Virus record (IMG/VR): IMGVR_UViG_3300005326_000009
Span: 1-59,154 of that record
Length of the DNA stretch: 59,154 nucleotides
Source of the DNA: a virus
Taxonomy: Duplodnaviria > Caudoviricetes
Reading direction: 5' to 3' (one strand)
Shown: piece after piece, positions 1-59,154 of the stretch
Layout of the letters: every line of letters starts with the position of its first letter
Position numbering within the stretch: the first letter of the stretch is position 1
The notes under the pieces: generated by a model
What the model saw: the letters and a program-made list of their open reading frames with translations, nothing else
The model's database searches: none
What the model was told of the DNA's origin: nothing
Position numbers and translations under genes: made by a program

Positions 1-123
1 CCCCATGATAAACCCCTTCCCGCGTGTGCTGTTCAAGGTGACGGTAAACGGCTCTGCTATCTTCCGCTATCGTCTGCCAAAAGGTGACAGAGGAAAGCCT
101 TCCCCAACGAAAGACGGGGAGAG
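1..123. repeat. Terminal direct repeat, left copy (identical to 59032..59154); circular-assembly overlap
   Basis: The first 123 nt match the last 123 nt. The repeat lies inside the portal ORF. Confidence 0.95.
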
Positions 124-604
124 CCTGCGTAGGGAGTACGACAGAGAGCAAGGGATACTCTGCCACCTCAGGGTCTTTGTCAAGCTTCATAAAGACACCA
201 CCAAGACCGCTACATAGGTTAGCTCCCTCTACGCACTTTGCACGAAAGTTAGTCAAGTCAAGTAGCTCGTCTAACCGCTTCTGTGCCTTCTCCGCTCCCT
301 CGGGTACCTTGTCAGCGTCTAATTCGGGAATGCGAATACGGGGAGCTTCCCCAAAGAGCATAAACGAGCTAACCGCTGCAATGTCAGAGGCAATAGGCAC
401 ATGGATAGCTGAGGAGACACCTCCCGCTGAGACCCTGCGCCAAAAGCGTGTACCTGGAAGAGCCGACACCACGCGCGAGTAATACGTCGCTAAGCTGGCA
501 GGATTGCCACAGTACCACAAGGCCCACTCAGCGATAACGGCCAACATAGCCGTATACTCTTTCGGAGGCCAAGCAAGCTTTAACGAACCCTCAGGCAAAC
601 CCAT
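1..604 (-). CDS. Portal protein, N-terminal part (continues across the junction into 59031..58079; about 518 aa in total)
   Basis: ATG at 604 right after the terminase stop: MGLPEGSLKLAWPP...WALWYCG...IHVPIASDIA...LFGE. In frame with 58079..58963 after circularisation. Confidence 0.85.
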   Translation of the reverse strand, partial: MGLPEGSLKLAWPPKEYTAMLAVIAEWALWYCGNPASLATYYSRVVSALPGTRFWRRVSAGGVSSAIHVPIASDIAAVSSFMLFGEAPRIRIPELDADKVPEGAEKAQKRLDELLDLTNFRAKCVEGANLCSGLGGVFMKLDKDPEVAEYPLLSVVLPTQALPVFRWGRLSSVTFWQTIAEDSRAVYRHLEQHTREGVYHG

Positions 605-605
605 G

Positions 606-1901
606 TTAGTTACCCCCAACCTCGTCTTCGTCTGCTACTGTTTCCCCTACCATACGTATCTTTGCATCCCCAGTAAGCCAAGGTTTCCACAGTAACCGCA
701 ATGCTACCACAATGTAGCGCAAAGCGTCTAGTAAGTGGTCATTCTCTTTCTTAACCTTGTCTTCTCCCCGTAGCGCTGCCTTTTCATCCCATACATAGGA
801 CGATACCTCTTTGAGGAGGTGAGGACAGTTCTCCTTAACGAACTTAATCTTCAGCCCCCCAAGTAGGGAAGAGACACAACGGATACCAAAGCGAACGTCT
901 TTGGTGAACCCTCGTCTAATCGGTACATCGGCAAAGCGAGAGAGCTGAGTAATAAAGGAAGTTGCCGAGGGGTCAATACAAACGAACTCGATGTTGTGAC
1001 CCTGCGCAAACTTGTACAGGTCTTTGACTAACTCTAAGTCGGTCTTGGCATAACCGGACTTCTCCCCCGAGTAGTAGTATTCCCCCAAGACGTAGAGGCA
1101 GTTATCTATCCCCAAGCCAATGAGCACGAACGCGGTATGTGCCGAGATAGCGTAGTCTACCCCTATGAAGTACTGAGTAATGAAAGGAACTTCATCGGCA
1201 GACACGCTATGCTCAGGACGAATAAACCCACCATAGACAGCCCCCTCCGCTACTGACCACTTGCCCTTGATATACCTGTCATACCAGAGACCGACATACT
1301 GAGTCTCAAGACGAGCAACGTAAGCAGGGTCAAGGGTCAAGTTATCTTCAATAAGGAATGACCAGCGCTTCATATGCCCTGGATTGATACGGTTAAGCTC
1401 CTGCTCCTTCTCTATGAAGTCGGTATAGAGGTAGTGGTAAGGGCTATCAGGGTTAGTTGTCAGGAAGAGCTTTGCATTGGGTACGCGCAAGCGAGAGAGC
1501 AGCATATTAAAGAAGTCCTTGCTATGCAAGGTGCCTTCATCGTCATACGCTCCTGCCCATGTTCCCCCACGAATCTTAGACTCTGCTCTGACATCCGAGC
1601 TACCGAAGAGGTAGACTTCCCGGTCATTGATAACCGCTTCCCCCGTACCGTGGTTAATCTGAATAAGGGAAGAGCCGTACATGTCTTCCAAGACATCCAA
1701 GCAGTTGCGCTTTAAGGTTCCCCTGGTATTGCCAATCATGGCAAGCCTGCCAGGGGGAGCTACGGTAAGGTAGTGCATCCATGCCACAAGAGAAGAGATA
1801 GTCTTACCAGACGAGACAGCGCCGTCAAGCAGGTTAATATGCGCCCACTCTCCGAAGATAACGTCAAGCTGTTTATCGCTAAATTCACCCCAGTCAAACA
1901 T
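606..1901 (-). CDS. terL: Terminase large subunit (PBSX/Terminase_3-like)
   Basis: Walker A DGAVSSGKT, Walker B AYDDEG, TTNPDSP motif, RNase H-like GVDY...DPSA...NDHLLDALRY. Confidence 0.95.
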   Translation of the reverse strand: MFDWGEFSDKQLDVIFGEWAHINLLDGAVSSGKTISSLVAWMHYLTVAPPGRLAMIGNTRGTLKRNCLDVLEDMYGSSLIQINHGTGEAVINDREVYLFGSSDVRAESKIRGGTWAGAYDDEGTLHSKDFFNMLLSRLRVPNAKLFLTTNPDSPYHYLYTDFIEKEQELNRINPGHMKRWSFLIEDNLTLDPAYVARLETQYVGLWYDRYIKGKWSVAEGAVYGGFIRPEHSVSADEVPFITQYFIGVDYAISAHTAFVLIGLGIDNCLYVLGEYYYSGEKSGYAKTDLELVKDLYKFAQGHNIEFVCIDPSATSFITQLSRFADVPIRRGFTKDVRFGIRCVSSLLGGLKIKFVKENCPHLLKEVSSYVWDEKAALRGEDKVKKENDHLLDALRYIVVALRLLWKPWLTGDAKIRMVGETVADEDEVGGN

Positions 1902-2134
1902 TAGCGTAAACCAAAGAGGATAATCCCTGCTCGGTCAATATGTAGGCTATCTACCTTGTCACCGTACTTGTAGAATATGTGAGCAATACACGCCATAGTA
2001 TAGGGATTGTGCGCAGTATCGGAGAGAGGGACATCGGTTGCTACCAGGAAGTAGTCTATATCGTCATCTCGGTAAGCAAACTCTTCGTCAAGGCAATGCC
2101 CTGTACAGGTATGTGGCTGTGCTTTGCAAGTCAT
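1901..2134 (-). CDS. Hypothetical protein
   Basis: ORF whose stop overlaps the terL start. Confidence 0.5.
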   Translation of the reverse strand: MTCKAQPHTCTGHCLDEEFAYRDDDIDYFLVATDVPLSDTAHNPYTMACIAHIFYKYGDKVDSLHIDRAGIILFGLR

Positions 2135-2289
2135 CGCTCGTTCTCCCGAAAACCTATTGGTCCCTTGTTCTGATTATGCATAGGCCAAAAGATTCTACGG
2201 AAGTAGTTTACCACTTCCTCACTGTCACCAGCAAGAGCCGCTACCATGAGTAAGACTACGTTCTTTAGCATTGCCACATACCTGTAACT

Positions 2290-2365
2290 TGGCAGGGGAG
2301 ACACGACTCGAACGTGCAACTACCTGAGTCAAAGTCAGGCGTTCTACCAATTGAACTACTCCCCA
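2290..2365 (-). tRNA. tRNA-Gln (anticodon TTG) with encoded CCA
   Basis: Reverse complement TGGGGAGTAGTTCAATTGGTAGAACGCCTGACTTTGACTCAGGTAGTTGCACGTTCGAGTCGTGTCTCCCCTGCCA folds as a full cloverleaf with a TTCGA T-loop. Confidence 0.95.
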
Positions 2366-3303
2366 CCGTTCATAACAGTACAGAACTCTTCCACAAACTC
2401 AGCGTACCGAGGGTTCTTTCGTACCCACTCGTGAAACGCTCCCATACAGTGATTGCAGAAGTCCTTACCAGCACAGCGATACAAGACATCTTTATAGTCA
2501 GTTTCATAACCGCAAGCATCGCACTTGTACCGTTCACTCGGTACCATCGTAGTAATAACGCTCACTTCTTCCCCTTTCCACCTAAGACAAATGGAGGTGC
2601 CTTGTACGTCTTGCCACAGGTAGCACAAGTCACCACTCCATTGACGAATAAGCCCTCTCCCGAAAGACGAACAAGCTCATACCTTCGGCAATATGGGCAA
2701 TTCCATTGTAAGTTATAGACCGGTGCATTCGACACCGCTAAGAAGCTCATAGTACTCCTTTGGTACGTTCCCTAAAACAACTACTCTGTCAGGATGCTCT
2801 AAGTACCCTGCCCGTTGCTTAAGCTTAAGGGGGTAGTTATAGCGGTAGAGGTAGTCTTCTACACCTAACACCTTAATCTTATCGCCCTTAATGGCTTGCA
2901 CTCTCCCGATGTTCAAATGAGCAACATCTCCTATACGCACCGCATAGAGTACGAATGCGCCTGGACGTATCTCAACGCCTACCTTGTCTTGCATCGAATC
3001 TCCTTCCTACTGGCTAAACACTGTCATAACTAAACCGCTACGCTCTCGCTCTTTCGGCTCACCATAGCGCTCTTTGTTCCTTTCCCGCAGGCTATTGGCA
3101 ATATCCGCTATATTATAAGGATGACTCCCACAGCAGGTATGCGTACACGTAGCGAAATAGACCTTGGCCGAGGTAAGGCCAATATGGTAATTGCATGAAG
3201 GATTCACGCACTTTGCGCTACCCTGTACGAACCTGCCGAGCACATGCCCGTTATAAGAGGCTATCTTCCTCATTGCTTCCCGTTGCTTGTTTGTCGTCCT
3301 CAT
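2356..3303 (-). CDS. Cluster of four small hypothetical ORFs, mostly Cys/Zn-ribbon (2356-2628, 2562-2750, 2713-2994, 3007-3303)
   Basis: Overlapping co-oriented ORFs between terS and the tRNA. CxxC pairs are present in several. Confidence 0.55.
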
Positions 3304-3733
3304 GTTTCCCCCTTAGTCGATTGAAAGATTCCTTGAACTTAGCGAACAGTGACTTAATGAGCTTGGGAGTCTCGTCTGTACTCTTGATAGGACGAGCAGC
3401 CGTGTTAGCCCAACGCTCAGGGAAACGGCGATGTAGCACCTCAAGAGAGGCTTTGTACGTCCTATTTTTGTGCTTAAGCACCTCTTCAATAAGGGTTGCT
3501 TCGGCATCCGCGTTAGCTTTTTCTATAGACTCAAGTAAGTCAACCAAGAGTACCTCTCGCTCTGTCTGTGGAGCTTTGCCACTTTCACGAATATCCTCTG
3601 CTTGCGCTAACCAAGAGTACCAAGCAGCCTCACTCACTCCACAGCACCGAGCAGCAACCTGCGCGTAATTCCCCTTACGGATAAGGTCAGACGCCTTCTC
3701 TATCAGTTCTCGGTTTAGCTTCGGATGTGCCAT
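3251..3733 (-). CDS. terS: Terminase small subunit (N-terminal HTH)
   Basis: HTH-like GNYAQVAARCCGVSEAAWYSW and an LHRRFPERW motif. First gene of the leftward packaging operon. Confidence 0.75.
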   Translation of the reverse strand: MAHPKLNRELIEKASDLIRKGNYAQVAARCCGVSEAAWYSWLAQAEDIRESGKAPQTEREVLLVDLLESIEKANADAEATLIEEVLKHKNRTYKASLEVLHRRFPERWANTAARPIKSTDETPKLIKSLFAKFKESFNRLRGKHEDDKQATGSNEEDSLL

Positions 3734-3779
3734 TATACTCCCCCGGCTATCTCTGCCACGAATGTCGCCTCTGCCCTCA

Positions 3780-3808
3780 ACTATACCACAAGGGAGCTAT
3801 GAGCGCAA
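3780..3808 (-). promoter_or_regulatory. Leftward sigma70-type promoter (TTGCGC-17-TATAGT, extended TG)
   Basis: Near-consensus boxes with 17-bp spacing upstream of terS. Confidence 0.55.
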
Positions 3809-3810
3809 GC

Positions 3811-4200
3811 CGTAGTTGTAATACGCGTAGGAAATGTGGGGTAGTGATTATGATAAGTGTTATTATCCGTTTCCTCAATTCAATGAACAGACAGGAAGAC
3901 TCGGTTAGCAAGGGGTAGTGGTAGTAGTCCAAATAACTACATAACTACAAACAAACTACAAACAAACTACAGGGTTTTGTGCTCACTTGTGGCAGGGGTT
4001 GAGCGTGATGTAGTTATGTAGTTACCATAAATAAGTCGTATCGGCACTTTAAGAGTTATCTTTTTCGATACCCGTTTCTCACATGTGCGTATAAGGGCTA
4101 CACAAAGGGGTTTTGAGCACAAAAAAGCCCTAAAATGTAGTTTTTTTGTAGTTTGTACAAACTACATAGTAACTACATTTTAGGGCTGTAGGGTCTTTGG
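3811..4200. repeat. Iteron/palindrome-rich non-coding element, candidate replication origin (copy A)
   Basis: About 11 AACTAC/GTAGTT motifs, nested inverted repeats and a 62-bp palindrome at 4126-4187. Located at the strand divergence point. Confidence 0.7.
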
Positions 4201-4264
4201 TGACCAGCGACTATGCTACATGAATGGTTTTCCCCTGTCAATACCCTACCTAAACCTAACTCCC

Positions 4265-4293
4265 TTGACGCCTAACACCTCCTGTGGTATGCT
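4265..4293 (+). promoter_or_regulatory. sigma70-type promoter TTGACG-17-TATGCT
   Basis: Near-consensus boxes upstream of the HTH gene, which has a GGAGG RBS. Confidence 0.65.
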
Positions 4294-4316
4294 TGACCCC
4301 TAATGGAGGTTTTGTC

Positions 4317-4517
4317 ATGTCTGACTATCCCGAACTGCTATCTATTGACGAGGTAGCTACTATCTTAGGAGTGTCCCCGATGACGTGTAGGCGACTTGGC
4401 TTGGAAGGTGAAATAACTTATACGCTTGTTGGCAAACGACGAAAGTTCAAATTTCACAAGCGCAGTGTTGACGCCTACCTTTCCCGTAACACGCAAAGGA
4501 GTACCTATGCTGAATAA
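4317..4517 (+). CDS. Excisionase-like helix-turn-helix DNA-binding protein (HTH_17)
   Basis: LLSIDEVATILGVSPMTCRRL...G...FHKRSVDAYL; GGAGG RBS. Confidence 0.8.
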   Translation: MSDYPELLSIDEVATILGVSPMTCRRLGLEGEITYTLVGKRRKFKFHKRSVDAYLSRNTQRSTYAE

Positions 4518-5085
4518 AATGTGGGAGATGCAGCGAGAGCTAAACGAGCGAGTTAACGTTCCCTACGCTCCCGAGAATGCCGAAGACAGGCAAGATTGGA
4601 CGATGCAATATATAAGGTGTATGCAACAGGAGCTAGCGGAACTCACCGATTGCTTCCCGTGGAAGCATTGGAAGTATGACCAAGTAGAGAATCGGCAGAA
4701 CGCACAGGTAGAAGTCGTTGACCTCTTTCACTTCCTTATCTCCATCGCGCAAACGCTCGGTATGTCAGCCGAGGACGTATATCTTGCTTACTGTCAAAAG
4801 ATGGCGATTAACCATGAGCGGCAAGATACCGGTTATGTGGGGAAACCGGATGACTGCCTTTACGTCGGTTACAAAGTTGTTCAACGGGACATCTCTACCC
4901 ATGAGGGGGAAGACTACCTCTTCAACGTCTATTCACCGACGCAGGAATGCGTTGCTACCGTTCCCCTCTTTGCTATCGCTGCCTTTCTTGGTACGACCAT
5001 GCAGGGAGCATTAAACGATATGGCAACCGGTGCCTTCCTGCCGACAGCCGAGAACCTTATTAAGATAGCGAGGGGAATATCATGA
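4507..5085 (+). CDS. dut: Dimeric all-alpha dUTPase (dUTPase_2 family) with a C-terminal extension
   Basis: MQRELN...ELAEL...PWKHWK...EVVDLFHF...K..INHERQ motifs. Confidence 0.85.
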   Translation: MLNKMWEMQRELNERVNVPYAPENAEDRQDWTMQYIRCMQQELAELTDCFPWKHWKYDQVENRQNAQVEVVDLFHFLISIAQTLGMSAEDVYLAYCQKMAINHERQDTGYVGKPDDCLYVGYKVVQRDISTHEGEDYLFNVYSPTQECVATVPLFAIAAFLGTTMQGALNDMATGAFLPTAENLIKIARGIS

Positions 5086-5693
5086 GACAAGAGTGGCGAC
5101 TAGAACCCTCAATTACCCAAGAAACCCCCTGTGGATGCTGTGAGCGTGTGGGGGAGATAGGGGTAGCAATGTACTGGTACCGTGACGAGAAGGGTAAGCT
5201 CCATTGGCGTTGCCCTGTCTGCCTTGCGGTGGCTAGCAAGCTTCGCCCTGACTTGGTGGAAGCGCGAACAATCAAGGTAAGGGCTGTCCTGTCCTTTGAG
5301 ACCCTTGACCGGTTGCACAGACACCAACGTGTCTTACGTCCTCTCGGGAGGAAGCGATGACTACCATTCGCTTACTTGCTCACGAAGAGGTCCGTTGTGG
5401 GAAGTGTAATCACATGGTCAAAGGTCCGATGATTGCCGAGTTAGAAGGAGTGACCCCTGTTCGGGCAATCTGCCTACCTTGTTATAAGGAGAGAAAGAAT
5501 GCAAACCTTCCGCTATCAGATGGTGATGGAGACAGGGGTAACTTGTGCCGCGTGTAACAAAGAACTCGCGCAAGGGAGTTGGGCATTCGCCATTGTGCGG
5601 GAGTACGCTCCCTTCTACCTCTGTTATGAAGACGCTCTCGCTCTGCAAGCGACGAATCCGCAACACGTATCCTTAGAAGGAGAAGAGCAATGA
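5082..5693 (+). CDS. Three tandem small Zn-finger proteins (5082-5360, 5357-5557, 5499-5693)
   Basis: Each has CxxC...CxxC or a similar pattern; starts and stops overlap. Confidence 0.6.
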
Positions 5694-6002
5694 AAGACGC
5701 CTTGCTTGCGTTAGGTCTCTTAGGAGGTTATATCCTCCTTATCCTGGGAATTATCGGTACCTTCCTCCTTGTCTTGGTGTGCCGTATCCTTCCTTGGTTA
5801 GTCCTTTTGCTCCTTGCTATCCTGTTATGGAGGTTAGTCATTCATGGGTAAAGTTATCCTTTGTCTGCTACTGTGGGGAGGGTACACCGCACTATATCTA
5901 TGGGCAGGGTTTCCTTGGTGGGTTGCGGTAAGTGTCGTTCCCGTGTCAACGCTTATCGGTATTCCTATCGCGTTGGGTATTGTTTGGCTAATAAATCATT
6001 AG
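5690..6002 (+). CDS. Two small membrane proteins (5690-5851, 5844-6002), below the ORF-track cutoff
   Basis: Manually translated hydrophobic ORFs MKDALLALGLL... and MGKVILCLLLW..., each with an RBS. Confidence 0.6.
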
Positions 6003-6015
6003 TCCCCCTGCCCCA

Positions 6016-6044
6016 TTGACACGAAATAGCTAACCTGATAGAAT
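6016..6044 (+). promoter_or_regulatory. sigma70 promoter TTGACA-17-TAGAAT
   Basis: Near-consensus boxes with correct spacing. Confidence 0.7.
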
Positions 6045-6052
6045 AGGAGGCA

Positions 6053-6397
6053 ATGATGCGTGAAGTATGGCAATGCACAGACGAAGATGTTATGCCCGTG
6101 ACGGCGACACTACGACCAACGGCTCACTCTTTTGGACTCCCGCTACCCGAGACCGTGCGGGTAAGCGTTAACGTCCTTGACAAGCATAAGGTAGAGGTAC
6201 ACTTAGGCAGAAGCATTGCGCTCTTTGTCTTTGGGACAGCCGTAGCCGTCTACCGGGAAGGAACCGTCTATGTAGTCAACGGGACCATGAGCATCCCTAT
6301 GAGACTGCGCTTGCGAGGTTGGCATGGGGATTGTCCCCGTGTCAATATTACTTCCCCACAGTTTGAACAGTTACTCACCTTAGAAAGGAAAGCCTAA
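6053..6397 (+). CDS. Hypothetical protein
   Basis: ORF directly downstream of the promoter. Confidence 0.55.
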   Translation: MMREVWQCTDEDVMPVTATLRPTAHSFGLPLPETVRVSVNVLDKHKVEVHLGRSIALFVFGTAVAVYREGTVYVVNGTMSIPMRLRLRGWHGDCPRVNITSPQFEQLLTLERKA

Positions 6398-6777
6398 TGT
6401 ACGACAGACGAAAAGTATGCCCTTGCTGTATGAGAGACTTACCTATCCACATGTTTTGGCGCAATCGCAGCAAGCCCTCCGGTTTAGAGAGCCATTGCAA
6501 GCGCTGCCGTAGCCACAAGCGTCGATTGCAGCGTGTCGGTTGGGATACGAGCGTTCCCCAAATGACCTTGCGTGTGCCTTCCCGAATGCCCGTGACAGCG
6601 GTTACTACGCCTACGGGAGCGGTCTTATGGGTACTCCCGCATATGAGTGCCGATAAGCTTATCATTCATTCGGATAGCTTTAATCCTGACTTCCGAGGAC
6701 GGTTTTACGCCAAACGGTTACCCGAGTTAGGCGTCTACTGGTCAACGAGGAAGACCTACCATGCACGAACCTTCTGA
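6397..6777 (+). CDS. Zn-finger protein of the type found N-terminal to HNH/endonuclease VII domains
   Basis: KVCPCC...F.RNRSKPSGLESHCKRC. Confidence 0.6.
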   Translation: MYDRRKVCPCCMRDLPIHMFWRNRSKPSGLESHCKRCRSHKRRLQRVGWDTSVPQMTLRVPSRMPVTAVTTPTGAVLWVLPHMSADKLIIHSDSFNPDFRGRFYAKRLPELGVYWSTRKTYHARTF

Positions 6778-7213
6778 CTTTATGCGCCGATTCGAGCGTA
6801 AAGCTCCCGATGATTGCTGGCTATGGATGGGGTCACTCGATAAGGATGGCTATGGTATCTACTATTACCACGGTGCGATTGTCCGAGCACAGCGCTTCCT
6901 TTGTTACTTCCTGTGGGGAGCGAACTACTTCCCTCCCTCCTTTATCGTGGGAACGCTCTGCCGCAATAAGCGCTGTATGAATCCCCGTCACTTTATAATT
7001 AGTACTCGCTCGGAAGTGAGTAAGCGCATACACGAAGAGCAATGGAAACAAGGGAAGCATTATGCTCGTTTGACCAAAGACCAAATCATCGCCGCGCGAA
7101 AGGAGTTTATGGGCAAGCGTGGGGACATTACACGGCTTGCGCGAAAGTACGGGACATCGGTCTCTACCATGAACCGAATTATCCATCACAAGAATTGCCG
7201 AGGTGCCAAATGA
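6761..7213 (+). CDS. HNH-family endonuclease with C-terminal HTH, possibly degenerate
   Basis: CWLWMG...GYG...CRNKRCMNPRH. The catalytic His position appears substituted (VGTLC). Confidence 0.7.
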   Translation: MHEPSDFMRRFERKAPDDCWLWMGSLDKDGYGIYYYHGAIVRAQRFLCYFLWGANYFPPSFIVGTLCRNKRCMNPRHFIISTRSEVSKRIHEEQWKQGKHYARLTKDQIIAARKEFMGKRGDITRLARKYGTSVSTMNRIIHHKNCRGAK

Positions 7214-7703
7214 ACAGACCATTGTACGTAGTATTGCCACTCATGGCCCTAGTTATCGAGAAGTACCTCCCCTACCGAGCGGAGGACATCCTGAACATGA
7301 CGTTAGAGCAGTATAAGGATGTAATGGGCGAGTTTAACGCAGGGAACTTCCCGCTTACCGTGGGAGAGAGCTTGCTCCTTCTTGAGATACGGGATGCGTT
7401 GGCAGAGGAGACAGCGGAAGCAGAGGACGAAGAGGAATCTACCTCTGACCCCCTGGGTATTCTCGATTGGTTGCGGGAGCAGAAGGAGGAAGAGGAGTAA
7501 TGGGTTGGTCAACCGGTATGAGTGTAGCCGACTGTGTATGGAGTGATATTAAAGAGCATATCAAGCCAGGACACGAGCGGCAAGTAGCAGAGGCATTGGT
7601 GGATACCTTCCAATCCTTTGACTGTGATGAAATTGGTATAGAAGACTTCGGTTTTGAGGAGGAAGACAATGGCGAAAGCAACGAAGAAGACGGTAACGAC
7701 TGA
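7210..7703 (+). CDS. Two acidic hypothetical proteins (7210-7500, 7500-7703)
   Basis: Coupled start/stop codons; Glu/Asp-rich tails. Confidence 0.55.
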
Positions 7704-8367
7704 AGAGATTACCCTTATCTTGACGAAAGAGGAAGGGGATGCTCTCTCTACCCTGTTCGGTGGTGTGGGGGGACATCCCGAGACTACCCGCAGGGGACTA
7801 ATCTCCCGTGTGTCGAATGCCTTGTTTGACGTAGGTTGCCGAGCAGGGAGTGACTGCTCAGGCGTTCTCTATTTTAAGGAGCAGACCAATGGCTAATGCC
7901 ACCAAGAAGACGATTACCATAGACGAGGTTATCCTAACCTTGACTTCCGATGAAGCGGAGACTCTGTACTCTCTGACTACGCTTATTGCGGGAAATAAGG
8001 ACACCTCTCGTAGACGGCATACCGATGCTATTGCTACCGCTTTGCGGGAAGCAGGAGTAACGCTTCATTGGCCTGGGGATGAAGGGTTAGCTACGGGGAG
8101 AGTTACCTTTGAGGAGGGCAAGTAATGGCAACCGCTACGCGAGAGAAGAAGACCGAGGAATTTATTGAGCTACTGCTCACTCCACAAGAGGCGGCAACAC
8201 TGGTACGCTTGGCTAACCGGACCTCGGGACATCCCGAGAAGAGCCGACATAAGCACATGCAGGCTATCGGTACTGAGCTTTTCCATGCAGGAGTGCGAGA
8301 CCCTGGTCAGCACCTTCTAACTAAGGATAGTAAGATACACTTCGTAGAGGAGAAAGACCTTGACTGA
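7669..8367 (+). CDS. Three tandem paralogous small proteins (7669-7896, 7889-8125, 8125-8367)
   Basis: Shared pattern MAxAT+K...I.L.LT..E...L..L....G....R......AL...G. Confidence 0.75.
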
Positions 8368-8746
8368 GGATATGGTTAATCATCCCAAGCACTACGAACG
8401 GTTAAACCCTGAACCGATAGACGTAATGGTTGCTTGGTTTGGTAGCAATTGCCTTGCCCCTCAAATCATTAAGTACATTGCACGGGCAGGCTATAAGGAC
8501 GATATTGTCCAAGACCTGAAGAAGGCACGGTTTTACCTTGACCGGTGGATTGCCGAGGAAGAGAAGAAGCAAGCACCGAAGCGCTTAGAGGTGAACGCAA
8601 AGCCCTCTCGCTATTTCAGTGAGATAACGCTCCCTGGGGGAATCCTACAGCGCAAGTATCGAGAGGATGGCGTTGTCTATGTAGAGCAAAAAAGCCCTGG
8701 GGGAGAGTGGGGTATCGTTGGTACATATAACCCTGAGGAGGAGTAA
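8360..8746 (+). CDS. DUF3310 (SaV/gp1.7-like) domain protein
   Basis: DMVNHPKHY...IKYIARAG.K...QDLKKARFYL. Confidence 0.8.
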   Translation: MTEDMVNHPKHYERLNPEPIDVMVAWFGSNCLAPQIIKYIARAGYKDDIVQDLKKARFYLDRWIAEEEKKQAPKRLEVNAKPSRYFSEITLPGGILQRKYREDGVVYVEQKSPGGEWGIVGTYNPEEE

Positions 8747-9324
8747 TGGCGTCTAACTATCTAACCTATTCGGGTATCGACTTCGATGCCCTGCATCCTA
8801 CCGTAGAGATGATTAGCATTAAAGACATCGCCTATGCTCTCTCGCGTACCTCTCGTTTCTGTGGTCATGCGCGAGTGGAAGGGGGAGCAGGACTCTATAC
8901 GGTAGCTCAGCACTCTACCTTTGTAGCCGACTTCTGTAACCTGGAAGACAAGCTATGGGGTCTCTTGCATGATGCGAGTGAGGCGTATATCAATGACGTG
9001 ACAAACCCTGTCAAGCATAGCGGTTGCATGGATGCTTACCTTGACATCGAAGAGAATCTTATGAACGTTATCTGTGATAAGTTCGGACTTCCGCACGAGA
9101 TGCCTGATAGCGTTCGGGAAGCAGACTTACGGATGCTTGTCACCGAAGAGCGGCAATTCATGGTACCGCATGACCCTTGGTACCCTGGTGTGGTCCCCTA
9201 TGGAGGGGAAGAGTACCCGGTTAAGATTCATGTGCTAACTCCTCGCCAAGCCGAGCGCAAGTTTAAGCGGTACTTTCACTACTTGACGAAAGTCTTGCCG
9301 AAGCAGCTTGAATCAGGAAGCTAA
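8746..9324 (+). CDS. HD-domain phosphohydrolase (YfbR/YfdR-like 5'-deoxynucleotidase)
   Basis: DIAYALS...RFCGH...YTVAQHS...LLHDASEAY..D...PVK...AD..ML.TE. Confidence 0.85.
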   Translation: MASNYLTYSGIDFDALHPTVEMISIKDIAYALSRTSRFCGHARVEGGAGLYTVAQHSTFVADFCNLEDKLWGLLHDASEAYINDVTNPVKHSGCMDAYLDIEENLMNVICDKFGLPHEMPDSVREADLRMLVTEERQFMVPHDPWYPGVVPYGGEEYPVKIHVLTPRQAERKFKRYFHYLTKVLPKQLESGS

Positions 9325-9514
9325 ACAAGCTATCCGTGAGGCGACACGGAGAGCCGTCTACTATGGGCTTATCCGTAAGGAAAAGTACTGTGTGGTGTGT
9401 GGCAAGGAGGGAACAACCGCACACCACATAGACTATGCCCGTCCATTTGTCGTTGAGTGGCTATGCTCTCGCTGCCACACCGAGTTACACCGATTGGAGG
9501 GATTGAATGGTTGA
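9308..9514 (+). CDS. Small HNH-like Zn-binding protein
   Basis: CVVCG...AHHIDY...VEWLCSRCHTELH. Confidence 0.65.
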   Translation: MNQEAKQAIREATRRAVYYGLIRKEKYCVVCGKEGTTAHHIDYARPFVVEWLCSRCHTELHRLEGLNG

Positions 9515-9698
9515 GCGTATCTACGCTGTCTATATAAACGGGGAGCTTTGGAGAGCCTACGCTCGGGAAGCAACCGCGAAAGCACAGCGAACACGGCTCT
9601 TGAATCAGGACAAGTATTACCAGCAATACTACGAGCGGGTAGGGTTGGTACACTTTCCCAAGCTTATTGCGGTTGTTCCGTTCGTAAGGGAGAGCTAA
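9507..9698 (+). CDS. Hypothetical protein (shares a motif with 31409-31672)
   Basis: RAYAREATAKAQRTRL versus RVYLRESTARGQATRI. Confidence 0.55.
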   Translation: MVERIYAVYINGELWRAYAREATAKAQRTRLLNQDKYYQQYYERVGLVHFPKLIAVVPFVRES

Positions 9699-10459
9699 TG
9701 TACAACCTACCTAAGCCTTACTTGTCGCATAGCCAAGTAAGCTGTTACCAAATGTGTCCTAAGCAGTATTGGTACCGTTACATCCATAAGCAGATAGAAG
9801 AGCCTATCTTTGCTGTCCTGAGCTTTGGTACTTGTTACCATGCGGCGATGGAGTTTAACTTTCGGCATAAGCTCACCTACCTGACTGACCGACCTGTGGA
9901 AGAGGTAGTAACTTACTTCCTTGAACGGTGGTCTAAGTGTCAACACGCTATCTTTGAGGAAGGGCAATCATGGGCAAAACATGTGAACCTGGGGATTAGT
10001 CTTGTGACGAAGTATATGGAAGACTATGCCCCCCAAGTGAACCCTATCATGGTAGAGCAAAAGCATGAAATGGAGATAGGGGAAGGACTCCTCTTTCAAG
10101 GAGTGCTTGACCTGTATACGACCGAGCGAAAGGTTATCGACTTTAAGACCGCAGCGAAGGCTTGGTCTTCGTCCAAGGCACGGGAGAGTGACCAGCTAAC
10201 CGGATACGCTATGCTGGCATTCGACTTAACGGCCAATTGGCCGACGTGTACCGAGATTCACTGTGCGGTAAAGGAAGGAGAGGGGTCTATCAAGGTAGTT
10301 GACGGTGGTCCTCGCTTTCCTTACCATATTGACGACTATAAGAAGACCCTGCATTCGACTGCCAGGGACATTAGCGAAGGAATCTTTTACAAGGATACAA
10401 GTGGATGGATATGCCAAAAGGACCGCTGCCCTTACTTTACCGACTGTATGCACGGCTAA
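9698..10459 (+). CDS. PD-(D/E)XK RecB/Cas4-like exonuclease
   Basis: LSHSQ..Y..CP..Y..RY, GT.YH, GVLDL...IDFKT, QL.GY, C-terminal C....C.Y...C. Confidence 0.85.
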   Translation: MYNLPKPYLSHSQVSCYQMCPKQYWYRYIHKQIEEPIFAVLSFGTCYHAAMEFNFRHKLTYLTDRPVEEVVTYFLERWSKCQHAIFEEGQSWAKHVNLGISLVTKYMEDYAPQVNPIMVEQKHEMEIGEGLLFQGVLDLYTTERKVIDFKTAAKAWSSSKARESDQLTGYAMLAFDLTANWPTCTEIHCAVKEGEGSIKVVDGGPRFPYHIDDYKKTLHSTARDISEGIFYKDTSGWICQKDRCPYFTDCMHG

Positions 10460-10497
10460 AGGAGTGGCGAATTACTCTGTTTAAGTGGAGGTGGTAA

Positions 10498-10979
10498 ATG
10501 TATTACCCGAGTCATTGCCCAAGTTGTGAGACAGCTATTGACCCTTCGGAGGCGAAAGCCTTCATTGACAAGCTCCCGCCGAACACCAGTTCAGCTATGT
10601 ATGTTTGCCCTGACTGTGGCGAGGGAGTTATCTTTCGGCAAGTCGTTGGCAAGTTTGCTACCGGACTTGTACCGGGAGAGGAACCTATTCCTATTTCCCT
10701 GGGGGAGTTACCAGAAGACATCGTAGCTGAGACAACGCTACCCGAGGTGAAGACTACGGTAGCTAAGAAGGAGAAGAAATGAACGAGTACTTGCTTGCCA
10801 TAGGAGCTATCGTTGTAGCGTTTATCTTTATCGCTTACGTGATAGAGAATAGTCTACAACGGGAGGATATTAAGAAACGGCTCACCAAATTGGAGAGAGA
10901 CTTTACCCGTGACAAGGTAAAGCAGGCGGCAGACGAGATGACTGCCTTTGCCAACTCTCTCCGCAGGAATCGACAATAA
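10498..10979 (+). CDS. Zn-ribbon protein (10498-10782) and small membrane protein (10779-10979)
   Basis: CPSC/CPDC pairs; N-terminal TM helix; RBS present. Confidence 0.6.
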
Positions 10980-10990
10980 GGAGGAACCTA

Positions 10991-11314
10991 ATGCTAAAAG
11001 ACATAGGCTTAGCCTTGCTCTTTGTTTTTATCGTCTTCTTGCTCATTGAAGGAAGCTTTCTCCTCTACCAGCACTATGCGCCAAAGTATGAGGGAGTACG
11101 GCGACAGGTCTTTGAGCAAACCAAGTCCTATAGTCAGGGGATGATTCAGGAATTGGAGAACATGCAATTTGAGTACCAGCAGGCAAAGCCACAGGAACGG
11201 CAAGCCTTGCGTTCTATCATCTTGCACCGAGCGGCAGACTATCCTACCGAGAGAATGCCCTCTGACTTGCGCCGATTTATTACTGATTTGAAAGGAGAAG
11301 GAAGTGCATATTAA
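10991..11314 (+). CDS. Membrane-anchored protein, partner of the downstream lipoprotein
   Basis: N-terminal TM helix; RRQVFEQTKSY..GM motif; AGGAGG RBS. Confidence 0.7.
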   Translation: MLKDIGLALLFVFIVFLLIEGSFLLYQHYAPKYEGVRRQVFEQTKSYSQGMIQELENMQFEYQQAKPQERQALRSIILHRAADYPTERMPSDLRRFITDLKGEGSAY

Positions 11315-11801
11315 GCTACTTATCTTGGCAGTCGTTGCTCTCTTGGGAGTCTTCCTTGTAGGTTGTGACATCCCTACCAATAGCGACAGTTCCCAACGGA
11401 TACAGCAAGAGCGAATGCTCAAGGAAGCGACAGCCCAAACGGGTATGCCTGCCATTAAGAACTTTAGAGAGCGGAAAATTCTTAAGGACATCCTTGAACT
11501 GCGAGACCAGGAAGGACTCGTAACCTATACCTATCTCTATAGCGATATGACCGGTAAGTTAATCTTCCTGGGGGAGAGTGTTGGCTACGGCATTCCTTGC
11601 GCTACACAATACACGAACCCTGAAAAGTACACGGTAGAGGGAGGGTCACTGCCACAGGCAGACCCTAACGGTTTGTTCTCTCCCGAGTCAGCCGAAGGTA
11701 CCTGGGTACTCCTCAAGGAACCGCGCGGTAATCGAGTGAGACCTGTATACGTAGAGCCGCGTATCGTTGTTTCCCCGTTCAAACTGGAAGGAGCAAGATA
11801 A
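11304..11801 (+). CDS. Phage lipoprotein
   Basis: Signal peptide with lipobox LVGC; GYGIP..TQYTNP...QADPNGLF...GTWV...PVYVEP. Confidence 0.75.
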   Translation: MHIKLLILAVVALLGVFLVGCDIPTNSDSSQRIQQERMLKEATAQTGMPAIKNFRERKILKDILELRDQEGLVTYTYLYSDMTGKLIFLGESVGYGIPCATQYTNPEKYTVEGGSLPQADPNGLFSPESAEGTWVLLKEPRGNRVRPVYVEPRIVVSPFKLEGAR

Positions 11802-12148
11802 TGGATTGTTATAAGGTGGAAGTGGTCTTTAAGACACGGGTAGCCATTGGTTGGTTGACGGCTCCTAGTGGGAAGACGGTAGCCTATCTGTACCTCATTA
11901 ATACGAAGTGCGATGAAGGGCTTGACTATGTGTGCCGTACCCTGCGGAAGAACGGCTTTCGTAATAACCAGCCAGGGAAGGAATATAGCGTCTATATCCC
12001 TGGGGAAGACATCGCTTATATCATCTTTACGCGGATAGACGAAGAGGAACTTCCCGCCGATAGAGGGGACCAACCTCCTATACAAGACGTTGATTTAGAC
12101 GCTCCTTACGTAGATACCCGCGTCTATGTTACGCACCGAATGGAGTAG
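11801..12148 (+). CDS. Hypothetical protein
   Basis: Coupled ORF with RBS. Confidence 0.55.
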   Translation: MDCYKVEVVFKTRVAIGWLTAPSGKTVAYLYLINTKCDEGLDYVCRTLRKNGFRNNQPGKEYSVYIPGEDIAYIIFTRIDEEELPADRGDQPPIQDVDLDAPYVDTRVYVTHRME

Positions 12149-12299
12149 CTATGTTCCTTGTATTATCTGTCATCGCTCATATCGCTGCCGTAGTAGCCGC
12201 TATCATAGGGTTCGTCCTGATTGCCCTCATTGCCGCAGTAGCGGTAGGTAACTGGCTTATGGAGCGGAGTTGGTGGTTCCCTGAAGAGAGGAAAGATAA

Positions 12300-13934
12300 G
12301 TGATAACGCTCAAGTACACGAAGGGCTTAGTCTTCGTGGGAGCGAGAAGTGAGGAAGACCGGGGACTGGCTAAGCTAGTCCCTGGTACCTTCTACGATAT
12401 GGAGAAACAGATATGGAAAGCTCCCCCTTCTCCTTATACCGTGCAAGCTCTCGCGCAGACATTCCCGAATGCCGTTGATTGTGGGGGATTCGCTGAACTA
12501 CTCAAGGAATCTCTCGCTTACCTGACAATGCTTGACTATGCTACGGGGAATATGCATGTTAACTATATGCGGAATACCCCTTGGTCTCACCAACAGTTAG
12601 CCTATAACTTTGCCTTCCCGCGCACGGGTACGCTATTAGGCATGGATATGGGAACGGGGAAGACCTATGTAACTCTTGCCCTTGCCCTAAACAGGAAGCA
12701 TAAGCGAACGCTCGTCTTAGGTCCGAAGTCGGCTATTCCCGTATGGCCGCATGAGGTAGAGAAGCATTGCTCTGCCCCTCTTGACGTGCTAGCGCTTCAC
12801 CCCTTCTCCTTTGGCAGGAAGCTCCTATCAGGGAAGAAGAAAGCCGACTTGCTTGGTCACTTCCTGGGATGCTGCGGAGAGCAATCTCTTGTAGCGGTTA
12901 ACTACGAAGCAGCTATCCGAGAGCCGTTGAAGTCCTTGCTCCTTGACTATCCTTGGGACTTCCTGGTAGCCGATGAATGCGATATGCTCTCTGACCCTAC
13001 GGGAATTATCAGTCAGTACGTCTATGAGTTAGGCTTACGTATCCCCTATCGGGCAGGGCTAACGGGGACACCGACAGCGAACGCTCCTTGGGAGGCTTTC
13101 GGGCAATGCCGTTTCTTAGAGCCTGGTATCTTCGGCAGTGTATGGACTCGGTTTAAGGAGCAATGGCTTGACTATGAGGAAGAACCGTTTCCTCGTATTA
13201 ATGGACTACGGGACAAGGACCGGTTTGCTGAGCGGCTAAGTAAGGTTATGTACCAAGTACACAGACGGGATGTACTAGACCTTCCCCCTGTTACCCATGA
13301 ATACCGTTTCTGTTCCTTATCGGACTATGCTCCCTATAACGAGCTACGGGAAGAACTCTACGTTGAGATAGCAGGGATAGAACTTGACCCTGATAACGCT
13401 CTCGTCAAGACCCTTCGCTTACGGGAGTTAACAAGTGGCTTTGTCCGAAAACCAGACGGCTATACGATATGGGATGAAGGGAAGTACGAGTTACTGGTAG
13501 AGTTGCTGAGCAAGATACCCAAAGACGAACCGGTTGTTGTCTTTTGTAACTTCACCCCTGACTTGGATAGGATTAAGCAGGCGGCACTTGCCACAGGTAG
13601 ACCCTTTGGCGAATTATCGGGCAGGCGCAATGACCTTAACGGGCAGGCGTATCCCGAGGGAGTGACCTGTCTTGCGGTACAGGAGCAGGCAGGCTCTCGT
13701 GGGGTAGACTTCACCAAGTCTGCTTATGCTATCGCCTATTCGATTAGCTACTCAGGGAAGCAATACGAACAGATGCTTGCACGACAGGATAGGCCAGGGC
13801 AGACAAGACCGGTAACCTTCTATCATATCCTGACAGAGGGAACCATTGACCAGGATATTTATGATGCTTTGCGCTTAAAAAAGAATGTAAGTGAGCACAT
13901 CCTTGGCCTTGTCAAGAGCCGTCAATTGCGGTAG
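12300..13934 (+). CDS. SNF2-family (SF2) helicase
   Basis: DMGTGKT, VADEC, LTGTP, AGSRGVDF, RQDRPGQ motifs. Confidence 0.9.
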   Translation: MITLKYTKGLVFVGARSEEDRGLAKLVPGTFYDMEKQIWKAPPSPYTVQALAQTFPNAVDCGGFAELLKESLAYLTMLDYATGNMHVNYMRNTPWSHQQLAYNFAFPRTGTLLGMDMGTGKTYVTLALALNRKHKRTLVLGPKSAIPVWPHEVEKHCSAPLDVLALHPFSFGRKLLSGKKKADLLGHFLGCCGEQSLVAVNYEAAIREPLKSLLLDYPWDFLVADECDMLSDPTGIISQYVYELGLRIPYRAGLTGTPTANAPWEAFGQCRFLEPGIFGSVWTRFKEQWLDYEEEPFPRINGLRDKDRFAERLSKVMYQVHRRDVLDLPPVTHEYRFCSLSDYAPYNELREELYVEIAGIELDPDNALVKTLRLRELTSGFVRKPDGYTIWDEGKYELLVELLSKIPKDEPVVVFCNFTPDLDRIKQAALATGRPFGELSGRRNDLNGQAYPEGVTCLAVQEQAGSRGVDFTKSAYAIAYSISYSGKQYEQMLARQDRPGQTRPVTFYHILTEGTIDQDIYDALRLKKNVSEHILGLVKSRQLR

Positions 13935-13970
13935 AATAGAGCATTCCGTTAATATTCCGAATGAGGGGTA

Positions 13971-14000
13971 TTGACATATCTGTCACCAATGAGTTATTAT
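13971..14000 (+). promoter_or_regulatory. sigma70 promoter TTGACA-18-TATTAT
   Basis: Near-consensus boxes followed by GAACCTGCT, as at the 23367 promoter. Confidence 0.6.
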
Positions 14001-14045
14001 GAACCTGCTGGTGCTAACCAGCAACACCACACAGAGGAGATTTGC

Positions 14046-14774
14046 ATGTCTAACGAGTTAGTATTGGCGAATGAGAAGCGAGAGCTTGCCACTCTCATTG
14101 AGATGAACCTCGGTCCCGATGGGAAGTTATCCGCGAATGACATTACCGAGGTAACCATGCCGAAGGGGGGGAATACAACCTTCCGCATTCCTACCCCTGA
14201 AGGCGACACCAACGCAAGTGAACTTGAGGGTATTGTGGTCTTCAAGACCAAGCCACGCGCACGGTATGCGAATGCCTACTCCCCCGGTTCTAAGGAGCGT
14301 CCGGTTTGTTCCTCTCGTAACGGCGACTTTGGTGTGCCGTATGACAAAGAGACCGAGACTTATGGGAACCCTATCCCGTGCGGTCAGTGTCCCTATGCTA
14401 AGTGGGGGAAAGACGAGAAGACCAACAAACCGATTCCCCCTGCCTGTGGTCAACACATGGAGCTTTTACTCATGACTGACCACGAACTCCTGCCGATGAA
14501 GGTTCGTGTTGCCGCTACCTCGCTTGGCAATATGGACACCTACTTCAAAGGGCTACTCAAACGTAACCAGTACTTCTTTGAGGTGCGCACTCGGATTACT
14601 GCCGAGGAAGACGAGACCAAGACCGGTCAAACTTGCACCCGTCTTATCCCTACGAAGGTAACAGACTTGGACGAAGACCAACGGCTTGACGCCGAACGCC
14701 TGCACCTTATGATGGAAAAGATGATGGCTTTCCAAGCCAGCGAAGACGAGGACGAAGTAGACGCCGAAGACTAA
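14046..14774 (+). CDS. Putative ssDNA-binding/annealing replication protein (Zn-binding, acidic tail)
   Basis: P.CSS..G..G...C..CP...WG...P.C motif; acidic C-terminus EDEDEVDAED; located between helicase and primase. Confidence 0.55.
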   Translation: MSNELVLANEKRELATLIEMNLGPDGKLSANDITEVTMPKGGNTTFRIPTPEGDTNASELEGIVVFKTKPRARYANAYSPGSKERPVCSSRNGDFGVPYDKETETYGNPIPCGQCPYAKWGKDEKTNKPIPPACGQHMELLLMTDHELLPMKVRVAATSLGNMDTYFKGLLKRNQYFFEVRTRITAEEDETKTGQTCTRLIPTKVTDLDEDQRLDAERLHLMMEKMMAFQASEDEDEVDAED

Positions 14775-14781
14775 GCTACCT

Positions 14782-14819
14782 TACCCTGGCTAGTCCCTCC
14801 TAGCCAGGGTACTTCTTTG
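14782..14819 (+). terminator. Intrinsic terminator
   Basis: TACCCTGGCTAG-loop-CTAGCCAGGGTA followed by CTTCTTT. Confidence 0.7.
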
Positions 14820-14836
14820 CACAATGCAGAGGTTTT

Positions 14837-16483
14837 GTGATGACTACAACTACAACTACATCCCTTGAAGCAGTGTTAGAGGCTATCTACCGTAACGTTC
14901 CTTCCGACTTATTTGTTATCGAGTGGTCCTCAAGTGCATCCGAGGGAGGAAAGTCTCGCACGAATGCGCATACGAACATTCACTCGCTTGCCGAGCAGAT
15001 TAGAGCATCGAACGCAAAGAAACGGAACACCTACATAGGAACCTCTCCCTTGCATACCAAGCCCAAAGGCTCTGCCCGTGGTAGCCTCAAAGACGTGGGT
15101 TGCACGGTTGCCTTTTGGATAGACTTCGATTTAGGCACTCGCTCGGATACCGGGAAGAAGTATGTTCCCACCAAAGAGGAAGCGTTTGAGATAGTAGAGA
15201 AGTGTTATCCCGAGATGCCCCCTACGCTTGCCCTCTCTACGGGTAACGGCTTGCACCTGTGGTGGTTATTTGAGGAACCGAACGTCTTCCGCTTTGACGA
15301 GAAAGCACGGGAACGAGCAGCCGAGTTAAGCACTCGTTTCCAGTACACAATTATCAATGAGGTGTATAGCCGAGGGTACGTTATTGACGTAACGGCAGAC
15401 TTGCCGCGCGTGTTGCGGGTACCCGAGACAATGAACTGGAAAGACAGAGAGCATCCTAAGCCTGTGGAAGTGGAGTACTTTAACCCTAGCCGTAGGTACA
15501 AACCGAATGACTTCCTTCCCCACATGGTAGAGGAAGTCCCACTACGAACGCCTAACTTGAAGAACCTTACCGCGTATACGCATATCATGATACCGGAGAA
15601 AGGTAAGTCCCCGAGTGAGAAGTTGGTACGCTTACTGAATAAGGATTCTCGCGCTATGGAGTCGGCACGGGGAGAGTATCGTAAGGAATTGAAGGATAAC
15701 ACGGGAAGTGGGCATGACTTTGCTTTACTTAACTTTATGTTCCTTGAAGGGTTTACCCCACAGGAAGCGGTTGACGCCTTGGTTGCCGTCAATGAGTTCT
15801 ACCGGTTAGAGCCGAAGGATAAGCCCCCGGTCTATTACTTGCATAGCATGGCGAAGGTACACCTTGAATACCAGGAACGGGAGAAGGTTCCCGAGGTAGT
15901 AGACAAGAAGGAAGCGTTAGAGAACTTGCGCAAGGTACTTGGCTTAGCCATTGAAGGGCTTATCCAAGTAGGGAATAACAAAGCTGTCTATGTTATTCTC
16001 TTTGAAGGGGAAGAGCGGGTAACCGTAGGGACTACCGCTATTATGACTACCCGTAGCAAGTTCTGTCAGCGCATGTTTGAAACGACAGGGCAATACCCGA
16101 ATATCTCTATTGAGCGTTGGCCGACTGTCCTTCGCTGGTTTAGCGCTATTCGAGAACTGCACGAACCACAAAACGAGGTTCACGAAGCAGAGGACATCTT
16201 GACCGGTTACTTAGCCAGTGTGAAAGTGCAGACTGACCCTGACAGGAAGATGCAAGCTATCCACAGCGAGGAACCGTATGTCTTTGAGGATAAGCTGTGG
16301 GTATATCCTCCGTCTATCCGTAAGTATGTACAGGATACCTTGCGAGAGAACGTTGAGATAAACGAGATACGCTCTCTTCTCAAGACGATTGGCTTTAAGA
16401 GCAAGAACCGACCTATCCGTAAAGAGGAAGGGGTTACGTCGATTACCTATTGGTATGGTCCTATACCGGAAGGAGTATTGTAA
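14837..16483 (+). CDS. AEP/RepB-like DNA primase
   Basis: FWIDFD, STGNGLHLWW and DLPRVLRVPETMN motifs of the RepB-type primase fold. Confidence 0.8.
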   Translation: MMTTTTTTSLEAVLEAIYRNVPSDLFVIEWSSSASEGGKSRTNAHTNIHSLAEQIRASNAKKRNTYIGTSPLHTKPKGSARGSLKDVGCTVAFWIDFDLGTRSDTGKKYVPTKEEAFEIVEKCYPEMPPTLALSTGNGLHLWWLFEEPNVFRFDEKARERAAELSTRFQYTIINEVYSRGYVIDVTADLPRVLRVPETMNWKDREHPKPVEVEYFNPSRRYKPNDFLPHMVEEVPLRTPNLKNLTAYTHIMIPEKGKSPSEKLVRLLNKDSRAMESARGEYRKELKDNTGSGHDFALLNFMFLEGFTPQEAVDALVAVNEFYRLEPKDKPPVYYLHSMAKVHLEYQEREKVPEVVDKKEALENLRKVLGLAIEGLIQVGNNKAVYVILFEGEERVTVGTTAIMTTRSKFCQRMFETTGQYPNISIERWPTVLRWFSAIRELHEPQNEVHEAEDILTGYLASVKVQTDPDRKMQAIHSEEPYVFEDKLWVYPPSIRKYVQDTLRENVEINEIRSLLKTIGFKSKNRPIRKEEGVTSITYWYGPIPEGVL

Positions 16484-17073
16484 TGGAGCGAGTACCTTTT
16501 TGTTGTCCAACCTGTAGCAAGAAACAGGGGTTTTGGTTTGGCTTTATGGGGTTGCCAGGGGAAACCTATTACTGCCATGTGTGCGGTACGAAGATGAATG
16601 AGCAACGAAAGCCTGAGATGCCTACCGAGGAACCGGTAAAGACAGTAGCTTGCTGCCCTCATTGTGACCACTTAGGCGAAGTAGGGACAGAGTGCATTTA
16701 CTGTTATGCCCTTATCAAAGGGGAGGAAGAGGAATGAAGTATTACTTTGCTTGGTGTGTGCTCATTGCCCTTGTGCTAGTTTTCGGTGGGTTCCTTGTAT
16801 TTACTGACCCTGGCAATGTAATCTTAGCTTTTCTCGTTTGTCTCGTGCTTGTGGCTATTCCTCTTATTGGACTATGTTTGCTTATCCAATGGGCAATAGA
16901 TATTATTACATGGGGGAAGGATGAATGATTAAGAACTACTTTTTGTTTGCCGTTGCTCTCCTACAGGCACTTGCCGCTGTGCAATACCTGCGGGGAAGTG
17001 ATTGGCGACTAGGGTTAGCTAACCTATTCATTAGCTTAGCATCCCTTATGTTCTCTACCATAGGAGGCAGCAG

Positions 17074-18723
17074 GTGATTCATGCTATCGCTGGCGTACCG
17101 GGCGGCGGCAAGACTACTTGGCTAAAGAACAAAGCCAAGGAGCTACTTGAGAGAGGAGTCTATAAGAAGAATGAGATAATGCTCACCTCGTTTACCAAAG
17201 CAGCAGCCGTGAAGATGGCGCAGGAAATGGGCGAGATGATAGACGAGGAAGGCATTGGTACCTTGCACAGTCTTGCCCTCAAAGCGATGAAGGAGATATA
17301 TGGGGAGAGACCGGTTATTGCCGAGGATACCAATATCAAGTCAGCCTGGAATGCCCATATCAGAGGGAGCAATTCCTGTTGGGAAATGAGCTTGGGAGAT
17401 GACGGTAATCAGTTTGGCGATGACTTGCTCAACAAGATTAACATTTACCGCGCGGAATGCGTTCCCTTCGATGACTGGGAAGACGAGGAAGCAAAAGCCT
17501 TTTACCTTGCTTGGCAGACGTTCAAGGCAGAGAACGGTGGGATGATGGACTTTACTGACATTATCCAGTTCTGCATAGAGTATAGCGTTCCTCCCCCGCG
17601 CGGGTACCGCTGCGCGTTCTTTGACGAAGCGCAAGACTTTACCAAGCTACAGTATCGGCTAGTAAGGCAATGGGGGGAGTTACTTGAGGAGTACTATGTA
17701 GCTGGTGACGATGACCAGACCTGCTACCAATTTCAGGGGTCGGACCCTCAGGACTTTGTAAGCTCTATTGAGGAAGCGACTAATCCTGTTATCCTTGACC
17801 GCAGTTACCGACTGCCGAGCGAGATTGCCACAGCAGCCGAGAGACTACTTGATACGCTAGACATTCGCCGTCCTAAAAAGATAGTCCCCGTGCGGGAGGG
17901 GGGAGGGGTTATCTCTTGCCGAGCGACAACCGAGCACTTCTTCCCCATGCGCAGGTTCCTCTTTGACGCTTTGGAGGGGGGACAGTCAGTGATGATTCTT
18001 ACTACCTGCGCCTACATGCTTACCGGTATTATCACCGAGTTACGCAACCTGGGATTACCTTACCATAACCCTTACCGCAGGCGTATGCACTCATGGAATC
18101 CCCTACATCCCGAGAAGGGAACCCCTATCGGGCAACGGTTGGCTAAGTTCCTGGCAGGACCGAACCGTTGGACAGTTCAGGATGTGAAGGATTGGGCAGC
18201 GTTCATGTTTAAGAACGGTACCAAAGCTATACAACGGAACATGGGAGCAGCAATCGAGCGTTGTGATGACGTGCGTTCCCATGCCCTGCCTTACCTGTAT
18301 AAATGGTTCACTCCCGAGGCTATGCAGTTCTTTATGGGGATGGAAAACCTGTCTATGGAGGAACGGCTCTCTTGGTTTATGGAGCAGCAAACGAAGGAAG
18401 GTAAGCGAAGCTATGCCTTTGTGGAAGCGATTGTTCAGCAGCGAGGCATGGAAACGTTAGCCGAGGAACCGCAGATTGTTGTAGGTACCATTCACTCGGT
18501 TAAGGGAGCAGAGGCAGACGTAGTGTTTATCTTCCCTGACATCTCTAAGGATGCCTGGGAGAGCCTTGCCAAGGGGGACAAGCGGAAGTACTACGCTGAT
18601 GCGCTTGACCGTGTGTTTTATGTGGGTATGACACGGGCAAAAGATACTGTCTATGTCTGTGATACCACACGAAGAGCGCACTCCTATACCAAGCTACGCC
18701 TCATGAAAGGAGCGAAATGGTAA
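17074..18723 (+). CDS. UvrD/Rep-like SF1 helicase
   Basis: GVPGGGKT, TLHSL, DEAQD, GDDDQ, SYRLP, TIHSVKGAE, YVGMTRAK. Confidence 0.9.
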   Translation: MIHAIAGVPGGGKTTWLKNKAKELLERGVYKKNEIMLTSFTKAAAVKMAQEMGEMIDEEGIGTLHSLALKAMKEIYGERPVIAEDTNIKSAWNAHIRGSNSCWEMSLGDDGNQFGDDLLNKINIYRAECVPFDDWEDEEAKAFYLAWQTFKAENGGMMDFTDIIQFCIEYSVPPPRGYRCAFFDEAQDFTKLQYRLVRQWGELLEEYYVAGDDDQTCYQFQGSDPQDFVSSIEEATNPVILDRSYRLPSEIATAAERLLDTLDIRRPKKIVPVREGGGVISCRATTEHFFPMRRFLFDALEGGQSVMILTTCAYMLTGIITELRNLGLPYHNPYRRRMHSWNPLHPEKGTPIGQRLAKFLAGPNRWTVQDVKDWAAFMFKNGTKAIQRNMGAAIERCDDVRSHALPYLYKWFTPEAMQFFMGMENLSMEERLSWFMEQQTKEGKRSYAFVEAIVQQRGMETLAEEPQIVVGTIHSVKGAEADVVFIFPDISKDAWESLAKGDKRKYYADALDRVFYVGMTRAKDTVYVCDTTRRAHSYTKLRLMKGAKW

Positions 18724-20546
18724 AGGATTACTTAAGCTTTGCTTTCGGTAAAGCAAAGAAGGAAGTCCCCACAGAAGAAGTCGTTAGCGGTCTCATGGAA
18801 GCTGGTCTACCTACCGCACGGTGGGTAGACCCTGCCCCCCTTCCTGAGCATGTGGCAATACTCCCAGTTATTAAGCAGTTCAAGTTCCGAGACCGAGCAA
18901 GGCACCGAGACCTCCTCTCCCAAGAGCTTGTAGGGAGTGTTGTCTCTTTCTCTGATAGACAGTACGGGTATCTTGACTACGCGGCGACTGTTTCCCTAGC
19001 CCATGACCCCACGATAACTAAGACGGTATGGGATGGGAAGAACCTCTATCACTTGTGCGGAGGGATAGCAGGCGTTACGTTTGACGTGCAGTTAGCGCAG
19101 TATCTCTTACAGCCTATGCATAAGGAGAAGATACGCGGGGAGAACGTCCATACGCTACAACGGGCAAGCTATGACTGGTTTAAGAACCGAAAGACTGTTC
19201 TACCTGTCTTCGATATGGTTGACCAGGAAGTTATGCTTTTGTCCTGTCACTTACTTTACCACATGGAAAAACGAATGCGGGAGAGCCTAGTAGAGCAAGG
19301 AATGGAAAGCGTGTACTTTGACATAGAGCTTCCTCTTTCCCCCGTTCTAGCGGAGATGGAGGAAAAAGGCGTTGCTTTGGACGTTCCTCTCCTTAACCGT
19401 ATGACGCAGGAGAGCGAAGCGAAAGCAGCTTTGCTCAGGCAGCGAGTCTATCAGTTAGCGGGTAGGGAGTTTAACCTTCGGTCAACACAGGAGCTTTCCC
19501 AAGTTCTCTTTGAAGAGCAGGGACTACCCAAGGGGAAGAGGACCAAGAAGGGGTACTCCACAGACGTAAAGGTGTTGGACAAGCTACGGGAGCAATTTCC
19601 TATTGTTGACGCCTTGCTCCAATTCCGAGCATCCGATAAGTTAACAGGCACGTATACGGCAAAGCTCCCTGGTCTTATCCGCAAGGACACAGGGAGACTA
19701 CACTGTCACTTTAACCAAGCAGTCTGTGTCACGGGTAGGCTATCGAGCAGTGAGCCGAACTTGCAGAATATCCCTATCCGAGGTGACGAGGGGAAGGTTA
19801 TTCGGGGAGCGTTTACCACAGACATTCCCGGTTGGGTAATCGTTAAGGCAGACTATAGCCAAATTGAGTTACGAGTGCTTGCTCACTATTCCCAAGACCC
19901 TACCATGTTAAAGGTGTATCGGGAGGGGACAGAGGACATCCACACGGGAACGGCACGAACGCTCTTTGGTTTAGCCGACAATGAGACCCCCACCAAGGAC
20001 CAACGAAGGATGGCTAAGATTGTTAACTTTGCTATCCCCTATGGTACTACCCCTCATGGGCTGTCCGAACAGGTAAAGTGCTCGGTAGAGTTTGCGGCTA
20101 CTGAGTTGTACCAACCGTATCTACGCAGGTTCAGCAGGGTAAACGACTATATGGCGAACATGCGCAAGTTTGCCCATGCAAACGGCTATGTGCAGACTCT
20201 CCTTGGCAGGCGCAGACCAATGCCTAACGTTAAGTCGTTGAACCAAGCAACGCGTGAAGCGGCAGAGCGAGAGGCGATTAACATGCCTATCCAAGGAACC
20301 GCTGCCGACATTATGAAGCTTGCTCTCTTACGTATCAAGGAAGGCATTGTACGGGAGGGGTTACGAGCGCATATGCTTATGCAGGTTCATGACGAAATTG
20401 TGTTAGAATGTCATGGGGAAGACGTGAATAAGCTAGGTACCCTGCTACGTGAGGCTATGGTACACGCTTATCATATTGACGTACCCCTAGACGTAGAGAT
20501 TAAATTCGGCCCTAACTGGGGAGAAACAGAGGTATGGAATGGCTAA
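18717..20546 (+). CDS. polA: Family A DNA polymerase (no 5'-3' exonuclease; 3'-5' exonuclease appears degenerate)
   Basis: TGRLSSSEPNLQNIP, ADYSQIELRVLAH, RRMAKIVNFAIPYG, NMPIQGTAADIMK, QVHDEI. Confidence 0.95.
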   Translation: MVKDYLSFAFGKAKKEVPTEEVVSGLMEAGLPTARWVDPAPLPEHVAILPVIKQFKFRDRARHRDLLSQELVGSVVSFSDRQYGYLDYAATVSLAHDPTITKTVWDGKNLYHLCGGIAGVTFDVQLAQYLLQPMHKEKIRGENVHTLQRASYDWFKNRKTVLPVFDMVDQEVMLLSCHLLYHMEKRMRESLVEQGMESVYFDIELPLSPVLAEMEEKGVALDVPLLNRMTQESEAKAALLRQRVYQLAGREFNLRSTQELSQVLFEEQGLPKGKRTKKGYSTDVKVLDKLREQFPIVDALLQFRASDKLTGTYTAKLPGLIRKDTGRLHCHFNQAVCVTGRLSSSEPNLQNIPIRGDEGKVIRGAFTTDIPGWVIVKADYSQIELRVLAHYSQDPTMLKVYREGTEDIHTGTARTLFGLADNETPTKDQRRMAKIVNFAIPYGTTPHGLSEQVKCSVEFAATELYQPYLRRFSRVNDYMANMRKFAHANGYVQTLLGRRRPMPNVKSLNQATREAAEREAINMPIQGTAADIMKLALLRIKEGIVREGLRAHMLMQVHDEIVLECHGEDVNKLGTLLREAMVHAYHIDVPLDVEIKFGPNWGETEVWNG

Positions 20547-20853
20547 GATGATTGATATGGTTTGCCCTGTCTGTGGCAAGGGGTTTCAACGGGAGGAATG
20601 GAGGATTAAGCAAGCCCCACCAACCAAGGTGTTCTATTGTTCGATTAGTTGCGCAGCGAAAGTTAGCACCAAGAAGCCGCGCCCAGGTGCGCAACGCAAG
20701 GTAACGCTAACTTGTCATCACTGCGGGAGGGAGTTTCAACGTAAGCCTAGCGATGCAAGTGACCGAACGCGGCAGTTTTGTAATCGTTATTGTTGGGTAG
20801 CTTGGACGAAGACCGAGGAAGGGAAGACTATCAACATCGGCTATATTGATTGA
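20539..20853 (+). CDS. Tandem Zn-finger protein
   Basis: Two CxxCG..F...(Y/F)C...C repeats. Confidence 0.65.
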   Translation: MAKMIDMVCPVCGKGFQREEWRIKQAPPTKVFYCSISCAAKVSTKKPRPGAQRKVTLTCHHCGREFQRKPSDASDRTRQFCNRYCWVAWTKTEEGKTINIGYID

Positions 20854-20878
20854 CAAGTAACCGTATCAGGTGTATCAT
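20850..20878 (+). promoter_or_regulatory. sigma70 promoter TTGACA-17-TATCAT
   Basis: Near-consensus boxes with correct spacing. Confidence 0.6.
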
Positions 20879-21068
20879 GTGTACCAGAAGGGAGATAACT
20901 TATGATTCCTCTTTATGGTAAGCGAGGGTCAAATGTATTACCCTAAAGAACGCTTACAGCGCTTCTATACCCTTGGTCTCTCCATCTTGGGAATGCTTGA
21001 TACCACCACAGACGAAGTATGGGATTGGTATACAGACCGTGTGCTACAATTGTGGCAGGAGGTAGACT

Positions 21069-21602
21069 ATGACGATTGACTTTAAGAAAGACTTAGCTAT
21101 GTCTGAGAGTGCCGTCTTTGAACCCTACCTACAGGATGTATACCATTCCCTCTTCCCTGACTTAGTGGCGGCAGTCCGATTGAGCGGAGACACGCAAGGT
21201 CAACGGTTAGGCCATGACCGGATACTTTACTTAGCTAGTGGGCAAACGCTTTTCCTTGACGAAAAGCTAGACACCACAGACTGCCCTAACTTTGCAATGG
21301 AGTACGTAGCGAACGATAGAGCAAGCGATATTCAGCACCGTAGGGGATGGATAGAGAAACCCCTACAGATTGATTATATTCTCTATGCGTTCGTTGACTT
21401 CCCCCGCAAGGCGTACCTTCTCCCGTGGTCATTGCTACAGCTATCCTGGCAGCGTAACAAAGCGGCATGGTTAGACACCTATGGGGTTCGTAAGATTGTC
21501 AATGACCACGGGAGTTATACCACGCTTATTTGTCCTGTCCCTCGTAAGGTTATTCTACAAGCTATCTCTAACACTATGACAGTAAAGGAGACTTTTCGGT
21601 GA
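21069..21602 (+). CDS. PD-(D/E)XK restriction-endonuclease-like protein
   Basis: Q.LG.D......DEK......N...E......GW......DY..Y pattern. Confidence 0.6.
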   Translation: MTIDFKKDLAMSESAVFEPYLQDVYHSLFPDLVAAVRLSGDTQGQRLGHDRILYLASGQTLFLDEKLDTTDCPNFAMEYVANDRASDIQHRRGWIEKPLQIDYILYAFVDFPRKAYLLPWSLLQLSWQRNKAAWLDTYGVRKIVNDHGSYTTLICPVPRKVILQAISNTMTVKETFR

Positions 21603-21746
21603 TTCAGTTCCTCGTTTTGTTAGTGTGCGCTCCCGTAGTTATCCCTATTGTCTGGATTGCTACCTTGTTAGCGCACGTCTTGGCTTGGGTAAGAGAGTGC
21701 GGTTATCTTACCGTTGCCTACTTTGCCCTCTTTGAAAGGAAGCATC

Positions 21747-22349
21747 ATGCGGCATGTAATGATTGACATTGAAACCCTCGGTACTAAACCAGGGACAGCC
21801 CCCGTTCTTTCTATTGGCGCAGTCTCGTTTGACCCCTACGGGGAGAGCGTAGAAGCAAGCGGTATCAGTTCCTTCTATCGAGAGTTAACTCTTACCGGTC
21901 AGTTACAACCGCAAGGGCAATGCAGTGTTGACCCTGATACGCTTGCTTGGTGGTTCAGGACGAATGCCGAAGAGTTAGGCAGGCTTGTACGGGATGGCAA
22001 GGAACCCCTCTTTTCCGCGTTGAGCGAACTCTACAGCTTTTGCAAGGGGTGGGAAACAATTAACGGTTACTGGTCAAGAGGTAAGTTTGACTTAGCTATC
22101 CTTGAAGAGCGGTACAATGACATCGGCATGGGAGTCCCTTGGAAGTATAACCAAGCAAGGGAAGTTCGTACCCTGGAAGCTACCGTTAGACTCGTCTTCA
22201 CAGACAACGCACCACAGCCCTTGCACCGGGAGCAGGGGGGAGTACACAACGCCTTAGAGGATGCTATCTATCAAGCGCAGTGTGTGCAATACTGGCTATC
22301 TCACCTCTGTATGAACAGAGATATTGTAAAGGAGTTTACCAATGAGTAG
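21747..22349 (+). CDS. DEDDh 3'-5' exonuclease (Rv2179c/RNase AS-like)
   Basis: MIDIETLG, SIGAV.FD, W..G.FDL.IL, HNALEDA. Confidence 0.85.
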   Translation: MRHVMIDIETLGTKPGTAPVLSIGAVSFDPYGESVEASGISSFYRELTLTGQLQPQGQCSVDPDTLAWWFRTNAEELGRLVRDGKEPLFSALSELYSFCKGWETINGYWSRGKFDLAILEERYNDIGMGVPWKYNQAREVRTLEATVRLVFTDNAPQPLHREQGGVHNALEDAIYQAQCVQYWLSHLCMNRDIVKEFTNE

Positions 22350-23112
22350 AGAGCATGAGACTGAAGAGCTTGTACAGGACTTAGAAGAGGGTTGTACTCG
22401 CTCCCGCATTGACGAGCGTTACGACCTCGTACCGTTCTGTGGCTTGCGCCGAACGGCAGGACGGTTTGCCCTGGGAGCAGACAAGCATGGGGAAGGTGAC
22501 TGGAAGAACGGGCAACGGCCACAGACGGCAATCAATCACATGATTAAGCACCTATACCACTATAAGGAACTCCTTGAGGAAGGATACTCCCCCAAGCAGA
22601 TAGCTGAAATGGATGATGACATAGCGGCGATTGCTTGGGGAGCGTTTGCGCTTATGTGGTATGAGGAGAACATGCCTGAACTCTTCCCCCTGGGTAAGAA
22701 GGAGCTTACCCATGCTGAGCTACAAATCATTCGTGCTAATAGCTTGCCTTATGAAGAGGGGACAAGGATACTGCGCGAAATGGAAAAGGAGATGCGAGAA
22801 CGCCACGCGAAAGAGCGAGAGGAGTTTGAGACTTCGGTTGGTCCCGCACGGTTAAAGTATGGACGGGTAACGGCAGTAGAGTTTAACGAACGGTTGCGTA
22901 GTGTGGTAGCGGGAGAAGATACGCTTCCTGAGCTTGTGGATAAGCCCATTGGTGAAGCGCAAGCTTACTTCCCCCACGAAGAAGGGAAGTCCGTAAGCAC
23001 AGCAGACACTATCCCTCCTTACCCTTGTGAGGTATGCCCTGAGCAAAAGCAAGCACCTCTTTGCATTACCTGTGAGAAGACAGACGAATGGAATGATAAG
23101 TACGATGCTTGA
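22342..23112 (+). CDS. dATP/dGTP diphosphohydrolase-like (DUF5664) domain protein
   Basis: RYDLVP...GA.KHG...WK.G...H...H...AAIAW. Confidence 0.7.
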   Translation: MSREHETEELVQDLEEGCTRSRIDERYDLVPFCGLRRTAGRFALGADKHGEGDWKNGQRPQTAINHMIKHLYHYKELLEEGYSPKQIAEMDDDIAAIAWGAFALMWYEENMPELFPLGKKELTHAELQIIRANSLPYEEGTRILREMEKEMRERHAKEREEFETSVGPARLKYGRVTAVEFNERLRSVVAGEDTLPELVDKPIGEAQAYFPHEEGKSVSTADTIPPYPCEVCPEQKQAPLCITCEKTDEWNDKYDA

Positions 23113-23395
23113 AACTAAGATTACCGAAGCAATACATAAGTACCTGGACAGCGTGGATGCTTGGTACTTTAAGGTGTGGGGGAACGCTTTTCAAATGAGT
23201 GGAGTCCCTGACACGGTTGGTTGTTATAGGGGTAGGTTCGTTGCCCTGGAAACCAAGACAGCCGAAGGACGGTTGCGAGGTAACCAGAAAAAGCGGATAC
23301 GCGACATACGCAAGGCAGGGGGAGTTGCCGAGGTAGTTAGGTCCGTAGAGGACGTACAAACTATACTTGACAAATTAGATAAGTGTATCCTATAA
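23105..23395 (+). CDS. VRR-NUC domain nuclease (Holliday junction resolvase-like)
   Basis: E..I......GVPD...C..GRFVALETK...G.L...Q......GG...VVRS. Confidence 0.9.
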   Translation: MLETKITEAIHKYLDSVDAWYFKVWGNAFQMSGVPDTVGCYRGRFVALETKTAEGRLRGNQKKRIRDIRKAGGVAEVVRSVEDVQTILDKLDKCIL

Positions 23396-23396
23396 T
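23367..23396 (+). promoter_or_regulatory. Consensus sigma70 promoter TTGACA-18-TATAAT (P1)
   Basis: Perfect -35 and -10 boxes. Confidence 0.8.
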
Positions 23397-23399
23397 GAA

Positions 23400-23470
23400 C
23401 CTGCTCGTTTGATTACCTTCCTTCTAATGACCCTGTGTAGCTAGCTACTATGCAGGGTCAATTTTTATTT
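23400..23470 (+). ncRNA. Candidate sRNA 1: pyrimidine-rich leader (ACCTTCCTT) plus terminator hairpin
   Basis: Directly after P1; stem TGACCCTGTGTAG/CTATGCAGGGTCA plus T tract; no ORF. Confidence 0.45.
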
Positions 23471-23473
23471 GAG

Positions 23474-23641
23474 GAATTATCCGCGTAGAGGGTTTTACCC
23501 GCGTCAAGTGTGGTATACTCTTACTGTAGCCAGTGAGAGGATACGGTCTTGCAAGACAGATTACAGTCCCTTGCTGGCTACAAAGATATTTTTAGAATTA
23601 TCCGCGTAAAGGGTTTTATCCGTGTCAGAGTGTGGTATAAT
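23474..23641 (+). promoter_or_regulatory. Duplicated ~45-bp promoter units P2 (23474-23519) and P3 (23595-23641) with TTATCCGCGT-type direct repeats and extended -10
   Basis: GAATTATCCGCGTAGAGGGTTTTACCCGCGTCAAGTGTGGTATACT versus GAATTATCCGCGTAAAGGGTTTTATCCGTGTCAGAGTGTGGTATAAT. Confidence 0.7.
23525..23593 (+). ncRNA. Candidate sRNA 2 (about 60 nt, long stem with internal hairpin)
   Basis: TGTAGCCAGTGAGAGGA pairs with TCCCTTGCTGGCTACA; inner GTCT-TGCA-AGAC hairpin; starts about 6 nt after the P2 -10. Confidence 0.5.
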
Positions 23642-23647
23642 ATATAT

Positions 23648-23853
23648 GTAAGAGAGAATGGAGTTTGAAGAACTTGACTTCGTTCTAGGTAGCTATCGGC
23701 AAGCGAGTAATTGCTTGAGGTGCGAAGTTTTCCGACTGGTGGAGGTGAAACCCTCCACGCTACCCAAACAAAAGCCTCTCTTACGGAAGGTAGGAAACGG
23801 AAGGTTGCTTAAACCCTGTTCACTTGTGGCGAGGTGAGCAGGGTTTTTCTTTT
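23648..23853 (+). ncRNA. Candidate multibranch structured RNA with tRNA-like acceptor/T-arm, ending in a terminator
   Basis: Nested stems GTAAGAGAG/CTCTCTTAC, GTTTG/CAAAC, AGAAC/GTTCT, GGTAGC/GCTACC, TCGG/CCGA, CAAGC/GCTTG and GTGGAGG-TGAAAC-CCTCCAC; starts 7 nt after the P3 TATAAT. Confidence 0.6.
23811..23853 (+). terminator. Intrinsic terminator
   Basis: AAACCCTGTTCACTT...AGGTGAGCAGGGTTT followed by TTCTTTT. Confidence 0.8.
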
Positions 23854-23862
23854 GCGAAAGTG

Positions 23863-23891
23863 TTGACACGTTACTATGGATAAGGTATTAT
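23863..23891 (+). promoter_or_regulatory. sigma70 promoter TTGACA-17-TATTAT (P4) driving the small-ORF region
   Basis: Near-consensus boxes; a TATCCGCGT motif overlaps the predicted start site. Confidence 0.7.
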
Positions 23892-24122
23892 ATCCGCGTT
23901 GGGGGACACAAGCACAATGGACACATTCGCGACAGTACATAAAAAGGGAGAGCACAAAGCATATTATGCAGGGCAAGTCATTGCCACAGGTACCACGAAG
24001 GAAGAGTTAGCTACTGACCTCTTCCACAAGACAGGGGTTCGTATGAGTGAGTACCGGGTAACTTGCTCGGTCAACATGGAAAGAGGGGGAATCTCTAATA
24101 GCTGGCAACGAAGGGGGAAGCA

Positions 24123-24491
24123 ATGACAAACGAACAAGTCTTTAACAAGGCACATGCGGCAGGCATGAAAGCCGCGCAGGAAGTTACCGTCAATCCGATG
24201 ATTGTACAACAGAGGGCAAACGTCCTTGACGATAACTCACCAGTTACTCAGCAATGGCTTGTTGAGGATGGCGTATGTGGCTTTGCTTGGGTAAGCATTA
24301 AAGGCAATACCAAGTTTGGCCGTTGGGCAAGCAAGACAGGACGGGCAAGCAAGGGGTACCCCACAGGGCTTAATATATGGGTACATGAGTTTGGACAGAG
24401 CTACACGCGCAAGTATGCGTATGCACAAGCCTTTGCTAATGTCTTGCAGGAGAACGGTATTATTGCTTATGCGGGAGGAAGGTTAGACTAA
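24123..24491 (+). CDS. Conserved phage early protein of unknown function
   Basis: G.CGFAWV...QS..RK.AYA.AFA.VL...GI.A...RLD pattern that I recognise from phage early regions. Confidence 0.65.
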   Translation: MTNEQVFNKAHAAGMKAAQEVTVNPMIVQQRANVLDDNSPVTQQWLVEDGVCGFAWVSIKGNTKFGRWASKTGRASKGYPTGLNIWVHEFGQSYTRKYAYAQAFANVLQENGIIAYAGGRLD

Positions 24492-24772
24492 TGCGAGTGA
24501 CACAGTTAGGACCGAACAAAACCGAGTTAGCCGTTAACGGCTCAGTGATTCTCTACTCATACGAGACACCGGTAGCCGTGACTATCCTAACGACTACCTA
24601 TATTACCGCAGAGCGGTATAGCCGAACGACAAGTAGCCATATTAAGCAATGGCTAGACGGGAAACCTTACAAGCAGGTTGACCAAACGACTATTAAGAGC
24701 CTTGTTAACGCTATCACGTCCAAGGCTATCGACTTGCGGGATATTACCCGCATAGTGGGAGAGAGCGTATGA
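24491..24772 (+). CDS. Conserved phage early protein of unknown function
   Basis: SYETPVA...YSRTTSSHI..W motif. Confidence 0.6.
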   Translation: MRVTQLGPNKTELAVNGSVILYSYETPVAVTILTTTYITAERYSRTTSSHIKQWLDGKPYKQVDQTTIKSLVNAITSKAIDLRDITRIVGESV

Positions 24773-24959
24773 GGTTCAAAGTAACCAATCTTTGTTGGAA
24801 GAAGGGGGAAGAGTTTCACGAGGAGAGCACACTCTCCCCCCACCAACTTAAGGTGTTCTATCCGGTAGTATATGAGTGCTTTACCTTTCTCTCGAAAGCT
24901 ATGCGCATAGAGATAAGGTTTAGCAACGAACGTTTGCTTGTGGTAGAGGAGGTAATCAA

Positions 24960-25304
24960 TTGACAGCATTGTTAGAGCCGAAAACCGAATACAGAGACCG
25001 CTACACCGAAGAGCAATACGACGAGATGCTTAACGAGTGCCATGAGCAAGTCAAGCTTTGTGGCATGACCTTTGACCCTGCGTATGTGCTAAAACAAATT
25101 GACCCTGTGGCGTATCGCTGTGGCTTTGCCGACTATCAGGAAGAGGAAGAGGTGTTCCTTTGCCCTGTGTGCGGAGAAGAGCATGGTATAGAGGAGGAAG
25201 CAAGGTGGTGTTGTCAAGAGGAAGATGACTTCACTTGCCAATACTGCGGAGTCTTGCATGGTTCAACCGAGTTAGCCAAAGCTTGTTGTGAGGAGGAAGA
25301 GTAG
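24960..25304 (+). CDS. Highly acidic protein with two C-terminal Cys/His Zn repeats
   Basis: YDEMLNE...DPVAYRCG..DY; CxxCG..H......CC twice. Confidence 0.65.
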   Translation: MTALLEPKTEYRDRYTEEQYDEMLNECHEQVKLCGMTFDPAYVLKQIDPVAYRCGFADYQEEEEVFLCPVCGEEHGIEEEARWCCQEEDDFTCQYCGVLHGSTELAKACCEEEE

Positions 25305-25767
25305 TGTACGAAGTACAAGGAATAGACGGACGGTATAGCGTTAACGTGGAAGCGCTTGGAGAACTGCGCTTTGTGAATAACGAGGGGGAAGAGTACGCTC
25401 TTAAGGATATTTACCCTTTGTATAAGAAGGACTTTCCAAACGATGATATTACCTATGAGGACTTTGTAGTCCAATTCATCGCTATGCAAGTAAGGCATAA
25501 GTCGGAAGGAATGTCTACCTATAACATGCTAAGGATTGCTAGTAGCATTCGTAAAATAGAAGGAGGTGAGGACAATGACAGGGATAGAGAAGGAGCTAGC
25601 CCCTCGCTTGACGGATGACTTTATCCGCGTAGAAGTGGCGAAGATGGAGGAAGGTAAGTACAAGCTTATCATTAATGACTTAGCTATTAGCTATCATTCG
25701 ACACAGGTGGAAGCGCTTACTTCTGCCGCTGTCTTGGTAGAGTGCGTAGCGGCAGGAGGTTGCCCTG

Positions 25768-26337
25768 GTGGAGTTACACGTTTCTGAAGGTAACGTAAAG
25801 ATAGGGAACGTAGTTAGCGTATCGTTACCACCGGTACTTAGCTGCGTTCCCGGTATCCCTTGCCGTAAGAAGTGCTATGCCTTGAGAGCTTGGCGACTGT
25901 ACCCGAATACGCGCAAGGCATGGAAGGAGAACTTAGAGATTGCACAGCAAGACTTGGCTTACTTTGAAAGGGAGCTTATAGCCAACTTGCAAAAACGAAG
26001 AAGTAAGCGCTATTTTCGTTGGCATGTGAGCGGGGACATCCCCTTCCCGTCTTACGTTTCCATGATGATTAGAGTAGCGCTAGCTCTCCCTGATTGGCAC
26101 TTTGTCTGTATGACCAAGCGCTATTCATGGGTAGAGAAGAGGAACTTTCCCAGTAACCTGACTATGATTTGTTCAGCTTGGGGAAGCAATTGTCCTAAGA
26201 ATGACTTGCCCGTAGCACAAGTAGAGTTTAAGACCGGACCACGAAAGGAAGGAATCTATTGTCCCGGTACTTGTACGTCTTGCAAGCTTTGTTGGGAGTT
26301 AGAAAGGGGACAGACTATCGTATTTAAGGAACATTGA
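25768..26337 (+). CDS. Gp88-like Cys-rich (radical-SAM-related) protein
   Basis: GN.KIG....SLP...SC....C...CYA...YFRWHVSGD...TK...CPG.C..C..CW. Confidence 0.7.
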   Translation: MELHVSEGNVKIGNVVSVSLPPVLSCVPGIPCRKKCYALRAWRLYPNTRKAWKENLEIAQQDLAYFERELIANLQKRRSKRYFRWHVSGDIPFPSYVSMMIRVALALPDWHFVCMTKRYSWVEKRNFPSNLTMICSAWGSNCPKNDLPVAQVEFKTGPRKEGIYCPGTCTSCKLCWELERGQTIVFKEH

Positions 26338-26352
26338 GGAGGTAGACGTACT

Positions 26353-26826
26353 ATGTATTGGTATGACTATGTAATGTTTGGGATTGATATAGTACTTATT
26401 GTCTGCTTGATTGCAGGATTTATGGCTTTCATTGCCGCGCAAGCGAACTTTAAGATTGTTCACCAACGAATAGACGCTCTTGCCGAGCGGTTAAACGCAC
26501 GGCTTGACGCGGTAGTAGAGCAATCCCAAAATAATAGAGACCGGTCTCTCGATAATAGAGACCGGTCTCTCGATAATAGAGACCGAGCGCAGGATATGAT
26601 GCGCAAGACGGAAGAGTCTGCCGAAGAGATTAAGCGCATACATGAGGCAACGGGCAAGCTCTTTGAGCATACCCAAGCCGCTGCCGCTACCATTATGTCT
26701 GTGCATAATCGGTTGGGAGATGTAGAGAACTGGCAAAACCAGTTACGGGAACTTGCCCTTGATTGCCAGCAGGCAAAACGGCGAGTCGATGACATTGCAA
26801 AGCAGGTATATGGAGGAACACAGTGA
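26353..26826 (+). CDS. Membrane-anchored coiled-coil protein with a heptad tandem repeat
   Basis: N-terminal TM helix; NRDRSLD repeated about 2.6 times. Confidence 0.7.
   Translation: MYWYDYVMFGIDIVLIVCLIAGFMAFIAAQANFKIVHQRIDALAERLNARLDAVVEQSQNNRDRSLDNRDRSLDNRDRAQDMMRKTEESAEEIKRIHEATGKLFEHTQAAAATIMSVHNRLGDVENWQNQLRELALDCQQAKRRVDDIAKQVYGGTQ
26531..26585. repeat. 21-bp tandem repeat (about 2.6 copies), each full unit containing the palindrome AGAGACCGGTCTCT
   Basis: ATAATAGAGACCGGTCTCTCG repeated exactly. Confidence 0.9.
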
Positions 26827-27110
26827 ACGCTACACAGCAAACTCTTGAGAGAGCAAGGAAAGTGGTAGCTCGGGGAGCAGGGAGGCTCCCCGTCCTATTC
26901 ACCTATGAGGAGTACGAGCTAGCGCTGTATGCGTTAGACCGATTAATCGCACAGCTAGAAAGCAAGGAAGTCTATATCTGTGCCGAGTGTGAACGCCTCT
27001 ACGAACCGCGTAGACGGGACTCCCGCTACTGTTCAGCACATTGCCGTTGGACGGCACGAAATAAACGAAGAAAACCTATTGACACGGCTGTGCTAGGTGA
27101 GCTAGAATAA
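26823..27110 (+). CDS. CGNR-like Zn-finger protein
   Basis: CAEC...Y...R....YCS..CR...R. Confidence 0.6.
   Translation: MNATQQTLERARKVVARGAGRLPVLFTYEEYELALYALDRLIAQLESKEVYICAECERLYEPRRRDSRYCSAHCRWTARNKRRKPIDTAVLGELE
27079..27108 (+). promoter_or_regulatory. sigma70 promoter TTGACA-18-TAGAAT
   Basis: Near-consensus boxes upstream of the 27149 ORF. Confidence 0.6.
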
Positions 27111-27148
27111 ACGTGTAGGCAGCAAGCCACAAACAAAGGAGTGAACGA

Positions 27149-29940
27149 ATGAGCAGTGTACGTGATAACATAGACCGCTTAAAGGGAATGACACGCGAGG
27201 AAGAAGAGGAAGCGTTACGGAACGCGTTCCCCTCTCCCGTGGAAGTCGCTCAAATGAGGGACTACTTTAAGGGAGCAGCAGAAGAGCTAAGCACCTTAGA
27301 GGATAAGGTTGTACAGTTTACCATGCCTGCCCGTGACATTATCGTGTTAGAGTTCTTCTGCACCATATTCGATGGCTACACTACAGACGGCTATCCGAGC
27401 AAGGAATTGGTTGCTCAATGTCACGAGACTTTTGACGTGACAATACAGGGGATGCTTGCCGAGGTATCCAAGCTCCTGCGCGAGGGCAATGATGTAACGA
27501 GCGTTGCCGCTGTCTTGACCTTCAATGAAGAGGCTTGCCGAGCAATGACTACTATCCTTACCTCTATCTTAGAGAAGGAGACTAACTATGAGGTTGGTGA
27601 TAGCCCTTCGGCAGAAGTCTAAGCGAGAGCTAAGAAGACTTGCAAAGCGATTGCTCCTGCAAGAAAAGTACCAGGAAGCAGAGGAAGTCTACGCCTACAT
27701 CGAAAAGGTGTATGGCGTAGACTCTACAAAGAGTGAGGTACAGTATGAATGAGAAAGACGAGAAGATACTTGCCAAACTAAAGGGCAAGCTTAGCCTAGT
27801 AAAAGCCCTACAGCAGGCAGAGCGTATCTCCCCAGGGGAACCGGTTAAGCCACAGGAGCAAGACAGTTACCGACATCGCTTTACTGTGGCAGGGAAGGAG
27901 GAAGAGGAATGACCCCTTATGCGAAGGCACGGCATTACCCACCGATGGATAACAAAGCTTACAAGCAAGCTGTCTGTGCGGAGATGCTAGCCCTTGAGTT
28001 TCACTTACAAGCCGAGGCGTTGTATGAGGCAGCAAGCGCACAAGGGCTTGACCTGTACGGTAACTACGGATACTACCACAAGCATCCCAAGGAATTAGTT
28101 ACTCTGATAAAGGAGCATACTCGTGCTAGTTCGTAACGCTTTTGGGGGGACAATGAGCAAGCCCTCTACCAATATAGTTGTCCCTGGCTATGATGATTAC
28201 CATTTTGTCGTCACACGCGGGAACTATGTAGACGTACAAGAGGATGATTTATATATCCTTACCGAGTACTCTACCGGTTTAGGCGTAGCCTTTGGACATA
28301 CCGCTAAGGAAGCAGTAGAGGACTTCCTTACCCGTAGAACACGGGAGCAATTCGAGAAGAAGTATAAGGAAGCGATAAGCCGCTATGGTATCCTTAATAA
28401 GGAGGATTAGAGCATATGAGGATGTACGTCTTTACTATCTATGACTCATATGTAACGGTTGCTACCGGTTCGTATGAGGGTTCAGCGAGGAAGAAAGCCG
28501 CTTCCGCATTCCGTAAGCACATGGCCGAACGAAAATTTCCTAAGGAAGTTATCGAACAAGGCATTACTAGTATGAAATTACAAGGGGTTTGTGAGTGGAA
28601 TGGGGGACTTGTACTTAATCAATTTCTCGGTAACTACGTAGCTATTAGCAAAGAATACAAGCCCTGTAGCTACCGAGAGAAGCTAGGAATTAAACGGGAG
28701 GAAGATTAATGTTTTATCTTATCCGGTCAAAGGATAACTACGTAACCATACTTTGCCCCCACTGTCACCAATGGCAACCGGCTACTTCGCGCAACATATA
28801 CACGGTAACCTGTACCGTGTGTAAGCAAACATACGTTCTTCGTAACCTCTTGCACTCTCTTACCCTGCAAGATGGCGCAAAGTATCAAGAGTGGTCAATG
28901 GCTATGAAAGGAGAGGTACCATGCAAACGGTTACAAGTACAGGCGTAGCCCTGGATACGGAAGACCCTGCCGCTGAACTGTGCAACCGACACCTTGCTTA
29001 TTTGAATAAGCAACGTAAGGCAGGGGTTCGTGGTATCGTTGCCAAAGCAACACACCCGAACGGCTTTACAGAGCTTGTCCTCGTACAGGATAGCAAGGTT
29101 GTCTTTTCTGCCCGAAGGTCAGAGGATATGGCCGTACACCTTGACATCCTGGCGAAAGCAGAGGAGTTTAAGCGACAATGATTACTGTCTATGATGAACA
29201 CGGCAACGCTATCCTTGAACTGACCGAGCAGCAATATTCTCGCCGCGTAGAACGCCTATTCGTCAATGTGAGGAAGAGGTTGCAACGGTTAGAGCAGCGA
29301 AGGGAAGAACTAGGAGAGTACAAAAAGAGAGCAGACAAAGCCCTCTTTAATTCCCAGGGAGCAGACAGGCGTATCTTTGTGCTCTTCCAACGCGTCAAGG
29401 AATTGGAGGAAGAGCTTGAAAGGATAAAGAATCATGAGTGACCTTGCTTCGTTTCTCATTGCTACCGTATGTGTACTTTTGGTTGGGCTATTATCTTTCA
29501 CGTATATGAGGCGCTGTTAGGAGGAACGTATGTTTGTTTCACAAAAAGGAGCTATCACGGGTAACGACTGGCAAACCCAAGACGGGCATTCTATCCGTAG
29601 CGGTACCTTGTCGTTTGAGTGTGATGTGTTTAGCTCTATGCCTATTCTTGGTGGGAGGGTTATCCTTGAGTGTGACGAGGGGGAAGTCTCCTTCTTCTTA
29701 GACAAGTGCTCTGCCACAGGAAAAGAAGCGCAGGTAATCGTTACAGGACCAGCTTGGTTTACCCTCGATAGTGGAGCAATCCCAGGGTACGTAACCTTTA
29801 CCTTTATTCCCACGCACATGAACCAACTCACTAACCAACACGGGGAAAAGGTTGGTTTCCTAGTGACCGGTCCCACGAACAAGAGAGTAGACTTTCTCTT
29901 CGACTTCTACCGCTACTTTCGGGATAAGGGGGGAAGATGA
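27149..29940 (+). CDS. Run of small hypothetical proteins (27149, 27909, 28123, 28416, 28709, 28921, 29178, 29530 and shorter ones)
   Basis: Tightly packed co-oriented ORFs with AGGAGG-type RBS; no recognisable family. Confidence 0.55.
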
Positions 29941-30431
29941 TAGATACTTGCCGTATCCTTATCACGCTTGACTGTAACTTCCGTTGCTCTTACTGTTGTA
30001 ACGAGCTACCAGAGATACAGGAGCAATTCATTAAGGTAAACTCCTTAGAAGACATCCCTTGGAATGCTTACCAAAAAGTATGTATCTCAGGTGGGGAACC
30101 CATGTTACGGGTAGACAGGTTAGACTATGTGCTTTACTACACCCGTGCGCATAGGTTACCGGTATATCTATATACCAATGGGCTATTCCTCTATGGCTTT
30201 TTAATTGACCGACTTATAGCCGAGGGAGTAACCGCTGTCAATATCGGTTGGCATGGGAGGGAAGCGGGTATTCACCGAAGCATTTTTACCCATCCCAAGG
30301 TACGAGTGACCGCTATTGAGGGGACACCTGTACCCGAATGGTTAGAACAAGCAACGACAGTTAGACGTGTTCCGTTAAACGTGTGCGAGACACCGAACGA
30401 GCACCTATATATTTGGAGGGAAGATGATTAA
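29937..30431 (+). CDS. Short radical SAM domain protein
   Basis: CNFRCSYC (CxxxCxxC), SGGEP, YTNG. Confidence 0.85.
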   Translation: MIDTCRILITLDCNFRCSYCCNELPEIQEQFIKVNSLEDIPWNAYQKVCISGGEPMLRVDRLDYVLYYTRAHRLPVYLYTNGLFLYGFLIDRLIAEGVTAVNIGWHGREAGIHRSIFTHPKVRVTAIEGTPVPEWLEQATTVRRVPLNVCETPNEHLYIWREDD

Positions 30432-30584
30432 GTTTGTACTCGCTATGTTGATAGGGACACTTGCCCTAAGTACGGCTATCGTCATGGGATTAGACAGCAA
30501 GTTCCTATACTGTGGTCTTGCCTTTATCGTTGGGATACTTAGCATATGCTATGCGATGAAGCAGGTCGAATAGGAGGTGAGTAG

Positions 30585-31873
30585 GTGACTCGGGAAGCTG
30601 AACAATTCAAGCGAGAGTGCCAAAGACAGCCCTGCGCTATGTGCGGAGACCGTCCTACGGTTGCTAGGATAACGAATCCTAACCATCCTTTGTGGGAGCA
30701 ATGGGTTTGTAATACGTGTAAGGAGGAACTATTGAGCCGACAAACCGATACTTGGGTAAAAAACGAGAACGGTAACTACGTGTACCGTACATCGGCTACT
30801 CATTGGACAGTATACCACGAAGAGAGAGGTTGGTTCTTTATCGGACGGGGAAGGGGAGCAACCGGACCATACCCCACCGCAGAAGATGCTAAGCTTTGCT
30901 GTGAGCAGCGTATGAAATTACCGAGCTACGAAGAACTTGAGAAACAGGTTGCCAAGCTACAAGGGGAGAACTGCAAGCTTCGTAGCGCTATGAGCTTAGC
31001 GGTTAATCACCTGTTAATAAAGGAGGATACTTGAATAAGGTATTATTCAACAAACTAGAGCTTGCCCTTGAAGAAGTGCAAGAACGTAAGAAGGCTATCG
31101 CTATCAAGAAAGGAGAACTTAGCCAGCTTGAGAGTGAATGCTACGCTGCCAAAGAAAGAGCAAGGGATATTGTCTTTGAGCTAGCGGAGGAAGAACTAGA
31201 TATGGACTTAAAGGAGTACTGACTTGACGCACATACATGAGGTAGAGTGTGACCGCTGTGGTAAGCGATTCCCTGCCGATACGAACAAACGAAGCAATAT
31301 CGTAGAGCGTATCTACCGAAGGTACACAGACCAAGAGGTCAATGAGTACGACTTCTGCGAGACTTGCCAAAGTAGTTTTACCGCTTGGATGATGAAGGGA
31401 AAGGATAAATGAATAACAAGTGTACGGTATGTGGAAGGGAGTTACCCTATCCCACCGAGACAACCGAAGAAGTCTGCTCCCACTGTGGGACAAGCTACTC
31501 CATACAAGACGGCTATCTCTATGTCGCCTTTATTGCCTATGGCGTTGCTACCGAGAAGGGTTTGGTAAGAGTCTACTTACGAGAAAGCACCGCACGAGGG
31601 CAAGCTACCCGTATTAACAACGGGCATGGGTATATCAGAGGTACCGCACGTGTGGTAACCTTGAGGAGTTAAATGAGCTATACTTCAACTATCGTACATA
31701 CCTTCGTGTGTGACCGCTGTAAGAAGGTACAAGACGGGGATAACTTGAATTGGTGGTTTATTGACGTAGGAGTACGGAACAGAGAGGAAACGCTCAGTCA
31801 CTCTTCAACCTATGATTTGTGCGATGAATGCTTTGAATTGTTCCGTACACGGTTTATTAAGAAGGAGGAGTAG
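30585..31873 (+). CDS. Small hypothetical and Zn-ribbon proteins (30585, 31031, 31224, 31409, 31673)
   Basis: CxxC pairs; 31224 and 31673 are paralogous (CDRC...YD.C..C). Confidence 0.6.
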
Positions 31874-31874
31874 A

Positions 31875-31910
31875 GGAAGGGGAGGGAACTTACCCCTCCC
31901 CTTTTGCTTT
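31875..31910. terminator. Terminator between the convergent transcription blocks
   Basis: AAGGGGAGGG-loop-CCCTCCCCTT followed by TTGCTTT. Confidence 0.75.
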
Positions 31911-31912
31911 GC

Positions 31913-32605
31913 TTATTGAGTACTATCTTCCCCAGTAAGCACCGGTTTCAAGCTCTCCCTGACAAACTTATCCGCTGCCATAAGGACAGCCGTAGCCAGG
32001 GGAATGAACACAGGGTTAGTCACGAAGTCGCCAACGTTGACCAGCAAGTGAGCCATTCCCGCAGAGACAGCACCATAAGCCATAGCTCTGCCCAAACGAA
32101 CGAGCGCAGTCTTCAATGCAACAGACATCTCTTTTCCTCCTTTCCTTGTTGTCGCTGGCTTGTGCCACTCTTCCCCCTGTAGCCAACGAATACAGGTAGC
32201 TATCGCTCCCTTCACCATTGCTCTTACCAGCGCAGGGAGTGACTTCTCTATCAGTTTACGCGCGTAGGCTTTTCGTTTCTCCGCACTCTCTTTTGCCCAT
32301 CGCTCACGTTGCTTTACCGCATACCTCTGTAGTATAACATCCCAGGTCTCAAACCGTCCACTCTTTCGGTTGTATTGCCCATGCCCTCTACGTACCATAG
32401 GGTTAAAGGTAGGTTCGTCCTCAGGGTCAACGGCAGGGGGAAGCGGTTGGGTAATCGGCTCTTTCCACTTCCCCGCTTTCTTTTTCCGTTGTCGGTCAAA
32501 GATAACTTCCCAAGTCTCAAAGCGTTGCCGCTTGGGATTCCATAGACCCTTACCCCTGCGAACAACGGGAGGAAAACCTTTCTCGTCTTCAGGGTCTAAA
32601 GCCAT
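31913..32605 (-). CDS. Duplicated-motif protein fused in frame to a holin-like C-terminus (internal start at 32128)
   Basis: Two DPEDE..F.P.VRRG.G..N....RFETW repeats; AAAGGAGG RBS before an internal ATG that opens a 71-aa hydrophobic segment. Confidence 0.6.
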   Translation of the reverse strand: MALDPEDEKGFPPVVRRGKGLWNPKRQRFETWEVIFDRQRKKKAGKWKEPITQPLPPAVDPEDEPTFNPMVRRGHGQYNRKSGRFETWDVILQRYAVKQRERWAKESAEKRKAYARKLIEKSLPALVRAMVKGAIATCIRWLQGEEWHKPATTRKGGKEMSVALKTALVRLGRAMAYGAVSAGMAHLLVNVGDFVTNPVFIPLATAVLMAADKFVRESLKPVLTGEDSTQ

Positions 32606-33054
32606 CGCTTTGCTTCCCTTCGCAGGTAGTTGCCCCCTGTGGTAGCTATCCCTGGTAAGACAAGCAAGTCCCATTTCCCGCGTTGCTTAATACCAAGCGT
32701 TACCTCTACCTCCCCATGCGTCAACACATGTTCCCGGTCAAGGGGAATGTCATGCCGCTTACAGAGCTTTGCCACAAGCTGAGCGCAGGCAACGAGTTGT
32801 ACGGGCAAAGGAGGGTAAGCTCCCAGGTTTTGTGGGATAGCCCCCCACGCGCAACAGAGCGCAATACCGATACTCCCGCTGTTACACCTGCGCGTGTGCG
32901 CTGCGTAGCCGAGCTTTAGCGGTTCTTCGTTCCTTATGACGGGGACAGCAGGAATAACCAAGCCATCCCCATCAATGAGGTAGTGGTAGTGTAGCCTATC
33001 TAGGATATTAGGCGTATACTTGCCAGCCGTCCAATGAATCACAATTCTACGCAT
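32596..33054 (-). CDS. Endolysin, N-acetylmuramoyl-L-alanine amidase (Amidase_2)
   Basis: IVIHWTAG, YHYLIDGDG, AHT...NSGSIGIA, LTHGE...KWD. Confidence 0.85.
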   Translation of the reverse strand: MRRIVIHWTAGKYTPNILDRLHYHYLIDGDGLVIPAVPVIRNEEPLKLGYAAHTRRCNSGSIGIALCCAWGAIPQNLGAYPPLPVQLVACAQLVAKLCKRHDIPLDREHVLTHGEVEVTLGIKQRGKWDLLVLPGIATTGGNYLRREAKRWL

Positions 33055-33057
33055 AGT

Positions 33058-33516
33058 CTACCTTCCTTTCCAAGACCTACCTGACAATAGAGCAGTTATT
33101 GCTCCTTTACTTACCCCATATTCATTAGCGAGGAAAGACTGAGAAACCTTCCAAGGAATATACCGTTTCTTAATCTCTTCTCGTTGTTCCCTGGTCAATT
33201 TATCCCGTCCTCTGCATCTCCCCTTACGGCTCTTATCCTGTGCGTTATCCTTATCAGTCCCTAACCATAAATGAGCAGGGTTACAACACCTTGGATTGTC
33301 ACAACTATGAAGTACGTCTAGCCCTTGTGGTACATCTCCAAAGGCTAGCGTGTACATGAGTCGATGGATAAGCCATCGCTTACCATAGTATCGTATCCTT
33401 CCATAGCCCCCATGACCACGGGTAACTACTTCACCTACTGTATGATTCCAACACTCTTCCCACGAACCTACCTGTATCTTGCTCCAAAAGGAAGTGCGCG
33501 TAAACTGGTTAGCCAT
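33058..33516 (-). CDS. HNH homing endonuclease with C-terminal HTH
   Basis: ECW...GYG...HRLMY...VLHSCDNPRCCNPAHL..GT..DN..D. Confidence 0.9.
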   Translation of the reverse strand: MANQFTRTSFWSKIQVGSWEECWNHTVGEVVTRGHGGYGRIRYYGKRWLIHRLMYTLAFGDVPQGLDVLHSCDNPRCCNPAHLWLGTDKDNAQDKSRKGRCRGRDKLTREQREEIKKRYIPWKVSQSFLANEYGVSKGAITALLSGRSWKGR

Positions 33517-33522
33517 AACAGT

Positions 33523-33551
33523 ATTATAGCTATTGGACGGCATACTGTCAA
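33523..33551 (-). promoter_or_regulatory. Perfect sigma70 promoter TTGACA-17-TATAAT, probably giving a leaderless HNH mRNA
   Basis: ATG lies 7 nt downstream of the -10 box with no RBS. Confidence 0.75.
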
Positions 33552-33553
33552 GC

Positions 33554-36500
33554 TTATATAGAGACCCCTTTCATGCGTAGCATCTCACCTTGTACCCGTA
33601 AAGTCTTTCGGGCAATCTCCTTTCCGTCAAGTTCAATAACTACTGTGGTATCCTTACTCCCGGCTATCTTCTGTATTAAGCCCCCTATCGGACCCCCTGC
33701 CGAGATAGCCGCTGAGCGTTTGAGCATAGAGGGGTTACTTAAATCCCCGGCAACCTTGCCCATAGCAGCCGCTACCTTGAATCGGCTAGCAAGTAATCCT
33801 TGTACCAAGCCTTCGATAATATGACCACCGAACTTGAAGAAGACGCGGGAAGGGGAAGAGATAGATAACTTCTCCTTCATTACCGCTGTGATAGCCTCAG
33901 AGAGTGCCGCCATAACATTCTCTAAGCGAGGCTCTGCTGTCTTCATCCCGTCAATAATACCCTCGATAATGGCTTGACCGACAACGGGCATAGCCGCAGG
34001 GTCAACCGCTACCCCTTTCCACAGGTTAGCCTGTGTTTTAAGCAGGTTAGTAACGACTCCCTTAAGGTAGTCCTTCTTACGAGCAAGCCCTGGTACCGAA
34101 GCGATAAGAGCGTCAACAATCTTGTCAGCACTCCCGGTATCCGACAGTCTACCGAACAAGTCTGTGGAATCCTTCCAACCAAGCTTAAGGGTACCTTCTA
34201 CCATTTCCCTAACTTTGGCAGCGACATCCTTTAGACCAGGGAACTTAGCCTGCATTCCTGCGGTTAAGCTGGCGATAATTTTCTCACCAATCTCCCGTTG
34301 CTTCTTTATCATAGTGTCTTCATCCTTGACACTAATACCCGCTGCCTCATAGACTGCTTTACGCGTCATAAGGAACAGTTCCGAGAGAGCACTTGTCTTA
34401 ACCATAGACGAGACAGAGGATGAACTACTTCCCCCTCCCCCACCAAACACTCCCTTAAGCAAGTCCTTGATATTCCACTTAGACTTAGCTGTGCTAGTTA
34501 CCGTATTCCAGACATCGAGCGTTGCCGTCTTTAACTCGGGATAGGCAGCTACCATTCCCTTGACCACAGCGCAAGTAATGTCATAACCCTGTTGTTGTAA
34601 CTCTTGCTTGGCTTTCTGCTCAGCCTCAGACGGTTGTTTCTTCTTGCCCCCCTTGCCAAAGAGACCTCCCAAGAGACCACCGACTAAGCCACCAATCGGA
34701 CCACCAACGGCCATGCCAATTCCACCAAGGAGAGACCCTGCCATATTGCCGCTACCTATTCCACCGACAACGGATTGCAAGGGACCAAACCAGCTAGACC
34801 CTCCTATCTTCGGGAAGAGTTGACCGACCAAGCCAAGAATATCCGTAGCACCGGTAGGAGCACCGCTACTAATCCAAGACATCACCGACTCCATACCAGA
34901 GGCATAGGCTTGCGCGTTCTCCCTGCCCATTTCCATGAACTCTTTCTTGCCGTAGCTCAGCCGCTTAATGATTTGCTTATTGACAGCATCGGCAGCCATT
35001 TCAGCAGTCAGTGTCCCGCTAAGCATCCCCTTAGATAACCAATCAACGAACTCTTGACCAAGCTTCTCTACCGCTTCCTGGTAGGCTTGCTGTTCCGAGA
35101 AGAACGCATTCACGTTAGCATTGATAGCGTCAATAATCTGCGAGAACGTTGACCCCCTCCCCCGGTTAGCCAGCGTGTTAAGCATGTTCTCCTGTGCTTG
35201 TTGCTGAGCGTCAAGGTGAGCCTGTAAGATAGCCTTCATCAATTCCTTGTTGTTACGAATAGCCTCAGCAGCTTTCTCCTGAGCCGCTATGGTAGCGTCA
35301 ACTACTGCACTTATCATATCTTTCTTAAACTGCAAGGCAGCAGCCGCGTCAACAATCGGCTTAACCCTGACAAGGAACGCCTCCCGCTCAGCTTGTGTAC
35401 CGAGGGAAGCATTCATAATCTCTCGGGCAAGGTTATTGCCAAAGATAGAAGTGAGCCGTTCTAAGGTTTCCCGCTGTGCAAAGATAGCCTCATAGCTTTG
35501 GAGTACTAAGTCAGCAGCCGAGTTAGTGCCTTCCATAAAGCCGAGTACCAAGTCCTCGCTCAATCCCTTACCGAGTTCTTTCCACTTCTTCCGCAGGGTA
35601 ACACGCATCTTGTCAATGCTTTCCTCGATAATCTTCTGCTTGGCATTCATTGCTGCCTTAGCGTTAGCTACCTCAGCTCCCGACTCCTCGATACCCTTCT
35701 TGGTAAAGTTGAGCTTGTTCTCAAGGTTCTCCTGCGCTTGCCGCTCCTTGCGGATAGTTCCCGCTCGTTCAAGCATCATGCGGTAAGCATCCCACAGACT
35801 GATAGAGCCGTTACGGATACCTTCAGCAAGCTTATTAACCCAGTCTCTCCCCAGGGTATCCATCTGCCTGTCTTGAGCATCGAGATAGCCAATGTACCCC
35901 TCTACGATAGAGTTAGCCACATCAAGCAGGTTCCCAGTACCAGACCGCAAACCTTGCAGCATGGAAGTAATGTTCTCCTGCCCCATGCCAAAGTAGGCGT
36001 CATTAATCCGCAGGTTAACCATACGAGCACCCGCAGCGATATTATTAACAATTTCCTGCCCTGCCTTAACCTGCTTGGGTTTCTGCCGCGTGATAACGCC
36101 ATAGGCACGAACAAGCAATTGTGCCATAGCCTGCTCTGCTCTGATAGTCCCGTCACGAATCCCCCGCTCTAAGTGGTCAATGAACTGAGCACCGACTCCC
36201 CGTAAGATTTGGTTATACTCCCGTGGAGTGGTAGACAAGATATTCGCTAACTGCCGTGCCGTATCATACACAGACGTTGACCGACTCTGCATCCCCCGCG
36301 TCATACTGTTAACGGCAGTCTGACCAATCTGTATGTACACGCGCGAGGGGGAATGCATCGCTAACTGGTCTCGCGTTCCCGCTTCCATCCCTGCGCCAAT
36401 CGCTCTACCCGCTGTGGTAGCAGCCGTGCGCAGTTGTCGGATAGCTGAGGGAGCAGTCATTGCACGGGCAATCGGCATGTACGTCCAATGCCAGGGTTCC

Positions 36501-38635
36501 CCCGGTACGTTTTGCGCCCATCCCGCAGCCTCTAACGCGGCACGAGCAGCAGCCGACAGATTACGCGGCAAGTCTACTGCCGCTCCTGCCTCATGATAGG
36601 AATGCCCTGGTCTTGCCGCTCTCCCTGCCCCATACTGATTATATAAACGTTGTTGGTCAGCACGGGAACGGCCAGCGTTACCACCGGATACTCGAATACC
36701 GAACCGCTGCAAGATAGGAGCGATAGAGTTAGCCGCTCCCGCAGCAAGCCAGCCTCCCCCAGGAATACGACGAGTCCCCGCAAGCATGGAAGCGCTAAAG
36801 GTTTCTGCGAGAGAGCTACCCATGCTTTTCATCAAGCTTTCAATCCCTCCCCGCATTCCCCCGACACCTTTCTTTAACCCCTCCATCAAGTTGACACCAA
36901 CGTTGAACATCTCTTTAGACGGCGAAGAGATACCCAACGCGCGTTTGATAGCGTTGACAATGCGCCGTCCAATGTCAGTAATCCAAGAGATAATACCGGA
37001 AACCTTTGACTTAGCTCCATCCCACAGCGCTTGCAGCATCTCCCTACCAGCAGCTAACCAGTTACCTACCGTAGACTTGATAGCGCTCCACATGGACTTT
37101 AACCAACCAAGCCATGTGTTCAACATCGCACGGCACTTACTGATAATAACATTACCAATAGCCGTTGCCGCACTCGTGAGCACTTGCTTAATCGCATTCC
37201 ATGCCGCTACTGTGGCATTCCTAACGCTATTCCACAGACCGGAGAAGAAAGCTCTAATCTTAGACCAATGCTTGATAACCAATCCTTCAGGCGTATAGTT
37301 AAGGAACATGTTCTTTAACCATTCCCACGCTACTCGAAAGACCGTCTTCACTCCCTCCCACAGCGCTCGGAAGAACGCAGTTATCTTATCCCAGTGTTTG
37401 ATAACCAAGCCTTGTGGCGTATAGTTAAGGAAGAGGTTCTTGATAAACTCCCACGCTTCCTTGAATCGCTTAGTTACCTCAGCCCATAACGCTTGGAAGA
37501 AGGCTTTAATCTTATCCCAGTTCTTGATAACCAAGTACACAGCAACCGCTAATGCGGTAATCGCTACCAGGATAAGACCGATAGGACTGGTAAAGAAAGG
37601 AATAAGTTTAGCGATATTCAACACCGCATGGAAAGCTTTGAATACTTTGATAACCCTTTCCAAGTTACCGATGATAGACCCTGCTACCATAAGCAGAGGA
37701 CCAGCAGCCGTGACAAACAGGACCAGACCAACCGCAGCTTTCTTAATCGGGTCCGGTAACTGACCAAACCATTTGGCAAAGTTACTGATATGCTTAGCCG
37801 CTCCTACCAAGGACTTAGTAAGCTGTTGAATCATCGGCATAAGAGACATCCCTATCTCAGTTGCCGCCTGCGTAACCATTTCCTTAGTACGTTTGAGAGC
37901 GTTAGAAGGGGAGTCAGCAGTTCGTGCCATGTCCCCTTGCGCCTTAGAGGTTCTATCCATAATCAAGGCGTAACGAGCTAATGCCTTGTCTTGCTCAGAG
38001 AGTACAACCTTATGCCCCTTGGAGGTCTTCACCAGGGTACCAAGTCCCATCTCCATAGCCTTAGTCTTAATGTTATCCTCGGTGAGCAAGATACCAAGTT
38101 GCTTAAGCGGTTCAATCTCTCCGCTAATTCCCGCGCGTAGCTTCTCGAATGCCTCCTCAGGTTTGAGGTTGTAGAAGGAAGCCATATCATAGGCAAGCTT
38201 CGTTAAGCCAGTAGCCATCTCATAGGACTTCTTTTCAGACAAACCCATCGACTGGTACATAACATCAAAGGTTGCCGCTTGCCGTTTGACCGCGTACTCG
38301 TTTAAGCCGAGAGCTTGTGACAAGTTCTTCGCCCATGCGTTTGCTTGCCCTGTCATGCCTTTGAAAGATTCCTTAACGAGGTTTTCCGATTCGACAGCAT
38401 CCATACCAAGCTTAAGAATCCCCGCTCCTGCCGCTGCCAAGGGAAGGGAAACATACTTAGACAAGCCAGCACCAACGGATGACAGGGACTTACCGAGGTG
38501 TTGCATCTTTGACTCAGCGCTAGACGCTTCCCCCGCAAGCCCCTGTACCTTGTTCTTGGCAGCATCCATTGACTGACCAAGGGAACCGGTATCAATCTTC
38601 ATCGCAACAAGCAGTTCACCTACAGTCAGCGCCAT
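33554..38635 (-). CDS. Tape measure protein with an embedded M15-family peptidoglycan peptidase domain
   Basis: 1693 aa, Ala/Gly-rich and helical, Trp repeats, I.SPS motifs; RS..DQ..LY...AARPG.S.HE.G.AVD...EPWH. Confidence 0.92.
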   Translation of the reverse strand: MALTVGELLVAMKIDTGSLGQSMDAAKNKVQGLAGEASSAESKMQHLGKSLSSVGAGLSKYVSLPLAAAGAGILKLGMDAVESENLVKESFKGMTGQANAWAKNLSQALGLNEYAVKRQAATFDVMYQSMGLSEKKSYEMATGLTKLAYDMASFYNLKPEEAFEKLRAGISGEIEPLKQLGILLTEDNIKTKAMEMGLGTLVKTSKGHKVVLSEQDKALARYALIMDRTSKAQGDMARTADSPSNALKRTKEMVTQAATEIGMSLMPMIQQLTKSLVGAAKHISNFAKWFGQLPDPIKKAAVGLVLFVTAAGPLLMVAGSIIGNLERVIKVFKAFHAVLNIAKLIPFFTSPIGLILVAITALAVAVYLVIKNWDKIKAFFQALWAEVTKRFKEAWEFIKNLFLNYTPQGLVIKHWDKITAFFRALWEGVKTVFRVAWEWLKNMFLNYTPEGLVIKHWSKIRAFFSGLWNSVRNATVAAWNAIKQVLTSAATAIGNVIISKCRAMLNTWLGWLKSMWSAIKSTVGNWLAAGREMLQALWDGAKSKVSGIISWITDIGRRIVNAIKRALGISSPSKEMFNVGVNLMEGLKKGVGGMRGGIESLMKSMGSSLAETFSASMLAGTRRIPGGGWLAAGAANSIAPILQRFGIRVSGGNAGRSRADQQRLYNQYGAGRAARPGHSYHEAGAAVDLPRNLSAAARAALEAAGWAQNVPGEPWHWTYMPIARAMTAPSAIRQLRTAATTAGRAIGAGMEAGTRDQLAMHSPSRVYIQIGQTAVNSMTRGMQSRSTSVYDTARQLANILSTTPREYNQILRGVGAQFIDHLERGIRDGTIRAEQAMAQLLVRAYGVITRQKPKQVKAGQEIVNNIAAGARMVNLRINDAYFGMGQENITSMLQGLRSGTGNLLDVANSIVEGYIGYLDAQDRQMDTLGRDWVNKLAEGIRNGSISLWDAYRMMLERAGTIRKERQAQENLENKLNFTKKGIEESGAEVANAKAAMNAKQKIIEESIDKMRVTLRKKWKELGKGLSEDLVLGFMEGTNSAADLVLQSYEAIFAQRETLERLTSIFGNNLAREIMNASLGTQAEREAFLVRVKPIVDAAAALQFKKDMISAVVDATIAAQEKAAEAIRNNKELMKAILQAHLDAQQQAQENMLNTLANRGRGSTFSQIIDAINANVNAFFSEQQAYQEAVEKLGQEFVDWLSKGMLSGTLTAEMAADAVNKQIIKRLSYGKKEFMEMGRENAQAYASGMESVMSWISSGAPTGATDILGLVGQLFPKIGGSSWFGPLQSVVGGIGSGNMAGSLLGGIGMAVGGPIGGLVGGLLGGLFGKGGKKKQPSEAEQKAKQELQQQGYDITCAVVKGMVAAYPELKTATLDVWNTVTSTAKSKWNIKDLLKGVFGGGGGSSSSSVSSMVKTSALSELFLMTRKAVYEAAGISVKDEDTMIKKQREIGEKIIASLTAGMQAKFPGLKDVAAKVREMVEGTLKLGWKDSTDLFGRLSDTGSADKIVDALIASVPGLARKKDYLKGVVTNLLKTQANLWKGVAVDPAAMPVVGQAIIEGIIDGMKTAEPRLENVMAALSEAITAVMKEKLSISSPSRVFFKFGGHIIEGLVQGLLASRFKVAAAMGKVAGDLSNPSMLKRSAAISAGGPIGGLIQKIAGSKDTTVVIELDGKEIARKTLRVQGEMLRMKGVSI

Positions 38636-38639
38636 GATA

Positions 38640-39002
38640 CTACCTCTTCTTACGTTGGTCGTTTACCTTATCCGCAGGGAGTAAGGCAATTAACGCTTCG
38701 TCGCTCATGTGGTCCCCGTCTACAATACGTTCCGGTCTTTCGTCTAACGGCTTATCCCCCGCAGGGTCACACATAATATTATATGTGGAGTTAGGGCTTA
38801 GCCCTCGCATAAGCGTATAGAAGAATCGCCAGGAGAACTCGTAGTTGTCATCCTTCCAAACCTTGCGCAGTTCTATGTGATACTCCCGCAAGAAGTCAGC
38901 TTCCACATAAACCCATAACGCGAGGAACTTGAGAGGGTCTTCCCCCTGCCCTCCCCCATTGATAAGGTGGTGGGGGAAGTACCGCTTCTCTTCCTCGCTC
39001 AT
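38640..39002 (-). CDS. Tail assembly chaperone, C-terminal (frameshift extension) part
   Basis: Directly before the TMP and in the -1 frame relative to the upstream chaperone; EADF.REY...SWR.F..L..GL motif. Confidence 0.7.
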   Translation of the reverse strand: MSEEEKRYFPHHLINGGGQGEDPLKFLALWVYVEADFLREYHIELRKVWKDDNYEFSWRFFYTLMRGLSPNSTYNIMCDPAGDKPLDERPERIVDGDHMSDEALIALLPADKVNDQRKKR

Positions 39003-39364
39003 TCCACCAAAGGGTCTTCTACCTTCACAACTTGCTGGTCTCTCGCATGGGGGACAGCCCCTCCGCTATACGCGGCGATGATTTCCTTAATCATCTCAGC
39101 CATCACTTCCATAGAATAGTCGTTGCGGTCAAGTAGCTCTGCCATCATGGTCTCGCCCATAAATTTCTCTGCCAAGAAGATAACCTCATGGGCAGGAAGC
39201 TCTCCCCCGTTCTCATGTTGCAAGCGAAGAATACGCACCATAACGCTTGCTGGCAAGTCGGCAGGGAGTGTGTATTCCTTGTCAAAGATTTTTACGATAA
39301 GGGGTTCTTTTTCCGTTTCCTTACGGAAGGCGTCAAAGTCCAAGTAACGAGTGCTGTCAGACAT
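38999..39364 (-). CDS. Tail assembly chaperone
   Basis: Between tail tube and TMP; DFDAF..E......Y.LP..LP. Confidence 0.75.
   Translation of the reverse strand: MSDSTRYLDFDAFRKETEKEPLIVKIFDKEYTLPADLPASVMVRILRLQHENGGELPAHEVIFLAEKFMGETMMAELLDRNDYSMEVMAEMIKEIIAAYSGGAVPHARDQQVVKVEDPLVE
39008..39014 (-). other. -1 programmed ribosomal frameshift heptamer C CCT TTG
   Basis: X XXY YYZ in the correct phase. A -1 slip reads P-F-G-G-M-S-E into the 38640-39002 ORF. Confidence 0.7.
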
Positions 39365-39444
39365 ACGAAGTCTCCTTAGAAGTAGTTAGCCGTTTTTATA
39401 CGGAACGGCCAAACCGCTACACTGCCAAAAGGTAGTGCGTAGGC

Positions 39445-39882
39445 TTAGGCAATGGTAACTTGACCACTGACATTAAGCGTTGCTTTCCAGTCAGCAACCG
39501 CGTTAACGTCACCGCTCGGTCCCCCGACTTCCGCTGTGGCGTCAAACGTCCAAGTCGTACCCCCAGGGGTAGTCAACCGGAATCGGCCAATGGACGTAGG
39601 ACCAACATTGCGGGAGAGGCTTTCCACTGCTTCCTGCCCTGCATCCCGTGCCTTAGTCGCTACGTCTTCCATGAAGAAACCGTCAAGTGTAATAGTGAGA
39701 CCACGGGCAGCAACCATGTGCTCAGTCCAACCGTTGCTATCAAAGTCCGAAGTATCGACATCCTGCTTGTTAGGGTCAATACCAAACGCGCGGATACCAG
39801 CGATGTTAGTGTAAACATCCGGTCCCGTAGAAGTCCGAATATCCTTTCCCCAGTCACGGGCAAGTACCTTAGTAACTGCCAT
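39445..39882 (-). CDS. Major tail (tube) protein, short paralog
   Basis: DVDTSDFDSNGW.EH......TITLDG...D.GQ...W.ATL.VSG. Confidence 0.85.
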   Translation of the reverse strand: MAVTKVLARDWGKDIRTSTGPDVYTNIAGIRAFGIDPNKQDVDTSDFDSNGWTEHMVAARGLTITLDGFFMEDVATKARDAGQEAVESLSRNVGPTSIGRFRLTTPGGTTWTFDATAEVGGPSGDVNAVADWKATLNVSGQVTIA

Positions 39883-39916
39883 CTCTTTAACCTCCACAAG
39901 AATTGCCCGTAAGGGC

Positions 39917-40687
39917 TTAGGTAAGCGTTACCTGACCGCTCACGTTGAGCGTTGCTTTCCAGTCGGCACAGGCGTTAACATCGCCACTCGGACCACCGAC
40001 CTCAGCCGTAGCAGAGAAGTCCCACAAAGTACCCCCAGGGGTAATCATGCGGAAGGTTCCCAAGGAAGCGGGACCAACTTGCCGAGCAAGGGTTTCCACG
40101 AGTTGTTGACCAGGGTCTCGTCCACCGGTAGTAGCTCCCCCGAGCAGGTTAGACGCAGCCATCGCCGTTACAACACCAGCACCGGTTTCCCCTGTCGGTA
40201 CAGTGATAACTAACTCACCAGCCGTGGGGTCAGCCGCTCCCTCTACCGCAGCCTTCACTTGGTTAGCCGTAGAGGTCGCCAGTCCCCCTGCATCCGTTGC
40301 AACGGTAACCGTTACCGCGTTACCTACCACAGCTACCGAAAGAGGGGTATTGTTCCCCGAGACCACGTAAGCCACAGTGACCGAGTTACCCGCTGTACCC
40401 GTTACCGCTAAGGTATAAATCAGGTCATTGTTGGCACCGACAAGGTTGGTGCGCAAGAAAGCCGCAGTAGCCGTAGACGATTCCATAAAGAAACCGTCAA
40501 GTGTAATGGTAAGACCACGAGCCGCTACCATGTGCTCAGTCCAACCGTTACTGTCGAAGTCCGAGGTATCTACGTCTTGCTTGTTCGGGTCCGTACCGAA
40601 CGCGCGGATACCAGCGATGTTGTAATAGTTGCCCCCTGACTTAATGAACTTTTTCCAGTCACGAGCAAGAACCTTCGTTACTGCCAT
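39917..40687 (-). CDS. Major tail (tube) protein, long paralog with a ~110-aa insertion
   Basis: Near-identical N- and C-termini to 39445-39882 plus an inserted Ala/Val/Thr-rich domain. Confidence 0.85.
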   Translation of the reverse strand: MAVTKVLARDWKKFIKSGGNYYNIAGIRAFGTDPNKQDVDTSDFDSNGWTEHMVAARGLTITLDGFFMESSTATAAFLRTNLVGANNDLIYTLAVTGTAGNSVTVAYVVSGNNTPLSVAVVGNAVTVTVATDAGGLATSTANQVKAAVEGAADPTAGELVITVPTGETGAGVVTAMAASNLLGGATTGGRDPGQQLVETLARQVGPASLGTFRMITPGGTLWDFSATAEVGGPSGDVNACADWKATLNVSGQVTLT

Positions 40688-40692
40688 AGCCG

Positions 40693-41112
40693 TTACTCCC
40701 TATGCATAGTTTGATTGCGCACTTCTACTAACAGGTTAAGCGTATACTCTTGTCTCCCGTTAGCATCATCTCCCAAAGGATATGGAGGTTGCTGCGCAAA
40801 GCAACCTACCACATAGGTGCCGTCTGGTAACTCAGTATTCCCCAATCCTTGTAACAGGTTATAGACTTGCTGTGCTCTCACCGACACGGGGACAGGATTC
40901 ACGTCTTCCCCGCGAATGATGACTTGCACAGCTACCGTATCATACCCCAAACCCCCACTGGGCGCAAGCCCCCCGTATTCCCTTAAGTAAATAATGGAAT
41001 CCGGTACCTCGGGATACCTACCAATGAAGATAGTCGCGCTAGCGCTAGTCTCGCTATATACCCCAAGGCTATTGTTATGAAGATACCGAGCAAGCCCACG
41101 AATTACTATCAT
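40693..41112 (-). CDS. Tail terminator (minor capsid 3-like)
   Basis: VQVIIRG...LG.D.NGR.EY..N motif; gene position. Confidence 0.75.
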   Translation of the reverse strand: MIVIRGLARYLHNNSLGVYSETSASATIFIGRYPEVPDSIIYLREYGGLAPSGGLGYDTVAVQVIIRGEDVNPVPVSVRAQQVYNLLQGLGNTELPDGTYVVGCFAQQPPYPLGDDANGRQEYTLNLLVEVRNQTMHRE

Positions 41113-41444
41113 GCAAGTAACCTCTTTAATACCGCTCCAACGACTCCCTCCGCTCCTGTAGCAGCGAATGCCGCAACCTCAAGCCACTTACCAGTTTTCC
41201 CGTTAGCGAAGTGATACTCGGGATGCTCGTGCAGTCGGACGGCATAAGATGTATTGTACCCAACAAAGACGACTCCCCAGGCACGAGTTACCTTTCCCGT
41301 GCTACGCAACCTTCCCGTTCTTACAGGACAATTTAAGTTAGCAATACCAAGGATAATAGTACCGTAGGCTACTAAGCCATCGGTACCAGCGTCTACCATC
41401 TTCGCTATGACAGCATCCCCATACCACCTCAGTACTACGCTCAC
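41109..41444 (-). CDS. HK97 gp10-like neck/tail completion protein
   Basis: PVRTGRLRSTG...YNTSYAVRLHE...KWLE. Confidence 0.8.
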   Translation of the reverse strand: MSVVLRWYGDAVIAKMVDAGTDGLVAYGTIILGIANLNCPVRTGRLRSTGKVTRAWGVVFVGYNTSYAVRLHEHPEYHFANGKTGKWLEVAAFAATGAEGVVGAVLKRLLA

Positions 41445-41755
41445 TTGAGTAGACTCCCCCGGTAAAAGACAATATGCCCAAAGCCGTCTTCCTCCGGTTG
41501 CACACCAACTACCTTGTAAGTAACCCCCCGAAAGGTAACCCTCGCTTCATTTGTCAGGGCAATGTTAGGATGGACAAGAACAGTCCCATCCCTGACTACC
41601 ACAGGACCGTTTGCTCCTTGCTGTATCACTTGCTTGATTTGTACTACGGCAGGCACAAACTCCTTCTTCGTATAGACCGGACCAAGGGAGCTATCCCCCG
41701 TGCGCTGTTCAAGAGTAATCCTGTGTGGCATCATATAACTTGGAATCCTTCTCAT
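41441..41755 (-). CDS. Head closure (stopper) protein
   Basis: G....GPVY motif, size and position. Confidence 0.65.
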   Translation of the reverse strand: MRRIPSYMMPHRITLEQRTGDSSLGPVYTKKEFVPAVVQIKQVIQQGANGPVVVRDGTVLVHPNIALTNEARVTFRGVTYKVVGVQPEEDGFGHIVFYRGSLLK

Positions 41756-42162
41756 ACCGGTTCTCCATCATTCGTCAAGTAGGTCTCCTTCAAACCGGTT
41801 GGGTAGACATCCCGGTTAAGATACCCCTCCATAAAGAGGAAGCGCTTTGCACGGGGAGCAAGTACTTTCGGTTGCCTATTCATAATGACACCTCCCACAT
41901 TGGTATAAGTGTCACTGCTCGGTTGCAACCGGTCAAGCCCTTCTCCCACCTCCTCTAACCAATACTCCACTTGTGCGCACGTAGCATCCTTGATAGCCGT
42001 GGGTACCTCTGCCGTAGTAGCAGGTATCGTCCAATTCATGAAAGCCGCTTCATAGATAAGCTCACTTGCCCGTTGCGCCACACGAGACCAATCACTCGGT
42101 AAGTCAGAAGGTGAGCAACCGACAAAGGCTTGGTATTCGGTTGACGTGATAAAAGTAATCAT
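41752..42162 (-). CDS. Head-tail adaptor
   Basis: RASELI...AIKDATCAQVEYW...LAPRA..FL...G. Confidence 0.75.
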   Translation of the reverse strand: MITFITSTEYQAFVGCSPSDLPSDWSRVAQRASELIYEAAFMNWTIPATTAEVPTAIKDATCAQVEYWLEEVGEGLDRLQPSSDTYTNVGGVIMNRQPKVLAPRAKRFLFMEGYLNRDVYPTGLKETYLTNDGEPV

Positions 42163-42446
42163 GAGTAATACTCCCGCGTGATTAGTGCTCGGTTAAGCAT
42201 CTTCTTACCATTCGTATCGGTTGCCGAGAACTCTGCATACAGTTCATCGCTTCCCTCGGGGATAGTATAGTCAACTCGGTAAACACCAGGGCTTACCTTG
42301 TCTGCCACAGTAACGCTTACCGTTGCCCCTACTTGTCTACGCTCAGCATCATAGACCTTAAGTGTAATCCCTGTAGGGTCAACCGGTAAGTTATCCCAGT
42401 CCGTAAACGTAACGGTTAAGCGCACCGTGTTACCAGTAATTGCCAT
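42159..42446 (-). CDS. BppU-like/Ig-like virion protein
   Basis: GNTVRL.VTF.D.....DP....L.VYD...GVY..D. Confidence 0.55.
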   Translation of the reverse strand: MAITGNTVRLTVTFTDWDNLPVDPTGITLKVYDAERRQVGATVSVTVADKVSPGVYRVDYTIPEGSDELYAEFSATDTNGKKMLNRALITREYYS

Positions 42447-42486
42447 AACGCTCACCCCCTCCACAGTATACCACAAGCTGTCAATA

Positions 42487-42765
42487 ATGTAGTTAGTAGT
42501 ACGCGCGTAGGGAATATGGGGTACCCATAATAAGTGTTATCTTCCGGTTTCCCAAACCAATGAACAGACAAGAAAACCCGGCTTACACTTATAAGTACTA
42601 CTACCCGAGAACTACAAACTACACAAGTAACTACAAAGTAACTACATTTTTGAGCGTAAATAGCCTATGTAGTTAGTAAATGGGTTATTTATAAGACGGG
42701 AGAGCACTTTGATTATAATCAAAGTGGGTACCCCATAATTTCTACGCGCGTATTAGTAACTACAT
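42487..42765. repeat. Non-coding element with 41-bp terminal inverted repeats, AACTAC iterons and a 22-bp palindrome (copy B, homologous to 3811-4200)
   Basis: 42487-42527 versus 42725-42765 match at 36/41 positions as an inverted repeat; CACTTTGATTATAATCAAAGTG at 42705-42726. Confidence 0.85.
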
Positions 42766-45753
42766 GACTACCGCGTCTATATGAACCCTCCCCTCCGCTG
42801 TGGCAATGACAACAGACTGTTCCTCTGTGGTAACTACAGGTAGTCTCTCCCTCGTGAGAATGACCACTCCCGCCACATGCACGGCAATAACCGGATTCCT
42901 TTCCGCTACCAGAATGGTATAGACCTTGTGCGCACTCCCCGCGAGACAATAAAGACTTGCCGTTCCCGTGAGCGTTGCTATCCCCGTGGGATATGTTTCC
43001 CCGCTTACGGAAAGTGTAGCTACTCCTGAGAGTAAGCCACCAGTCAGAAGGAGATGGACAGCACCACAGGACACCTCCCCCTGACCAGTGACCGTGCAGT
43101 TACCAAGATAGACGTGAATATCGGTAACTACAACTGTTGCCTCTCCCGTGAGAGAAGCAGAGCCGACTAATATATATTCCGTATGGGCAAGGACTTCCGC
43201 GACACCAGTGAGGCTACACCCGCTCTCCTGTACGCGCGTACCCGCACACGCAAGCGCACACGTACCCGCGCAGGTACTCGCGCCCATGCGCACATACATA
43301 GCCACACAGACCACGCTAGCCGCTCCTGTGGCGAGAGCAATGCCCGTGAGAATAGCTTTTCCGCTTGTGGCTACATTCGCCGCACAGAGAGCCGTACAGG
43401 TACCGTATTGCGTAAACGTACAGAATGCCGAAAGCGTAGCCGTAGCCGATACCGAGACAGCCGCAACATAGGACTCATTACCAACGGTTGTTACGGTTGC
43501 CGTACTAAGAACTGTGCTTGTTCCTTGTTGCACACGTAAGCCGCTTACCGTGAGTGTCGCCGCTCCCGCGCAGGTTCCCCCACTTACCGCAAGGACTGCG
43601 CCTACTGCGGAGAGTGTTGCCGTAGCCGAGAGCGTACTACCTGCGGAAAGGTATTTATTGCCGCTACATGCCACGTTAGCCGCGCAGGTGACGTTAGACC
43701 CTGCCTCTTGTATTCTCGTTGCGCTACACGCCACAGAGGACGAAGCAACGAGGTTTGAACTCGCGAGATACAACGGGGAAGCCGAACCCACTAAGTTAGC
43801 CGTTCCCGCCAGGACACTGCTACCTGTGTAGGCATGGGTAGCTTGCGCCGTGACGGTTGCCGCTCCTGCCAGCGTAACTACCCCTGTGGCAAGGAGCGAA
43901 CAAACCGCTACAACTTCCGCGTTCCCAGTAGCAATTATGCTTGTAGCCTGTAGCCGAGTACCGATTACCGAGACACTGGTAACCTCGCTACAAGCAGCCG
44001 AGGCATAGCCTATGACCATAGCCGAGGCATTGACCGTTGTTGCGCTATCGCTAGTGGCTGTGCTATGATGTACGCGTACCGCAGAAATCGTAACGGTTGC
44101 TTCGTTTACACTGGCAATAGTGCCAAAGGGGGAGCGTAAACCCTGCGCCGTTACGTCTGCGGTACTGGATACCGAAGCGCTAGCGAGAAGAGTTATAAAC
44201 CCTTCGCACGAAACGCTAGCAGAGCAAGGCAGCGTAGCCGTACCACCGGTAGCATACTGTGCTGTAGCTGTGAGAGTCGTACCAGAGGTACTGGCTACGC
44301 TGCCAAGCTTTAACCCATACCCACTGACCCCTACCTCAACCGAGCTACTAAGCGTTGCCGTGCTAGCCTGAATACGAATTGCCGCTACCGAGAGGAAGGA
44401 TTCCCCTAGTAGGGTAGCGCTTCCCGCGTCTTCCGCTTTCCCTTGTACCGTAACAGTCGCCGCTCCCGCCAGGGAAGCAGAGCTTACCACGATACCCTGA
44501 ATAACAAGAGTAACCGTTGCTGTCCCCAGGAGGGTAGCACCGCTCTCCTGTACACGGCTCCCGCTTACGGTAAGAGACCCCACTCCCGAGAGCGAAGCAA
44601 TCCCCACCGCGACAATATCCCCATGTATCGCTGTTGTTGCCGCGCAAGGGAGCGTAGCGGAGAAGGGTTGTACTCTGACACCGCTTACTGAGAGCGTAGC
44701 CGCTCCCGCGCAGGTAGAGACCCCATGATAAATCTTTCGTGCTTGCGCCGTGAGGGTTGCCGAACTGGTTACCGTGACAGTACCAACGGCGATAAGTCGC
44801 GCGTGTACCGAAACAGTCCCCTGCCCAAGCGAGGAACACACACCAACCGCTATAGCTTGGGCAGAGGAACTGATTGCCCCCGTAGCGGTAAGCGTTGCAG
44901 ACGAGACCAGGATAGGAGAGGCTACAGCCGCTAGGCCCCCTGCCCCTGTCATGCTTCCCGCTCCGAAGACAAACCGACGAGCAGCAGCCGTAACAGAGCC
45001 TTCCCCTGTCAGTACGGCAGACGATTGATAGAGTTGTGTGCCATTTGACGTACAATTCGCCGTACAGTCAAACGTTGCTGTCCCATGTTGCACTCGCACA
45101 CAGGCACCGCTTACACTCGCTGAGCCGCTAAGGGAAGCAGTACAATGCCGCTCTACTAAGATAGCAAGAGCCGTTGTTGCTACTCCATTCAATGATAGCG
45201 CTACTGTCTTTACCAAGTCAGCCGAGACAGTCAGCGTTGACGAGCAAGGGAGGGACAAACTGCCCGTGTCAACGGCCATTCCTACGGCAGTAAGGTTAGC
45301 TGTGGTATCACAAGTGGAAGTTCCCCCGGCGATACGGTGAGAGATAACCGGTAAGACTTCCGCTCCCCCACTGAGCGAGGCAGTGTTACCGACATAGATA
45401 GCATCTCCCCGACAGGAGAGGGAACTCACTTCCCCACAGGTAATAATTCCCCCCACAAGATAGACAGCCGAAGCGGTACAAGTTGCCACACTGTCAAGGA
45501 GTGCTGAGTTAAGAAAGACCTTGGTTGCCGTAGTGGTGACGGTACCCGTAGCCGATAAAGAAGTAGCTCCTCTGACTACCCAGTTACCCTGCGCCGTGAC
45601 GGTTGCCGCTCCCGCCAGGGTTGCCGTTCCTTCTTGTACCGTTCCTGCGGAGGGTAAAGGGGTAGACGAGCCGAGGGGAATCCCCTGCACAAAGGTGGGG
45701 ATTCCCGAACTACCGAGCAGAAAGTAAGGTTGTCCACTGACAAACTTGGGCAT
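42760..45753 (-). CDS. Long repeat protein (about 20-aa Ala/Thr/Ser/Gly/Cys-rich repeats), putative fibre
   Basis: Dozens of G.ATL.G.AT(V/L)...G-like repeats over 997 aa. Confidence 0.7.
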   Translation of the reverse strand: MPKFVSGQPYFLLGSSGIPTFVQGIPLGSSTPLPSAGTVQEGTATLAGAATVTAQGNWVVRGATSLSATGTVTTTATKVFLNSALLDSVATCTASAVYLVGGIITCGEVSSLSCRGDAIYVGNTASLSGGAEVLPVISHRIAGGTSTCDTTANLTAVGMAVDTGSLSLPCSSTLTVSADLVKTVALSLNGVATTALAILVERHCTASLSGSASVSGACVRVQHGTATFDCTANCTSNGTQLYQSSAVLTGEGSVTAAARRFVFGAGSMTGAGGLAAVASPILVSSATLTATGAISSSAQAIAVGVCSSLGQGTVSVHARLIAVGTVTVTSSATLTAQARKIYHGVSTCAGAATLSVSGVRVQPFSATLPCAATTAIHGDIVAVGIASLSGVGSLTVSGSRVQESGATLLGTATVTLVIQGIVVSSASLAGAATVTVQGKAEDAGSATLLGESFLSVAAIRIQASTATLSSSVEVGVSGYGLKLGSVASTSGTTLTATAQYATGGTATLPCSASVSCEGFITLLASASVSSTADVTAQGLRSPFGTIASVNEATVTISAVRVHHSTATSDSATTVNASAMVIGYASAACSEVTSVSVIGTRLQATSIIATGNAEVVAVCSLLATGVVTLAGAATVTAQATHAYTGSSVLAGTANLVGSASPLYLASSNLVASSSVACSATRIQEAGSNVTCAANVACSGNKYLSAGSTLSATATLSAVGAVLAVSGGTCAGAATLTVSGLRVQQGTSTVLSTATVTTVGNESYVAAVSVSATATLSAFCTFTQYGTCTALCAANVATSGKAILTGIALATGAASVVCVAMYVRMGASTCAGTCALACAGTRVQESGCSLTGVAEVLAHTEYILVGSASLTGEATVVVTDIHVYLGNCTVTGQGEVSCGAVHLLLTGGLLSGVATLSVSGETYPTGIATLTGTASLYCLAGSAHKVYTILVAERNPVIAVHVAGVVILTRERLPVVTTEEQSVVIATAEGRVHIDAVVM

Positions 45754-47186
45754 TATGCCACCGTTATCACGAAGTCAGAGAAGTAACTCACATGGTTAGC
45801 CGTATTATCCTGCGCGTAGAGGGTCAACGTCAAGAGGTCATCCTCCGCAAGGACAGCCGAAACGGTAAGCTCCTGCCAAGTATTAGAAGCAGCCGTATTA
45901 GTCGCCGTTTGTGTGGTAATACTCCTACCGCTCAGGATAACCTGTGGCTTGGTCGTTGCGTTTACCCACTTAGTCTGCACCTTCACGGTAACCGTATCAC
46001 CAGCCTTACCCGCTACGTTGAATTGATACTGACCAGCAAGCAGTATCTTAATACCAGGAGCAGCCGTCTGATAATCCCCCGCAGTAAAGGATACTTGTGT
46101 ATTCGGTTGCTCGTATGGCCCTATATCGCATGTACTACTAGCAGGTTCGTGTGGCCGTCCAAGTATATCATTGGTAGGGTCATAGGTATTGTTACCGACA
46201 TCTCGCAAACCTGTCAGTACAAGTAGCGGTTCAAACGCCTTGACGAGCAGCATATAGCTTTCCATGTGGAGGAAGTAAGCAGCATTACCCACCGTAGGCA
46301 ATCCCGTGTAGTTAGCGTCTGCCGTTTCCCGCAGTGTGTTACACTGGTAAGCAAGACAACTTGTGACCGTTGGCTTATAAGTTGAGCTACTATTTGAGTA
46401 ACCGTAGCCACAGTTCAGGGAAGCGCAGTTAACCCACGAAGGAGGGCTTGCCGCTCCATTCCAATAGAACCCACGCTGATTAGCCATTGCTACGCAGTTA
46501 TACATAGTACCACTTGCTGCACTCCAAAAACCGTAAGCTCCCCCGATAGCTAAGCAGTTCCTTGCTGTGGTAAAGTTACGAAAGCCCCCGTTTAGCCCAC
46601 CAAAGCCAATGCATCCGTAGTAGTTAGCACCATAGCCAGCATAGTTACCACCAAAGAGGATAGAGTCATAGACATCACAAGCCCCCGCTCCTGCCTCTCC
46701 CCCAACGAGGATGCTGTTATATATCTGCCCCCCAACGGCCATTCCTCGCCATGTACCGATAGCAACACAGCGATTGACGGTAATATTGTCATAACCATTA
46801 ATTGCCGCATAACTACCTGAGGCATCGCTCGTTCCGTCAATGAATAAATCGTAAATGTCAATATATTGACGAGTGCCAAAGTCCCATACGCAAGAACCGC
46901 TTTGTGCTGTCTCGTTGGCATCGCACCGAGTTACCCGCACTACTCCCGGTTTATCGTTCGTAAGGTACCTTGCCCCAGGGTCACCATAGAACTTGATTCG
47001 CGCTCCCGCGTTACCCGAGACTGCCATTGTTACTGCTTCTCGGTAAGTCCCAGGTCCGATATATACGACATCGCCTGCCGCTATACCAGCCGTGATAAGA
47101 CTCCCGATAGTCGCCTTGGCATTGACTACGGAATGCGCGTCATTGGCATCATTGCCGTTCTGTTGAGAGATATAATGGTTAGCCAT
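45753..47186 (-). CDS. Right-handed beta-helix (pectin-lyase fold) virion protein / putative depolymerase, paralog B
   Basis: YIS...G.D.N....AGDVVYIGPGTYRE N-terminus; DIGPYE; C-terminal carbohydrate-binding-like domain. Confidence 0.7.
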   Translation of the reverse strand: MANHYISQQNGNDANDAHSVVNAKATIGSLITAGIAAGDVVYIGPGTYREAVTMAVSGNAGARIKFYGDPGARYLTNDKPGVVRVTRCDANETAQSGSCVWDFGTRQYIDIYDLFIDGTSDASGSYAAINGYDNITVNRCVAIGTWRGMAVGGQIYNSILVGGEAGAGACDVYDSILFGGNYAGYGANYYGCIGFGGLNGGFRNFTTARNCLAIGGAYGFWSAASGTMYNCVAMANQRGFYWNGAASPPSWVNCASLNCGYGYSNSSSTYKPTVTSCLAYQCNTLRETADANYTGLPTVGNAAYFLHMESYMLLVKAFEPLLVLTGLRDVGNNTYDPTNDILGRPHEPASSTCDIGPYEQPNTQVSFTAGDYQTAAPGIKILLAGQYQFNVAGKAGDTVTVKVQTKWVNATTKPQVILSGRSITTQTATNTAASNTWQELTVSAVLAEDDLLTLTLYAQDNTANHVSYFSDFVITVA

Positions 47187-47427
47187 TGCTCTTCATTCCA
47201 TCCTCTTTACCCCTACGGTAAGCGTCATTTTCCTTCAGACAGCTAACCTCTTGGGATAAGTCCTTAAGCAAACCTGACTGTTCTCTGATAAGTGTAATCA
47301 GTTCTTGCAAAGCTGAGGTATTGTTTTGGATAACCTTAAACACCTGACCAACTACCCACAGTAGTGAGCCGATAGCTAAGGCACCAATGCCATACTCTGC
47401 CATCTTGAGAATGCTTAACGGCTCCAT
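47179..47427 (-). CDS. Small single-TM coiled-coil protein (holin-like)
   Basis: EYGIGALAIGSLLWVV...IQNNT.AL pattern. Confidence 0.5.
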   Translation of the reverse strand: MEPLSILKMAEYGIGALAIGSLLWVVGQVFKVIQNNTSALQELITLIREQSGLLKDLSQEVSCLKENDAYRRGKEDGMKSNG

Positions 47428-47431
47428 GATA

Positions 47432-48395
47432 TTAGCTCCATGTAGGCGTAGTGATATTCGTATTCAAGGTTGGCGCATAAGATACTGCCGAAGTGACGAC
47501 TCCCCCTGAACAAACAAGCTTTGACAACGGGATGTAATACGGACCCCCGGTAAATGTGGTAGGGCTTTGTGAGACACCAATACTAGCATCCGTAACACGG
47601 TAACCAGGAGCAACAGAGGTAGCACTTACCAGTAAGCGCACATAATTGCTTGCATTATTGACTAAGGTAAGTGGAGTAATGGCGTCTACGTAAACAAAGT
47701 GACCGAGAACAACGGCATACCCGGTTGATATGCGGTAGTCAAGACCACCAAAGTTTACGTAGCCCAAGCCACTAATAACGAAACCGTATCCACCGGAGGC
47801 ACCGCGACAAAAGCCCTGCATCATACGTTGGAAGTAGTTTTCCGAGAGTACCTGTCCTCTCCCTCCCCCACCAATGTCAGCCTCAGTAGGCCATACGACA
47901 ATAGCCATGATATTACCCCACTGCCAAAGTAATTGTCCAAGAGTAGAGAATAGCGTTGTTTGCCGTCTTCTCTACGGGAGTATAACCAATACGAGCAACC
48001 AATACCTGTGTAAGGTCATTGAACGAGGTATTGGTGAATAACCCTGCTTCCTTGAGAGTCTTTCCCAAGGTGTCTGTATCACCGCTCGGGAGATAGTACT
48101 CAACCAACATATCGTTTCCTGTAACTGAGAAACGGGTAACCCTACCCTGCATTAGCTCAGACACTAACTCGGTATCCCCGTCACTAACTGAACCATCCCC
48201 CCCGTCACCGATTGCGAAGTAATACAAGGTCTTGCCCGATAGACCAGCAATGCGGTTAAGCATCCAAGTTCTTCCTGCCGCTACCACACGGTTAGAAACA
48301 ACCTCCTCGCGTACCAAGTTACCAAGCTCAAACACGCTGATTCGGCAACGTCCTATAATGTTGAGGTTCCCATAAAGGGCTACGTTATCCATCAT
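47432..48395 (-). CDS. Two minor tail/baseplate proteins (47432-47908, 47913-48395)
   Basis: N.VV..GR...AIGDG......DTEL..E...EAGLF...KT motif in 47913; G.VISGL...G.A...G motif in 47432. Confidence 0.65.
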
Positions 48396-48406
48396 TATAC
48401 TCCTTA

Positions 48407-50257
48407 CTAGGTAATCTCACAACGACTAACGAGCGAGGCACCGATAAGATACGGATTAAGACTGCTGTCTCGCTCAGTAATAGTAATGCTGTCGGTCAAA
48501 GTACCCGTGTCGTTAAACGGACCAACGAACTGCTGAATAACTTCGTCATCTCGTAAGACGAATTGCTTACCAGCCGCAAGGAGCTTCATCCCTGCGAGTG
48601 CTCGGAAGAAGTCCAACCAACTCCCCCGGTACTCTCCATAAACCGCGCGAATAATATAACGCAAGTACAAGCCATGAATATCCCGTGCTGAGATACTGGT
48701 AATCAGGTAGGGTCTATCAGTAATCCCGTAGTCAGGCATAGTAATGTTAATATATTGCCCTGCCCGTAACCCTACAAGGTCAGTCTCGAATGATACCTCT
48801 TCGGCTAAGTTACCATACCGTCGAATAAGGGAGTTAGCCGCGTCTATGCCTTGTTGTAATTCCTCAATTCGGCTATCACTTTCTATATTCTCATAGATAC
48901 CACTCCCCCCTTCGCGTGTGCGCATGGTCGCTTGTTCGGCAGCGTCTTCCTGCATAACGAGCGTTGGGTAGAGTCCTTTATAGGTAATCTGTATGGTATC
49001 AAGGGTAGTCAAGGACGGCCAAAGCTGGCTGTCCTCATTCTGACTAATCTCCTTTTCCCCTACCGAATAATACCAGTCAGCATCAAGGTTATCGCTACCG
49101 CGTACCGCGACTATCTGAGTTACCCCATTGACGGTAATTCGGTCAGGCGTCTTTGCCAAGGGATAAGCAAGGGTAAAGGTCCGGTTATTGAAGTCACCAG
49201 TAAAGCTCTCGTTTAACGAACCGGTAGTAGCAAAGGAACGAACATACTGCCTATTCCGGTACATATCCCGGCTCTCGGTTGTCGTAAAGTCTTGCACATG
49301 GGCATTGACCCCTGCCACAATATCAAAGGGAGCTTCTATCTGCTCATGGTTAACTACGTGTAGTATCTTAGCGTAGTCAATGTACCATGCAAAACCGGTT
49401 AACTCGCATAGCTCATTAAACGATTCAGTGATAGTCTGATAGTTGAACACTGCCTTGGCAACGATAGGGTCTTCCCCTACCAACACTACGTCACTTGCCA
49501 TGATACCGTCTGCTTGCAAGTAGGTAGTTACCAAGTCCTTGACAATAAAGGAAAGGGTCTTATTGGTATAGACTTTAGCCGCTAGTCTTCGGTCACACGC
49601 TTGGTGCCAATCCACTCCATCGCATTCCATGAGGATAATACCAGACGCTCCTACCGTCTTCTTAGCTACGTGTTCTATTGTTCCCGAGAATTGAATGCTT
49701 ACCCCATTGGTGATATAGAAAGAGTCCCCTACCGCAGGCATAGGGTCAGTACCAATAGGAACGTTAAGCCGCATGTGGCATGTATTCCGTTGGTTCAAGT
49801 CATCGGTAATGTCAAGTGAGTTAGTTGCTAACCAGCCGTTTCTATTAACGTCCTTTAGCCATAGTTGACACTTACCCGCTTGAAACTTGGTACCGTAGAC
49901 AAAGACATCGGCAGAACCAGTGATTGCCACATGGGGGAGACCGAGCACATAACCGTGTGCCGTGAGAGTCGCCACACCGATAAGGTTGTCAGGGTTTATT
50001 GAACCGTATAGAACGTTGCCACTTACTAGGGTTATATTCGCCGTACAAGACAGCGTAGCTGAGCCGTTCTGCCCCCGCACGGTTACCGCTACTGTGGAAG
50101 AACACAGCATGGTAACCGTGCCGATTAGGATAGCCCCTCCTGCTTCGGTTTCTGAGGAGTCTAACCGAGGGTAGATATTATGGTCATGATAGACTGTGCT
50201 AATGTTTCCCGGTAAGACAGGGTTAATCCTACCTTGCCGATTGAACTTAACGCTCAT
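48407..50257 (-). CDS. Minor tail protein (tail-tip hub-like) with N-terminal fibre-type repeats
   Basis: F.G.I, L.ELTG..WYIDY.K.LH, YRNRQYV and GL.AGQ.I motifs typical of post-TMP siphovirus tail proteins. Confidence 0.7.
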   Translation of the reverse strand: MSVKFNRQGRINPVLPGNISTVYHDHNIYPRLDSSETEAGGAILIGTVTMLCSSTVAVTVRGQNGSATLSCTANITLVSGNVLYGSINPDNLIGVATLTAHGYVLGLPHVAITGSADVFVYGTKFQAGKCQLWLKDVNRNGWLATNSLDITDDLNQRNTCHMRLNVPIGTDPMPAVGDSFYITNGVSIQFSGTIEHVAKKTVGASGIILMECDGVDWHQACDRRLAAKVYTNKTLSFIVKDLVTTYLQADGIMASDVVLVGEDPIVAKAVFNYQTITESFNELCELTGFAWYIDYAKILHVVNHEQIEAPFDIVAGVNAHVQDFTTTESRDMYRNRQYVRSFATTGSLNESFTGDFNNRTFTLAYPLAKTPDRITVNGVTQIVAVRGSDNLDADWYYSVGEKEISQNEDSQLWPSLTTLDTIQITYKGLYPTLVMQEDAAEQATMRTREGGSGIYENIESDSRIEELQQGIDAANSLIRRYGNLAEEVSFETDLVGLRAGQYINITMPDYGITDRPYLITSISARDIHGLYLRYIIRAVYGEYRGSWLDFFRALAGMKLLAAGKQFVLRDDEVIQQFVGPFNDTGTLTDSITITERDSSLNPYLIGASLVSRCEIT

Positions 50258-50271
50258 AGTTCTTCCCCCGA

Positions 50272-52863
50272 TTAATCAATATCGGTAAGAATGAAGTAGC
50301 TCATGGAATAAGACTGATTACTTGGGAAGTCCCAAGTACCTGCCGTATTCATGGTTAACCATTCCGTTCCCCCGAATGCTTTCCGCTCAATACACCAATC
50401 AACGTTAAAGGTATACGGTGGGTGTAACTGATAGTAGTTACTTGAGCTTGTACCGCTAGGAGCATCAAACCATAATCGGTATTGGTGTCCATTCGTTAGG
50501 GTAATACTCCCACTTACCGTTACCTCTTTGAAGTGGTCATACTGCGCTGTCCAAGCCGAGGAAGCAGCAAGTAATGCCCCTGATTGTAAGGTTGTTCCTG
50601 CGGTAATATCATCAAGGTGCCAATAGATACCCCCCGTAGGAGAACCCATGCGTATCCAAGCCGTACCTACTTTAAGTAACTGCGCTCCACTTGTGCCATT
50701 CCATGTAAAGCGAACGCCAAACTTACGAGAGCCGTACATCTGTAAAGGACCAGGGGAATCACTCGTACAAGAGTTCATCGGCCAACCTTCCTTAAAGCCC
50801 CCGTCTATCCACATGAAGAAAGCTGTTGGTCCTGCATTATAGGTAGTGCTATCAATCCAATAGCCAGGGTTATTCGTTGACCAAGGTTGCCAAGTAACCC
50901 CACTATCAAAGGACTCGCATAGACGAGCACCATATTCCTTGTACGCTGCCACATGCGGCCAAGGAATATCTTCGCAGGAGAGGGCATTCATTGACCCCCA
51001 GTTAGACGAGTCACTGGTTTTTTGGAAGGTAACCCAGTATTGAGTATCCTTGGCTAAGGTACAGGTAAAACCGGTAATCTCCCACATATGGTCAATGTTT
51101 CCCGGTTGCGCACCGCTTACCGTTCCCCCGGTTAACACCGAACCGGGAGCGGTACCGCTCCCGTTGTCGGCATGAATGCGCACGGTATACGTTCCCCCAT
51201 CCCCCGCATAGTAACCGGTTCCCGTACTACGGAACTGTACGTATAGCCGTGTGAGGTTTCCTGAGTGATTGGAGAAAAAGACAAGCCCTGCCCGTGTGTT
51301 GTTACTGCTTGACCAAGCCGTCCAATTTCCCCTATGCGTACCTTGCACAAGGTTGCCCTTCTTCCAAACCGTGCTACTTCCTCCCCCGGCTATCTCTGTT
51401 CCCGTTGCCGCTACTGTTGCCGTAGCCGTTAGCAGAACGTTACCATACTTGATACCACTCCCTGCGGTAAGTGCCAAAGAGGTCTCAAAGTCTGAGAAGT
51501 AGGCCCATGCTCCCGTATCGGGAACATTGCTCTTACAGACAACCTCAAAAATGGTATCTTCCAAGGCGTCTGCCATAACGGTAAGTCGCTGCCAACCGGT
51601 ACCTCCGCTATGTACCGAGGAAGAGATAGTCAAGCCGTCCTTGCCGCGAATTACAATGGAAGGGGGATTGACAGTTTGGTTAGCATGTTTAGCGAAGACT
51701 GACACGGTAACCGTATTGCCAGCTTCTACCGCTACCTCGAATATCTTCTGCCCCATGCGATGACACTTCCACGCGGGAGGGACAAGGTAGTATTCCCCCG
51801 CAACGCTCGTTGCATCATCGTCTGGTAACTCCCATGCTCCAATACCTACCGTACCGTTCCCAAGAGGGCGAGACCTCCCCAGGCAGTCTACATCGGGAAG
51901 CCAGCTATTATCTCCTGTGCTACGTAACGAAGACGCGCAGGAGTACCAAGGTTCAAGTACCTTGCGCATGTCTGACCAGTCAAAGAATACAGCCCCTCCC
52001 TGAGTAACTGTCCCTACCTCGTATGTCCCCGCTCCCCGCTGAGCCGTGACACAGCTTGAATATAGGCAAAGCGCTCCTACATTAAGTGCGCTTGTTACCT
52101 CTCCATAGTAGCCATAGCGACAGGTAGACGCATAACAACTTGAGCACAATCCTCCGCTTGCTACCGAAGCGTAGAAACCGTAGAAGCAAGTAATAGCCGC
52201 ACAGTTACGACAAGTACAGTCGTCAAAACCAAAGGTGACGGCGATAGCTGAACAGTTAAAGCAGGTAGCTCCCGAGAAACCGGTATCCCCTCCAAAGGCG
52301 ATAGAGTTTTCGTGCGCTCCCGTGTTCCCGCCACAACTTGCCCCTGAGAGGATACACCGCTGTGTCGTTACCCCTCCGGTTACCGCGTTCTGCCCTCCTG
52401 AGACAAAGCAATCCCACAAGGTACAAACGCCATTGACACCGTTCTGCGCTGCCTGAATAGAGCACCGATATATCTCATTACCGATACCCCCTCCTGCTAC
52501 CGTTTGGTCGGAAGAGCCGTCAATGGTCATATCATAGAATAAGTTATAGTTAAGTGCGTTGAGGTTGAGAGCAGCCCCCGCTTGTGCTTGCCAGGAAGCA
52601 TTATACCGTGTAAGGTGGACAGTCCCAGGTCGGTCACTGACCAAGTAGCGGCAGGCAGGGTCTCCCATCCATCGAATCGGGGAAGATGACCCCCCGCTTG
52701 TGGCAATAACAAGTTGTTCACGATATACCCCAGGTCCGATGTATACGGTATCCCCCGCAGCGACAGTACTCGCAGCATGACCAAGTGTTAACCAAGGAGA
52801 GGCTTGACTGGTACCAGGGTTAGAGTCGCTACCTCGCTGAGAGGAGACATAGTAGGTTGCCAT
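50272..52863 (-). CDS. Right-handed beta-helix virion protein, paralog A, with an extra C-terminal domain
   Basis: MATYYVS...GSDSNPGT...PW.TL.HA......GDTVYIGPGVYRE; IGAWE. Confidence 0.7.
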   Translation of the reverse strand: MATYYVSSQRGSDSNPGTSQASPWLTLGHAASTVAAGDTVYIGPGVYREQLVIATSGGSSSPIRWMGDPACRYLVSDRPGTVHLTRYNASWQAQAGAALNLNALNYNLFYDMTIDGSSDQTVAGGGIGNEIYRCSIQAAQNGVNGVCTLWDCFVSGGQNAVTGGVTTQRCILSGASCGGNTGAHENSIAFGGDTGFSGATCFNCSAIAVTFGFDDCTCRNCAAITCFYGFYASVASGGLCSSCYASTCRYGYYGEVTSALNVGALCLYSSCVTAQRGAGTYEVGTVTQGGAVFFDWSDMRKVLEPWYSCASSLRSTGDNSWLPDVDCLGRSRPLGNGTVGIGAWELPDDDATSVAGEYYLVPPAWKCHRMGQKIFEVAVEAGNTVTVSVFAKHANQTVNPPSIVIRGKDGLTISSSVHSGGTGWQRLTVMADALEDTIFEVVCKSNVPDTGAWAYFSDFETSLALTAGSGIKYGNVLLTATATVAATGTEIAGGGSSTVWKKGNLVQGTHRGNWTAWSSSNNTRAGLVFFSNHSGNLTRLYVQFRSTGTGYYAGDGGTYTVRIHADNGSGTAPGSVLTGGTVSGAQPGNIDHMWEITGFTCTLAKDTQYWVTFQKTSDSSNWGSMNALSCEDIPWPHVAAYKEYGARLCESFDSGVTWQPWSTNNPGYWIDSTTYNAGPTAFFMWIDGGFKEGWPMNSCTSDSPGPLQMYGSRKFGVRFTWNGTSGAQLLKVGTAWIRMGSPTGGIYWHLDDITAGTTLQSGALLAASSAWTAQYDHFKEVTVSGSITLTNGHQYRLWFDAPSGTSSSNYYQLHPPYTFNVDWCIERKAFGGTEWLTMNTAGTWDFPSNQSYSMSYFILTDID

Positions 52864-52940
52864 AGATACCCCCAAAGAAAACTGCCTACGAGAGGTAAAT
52901 CTCATAGGCAGTATACCTTCGTTACGGCCATTAGTCAATC

Positions 52941-53327
52941 TTAGGCAAGAGTGACCGTCAAGTTACCGGAGAGAATCTTAAACTGGTCTCCCGTGTTGAT
53001 AGTCTTAGAAGCGTCAAGCGCTCCATGATACAACAGGTTACCCAGGGTCAGAGCATCCCGAATACCGATATGGGTAATGGTTCCCCAGTTACCGGTTGCC
53101 ACAGGGAAGGAAATGTCAGCCGAGGTAGAGCTTGACCCTCCCGAGGGAGCAGCAAACGTAGCCGCTTGACGGGCATAGCTTCCACCGCTAACCTCAGTCC
53201 CCGCGTCAGCATCCGTAGGGTCACTCGTATAGAGAGCGACATAGACAGTAGCCGCAGGCGTATAGCCAACGTTCCGCAAGGTCTCGTTTAAGAGTGCGGT
53301 TTCCAAATAGTCAGACATCTTAGACAT
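52941..53327 (-). CDS. Conserved small virion fibre-associated protein
   Basis: MSDYLE..LL......VYVALYT.DP......EVSGG.YARQ...WGTITH.GI.DA...GNLL. Confidence 0.75.
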   Translation of the reverse strand: MSKMSDYLETALLNETLRNVGYTPAATVYVALYTSDPTDADAGTEVSGGSYARQAATFAAPSGGSSSTSADISFPVATGNWGTITHIGIRDALTLGNLLYHGALDASKTINTGDQFKILSGNLTVTLA

Positions 53328-53386
53328 CTGTGTTCCTCCAAAAGCGGTTGGTTTTTGTGGGGAGGGAGTGACCCCTCCCCCGAGTC

Positions 53387-54325
53387 TTAGACCATGAGAT
53401 AGACATCCACGTCTTTCAAGCCGTCAAGAGCAGAGTCCAAGTCAACGGTATTCGATGCAAGGACGGTAGCGCTTACGACAACGGTAGCGGCATTCGCTTC
53501 CAAGACGTTGTTGAGATACGACTTAAGTACCGTGTTATGGGAAAGCTTGTGTCCAAGACCAAGCTTCTCCGTAGCACCAACTTGCACGGTATCGCCTGCC
53601 TGCTTCCGCGCGGGTACGAGAATAGCCGTAACCGTCTTAAAGGCTTTCGTACCTGCTACCGTAGTCGTACCGTTCAAGGCAATGGTCTCGGATAGCGCTG
53701 CATTAGCGGCATCCGTACCAGTGATAACTACGTTGCCCCCCGACTTACTGATACCCCCAGTAAGGGAAGCTTCGGCTTTCGCGTTGACAATACCTGCGCC
53801 TGCGTTCTCGTCTTCCGCTGCCACAAGCAGCAAGGCATCGGCATCGGCATTGATAGCCGCTTTGACGAGCGCTGCCGTAGAGGTGATAGCACCTGCACCA
53901 TCGGTAGCCAAGTTTACGGTAATCTTGTTGCCCGTGACAACGATACCGAGAGCTTGGTTAACATCGGCAGGGTCAATGTATTCGATGCTGATAGCGTTCC
54001 CCAGGTGACCAACAGGGACAGCCGTAAGGGTCAAGTCAGCATCGACATTGGTCATGTTGCTAGTCAAGGCAGCTTGGACATCGGCAGCGACATTCCCCAC
54101 AATGGACAAGCACCGAGGGGTTGTAGGTTGGGTAATCCCCGTGGTAACGTTGGTAGTTGCTCCATCGGCAAGGGTAACCGCTGCATGGATAGAGTCAGCA
54201 GCCGCAGCCGTAGCAGCCGCAGCCGCAACATGCAACCGAGCAAGAAAGGCCATGTCTTGTTGAATACCTAACCCATCGCCTTGAATCTCCTGCCCTGCAT
54301 TCGGATTATAAGGATAGCGAGACAT
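53387..54325 (-). CDS. Head decoration/auxiliary capsid protein
   Basis: Directly after the MCP; PR.L......V.ITGTD.....SETI.L.G.....GTKAFKTVT. Confidence 0.65.
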   Translation of the reverse strand: MSRYPYNPNAGQEIQGDGLGIQQDMAFLARLHVAAAAATAAAADSIHAAVTLADGATTNVTTGITQPTTPRCLSIVGNVAADVQAALTSNMTNVDADLTLTAVPVGHLGNAISIEYIDPADVNQALGIVVTGNKITVNLATDGAGAITSTAALVKAAINADADALLLVAAEDENAGAGIVNAKAEASLTGGISKSGGNVVITGTDAANAALSETIALNGTTTVAGTKAFKTVTAILVPARKQAGDTVQVGATEKLGLGHKLSHNTVLKSYLNNVLEANAATVVVSATVLASNTVDLDSALDGLKDVDVYLMV

Positions 54326-54417
54326 TGTAATTCCTCCTCAACCGTGGAAGAGGGACTTTTAAGGGACCGGTAAGGTATTCCTACCTCCTTTGGTAAGCCC
54401 CTCTTCCTACTTATTCA

Positions 54418-55380
54418 TTAGCTGGCAGTGATAGTAGCGAACGGGTAGCGATTCGCTTCAACCGACTGCATCCGGTTAATCGGATTCGGCAGTTGAATAC
54501 CGAGCCGCATCTCGCACCGCAGGGCAACCATGTTTTGCTGAGCAAGAGCGTACTGCACCGAGTTGTCGGCAGGGTCGTAAATCGTCGCCTCAGTCAACAC
54601 ATCGAATTGCAGGTCTTGCCGAATGGAGTAAACCATCTGTTGGAAGTCGCCAGCAACAAGGTGAGCATCCGAGACAGCGAACGCACCATTGCGCACAAAG
54701 TTAATCGGTTGACCATGAATCAGGTCAGGGGTAGACGCCTTGGGGTCGTTGACGTAGATAAAAGCGCCGTCATTGGTACGCAGCCCACGCAGCTTGGACT
54801 TGGTAGCAATAGGAGCAAGGAATCCCCGCACCTCAAAGCCGTCCTCTTCCACCTTGCCCATGCACAAATTAATGTCATCGGCAAAGTCCCCACCTCCCGA
54901 ACCGAGCACAATGTCATTACCAGCCGTGTTAGCGTTGGTAATAAGAGCAGTCGGCCACGAAGCAGGCTTGCTCGTACCCACAATCTGCGCCGTGTCAATC
55001 AAGACACCAAACGCCTCTACGACTTTCGGCTTAATCTCAGCCCAAATATCGTAGTTGCTATCCGCAAGAACGCTCTTGTGGATAGGCAGAATAACCGCAA
55101 TCTCTTCGGCTTGGATAGTCTTGTAAGACCACGTAACCTTAGAAGTCGGTTTCACTTCCCCCGCAGCTAAGCCAGTAGTCGTAGGCTCAGCGACAAAGTA
55201 GGCAGACGGCAGGGAAGCCAAGACAGGCATCTTTTGCTGTCCCGCAGTCATGTTAGGCAGACGGCGACACAGCGACAAGACAGCCGAGTCTTCGGCAACA
55301 CCTTGGACGATTTCCTCTTGTACCGGAACGGGAATAAGTTCCGACAAGTCAGAGCGAGTCATTTGGTCGTTATACGACAT
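54418..55380 (-). CDS. Major capsid protein (HK97 fold)
   Basis: LIP......I...A..S......MPVL...P.AYFV...EEIAVI.PI...GDF...QQNMVALR. Confidence 0.92.
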   Translation of the reverse strand: MSYNDQMTRSDLSELIPVPVQEEIVQGVAEDSAVLSLCRRLPNMTAGQQKMPVLASLPSAYFVAEPTTTGLAAGEVKPTSKVTWSYKTIQAEEIAVILPIHKSVLADSNYDIWAEIKPKVVEAFGVLIDTAQIVGTSKPASWPTALITNANTAGNDIVLGSGGGDFADDINLCMGKVEEDGFEVRGFLAPIATKSKLRGLRTNDGAFIYVNDPKASTPDLIHGQPINFVRNGAFAVSDAHLVAGDFQQMVYSIRQDLQFDVLTEATIYDPADNSVQYALAQQNMVALRCEMRLGIQLPNPINRMQSVEANRYPFATITAS

Positions 55381-55422
55381 TGCAGTAATCTCCTGTAATT
55401 ACCACAGCCCCCTGCCCGTTTG

Positions 55423-56079
55423 TTAGCCTAAACCTGCCTTTCTTCGCAGCCAAGCTCCCATATCCGGTTGGTTGGGCTTGGAACCGTCCTTAAATTCGGT
55501 TCCTGTTTTATTCGGTTGTACACCTGCTTTGAGCTTGGGGTTTGCCTTAACAACGGACTTAACCATATCCCCGAGTTGCCGTTCAAAGTCTTCATCCTCA
55601 GGGTCTAAGTCCTTCAGCAATCCCCGCTTCTGCAACACAGCTAAAGTCAGTTCAGGGTCAGCGTCTAGCTGATTCGCCACACGGTTAAACACCGATTCGA
55701 CTTGCACCGAGCGCAGTTTATTCCGTGTTTCGGCTAACTGCTTTGTTAGCTGTTCAGGAGTGGCGTCTTCCACTTCGAGACCAAGCTCTTTAGCGAGAGC
55801 AATCTTAAGCCGGTCATTGCTTGACCGCTCAGTCTTGGCATTAGTACGATGTTTAGCGTTCTCCTGCCGCAACCGCTTAATCTCTGCTTGCATGGCCTTG
55901 ACGGTAGATAAGTCGTCATCTCCATCATCGTCATCATCCATAGCAGGGGGTACCTGACTCGCTGCCTTGGCTTTTGACTTCTCTACCGGTTTATCACCAG
56001 TAGGTTCCTCCCCCGTTCCCCCTGTCGGCTCCTGGCCGTCAAAGAAGATACAGAAGGGACGCATAAGTAAACCAAACAT
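55423..56079 (-). CDS. Capsid scaffolding protein
   Basis: Acidic linker, LRQENAKHR coiled coil, position upstream of the MCP. Confidence 0.8.
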   Translation of the reverse strand: MFGLLMRPFCIFFDGQEPTGGTGEEPTGDKPVEKSKAKAASQVPPAMDDDDDGDDDLSTVKAMQAEIKRLRQENAKHRTNAKTERSSNDRLKIALAKELGLEVEDATPEQLTKQLAETRNKLRSVQVESVFNRVANQLDADPELTLAVLQKRGLLKDLDPEDEDFERQLGDMVKSVVKANPKLKAGVQPNKTGTEFKDGSKPNQPDMGAWLRRKAGLG

Positions 56080-56141
56080 AAGAACCTCTCCTTACCTGAA
56101 GGATTGTCGGAGAGCAGTGTAACACTCTCCTTGTTTTGTTG

Positions 56142-56327
56142 TCAAGCACTTAGTACAATGACTTCAAACTGCTTACCACCATCCCCTGCCCGAGGGGTAT
56201 CATGGGTAGCTTTACCCAGTAGTATATCAGTAGGTATCCCCTCAGGAAAAGCCCTACAGGTTTTGTCAAAGTTATAATGCTTGCATGACAAGCATACAGC
56301 TTCTCGCTTTACTTGTCTAGTATCCAT
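56142..56327 (-). CDS. Small Cys-rich protein, candidate immunity/partner of the minor-capsid toxin domain
   Basis: CLSCKH....C.AFP.GIP..I..G...H..P..GD.G..F; start overlaps the upstream stop. Confidence 0.65.
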   Translation of the reverse strand: MDTRQVKREAVCLSCKHYNFDKTCRAFPEGIPTDILLGKATHDTPRAGDGGKQFEVIVLSA

Positions 56328-58092
56328 AGTCGGTAGTCTCCCGTAAAACTTCCAGCACTTCAGGGTCTATATGGTCGGTATGCCCTTGTGAGTACCACGA
56401 GTAAGCCTCAGCTACGTATTCATGGTAGTCATCCATTGCTCTCAGACTTGGTGCATCCCGCAGGGTATAGGGAGCAGTAATCAGTACTTGGTCATCGTTC
56501 GTTAAGTCACGAACCGGACCTACCTCATGGATAATCTCTTCGGCATGATGCTTGATTACCTCGTCAAACCTTTCTTGATTGTGGAAGTAGTGTGCATGGC
56601 CTAGCTCATGAGCTACTACTCCCTCGGTAGGGTTCTCATAGGTATATGCCACAAACAAGTCAGGGACATCCCGCCTGCCGTGGTCTATGGCGTCTAATGT
56701 CCTTACTGCCGCGCGGTAAGGCTCAGTATCCGTTCGTCCGTTCGCTTCCATATTGGCTATCCGCTGTGCTAACCCTTCACGGGTAAAGCGCTGGTCAACA
56801 TCTGAGCCGAAGAGTAAGGTAGTGTCTGACCCCCCAAACCGAGAACGGCTAAAGATAAGCACAGCGTTGTTATTGTCAATTCCCCCGCGCATATCCATTG
56901 GCGGCCAAAAGGACGGTTGAACGCCAAAGTAGTCAAGCCGCTCTCCCTCTCGCCAATGCTTTTGGTGCTCGGTAATGGTACGAGCAATCGTATTTAATTG
57001 CTCAGTAGTGAGCGTTTGTTCGGCAAAGTCCCTATCGTCATCCGAGTTCCACAAGCCTAGCTCGTCAAACATGCGAAGAGCTTCTGCCTTATCCTTCGCT
57101 TTGCCTATCTCGGGAACAATGCCTGCCTCACGGTAAGTATCATAGCGGTCTAGCCGAGCTTGATAGCCGTCCTTGGACATCCGAGCAGCCTGCCGCTGTA
57201 GGTTATTGATAGCGGCAGCATCCCTACGCTCACACTCAGCGATAGCTCGTTGTAACTGCCGTTGCTCCTTCTCTAACTCATACCGCTCTCTCGCTGCCTG
57301 CCTATCATAACTCTCAGGAACCCTATACACACCGTCTGCATCGGGAGGGATAAACTCTACCTTGTGGAAGCAGTTAACATGGAAAAGCCCTGCCGCTCTT
57401 GCTTCCATATAAGTCGGATAGCCAGGGGTTCTCCCTCCCATAGAGATAAACTTCCCTTCCCAGGGAGAACACTTTGGGCAAGCTTCCCCATTAATGCTTA
57501 CCATAATAACGTCTTCTTCCATGACCTCCATAGCCGCGCGTATCCCCGCGTGTTGCACATCCCTTTGTGCTACAGCAAGCGAGGATTCTAAGTAATTAGA
57601 GAGGGCATGGACAAAGTACCCTGAGGCAGTTCCTACGGCGAAGATTCCCGCGTGTGCCGTGGAAGGCATAACCGAAGCAGCAGCCGTCTGCACGTCTACC
57701 GAGTTATCTGCCACATGCTGCATTACCTGTTGAGCAACATCCTGATAACGGTTAGCTAAGTCGGCAGCAACAGTCATTTCCGCGTGTAGCTGGTTTGCCT
57801 CTGCTTCGCTAATCAAGGTACGCAGTTCTTCCCTATTAACCGGCTCAGTCGTTACCGAGTCAACCGCTTGTGAGAAGACTTGCACAAGACTGTTAGTGAG
57901 CGTTACCGTCCGTATACGGCTAAGCCGTGACAGGCTACGGTTAATCTCCGCAGACCAGAGCATAGCATTCCTGCGCTGTATGTCTCGGTAATTAGGTGAG
58001 TCTTTGCCTTGAAGAAGATAGTAAACCATCCTCTCCAAGGCAACAAGTTCAAGCTCATGGTACGCTCTACGGATTATATCACGCGTTAGCAT
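56317..58092 (-). CDS. Minor capsid protein (Phage_min_cap2/MuF-like) with a C-terminal zinc metallopeptidase extension
   Basis: CP.C.PWEGK..S......YPT...A...GLFH.NC.H core; C-terminal HELGH...EYVAEAY. Confidence 0.8.
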   Translation of the reverse strand: MLTRDIIRRAYHELELVALERMVYYLLQGKDSPNYRDIQRRNAMLWSAEINRSLSRLSRIRTVTLTNSLVQVFSQAVDSVTTEPVNREELRTLISEAEANQLHAEMTVAADLANRYQDVAQQVMQHVADNSVDVQTAAASVMPSTAHAGIFAVGTASGYFVHALSNYLESSLAVAQRDVQHAGIRAAMEVMEEDVIMVSINGEACPKCSPWEGKFISMGGRTPGYPTYMEARAAGLFHVNCFHKVEFIPPDADGVYRVPESYDRQAARERYELEKEQRQLQRAIAECERRDAAAINNLQRQAARMSKDGYQARLDRYDTYREAGIVPEIGKAKDKAEALRMFDELGLWNSDDDRDFAEQTLTTEQLNTIARTITEHQKHWREGERLDYFGVQPSFWPPMDMRGGIDNNNAVLIFSRSRFGGSDTTLLFGSDVDQRFTREGLAQRIANMEANGRTDTEPYRAAVRTLDAIDHGRRDVPDLFVAYTYENPTEGVVAHELGHAHYFHNQERFDEVIKHHAEEIIHEVGPVRDLTNDDQVLITAPYTLRDAPSLRAMDDYHEYVAEAYSWYSQGHTDHIDPEVLEVLRETTDYGY

Positions 58093-59154
58093 TCGGTTCC
58101 TTCTTCTGTGTCATCATGCGTTGCTGTCGCTTTGCCATTTGGTCTTTACTGTCAGGAGACAAGTCCTCTAACCCCTGCGGTTGCGCAAGGGAAGCTTGTT
58201 TGCCGTCAATCTTTTCAACTTCCTTGTCTACCTCCTCTTGCTCCCACTCCTGGTGTAAAAGCTTGACCTTTGCCTCAGTAGAGGCAGCAACGGCACGATT
58301 CAGGAACTCAACGGTTTGTGCCAATTCCAATAAGTCAGGAGCGTAACTGTCGCCAAAGCTTGCCGTTGGTCGAAACGCTTCCTCTTTACCGTCCATAACC
58401 TGCAAACGCCAAGCAAGGTACTCGATAGCCATTCCCCAGTAGCCTTCCTTCTTACCCTTCGTCATAAGAGACTTTCGCTCTCGCACCTTGAGAGCCGCTG
58501 CCGAGGTAGACGAAGAGGAAGTACCTTCACCTTCTCCGAACGTCTGCACGGCATAGCCAGCATTCGAGACAATACGGGCAATCGTTTCGCAGGAAGTCTT
58601 GTAATGCGCCTCATGCCGAATATCCGGTTGGAAAGCAACCATCTTATTGCCCCCTTGGTCAACCGCAGCGTCAACCTGTAGTGGGGTGAATAGCTCCCGG
58701 TATACGTCAAAGCTGAGCTTGCTTCCCGCTGCCGCGAGAGGGTCAACGGTTAAGTACTCCTGCGGGATAAGCATTCGGCTCTGTCCTAAGCGTACATCCC
58801 GTTGCCAGCTTGTGAAGGTCTCGTCCAAGAACTCCATAAGCGTGATAGCCCCTGCCGTGTCAGCCTGCCCAAAATCTCCTCCCAAGGCAGCGAGGTTGGG
58901 GAGCGAGTTAGGGACATAGACCACGTTAAGCTGTCCATCATCGCTTGGAATAAACTCTAACAATCCCTTAGTTACTTCAAAGGAATCAAGGTCAATAGGT
59001 ACCCCAAGATAGGTCTTGGTACCTTTATAGACCCCATGATAAACCCCTTCCCGCGTGTGCTGTTCAAGGTGACGGTAAACGGCTCTGCTATCTTCCGCTA
59101 TCGTCTGCCAAAAGGTGACAGAGGAAAGCCTTCCCCAACGAAAGACGGGGAGAG
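58079..59154 (-). CDS. Portal protein, C-terminal part (joins 1..604)
   Basis: YVPN...G.AD...LDET.TSW.RD.RLG...FQPDIR..AH...GY..QTFG...A.STE.KV..LH. Confidence 0.88.
   Translation of the reverse strand, partial: LPVFRWGRLSSVTFWQTIAEDSRAVYRHLEQHTREGVYHGVYKGTKTYLGVPIDLDSFEVTKGLLEFIPSDDGQLNVVYVPNSLPNLAALGGDFGQADTAGAITLMEFLDETFTSWQRDVRLGQSRMLIPQEYLTVDPLAAAGSKLSFDVYRELFTPLQVDAAVDQGGNKMVAFQPDIRHEAHYKTSCETIARIVSNAGYAVQTFGEGEGTSSSSTSAAALKVRERKSLMTKGKKEGYWGMAIEYLAWRLQVMDGKEEAFRPTASFGDSYAPDLLELAQTVEFLNRAVAASTEAKVKLLHQEWEQEEVDKEVEKIDGKQASLAQPQGLEDLSPDSKDQMAKRQQRMMTQKKEPNANA
59032..59154. repeat. Terminal direct repeat, right copy
   Basis: Identical to 1..123. Confidence 0.95.

What the first reader, a model, noticed from the sequence alone, without database searches (positions are those of the whole stretch)
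23367..23900. Four-promoter cassette of three structured small RNAs at the head of the early region
Seen: 530 bp with no convincing gene contain P1 (perfect TTGACA/TATAAT), two duplicated extended -10 promoters (P2, P3) and P4. P1-P3 are each followed 4-7 nt later by a self-contained stem-loop unit, and units 1 and 3 end in terminators. Inference: the phage expresses an array of short non-coding RNAs from host RNA polymerase immediately on infection. These could be an RNA-based host-takeover or anti-defence module (decoys, antitoxin mimics, sponges) placed just ahead of the small early proteins.
Basis: partly seen in the sequence, partly recalled or inferred. Interest (0 to 1): 0.8.

Follow-up and report, generated by a model that had tools for sequence, protein, structure and literature searches.

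The report
Gene-free promoter and terminator cluster in phage
A 521-base gene-free spacer in an uncultivated tailed phage holds four bacterial-type promoters and two strong terminators, so it probably makes a few short non-coding RNAs, but no relatives or expression data exist to show what they do.

Summary
Window 23396-23916 is one of only two gene-free gaps over 500 nt in a complete 59-kb siphovirus genome. It contains P1 (12 of 12 consensus), a duplicated 63-bp cassette carrying two extended -10 promoters (P2, P3), P4 (11 of 12) and two canonical intrinsic terminators (T1, T3). Promoters, terminators and RNA structure are all enriched here against shuffles and against the rest of the genome. 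The only sizeable ORF (59 aa) has no ribosome-binding site, decoy-like codon usage and no homologue.

P1-T1 (about 60 nt) and P3-T3 (about 200 nt) look like gene-less transcription units. P2 has no terminator of its own. P4 is an ordinary mRNA promoter.

The region lies in the middle of the + strand arm, after the replication genes, not at the main divergent control region (3734-4316). A DNA motif shared by P2, P3 and P4 suggests regulated rather than immediate-early firing.

Nothing supports an anti-defence role. There is no Rfam match, no DNA homologue in any collection searched and no RNA run listed, so covariation and expression remain untested. Verdict: plausible phage small-RNA candidates of a known kind, of moderate interest.

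The parts
23105..23395 (+). Last gene of the replication/nucleotide-metabolism module (VRR-NUC-like nuclease, 96 aa). P1 lies inside its 3' end.
   Evidence: PHROG 93 endonuclease, E 1.8e-20; Pfam VRR_NUC, E 1.9e-4, below the curated cut-off.
23367..23396 (+). P1: TTGACA-18 nt-TATAAT. The -10 element overlaps the stop codon. Predicted start of transcription is about 23403.
   Evidence: 12 of 12 consensus. One of 7 matches of 11 or more of 12 in the genome, against 0.5 expected. The 9 nt after the -10 (GAACCTGCT) are identical to those after the promoter at 13971.
23403..23468 (+). Unit 1: predicted RNA of about 60-66 nt. It has a 25-nt unpaired C/U-rich 5' arm (ACCUUCCUUCU, anti-Shine-Dalgarno-like) followed by the T1 hairpin and a U tail.
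   Evidence: MFE -19.9 kcal/mol, z -4.46, 0 of 200 shuffles as stable. The 5' arm pairs with the phage's own translation-start regions better than composition-matched shuffles: mean -14.9 versus -12.4 +/- 0.8, 0 of 150 shuffles as low.
23428..23470 (+). T1: intrinsic terminator. It also sits 33 nt after the stop of the upstream operon's last gene, so it is that operon's terminator too.
   Evidence: 13-pair stem, loop 7, tail AUUUUUAUUU. It shares the stem base ACCCTG...CAGGGT with T3 and with the terminator at 14783: 4 matches in the genome against 0.13 expected.
23466..23528 (+). Promoter cassette copy A: T-rich stretch, two direct TAYCCGYGT sites (23478 and 23496, 18 nt apart) and the extended -10 promoter P2 (TGTGGTATACT, 23509-23519). 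No usable -35 element.
23525..23582 (+). Unit 2: 58-nt irregular hairpin starting at the predicted P2 transcription start. It is followed by AAAGAUAUUUUUAG, so it is not a canonical terminator.
   Evidence: MFE -28.1 kcal/mol, z -5.45, 0 of 200 shuffles as stable.
23587..23650 (+). Promoter cassette copy B: the same layout, with sites at 23599 and 23617 and the perfect extended -10 promoter P3 (TGTGGTATAAT, 23631-23641).
   Evidence: 85% and 77% identity to copy A. Similarity fades after the transcription start.
23648..23784 (+). Unit 3 body: compact multi-helix domain closed by a 9-bp stem (GUAAGAGAG / CUCUCUUAC) that begins at the predicted P3 transcription start.
   Evidence: The 143-nt fold gives -52 kcal/mol, z -4.15, 0 of 200 shuffles as stable. 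The whole 210-nt unit gives z -5.25.
23744..23760 (-). Inverted third copy of the 17-nt core GCGTNNRGGGTTTYAYC. Its two direct copies lie in the -35 zones of P2 and P3. In RNA it forms the hairpin GUGGAGG...CCUCCAC of unit 3.
   Evidence: All 3 exact matches in the genome lie in this region (the pattern was derived from them). With up to 2 mismatches only the two copies of the terminal overlap are added.
23785..23810 (+). Purine-rich linker with two ACGGAAGGU repeats, between the unit 3 body and T3.
   Evidence: Read from the sequence; mostly unpaired in the centroid fold. GGA is not enriched by my hand count.
23811..23856 (+). T3: intrinsic terminator ending the P3 transcript (and probably the P2 transcript).
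   Evidence: 15-pair stem, loop 6, U-rich tail; same stem-base family as T1.
23658..23837 (+). ORF59: the only ORF of 50 aa or more on the + strand in the gap. Judged non-coding.
   Evidence: None of its 4 candidate starts has a Shine-Dalgarno motif. Its codon score is -0.046, and 31% of 340 decoy ORFs score as high or higher. It has 0 Pfam and 0 PHROG families and 0 hits among 1.84 billion representatives, not even itself. Its AUG lies inside a predicted stem.
23863..23903 (+). P4: TTGACA-17-TATTAT, with a TATCCGCGTTGGG motif copy over the predicted transcription start. It is the ordinary mRNA promoter of the downstream operon.
   Evidence: 11 of 12 consensus; motif. The other five consensus promoters of the genome likewise sit 10-45 nt before a gene.
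23917..24126 (+). First gene after the cassette (69 aa, orphan). It marks the end of the gene-free gap.
   Evidence: Codon score 0.241. The only database hit is itself, seen on 3 contigs. The single-sequence model has mean pLDDT 73.6 and a beta3-alpha-beta2 order of elements.

Best explanation
The spacer is a transcription hub at an operon boundary in a phage that appears to rely on the host's primary-sigma RNA polymerase.

Shown by sequence statistics:
- four promoters and two canonical intrinsic terminators;
- no credible gene;
- unusually strong predicted RNA structure.

Inferred:
- RNA polymerase starting at P1 (about 23403) stops at T1 and releases an RNA of about 60 nt. This RNA has an unpaired C/U-rich, anti-Shine-Dalgarno-like 5' arm and a terminator hairpin with a U tail. 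That is the shape of a base-pairing small RNA that shares the terminator of the upstream operon.
- Polymerase starting at P3 (about 23648) makes an RNA of about 200 nt: a closed multi-helix domain, a purine-rich linker, then T3.
- P2 transcripts begin with a 58-nt hairpin that may protect the 5' end or serve as a processing site. Lacking their own terminator, they most likely run to T3 (about 330 nt).
- P4 is the normal promoter of the downstream small-gene operon.
- P2, P3 and P4 share a DNA motif, in paired copies over the missing -35 of P2 and P3 and in one copy over +1 of P4. The same unknown DNA-binding factor probably switches output between the P4 mRNA and the P2/P3 RNAs during infection.

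The most likely activity of the 60-nt RNA is masking ribosome-binding sites. The activity of the 200-nt RNA is unknown; protein binding is my guess.
For: - Promoters: 7 matches of 11 or more of 12 in the genome against 0.5 expected. All are co-oriented with the genes and 2 lie here. The extended -10 word occurs 7 times against 1.79 expected. Five of those 7 lie in non-coding DNA and point with the local genes, including 2 here.
- Terminators T1 and T3 are canonical and belong to a 3-member family on the + arm.
- This is one of only two gaps over 500 nt (corrected).
- The other five consensus promoters are each followed by a gene within 10-45 nt. P1, P2 and P3 are not.
- ORF59 is rejected.
- Structure: z from -4.2 to -6.6. 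Four of the 17 most structured of 1181 genome windows lie here.
- The closing stems of units 2 and 3 begin at the predicted transcription starts.
- The 5' arm of unit 1 pairs with the phage's translation-start regions better than 150 of 150 shuffles by mean energy.
- The motif TAYCCGYGTNRAG occurs 8 times against 1.63 expected, and 4 of the 8 lie here.
- No Q-type antiterminator was found with the two families whose controls worked.
Against: - There is no expression evidence of any kind. The transcription starts are predicted, not mapped.
- There is no homologous region anywhere, so not one base pair is supported by covariation.
- The host is unknown, so promoter and terminator rules are borrowed from model bacteria.
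- T1 is needed anyway as the terminator of the upstream operon, and T3 plus P4 could be a plain insulator.
- P2 and P3 are a recent-looking duplication and could be redundant.
- The pairing of unit 1 with unit 3 is no better than chance: 11% of shuffled arms do as well.
- The apparent clustering of predicted targets in the P4 operon disappears once general Shine-Dalgarno strength is regressed out (p = 0.12-0.18).
- The structure ranks are high but not unique (z about -2.5 to -3.0 after GC adjustment).
- Among 25 loci of other phages carrying the neighbouring 122-aa gene, only 4 have any ORF-free gap of 200 nt or more upstream. The cassette therefore does not travel with that gene.
Confidence: 0.5

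Rival explanations
1. Plain operon boundary built from shuffled terminator-plus-promoter cassettes, in the manner of the PeSL cassettes of T4-type phages or of emptied 'moron' slots. T1 ends the replication operon. The pairs T1+P2, hairpin 2+P3 and T3+P4 are three stem-loop / AT-rich / promoter cassettes. The short RNAs are by-products with no function of their own.
For: - The region parses exactly as three stem-loop, T-rich tract, promoter cassettes.
- The P2 and P3 cassettes are 77-85% identical, while the transcribed parts are unrelated.
- T1, T3 and the terminator at 14783 share the same stem base, and P1 and the promoter at 13971 share 9 nt after the -10. Regulatory modules have therefore been copied around this genome.
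- PeSLs are described as strong sigma-70-like promoters joined to stem-loop terminators that mediate shuffling (PMC2839356, passages read).
Against: - By-products would not need a 58-nt near-perfect hairpin (z -5.45), nor a 137-nt domain closed from the first transcribed base (z -4.15).
- In a genome this tightly packed, 521 nt of junk is unexpected.
- Only two near-identical cassette copies exist, not a genome-wide family.
Confidence: 0.24
2. Regulated leader. P1-P3 are additional promoters of the downstream operon, and T1 and T3 are conditional terminators. These would be opened by a phage antiterminator, a cis-acting RNA or a ligand. The short RNAs would then be the 'off' products, like the lambda PR'-tR' transcript or StxS.
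For: - The layout promoter, structured leader, strong terminator, operon is the classical arrangement. In Stx phages early termination at PR' yields the small RNA StxS (PMC7547250, abstract in a search listing only).
- Pseudomonas phages show 29 ncRNA candidates derived from 5' UTRs by premature termination (PMC10914365, passages read).
- Elsewhere on the + arm, genes 14840-20546 have no recognisable promoter behind the terminator at 14783. Read-through of this terminator family therefore seems to be needed.
Against: - P4 (11 of 12) stands between T3 and the operon, so the operon does not need read-through.
- No Q-type antiterminator was found with the two Pfam families whose controls worked. 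The third family's control was silent, so it says nothing.
- There is no Rfam riboswitch or leader match.
- I saw no convincing antiterminator alternative to T1 or T3. The only candidate is an 8-nt similarity that is expected by chance.
Confidence: 0.13
3. P3-ORF59-T3 is a small protein-coding 'moron' (promoter, 59-aa gene, terminator) translated from a very short leader.
For: The ORF fills the unit from 10 nt after the predicted start into T3. Orphan small genes are common here: the neighbouring 69-aa gene also has no homologue.
Against: - None of its 4 candidate starts has a Shine-Dalgarno motif, whereas 42 of 43 ORFs of 120 aa or more have one at the chosen start. That start was chosen for the best motif, so the comparison is generous.
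- The codon score is -0.046, inside the decoy range.
- It was not found as a predicted protein in a library that does hold its neighbours.
- The AUG is buried in a stem.
Confidence: 0.07
4. The element acts on DNA: a replication origin or another protein-binding locus. The TAYCCGYGT copies would be iterons and promoter-driven transcription would open the DNA.
For: - Five motif copies lie within 425 bp, with satellites at 12025 (-) and 25622 (+), on either side of the replication module.
- The region lies right after the replication genes and is AT-richer than the genome: 39-45% against about 50% GC.
Against: - Cumulative GC skew has no inflection here. Its extremes are at about 3-4 kb and 32 kb.
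- The other large gap (3734-4316), with 10 AACTACA repeats and 37-40% GC, is the better origin candidate.
- An origin does not explain two strong terminators.
Confidence: 0.06

Closest known systems
Phage ncRNA candidates made by promoter-proximal (5' UTR) termination in virulent Pseudomonas phages (ONT-cappable-seq; PMC10914365, passages read)
   Same: Short RNAs with a defined start that end at a terminator ahead of a gene in lytic phages. They have no ORF with a ribosome-binding site and their function is unknown.
   Different: Those RNAs were seen experimentally and are conserved within genera. Here nothing is measured and no relative exists. Here a further promoter (P4) follows the terminator, and several units are stacked.
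Lambda-type PR'-tR' short transcript / StxS (PMC7547250, abstract in a search listing only; the lambda 6S RNA is recalled)
   Same: A strong promoter, an RNA of about 70-200 nt and a strong terminator directly upstream of an operon. The terminated RNA can itself be a regulator.
   Different: No Q-family gene was found. A consensus promoter sits after the terminator. The phage appears virulent: no integrase or resolvase family was found.
PeSL (promoter-early stem-loop) cassettes of T4-type phages (PMC2839356, passages read)
   Same: A sigma-70-like promoter, an AT-rich tract and a stem-loop terminator repeated in intergenic DNA next to small orphan genes. The cassettes appear to have been copied.
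   Different: PeSLs number dozens per genome and flank ORFs. Here only two cassette copies exist and nothing coding lies between them. This is a siphovirus, not a T4-type phage.
Bacterial small RNAs with their own promoter inside the upstream gene that share its terminator (DapZ and MicL type; recalled, no call)
   Same: P1 lies within the last codons of the upstream gene, and its RNA would end at that operon's terminator with an unpaired 5' arm.
   Different: No target, chaperone dependence or conservation can be shown here.
Tandem early promoters A1, A2 and A3 of phage T7 (spacing of about 125 bp; recalled, no call)
   Same: Three host-polymerase promoters in the same direction at about 122-123 bp spacing, ahead of small genes. 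A long irregular hairpin could be an RNase III site.
   Different: As I recall, T7 has no terminators between these promoters and all three feed the early mRNA. Here T1 and T3 intervene.
RNA anti-CRISPRs (Racrs; PMC10651486, abstract in a search listing only) and the lambda small RNA PreS/LPR1 (bioRxiv 10.1101/2024.10.31.621285, abstract)
   Same: Phage-encoded small non-coding RNAs that act on host systems.
   Different: No CRISPR-repeat family and no other family matched in Rfam. The host is unknown, so mimicry cannot be tested.

Membership tests
Terminator-ended, base-pairing small RNA gene (generic class) | Own promoter | tested here: met
   P1 matches 12 of 12 of the consensus; such matches are 14-fold enriched in this genome and co-oriented with the genes. 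This is a prediction only.
Terminator-ended, base-pairing small RNA gene (generic class) | Intrinsic terminator with a U tail, and no translated ORF | tested here: met
   T1 and T3 are canonical. ORF59 is rejected. Unit 1 has no ORF of 25 aa or more.
Terminator-ended, base-pairing small RNA gene (generic class) | Discrete transcript observed | not testable with these tools
   The only run listed is DNA and may be the source sample.
Terminator-ended, base-pairing small RNA gene (generic class) | Conserved seed and a specific target | tested here: inconclusive
   The 5' arm is anti-Shine-Dalgarno-like, beating 150 of 150 shuffles by mean energy. No specific target stands out once Shine-Dalgarno strength is controlled. 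No homologues exist to test conservation.
Lambda-type Q antitermination leader (PR'-tR') | Q-family antiterminator gene in the genome | tested here: not met
   PF06530 and PF03589 gave 0 matches with working controls. The control for PF06323 was silent, so that search says nothing.
Lambda-type Q antitermination leader (PR'-tR') | The operon depends on read-through, with no promoter after the terminator | tested here: not met
   P4 (11 of 12) lies between T3 and the first gene.
PeSL cassettes | Sigma-70-like promoter, upstream AT-rich tract and stem-loop terminator in one cassette | tested here: met
   T1+P2, hairpin 2+P3 and T3+P4 all fit this layout.
PeSL cassettes | Many copies flanking orphan ORFs in hyperplastic regions of T4-type genomes | tested here: not met
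   There are only 2 near-identical cassette copies, with no ORF between them. The genome is a 59-kb siphovirus.
Known Rfam RNA families (riboswitches, 6S and any other curated family; CRISPR direct repeats and ToxI by my recollection) | Covariance-model score at or near the gathering threshold | tested here: not met
   The best 4 matches score 14.6-18.5 bits against thresholds of 44-90, with E values of 4.4-9.3.
Structured RNA supported by covariation | Compensatory base changes in homologues | not testable with these tools
   No homologous DNA was found in the phage, plasmid or E. coli collections, nor in 161 fetched loci from IMG/VR and JGI metagenomes. The 8 GTDB loci and the one locus were not scanned for this DNA.

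The most novel reading that the evidence does not exclude
A virulent siphovirus devotes a dedicated 0.5-kb locus to non-coding RNAs. One is a 60-nt RNA whose free arm imitates the anti-Shine-Dalgarno end of 16S rRNA and masks ribosome-binding sites. Another is a separate 200-nt folded RNA. A phage DNA-binding factor toggles the locus against the neighbouring early-gene promoter. Together they would form an RNA-based layer of host takeover or counter-defence not yet described for this kind of phage.
Probability: 0.12. Interest if true: 0.7.

Novelty: new member of a known kind. Interest (0 to 1): 0.35.

Why it matters
Small RNAs of lytic phages are only now being catalogued, and few have a known function. 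If this locus really makes them, it would be a compact, well-delimited example. It would offer several RNAs with their own promoters and terminators, apparently under a shared switch. Because the promoters and terminators match the standard bacterial consensus, it could be studied on a synthetic 600-bp fragment in a standard laboratory bacterium, even though the phage and its host are uncultivated. If it is only a boundary made of copied regulatory cassettes, it still shows how such cassettes spread within a phage genome outside the T4 group.

Tried and rejected
**Homologue hunt (all negative)**
- blastn of the region against the phage collection, plasmids and E. coli genomes gave no match.
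- Single-protein scans of IMG/VR with the two neighbouring genes and with the DNA polymerase gave no close relative. The polymerase found one locus at 28% identity.
- The 122-aa neighbour has 85 relatives among 86 candidates.
- Alignment-based scans returned 80 IMG/VR loci (at most 57% identity), 80 metagenome loci (at most 60%) and 8 GTDB loci (at most 50%).
- blastn and nhmmer of the region against 81 and then 161 of these loci gave only chance matches of 14-25 nt and no nhmmer hit. Only 1 of the 161 loci shares a second neighbouring gene.
- Two DNA patterns scanned over IMG/VR gave one chance hit inside a gene of an unrelated phage and nothing.
- tblastn of the 122-aa protein against cultured phages gave no match.

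**Expression**
- No RNA holder is listed; one DNA run was found, which may be the source sample.
- Laying that run only confirmed the sequence.

**Ideas tested and dropped**
- Pairing of unit 1 with the GGAAGGU repeats of unit 3: 11% of shuffled arms do as well.
- Preferential targeting of the P4 operon by unit 1: explained by that operon's stronger Shine-Dalgarno sites.
- A CsrA-type sponge: 5 GGA triplets in 210 nt, close to the number expected by my hand count.
- A riboswitch-type antiterminator: only an 8-nt similarity, which is expected by chance.
- CRISPR-repeat mimicry: no Rfam hit.
- The first gene after P4 as a helix-turn-helix autoregulator: the model is beta3-alpha-beta2 with no recognisable DNA-binding fold, and the Atlas gave nothing.
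- ORF39 (23549-23668) and ORF33 (23711-23812) have gene-like codon scores of 0.18, but they are very short. ORF39 starts inside hairpin 2 and runs across promoter P3. The two cassette copies do not keep one reading frame.

**Technical**
- A shuffle-based genome-wide z-score scan timed out and was replaced by a GC-adjusted MFE scan.
Full report
**Setting**

The window is a complete 59,154-bp virus record with a terminal overlap. A public run that holds it is labelled a groundwater metagenome.

It is a siphovirus. The - strand arm carries small and large terminase subunits, a major head protein and a 1692-aa tape measure protein.

The + strand arm (4317-31873) carries an HTH_17 protein, a dUTPase, a PD-(D/E)XK nuclease, SNF2 and UvrD helicases, a family A DNA polymerase, a 3'-5' exonuclease, a protein with a dATP/dGTP diphosphohydrolase N-terminal domain and a VRR-NUC-like nuclease.

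No integrase or resolvase family was found. A search for a T7-type RNA polymerase found nothing, but its control was silent.

The two arms diverge at 3734-4316, a 583-nt gap full of AACTACA repeats.

**The observation**

The finding lies between the stop of the VRR-NUC-like gene (23395) and the first credible start downstream (ATG 23917). This 521-nt gap is one of only two over 500 nt in the genome. Several other gaps in that crude gene list are artefacts of start-codon choice, as the longer ORFs show.

- P1: TTGACA-18-TATAAT, 23367-23396, 12 of 12.
- T1: 23428-23460, followed by a U-run.
- P2: TGTGGTATACT, 23509-23519.
- P3: TGTGGTATAAT, 23631-23641.
- T3: 23811-23846, followed by a U-run.
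- P4: TTGACA-17-TATTAT, 23863-23891, 11 of 12.

P2 and P3 sit in a duplicated 63-bp cassette. The copies are 85% identical over 41 nt and 77% over 22 nt, at a spacing of 121-122 nt. The similarity fades right after the predicted transcription starts.

The one loose detail concerns P1. Its only hairpin is T1, which begins 31 nt after the -10 element, and the first 25 nt or so are predicted unpaired.

A separately assembled 17,797-nt contig from the same, possibly source, run is identical over 22900-24400.

**Is it more than chance?**

- Matches of 11 or more of 12 to the two-hexamer consensus number 7 in the genome. In 200 simulated genomes the mean was 0.50 and the maximum 3. All 7 point with the local genes and 2 are P1 and P4.
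- The loose threshold of the scanning tool shows no excess: 4 found against 2.7 expected in 22500-25000. The signal is confined to near-perfect sites.
- The extended -10 word TGTGGTATAMT occurs 7 times with up to 1 mismatch, against 1.79 expected; 0 of 100 shuffles reach 7. Five of the 7 are non-coding and correctly oriented: P2, P3, 3780 (-), 4283 (+) and 42465 (-). The other two lie antisense inside genes.
- T1 and T3 share the stem base ACCCTG...CAGGGT with the + strand terminator at 14783. That pattern has 4 matches in the genome against 0.13 expected.
- Predicted structure is strong: z -4.46 (unit 1, 66 nt), -5.45 (unit 2 hairpin, 71 nt), -4.15 (unit 3 body, 143 nt), -5.25 (unit 3, 210 nt), -4.95 (P2 to T3, 331 nt) and -6.63 (whole 454 nt).
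- In a GC-adjusted scan of 1181 windows of 150 nt on the transcribed strand, windows from this region rank 9, 10, 14 and 17. The top two windows come from the other large gap. The excess is real but not unique.

**No gene**

ORF59 (23658-23837) fills the P3-T3 unit, but the evidence is against it:
- None of its 4 candidate starts has a Shine-Dalgarno motif.
- Its codon score is -0.046, and 31% of 340 decoy ORFs score as high or higher. Its neighbours score 0.24-0.31.
- It has no Pfam or PHROG family.
- It has no hit, not even itself, among 1.84 billion representative proteins. The neighbouring 69-aa and 122-aa proteins, by contrast, are on record.
- Its AUG lies in a predicted stem.

Two shorter ORFs (39 and 33 codons) have gene-like codon scores. 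However, one begins inside hairpin 2 and runs across P3, and the duplicated cassette keeps no common reading frame.

**What the units look like**

The other five consensus promoters of the genome each stand 10-45 nt before a gene with a ribosome-binding site. P4 is like them; P1, P2 and P3 are not.

- *Unit 1.* P1 lies inside the last codons of the upstream gene and would fire into that operon's terminator. The product would be about 60 nt long, with a free C/U-rich arm (ACCUUCCUUCU) and a terminator hairpin with a U tail.
  - The arm pairs with the phage's own translation-start regions better than composition-matched shuffles. The mean is -14.9 against -12.4 +/- 0.8 kcal/mol (0 of 150 shuffles as low). 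The top-five mean is matched by 0.7% of shuffles and the single best site by 4%.
  - No specific target survives controls. The apparent preference for the P4 operon (p = 0.045-0.09) vanishes after regression on pairing with a standard anti-Shine-Dalgarno motif (p = 0.12-0.18).
  - Pairing with unit 3 is at chance level: 11% of shuffled arms do as well.
- *Unit 2.* A 58-nt irregular hairpin starts at the predicted P2 transcription start. Its U-run begins 6 nt after the stem, so I do not count it as a terminator.
- *Unit 3.* This begins at the predicted P3 transcription start with a 9-bp closing stem around a multi-helix domain. A purine-rich linker and T3 follow.

A DNA motif, TAYCCGYGT with a conserved extension, occurs in direct pairs 18 nt apart over the missing -35 of P2 and of P3. 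It occurs once more over +1 of P4.
- With up to 1 mismatch the 13-nt form TAYCCGYGTNRAG has 8 genome matches against 1.63 expected (0 of 100 shuffles reach 8). Four of the 8 lie here, with satellites at 12025 (-) and 25622 (+).
- A 17-nt core has a third, inverted copy inside unit 3 at 23744-23760.
- The two - arm promoters that use the same extended -10 word carry a different upstream repeat, AACTACA.

I read this as promoter classes served by different phage DNA-binding factors. P2 and P3 would then be regulated rather than immediate-early, and P4 would be shut off by the same factor. This is inference from motif positions only.

**What could not be tested**

- Rfam gave nothing: the best E value is 4.4 and scores are 14.6-18.5 bits against thresholds of 44-90.
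- No homologous DNA exists in any collection I could search.
- The phage has no close relative. The best polymerase identity in the phage collection is below 60% for all 5000 records kept. The best relative of the 122-aa neighbour with fetchable DNA is 60% identical.
- Among 25 of those loci examined, 4 have any ORF-free gap of 200 nt or more in the 2.5 kb upstream.
- No base pair is therefore supported by covariation.
- No RNA run is listed.

**Explanation and rivals**

I put 0.5 on the reading that at least P1-T1 and P3-T3 are genuine gene-less transcription units whose RNAs are the product. The rivals are:
- copied terminator-promoter cassettes at a plain operon boundary, with by-product RNAs (0.24; compare PeSLs, PMC2839356);
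- a conditional leader or attenuator feeding the downstream operon (0.13; compare StxS, PMC7547250, and the 5' UTR termination products of PMC10914365). P4 stands behind T3, and no Q-type gene was found in the two families with working controls;
- a small protein gene (0.07);
- a DNA-level element such as an origin (0.06). GC skew shows no inflection here.

**Comparison and novelty**

The nearest known things are phage small RNAs made by promoter-proximal termination, small RNAs that share an upstream operon's terminator, and PeSL-type regulatory cassettes. The locus fits the general kind but cannot be filed in any named family.

The anti-defence idea remains open but has no support. Supplementary tables of the cited papers were not available and might list comparable stacked units.

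I score it as a new member of a known kind, with interest 0.35.

Noticed in passing
window 3734-4316 and 42446-42760: Two non-coding regions carry clusters of the 7-mer AACTACA in both orientations: 10 copies at 3935-4177 and 7 at 42488-42764. The genome total is 22 against 8.45 expected. Each cluster lies next to a - strand extended -10 promoter (3780, 42465). They are probably activator or repressor sites for the structural-gene arm. The first region is also the best origin candidate (37-40% GC, at the GC-skew minimum).
   Followed up: partly
window 14783-14810, 23430-23458, 23813-23844: Three + strand intrinsic terminators share the same stem base, ACCCTG...CAGGGT (4 matches in the genome against 0.13 expected). 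Terminator modules seem to have been copied within the genome.
   Followed up: partly
window 13971-14009 and 23367-23405: Two consensus promoters with 18-nt spacers share an identical 9 nt right after the -10 element (GAACCTGCT). Only 4 exact copies of this 9-mer exist in the genome.
   Followed up: partly
window 14686-14840: A 10-of-12 promoter lies inside the 3' end of gene 14046-14774, followed by the terminator at 14783. No recognisable promoter was found on the + strand between there and about 20400. Genes from 14840 to 20546, including a 547-aa protein of unknown family, the UvrD-type helicase and the DNA polymerase, therefore seem to need read-through of that terminator.
   Followed up: partly
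window 22342-23112: A 256-aa protein has a dATP/dGTP diphosphohydrolase N-terminal domain (Pfam PF18909, E 3e-9). By my recollection this is a kind of enzyme used by phages that replace a DNA base. No adenylosuccinate-synthetase (PurZ-like) gene was found in the genome.
   Followed up: partly
window 12025-12037 (-), 12115-12123 (+), 25622-25634 (+): Extra copies of the TAYCCGYGT motif lie inside coding regions at the start of the replication module and 1.7 kb downstream of the cassette. Each shares about 10-13 identical bases with the copies at P2 or P3.
   Followed up: no
window 23917-31873: Genes of the operon behind P4 pair more strongly with a standard anti-Shine-Dalgarno motif than the rest of the genome (mean -10.0 against -8.7 kcal/mol, p = 0.003). 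This would fit highly translated genes.
   Followed up: no
window 23917-24126: The first gene after the cassette is an orphan. Its only database hit is itself, seen on 3 contigs. The single-sequence model is beta3-alpha-beta2 with mean pLDDT 73.6, and the Atlas's own model has pLDDT 0.87. No family or function was found.
   Followed up: partly
window 2290-2365 (-): A tRNA-Gln (anticodon TTG) is embedded among the first genes of the structural arm.
   Followed up: no
window 26536-26586 (within gene 26353-26826): Tandem, partly palindromic repeats (AGAGACCGGTCTCT) encode a repeated DNRDRSL peptide in a 157-aa protein. They were flagged as terminator-like on the - strand, probably by accident.
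   Followed up: no
window 7-23 and 59038-59054: Motif hits at these two places are identical, which is consistent with the overlap of the record's two ends reported for this record (direct terminal repeats).
   Followed up: no

What the first reader, a model, noticed from the sequence alone, without database searches (positions are those of the whole stretch)
23648..23790. Multibranch RNA with a tRNA-like acceptor plus T-arm
Seen: at least seven nested helices: GTAAGAGAG/CTCTCTTAC, GTTTG/CAAAC, an AGAAC/GTTCT hairpin, GGTAGC/GCTACC, TCGG/CCGA, CAAGC/GCTTG and GTGGAGG-TGAAAC-CCTCCAC. The last helix stacks directly on GGTAGC/GCTACC to give about 13 bp, has a UGAAA T-loop-like loop, and is followed by CCA-like sequence (GCTACCCA). 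Established: tRNA-mimic modules occur in tmRNA, YrlA Y RNAs and phage GOLLD RNAs. Inference: a possibly undescribed tRNA-mimic RNA, for example a decoy for anticodon nucleases or an RNase P substrate. No Ro60 gene is present.
Basis: partly seen in the sequence, partly recalled or inferred. Interest (0 to 1): 0.75.

Follow-up and report, generated by a model that had tools for sequence, protein, structure and literature searches.

The report
Orphan structured small RNA in phage
A strongly folded, non-coding stretch of about 200 bases with its own promoter and terminator in an uncultured groundwater phage looks like a small RNA gene of unknown role, and nothing tested supports the idea that it imitates a tRNA.

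Summary
The helices are real. Six of the seven named helices are in the predicted fold of 23648-23785; TCGG/CCGA is not (p 0.04). The fold beats all shuffles (z -4.2 to -5.1). That alone proves little, because about 40 regions per strand of this 59-kb phage fold as unusually.

Context is the stronger evidence. The element lies in a 503-nt non-coding gap. An extended -10 promoter (TGTGGTATAAT) puts the predicted start at G23648, the first base of the closing helix. A 15-pair intrinsic terminator (23811-23846) follows. The overlapping 59-codon ORF has the codon usage of spurious ORFs and 0 homologues among 1.84 billion proteins. Two further small promoter-to-hairpin units lie just upstream.

The tRNA-mimic reading fails every test that could be run:
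- No Rfam match at E<=10.
- ARAGORN calls the core only at a threshold that gives 315 calls genome-wide.
- The loop has 6 nt, not 7.
- The "CCA" is base-paired and out of register.
- The phage has no Ro60, RtcB, CCA-adding enzyme or RNA ligase gene.

The phage is a database singleton. No homologue of the RNA was found in 165 related loci or three collections, so covariation is untestable.

Verdict: a plausible orphan phage small RNA gene of unknown mechanism.

The parts
23598..23627 (+). Upstream repeat module of unit C. It holds two direct copies of TTAYCCGYGT, 18 nt apart, at about -50 and -32 from the predicted start. It is the presumed binding site of an unidentified DNA-binding regulator.
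   Evidence: The 30-nt motif occurs exactly twice in the window (23477 and 23598), with 0.00 expected. The 10-mer at <=1 mismatch gives 11 hits against 2.58 expected, and 5 of them lie in this gap. Units B and C align over about 48 nt of promoter module. The protein-binding role is inferred.
23631..23641 (+). Extended -10 promoter TGTGGTATAAT of unit C, with TG at -15/-14 and TATAAT at 23636-23641. There is no -35 element.
   Evidence: TGTGGTATAMT at <=1 mismatch gives 7 hits against 1.79 expected, and 0 of 100 shuffles reach 7. Five of the 7 lie in non-coding regions facing a gene or RNA. The consensus scan does not list it because it lacks a -35. Promoter activity is inferred.
23648..23785 (+). 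Structured body of RNA C. P1 closes P2, which leads to hairpin P3 and to a core junction of P4, P5 (GUAA loop) and P7 (UGAAAC loop).
   Evidence: G23648 lies 7 nt after the -10 hexamer, so the predicted +1 is the first base of P1 (read; inferred).
23688..23764 (+). Robust 77-nt core (P4/P5/P7).
   Evidence: Pair probabilities are 0.95 or above in all three transcript contexts. z is -3.77 with 0 of 300 shuffles as good. ARAGORN calls it only at the 70% threshold.
23786..23810 (+). Purine-rich tail GAAGGUAGGAAACGGAAGGUUGCUU, mostly unpaired. Together with the last bases of P1 it gives two ACGGAAGGU repeats.
   Evidence: ACGGAAGGT occurs 2 times on the + strand, both here, and 0 times on the - strand. 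The tail can alternatively pair with the 3' strand of P1.
23811..23855 (+). Intrinsic terminator of unit C: a 15-pair stem followed by TTTTTCTTTT.
   Evidence: Pair probability is 0.95. It is one of only four + strand terminator-like sites in the genome with 12 or more pairs (14782, 23428, 23811, 31875).
23658..23837 (+). Overlapping 59-codon ORF, judged not coding.
   Evidence: It has 0 hits at E<=0.001 among 1,835,955,588 representative proteins and no Pfam or PHROG family. Its codon log-odds is -0.052. That compares with spurious ORFs at mean -0.027 (n 148) and real 59-codon chunks at mean 0.332 (n 200, of which 1.5% score as low).
23477..23581 (+). Unit B: the same repeat module (23477-23506), TGTGGTATACT (23509-23519), then a 56-nt hairpin that starts at the predicted +1, G23526.
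   Evidence: The hairpin folds at -27.4 kcal/mol, z -5.6 to -5.7, with 0 of 200 shuffles as good.
23367..23468 (+). Unit A: a 12/12 sigma-70 promoter (23367-23396), about 25 unpaired nt containing UACCUUCCUUCU, and a 13-pair terminator (23428-23460).
23863..23899 (+). Promoter D (TTGACA-17-TATTAT, 11 of 12) for the next operon. One ATATCCGCGT copy overlaps its -10/+1.

Best explanation
Positions 23648 to about 23852 (+) are a free-standing gene for a non-coding RNA of about 205 nt, here called RNA C. It is the third of three small promoter-to-hairpin units packed into the 503-nt gap between a VRR-NUC-like nuclease gene and the next operon of an uncultured groundwater phage.

Transcription is predicted to start at G23648 from an extended -10 promoter. 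That promoter sits behind two TTAYCCGYGT repeats, presumably the site of a phage or host regulator. The same repeat overlaps the promoter of the next operon.

The 5' end is buried at once in the 9-bp helix P1, and the transcript ends at a strong intrinsic terminator. Both ends are therefore protected, as in stable RNAs.

The most likely mode of action, which is inferred and not shown, is in trans. The compact core (P4/P5/P7) would act as a stable scaffold or protein-binding body. The 25-nt purine-rich tail with two ACGGAAGGU repeats is the only long accessible stretch, so it would be the part that captures a pyrimidine-rich RNA or an RNA-binding protein.

It is not a tRNA mimic by any criterion that could be tested.
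For: What the calls establish (sequence and in-silico results only; transcription itself was not observed):
- The region is non-coding. It is one of 9 gaps of 200 nt or more in the genome, and the 59-codon ORF behaves like spurious ORFs.
- The promoter element is recurrent: 7 hits against 1.79 expected. It also precedes real genes at 3780(-), 4283(+) and 42465(-).
- In both unit B and unit C the base 7 nt after the -10 hexamer is the first base of the closing helix: G23526 and G23648.
- The terminator has 15 pairs plus a U-run. Two of the four + strand terminator-like sites with 12 or more pairs in the genome lie in this gap.
- The fold has z -4.15 (0 of 200 shuffles as good) and z -5.07 (0 of 300). 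The MFE structure holds 0.081 of the ensemble, against a shuffle median of 0.0086; 2.3% of shuffles reach it.
- Pairs that are G-U on the + strand are lost on the - strand, where P5 shrinks from 7 to 5 bp.
- The terminator forms in both alternative conformers (p 0.95), and a separate 11/12 promoter serves the downstream genes. Both points argue for a discrete terminated RNA rather than a switch.

Inferred: promoter activity, the transcription start, RNA stability and action in trans.
Against: - There is no expression evidence. The only public run holding the sequence is a DNA metagenome that may be its source.
- There is no conservation evidence of any kind, so structure-preserving evolution is untested.
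- Folding energy is not exceptional for this genome: 39 and 45 clusters per strand reach RNALfold z <= -4, and the whole-fold structures have z -3.3.
- The minus strand folds as well as the plus strand.
- P1-P3 are only 0.29-0.48 probable in the full-length transcript.
- The promoter lacks a -35 and is not picked up by the consensus scan.
- No target or partner has been identified. Pairing of the tail with the unpaired part of unit A is -19.0 kcal/mol, which is in the top 0.65% of 8447 windows. About 55 other windows are therefore as good.
Confidence: 0.5

Rival explanations
1. DNA-level element. The gap is a regulatory or replication hub (five TTAYCCGYGT repeats, four promoters, two terminators, AT-rich spacers) inside the replication module. 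On this reading the RNA fold between promoter C and its terminator is incidental, and the short transcripts are by-products or serve only to activate or insulate.
For: - Five of the 11 copies of the 10-mer at <=1 mismatch lie within 23477-23899.
- The neighbours are replication and nucleotide genes: UvrD-like helicase, family A DNA polymerase, DEDD exonuclease, MazZ-like hydrolase and VRR-NUC.
- Both strands fold equally well.
- Comparable fold z-scores are common in this genome.
Against: - GC skew follows gene orientation, with extremes near 3-4 kb and 31-32 kb and no switch at 23.5 kb.
- A DNA role does not explain why the predicted +1 coincides with the first base of a closing helix in both units B and C.
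- It does not explain a fold that beats 300 of 300 shuffles.
Confidence: 0.2
2. Cis-acting leader. The RNA is the structured 5' leader of a regulated promoter whose transcripts stop at 23811-23846 unless a phage factor or the RNA itself makes the polymerase terminator-resistant. This would resemble the short terminated leader of lambdoid late operons or the HK022 put RNAs (both recalled, not tested). Alternatively it could be an orphan riboswitch.
For: - The architecture of promoter, about 140 nt of P1-closed multibranch RNA, strong terminator and a long same-strand operon is that of a leader.
- Units B and C share GAGAGRAT just after the predicted start. This could be a -10-like pause signal, which is inference only.
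- P5 has a GNRA loop, as many aptamers do.
Against: - No terminator/antiterminator alternative is visible. The terminator has p 0.95 in the ensemble, and the alternative conformer pairs the 3' strand of P1 with the tail, not with the terminator.
- An 11/12 promoter lies between the terminator and the next gene.
- No Rfam riboswitch or leader matches at E<=10.
- The downstream genes are ORFans with no recognisable late or lysis function: of the 8 + strand downstream ORFs among the 10 scanned, only 2 matched any PHROG (radical-SAM-like, HNH-like).
- No antiterminator gene was recognised.
Confidence: 0.15
3. tRNA mimic. The P4+P7 stack imitates the acceptor/T minihelix, so that the RNA acts as a decoy for anticodon nucleases or as a substrate of RNase P, RNase Z or the CCA-adding enzyme.
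For: - The 3' strands of P7 and P4 are contiguous, giving a possible 13-bp stack against 12 bp in tRNA.
- The core is 77 nt with a four-way-junction-like topology.
- UGAAA fits the loose five-base T-loop pattern U-N-N-R-A (recalled).
- Phages do use tRNAs against defence nucleases (PMC11464382; search listing and start of the abstract only).
Against: - No tRNA-clan, tmRNA or Y-RNA model match at E<=10 with permissive filters.
- ARAGORN calls it only at the 70% threshold, with 315 calls genome-wide.
- The loop has 6 nt, the stem 7 bp and the acceptor-like stem 6 bp.
- There is no anticodon-arm equivalent: the arm in that position is a 4-bp stem with p 0.55.
- After the stem comes CAAAC, not N-CCA, and those bases pair in P2.
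- The module is buried inside P1/P2.
- The phage has no TROVE, RtcB, PolyA_pol or RNA_ligase gene.
Confidence: 0.05
4. Small protein gene: the 59-codon ORF 23658-23837, or the 33-codon TTG ORF 23711-23812, is translated.
For: - An ATG ORF spans most of the transcript.
- The 33-codon ORF has a codon score of 0.257, within the range of real genes, although a 33-codon sample is noisy.
Against: - The 59-codon ORF scores -0.052, like spurious ORFs. Only 1.5% of 200 real 59-codon chunks score as low.
- It has 0 homologues among 1.84 billion representatives. Its own sequence is not in that library either, so gene callers did not call it.
- It has no Pfam or PHROG family.
- GAGAGA abuts the ATG without a normal spacer, and the stop codon lies inside the terminator stem.
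- The TTG ORF has no Shine-Dalgarno sequence.
Confidence: 0.03

Closest known systems
[quoted passage not shown]
   Same: They are short transcripts from intergenic regions of a phage with no integrase recognised. They lie next to each other, are under their own temporal control, match no family and have no known function. PMC4933390 (passages read) describes two abundant transcripts of about 100 nt in neighbouring intergenic regions, up-regulated late. It states that T4 band C and D RNAs were the only earlier examples from a virulent phage.
   Different: Those RNAs were seen by RNA-seq or on gels, whereas here expression is only predicted. RNA C is about twice as long and multibranched.
tRNA and tRNA-like modules (tRNA clan in Rfam, the tmRNA tRNA-like domain, YrlA Y RNA)
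   Same: A hairpin stacks on a helix whose 3' strand is contiguous with it (13 bp against 12 bp). The core is 77 nt, and the loop begins U and has A at position 5.
   Different: It fails the covariance models and ARAGORN. Loop and stem lengths are wrong. There is no N-CCA end and no anticodon arm. The module is enclosed by two further helices, and no Ro60 gene is present.
Phage RNAs processed through a tRNA-like fold (P1/P7 C4 antisense RNA, P4 CI RNA); recalled, no paper read
   Different: No Rfam family matched at E<=10. That the C4 family is among the 4227 models is recalled, not checked. No immunity or antisense target lies nearby.
Short terminated leader transcripts of phage operons (lambda PR'-tR' 6S RNA, HK022 put RNA); recalled
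   Same: A promoter is followed after about 200 nt of structured RNA by a strong terminator, ahead of a long same-strand operon.
   Different: A separate strong promoter follows the terminator. No antiterminator gene was recognised, and the downstream genes are not late genes.
Transcription-terminating riboswitches
   Same: A P1-closed multibranch fold starts near +1, carries a GNRA-capped arm and is followed by an intrinsic terminator.
   Different: No known aptamer class matches. There is no mutually exclusive antiterminator, and a promoter lies between the terminator and the gene.

Membership tests
tRNA / tRNA-like (Rfam RF00005 and its clan) | Recognised by the tRNA covariance model or by ARAGORN | tested here: not met
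   cmscan of 23350-23920 at E<=10 gave only a mir-657 row (E 3.3) and a ctRNA row (E 2.1). ARAGORN made no call in the gap at 100%, 90% or 80% of its thresholds (1, 3 and 32 calls genome-wide). It called 23689-23765 only at 70%, where it makes 315 calls.
tRNA / tRNA-like (Rfam RF00005 and its clan) | 7-bp acceptor stem, 5-bp T stem, 7-nt T-loop (dimensions recalled) | tested here: not met
   P4 has 6 bp, P7 has 7 bp and the loop UGAAAC has 6 nt.
tRNA / tRNA-like (Rfam RF00005 and its clan) | Single-stranded discriminator plus CCA after the acceptor stem, or a site where it can be added | tested here: not met
After GCUACC comes CAAAC, which pairs with GUUUG in P2.
tRNA / tRNA-like (Rfam RF00005 and its clan) | Cleavage by RNase P or RNase Z, CCA addition, aminoacylation | not testable with these tools
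   These need in vitro assays.
tmRNA | tRNA-like domain plus a tag reading frame | tested here: not met
   ARAGORN at default thresholds and Rfam found none.
YrlA / bacterial Y RNA | Ro60 (TROVE) gene in the genome, and a match to a Y-RNA model | tested here: not met
   PF05731 gave 0 matches in the complete 59,154-bp genome, while the control rang in 2 of 14 genomes. No Rfam match.
GOLLD / ROOL large phage RNAs | Model match and a size above about 500 nt (size recalled) | tested here: not met
   No Rfam match. The transcript is about 205 nt.
Transcription-terminating riboswitch | Known aptamer class, mutually exclusive terminator and antiterminator, regulated gene directly downstream | tested here: not met
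   No aptamer model matches. Terminator p is 0.95 with no competing pairing. Promoter D lies between the terminator and the gene.
Free-standing bacterial or phage small RNA gene | Own promoter, non-coding body, intrinsic terminator | tested here: met
   In silico only. The promoter element is enriched, the terminator is strong, and the ORF is non-coding by codon usage and homology.
Free-standing bacterial or phage small RNA gene | A transcript of defined ends is made | not testable with these tools
   No RNA run was offered for this sequence, so end mapping could not be attempted. It needs RNA from infected cells.
Any structured RNA family | Helices supported by compensatory changes among homologues | not testable with these tools
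   No homologue was found, so no alignment exists.

The most novel reading that the evidence does not exclude
RNA C is the first seen member of a new class of phage-encoded protein- or RNA-capturing structured RNAs. A compact junction core with a 13-bp minihelix-like stack serves as a decoy for a host RNA-processing or defence factor. The two ACGGAAGGU, Shine-Dalgarno-like repeats in its tail work together with the neighbouring unit A RNA, whose unpaired UACCUUCCUUCU resembles an anti-Shine-Dalgarno sequence (resemblance recalled). Together they would form a phage-made pair that tunes translation initiation.
Probability: 0.06. Interest if true: 0.7.

Novelty: new member of a known kind. Interest (0 to 1): 0.3.

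Why it matters
Few small RNAs of non-temperate phages have been described, and almost none has a known function. A cluster of three small transcription units, two of which share a duplicated regulator-site-plus-promoter module, would be a compact and testable example of RNA-based control in an uncultured groundwater phage.

As it stands the case rests on one sequence. Without expression data or relatives it is a candidate, not a discovery. The more striking claim, tRNA mimicry, is not supported.

Tried and rejected
Searches for relatives of the phage or of the RNA (all negative):
- blastn (distant mode) of 23300-24000 against 50,697 phage records gave no match.
- Exact-pattern scans found nothing: the P7 hairpin in viral contigs, 0 hits; the double operator pattern in viral contigs, 0 hits; P7 plus the P4 3' strand in genome contigs, 0 hits.
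- Flanking proteins as single queries in viral contigs:
  - The 122-aa protein gave 0 loci.
  - VRR-NUC gave 3 loci at 49% identity. Only L003 was inspected, and it was not syntenic.
  - The exonuclease gave 1 locus at 38%.
  - The family A DNA polymerase gave 1 locus at 28%.
- In the 5.8-billion-protein search, the best non-self DNA polymerase hits were at most 49% identical. VRR-NUC had only 2 homologues, at most 42% identical. The 122-aa downstream protein had 84 homologues at 41-79% identity.
- An alignment of 34 of the 85 sequences that search returned (the query's own record plus those 84 homologues) (A1) fetched 80 metagenome and 80 viral loci.
- blastn and nhmmer of the gap against all 165 loci gave a best hit of 25 nt at E 0.025.
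- A covariance model built from the single sequence (R1) was run over the window plus 165 loci, 812,148 bases in all. It found only itself at 172.9 bits.
- The best other matches were L089 at 18.1 bits, E 0.091. That hit lies over the end of an ORF and rests on GGAGGUGAAAA. Window 54345-54407(-) scored 16.4 bits, E 0.2.
- I hand-picked 34 of the 160 loci and checked them for upstream non-coding gaps. 24 had no gap of 150 nt or more within 2.5 kb upstream, so the RNA cluster is not a conserved neighbour of that protein.

Sequencing runs:
- One run was listed, a DNA groundwater metagenome that may be the source. No RNA holder was listed.
- Laying its contigs at 80% likeness showed one identical contig and no variants.

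Other ideas tested and dropped:
- No reverse transcriptase gene (PF00078), so it is not a retron ncRNA.
- No PurZ (PF00709) beside the MazZ-like gene.
- GC skew gave no hint of an origin.
- A CRISPR-repeat-like (RNA anti-CRISPR) reading of GUGAAAC was dropped, because no Rfam family matched at E<=10. That Rfam holds CRISPR-repeat models is recalled.
- Pairing of the unit A seed with the RNA C tail is not unique in the genome.
- The 69-aa protein downstream was examined as a candidate regulator. It folds as beta-beta-beta-alpha-beta-beta (pLDDT 73.6), with no family and no obvious DNA-binding fold. This was not pursued.

Literature:
- Two searches gave background only.
- No paper describing this RNA was looked for by sequence, because that is not possible with the tool.
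Full report
WHAT THE WINDOW IS

The 59,154-bp window is a complete viral record with 123-bp direct terminal repeats (1-123 = 59032-59154, 100% identical).
- Genes on the + strand run from about 4.3 kb to 31.9 kb. They cover replication and nucleotide metabolism: an SNF2 helicase, a UvrD-like helicase, a family A DNA polymerase, a DEDD exonuclease, a MazZ-like dATP/dGTP diphosphohydrolase domain and a VRR-NUC-like nuclease. Many ORFans follow.
- The structural genes and the large terminase are on the - strand.
- The only public run that holds the sequence is a groundwater DNA metagenome that may be its source.

THE OBSERVATION

The minimum-free-energy fold of 23648-23790 (+) is -52.0 kcal/mol, with z -4.15 and 0 of 200 dinucleotide shuffles as good. 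The exact body 23648-23785 has z -5.07 with 0 of 300 shuffles as good. Its MFE structure makes up 0.081 of the ensemble, against a shuffle median of 0.0086.

Six of the seven helices are in the fold:

| Helix | Mean pair probability |
|---|---|
| P1 | 0.95 |
| P2 | 0.57 |
| P3 | 0.56 |
| P4 | 1.00 |
| P5 | 0.96 |
| P7 | 0.99 |
| TCGG/CCGA | 0.04 |

In the full 205-nt transcript the outer helices P1-P3 drop to 0.29-0.48, because the 3' strand of P1 can pair with the purine-rich tail instead. The core P4/P5/P7 stays at 0.95 or above.

P7 and P4 share a continuous 3' strand, so a 13-bp stack is possible. The "CCA", however, is the last C of P4 plus the first two bases of P2, and what follows the stem is CAAAC.

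IS THE FOLD MORE THAN CHANCE?

Against shuffles it is. Against the rest of this genome it is only moderately so.
- The nearest 143-nt sliding window ranks 58 of 2361 on the + strand after GC correction.
- RNALfold structures that contain the whole fold have SVM z -3.3, ranks 271 and 286 of 441.
- 39 regions on the + strand and 45 on the - strand reach z <= -4, many of them inside genes.
- The minus strand folds as well (-51.0 kcal/mol, z -5.04).

Energy therefore shows neither function nor strand.

CONTEXT

The element lies in a 503-nt gap (23396-23898), one of nine non-coding gaps of 200 nt or more. The gap reads as a series of small transcription units.

Unit A:
- A perfect TTGACA-18-TATAAT promoter (23367-23396).
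- About 25 unpaired nt.
- A 13-pair terminator (23428-23460).

Units B and C each begin with a shared module of about 48 nt.
- The module holds two TTAYCCGYGT repeats 18 nt apart. The 30-nt motif occurs twice against 0.00 expected.
- It also holds an extended -10 element TGTGGTATAMT, with 7 hits at <=1 mismatch against 1.79 expected.
- The same -10 element stands before genes at 3780(-), 4283(+) and 42465(-).
- In both units the G that lies 7 nt after the -10 hexamer is the first base of the closing helix. In B this is G23526, which starts a 56-nt hairpin with z -5.7. In C it is G23648, the first base of P1.

RNA C ends at a 15-pair terminator with a U-run (23811-23855). Two of the four + strand terminator-like sites in the genome with 12 or more pairs lie in this gap.

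An 11/12 promoter (23863-23891) then restarts transcription for the next operon. One further copy of the repeat overlaps its -10/+1.

Promoter activity and transcription start sites are inferred from sequence.

CODING OR NOT

The 59-codon ORF (23658-23837) shows no sign of coding.
- It has no Pfam or PHROG family.
- It has 0 hits among 1.84 billion representative proteins, not even itself, so it was never called as a gene.
- Its codon log-odds is -0.052, measured against a model trained on 35 long ORFs that I selected by strand and position.
- That value is typical of spurious ORFs inside genes (mean -0.027, sd 0.171, n 148).
- It is lower than 98.5% of 200 real 59-codon chunks (mean 0.332).
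- Eight neighbouring small genes score 0.198-0.365.
- A 33-codon TTG ORF scores 0.257 but has no ribosome-binding site, and the sample is too short to weigh.

THE tRNA-MIMIC READING

- cmscan of the gap at E<=10 with permissive filters returns only two chance rows.
- ARAGORN finds only the true tRNA-Gln (2290-2365, -) at default thresholds. It makes no call in the gap at 90% or 80% of its thresholds. It reports 23689-23765 only at 70%, where it makes 315 calls in the genome.
- Stem and loop sizes, the missing anticodon arm and the paired, out-of-register "CCA" all depart from the family.
- The genome has no TROVE/Ro60, RtcB, CCA-adding enzyme or RNA ligase gene, and no reverse transcriptase.

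The geometric resemblance (a contiguous 13-bp stack and a UGAAA-type loop) remains, but it is weak and untestable here.

RELATIVES

The phage is a singleton.
- The best non-self DNA polymerase among 5.8 billion proteins is at most 49% identical.
- VRR-NUC has only two distant homologues.
- DNA searches found nothing.
- The downstream 122-aa protein does have a family, with 84 homologues. 160 loci carrying it were fetched.
- Neither blastn and nhmmer nor a covariance model of RNA C found a homologue in the window plus 165 loci.
- Most of the 34 hand-picked loci (24 of 34) have no comparable non-coding gap upstream.
- The source run shows no sequence variants.

Covariation, the decisive test, therefore cannot be run.

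READING

I think RNA C is most likely a discrete, stable, free-standing phage non-coding RNA (confidence 0.5). It is probably co-regulated with unit B and the next operon through the TTAYCCGYGT sites.

I infer that it acts in trans, with a scaffold-like core and an accessible purine-rich tail that carries two ACGGAAGGU repeats. These are the only two occurrences of that 9-mer on the + strand.

Rivals:
- A DNA-level regulatory or replication hub with an incidental fold (0.2). GC skew gives it no support.
- A cis-acting leader or orphan riboswitch (0.15). No antiterminator alternative is visible, and a promoter intervenes.
- The tRNA mimic (0.05).
- A small protein (0.03).

COMPARISON WITH KNOWN KINDS

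The nearest described kind is the intergenic small RNA of unknown function in virulent phages. Examples are PAK_P3 sRNA1 and sRNA2 and T4 band C and D RNAs (PMC4933390, passages read). I therefore file RNA C as a new, orphan member of that loose kind, not as a member of any defined RNA family.

Supplementary files of papers were closed and none was needed for a claim here.

Noticed in passing
window 23367-23468 (+): Unit A has a perfect 12/12 sigma-70 promoter, about 25 unpaired nt containing UACCUUCCUUCU (anti-Shine-Dalgarno-like; resemblance recalled) and a 13-pair terminator. This is the classic layout of a base-pairing small RNA. Its best predicted duplexes include sites just upstream of start codons, for example near 24472 and 24940. 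Its duplex with the RNA C tail is -19.0 kcal/mol, in the top 0.65% of 8447 windows, so it is not unique.
   Followed up: partly
window 23477-23581 (+): Unit B has the same repeat-plus-promoter module as RNA C, followed by a 56-nt hairpin that starts at the predicted +1 (z -5.7). A U-run begins only 8 nt after the stem, so the transcript may read through into unit C.
   Followed up: partly
window 23477, 23495, 23598, 23616, 23890, 25621 (+): The 10-mer TTAYCCGYGT recurs: 11 hits at <=1 mismatch against 2.58 expected. It comes in pairs before promoters B and C, once over the -10/+1 of promoter D, and once inside ORF 25566-25787. It is probably the operator of an unidentified regulator.
   Followed up: partly
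window 3734-4283 and 42477-42759: Two non-coding regions are full of (A)ACTACA repeats and share a 55-nt repeat (3850-3904 and 42527-42581, 80% identical). Both carry TGTGGTATA-type promoters: 3780(-), 4283(+) and 42465(-). Region 4014-4302 has the strongest local folds in the genome (z down to -8.65 on the - strand). These are probably the main early/late control regions.
   Followed up: no
window 22342-23112 (+): This 256-aa protein has a dATP/dGTP diphosphohydrolase N-terminal domain (PF18909, E 3.1e-9), as in MazZ/DatZ of phages with 2-aminoadenine genomes (that link is recalled). No PurZ-type adenylosuccinate synthetase (PF00709) is in the genome.
   Followed up: partly
window 26531-26593 (+), inside ORF 26353-26826: Three tandem 21-nt units (two identical, one 76% identical) encode DNRDRSL repeats in a 157-aa ORFan. 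They also score as a terminator-like hairpin on the - strand.
   Followed up: no
window 23917-24126 (+): A 69-aa ORF is the first gene after promoter D. Its codon score is 0.252. The Atlas holds it with pLDDT 0.87, and a single-sequence AlphaFold model has pLDDT 73.6 with a beta-beta-beta-alpha-beta-beta order. It has no family.
   Followed up: partly
window 27559-27862 and 9285-9447: Further local structures reach RNALfold z about -6 on one or both strands. They were not examined.
   Followed up: no
window 33058-33551 (-): An HNH endonuclease gene (phrog_59, E 4.9e-28) has its own perfect 12/12 promoter (33551-33523). It lies between the tail genes and the end of the + strand block and looks like a free-standing homing-endonuclease insertion.
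   Followed up: no
window 2290-2365 (-): tRNA-Gln (anticodon TTG, 63.9 bits) is the only RNA in the window that matches a known family.
   Followed up: no
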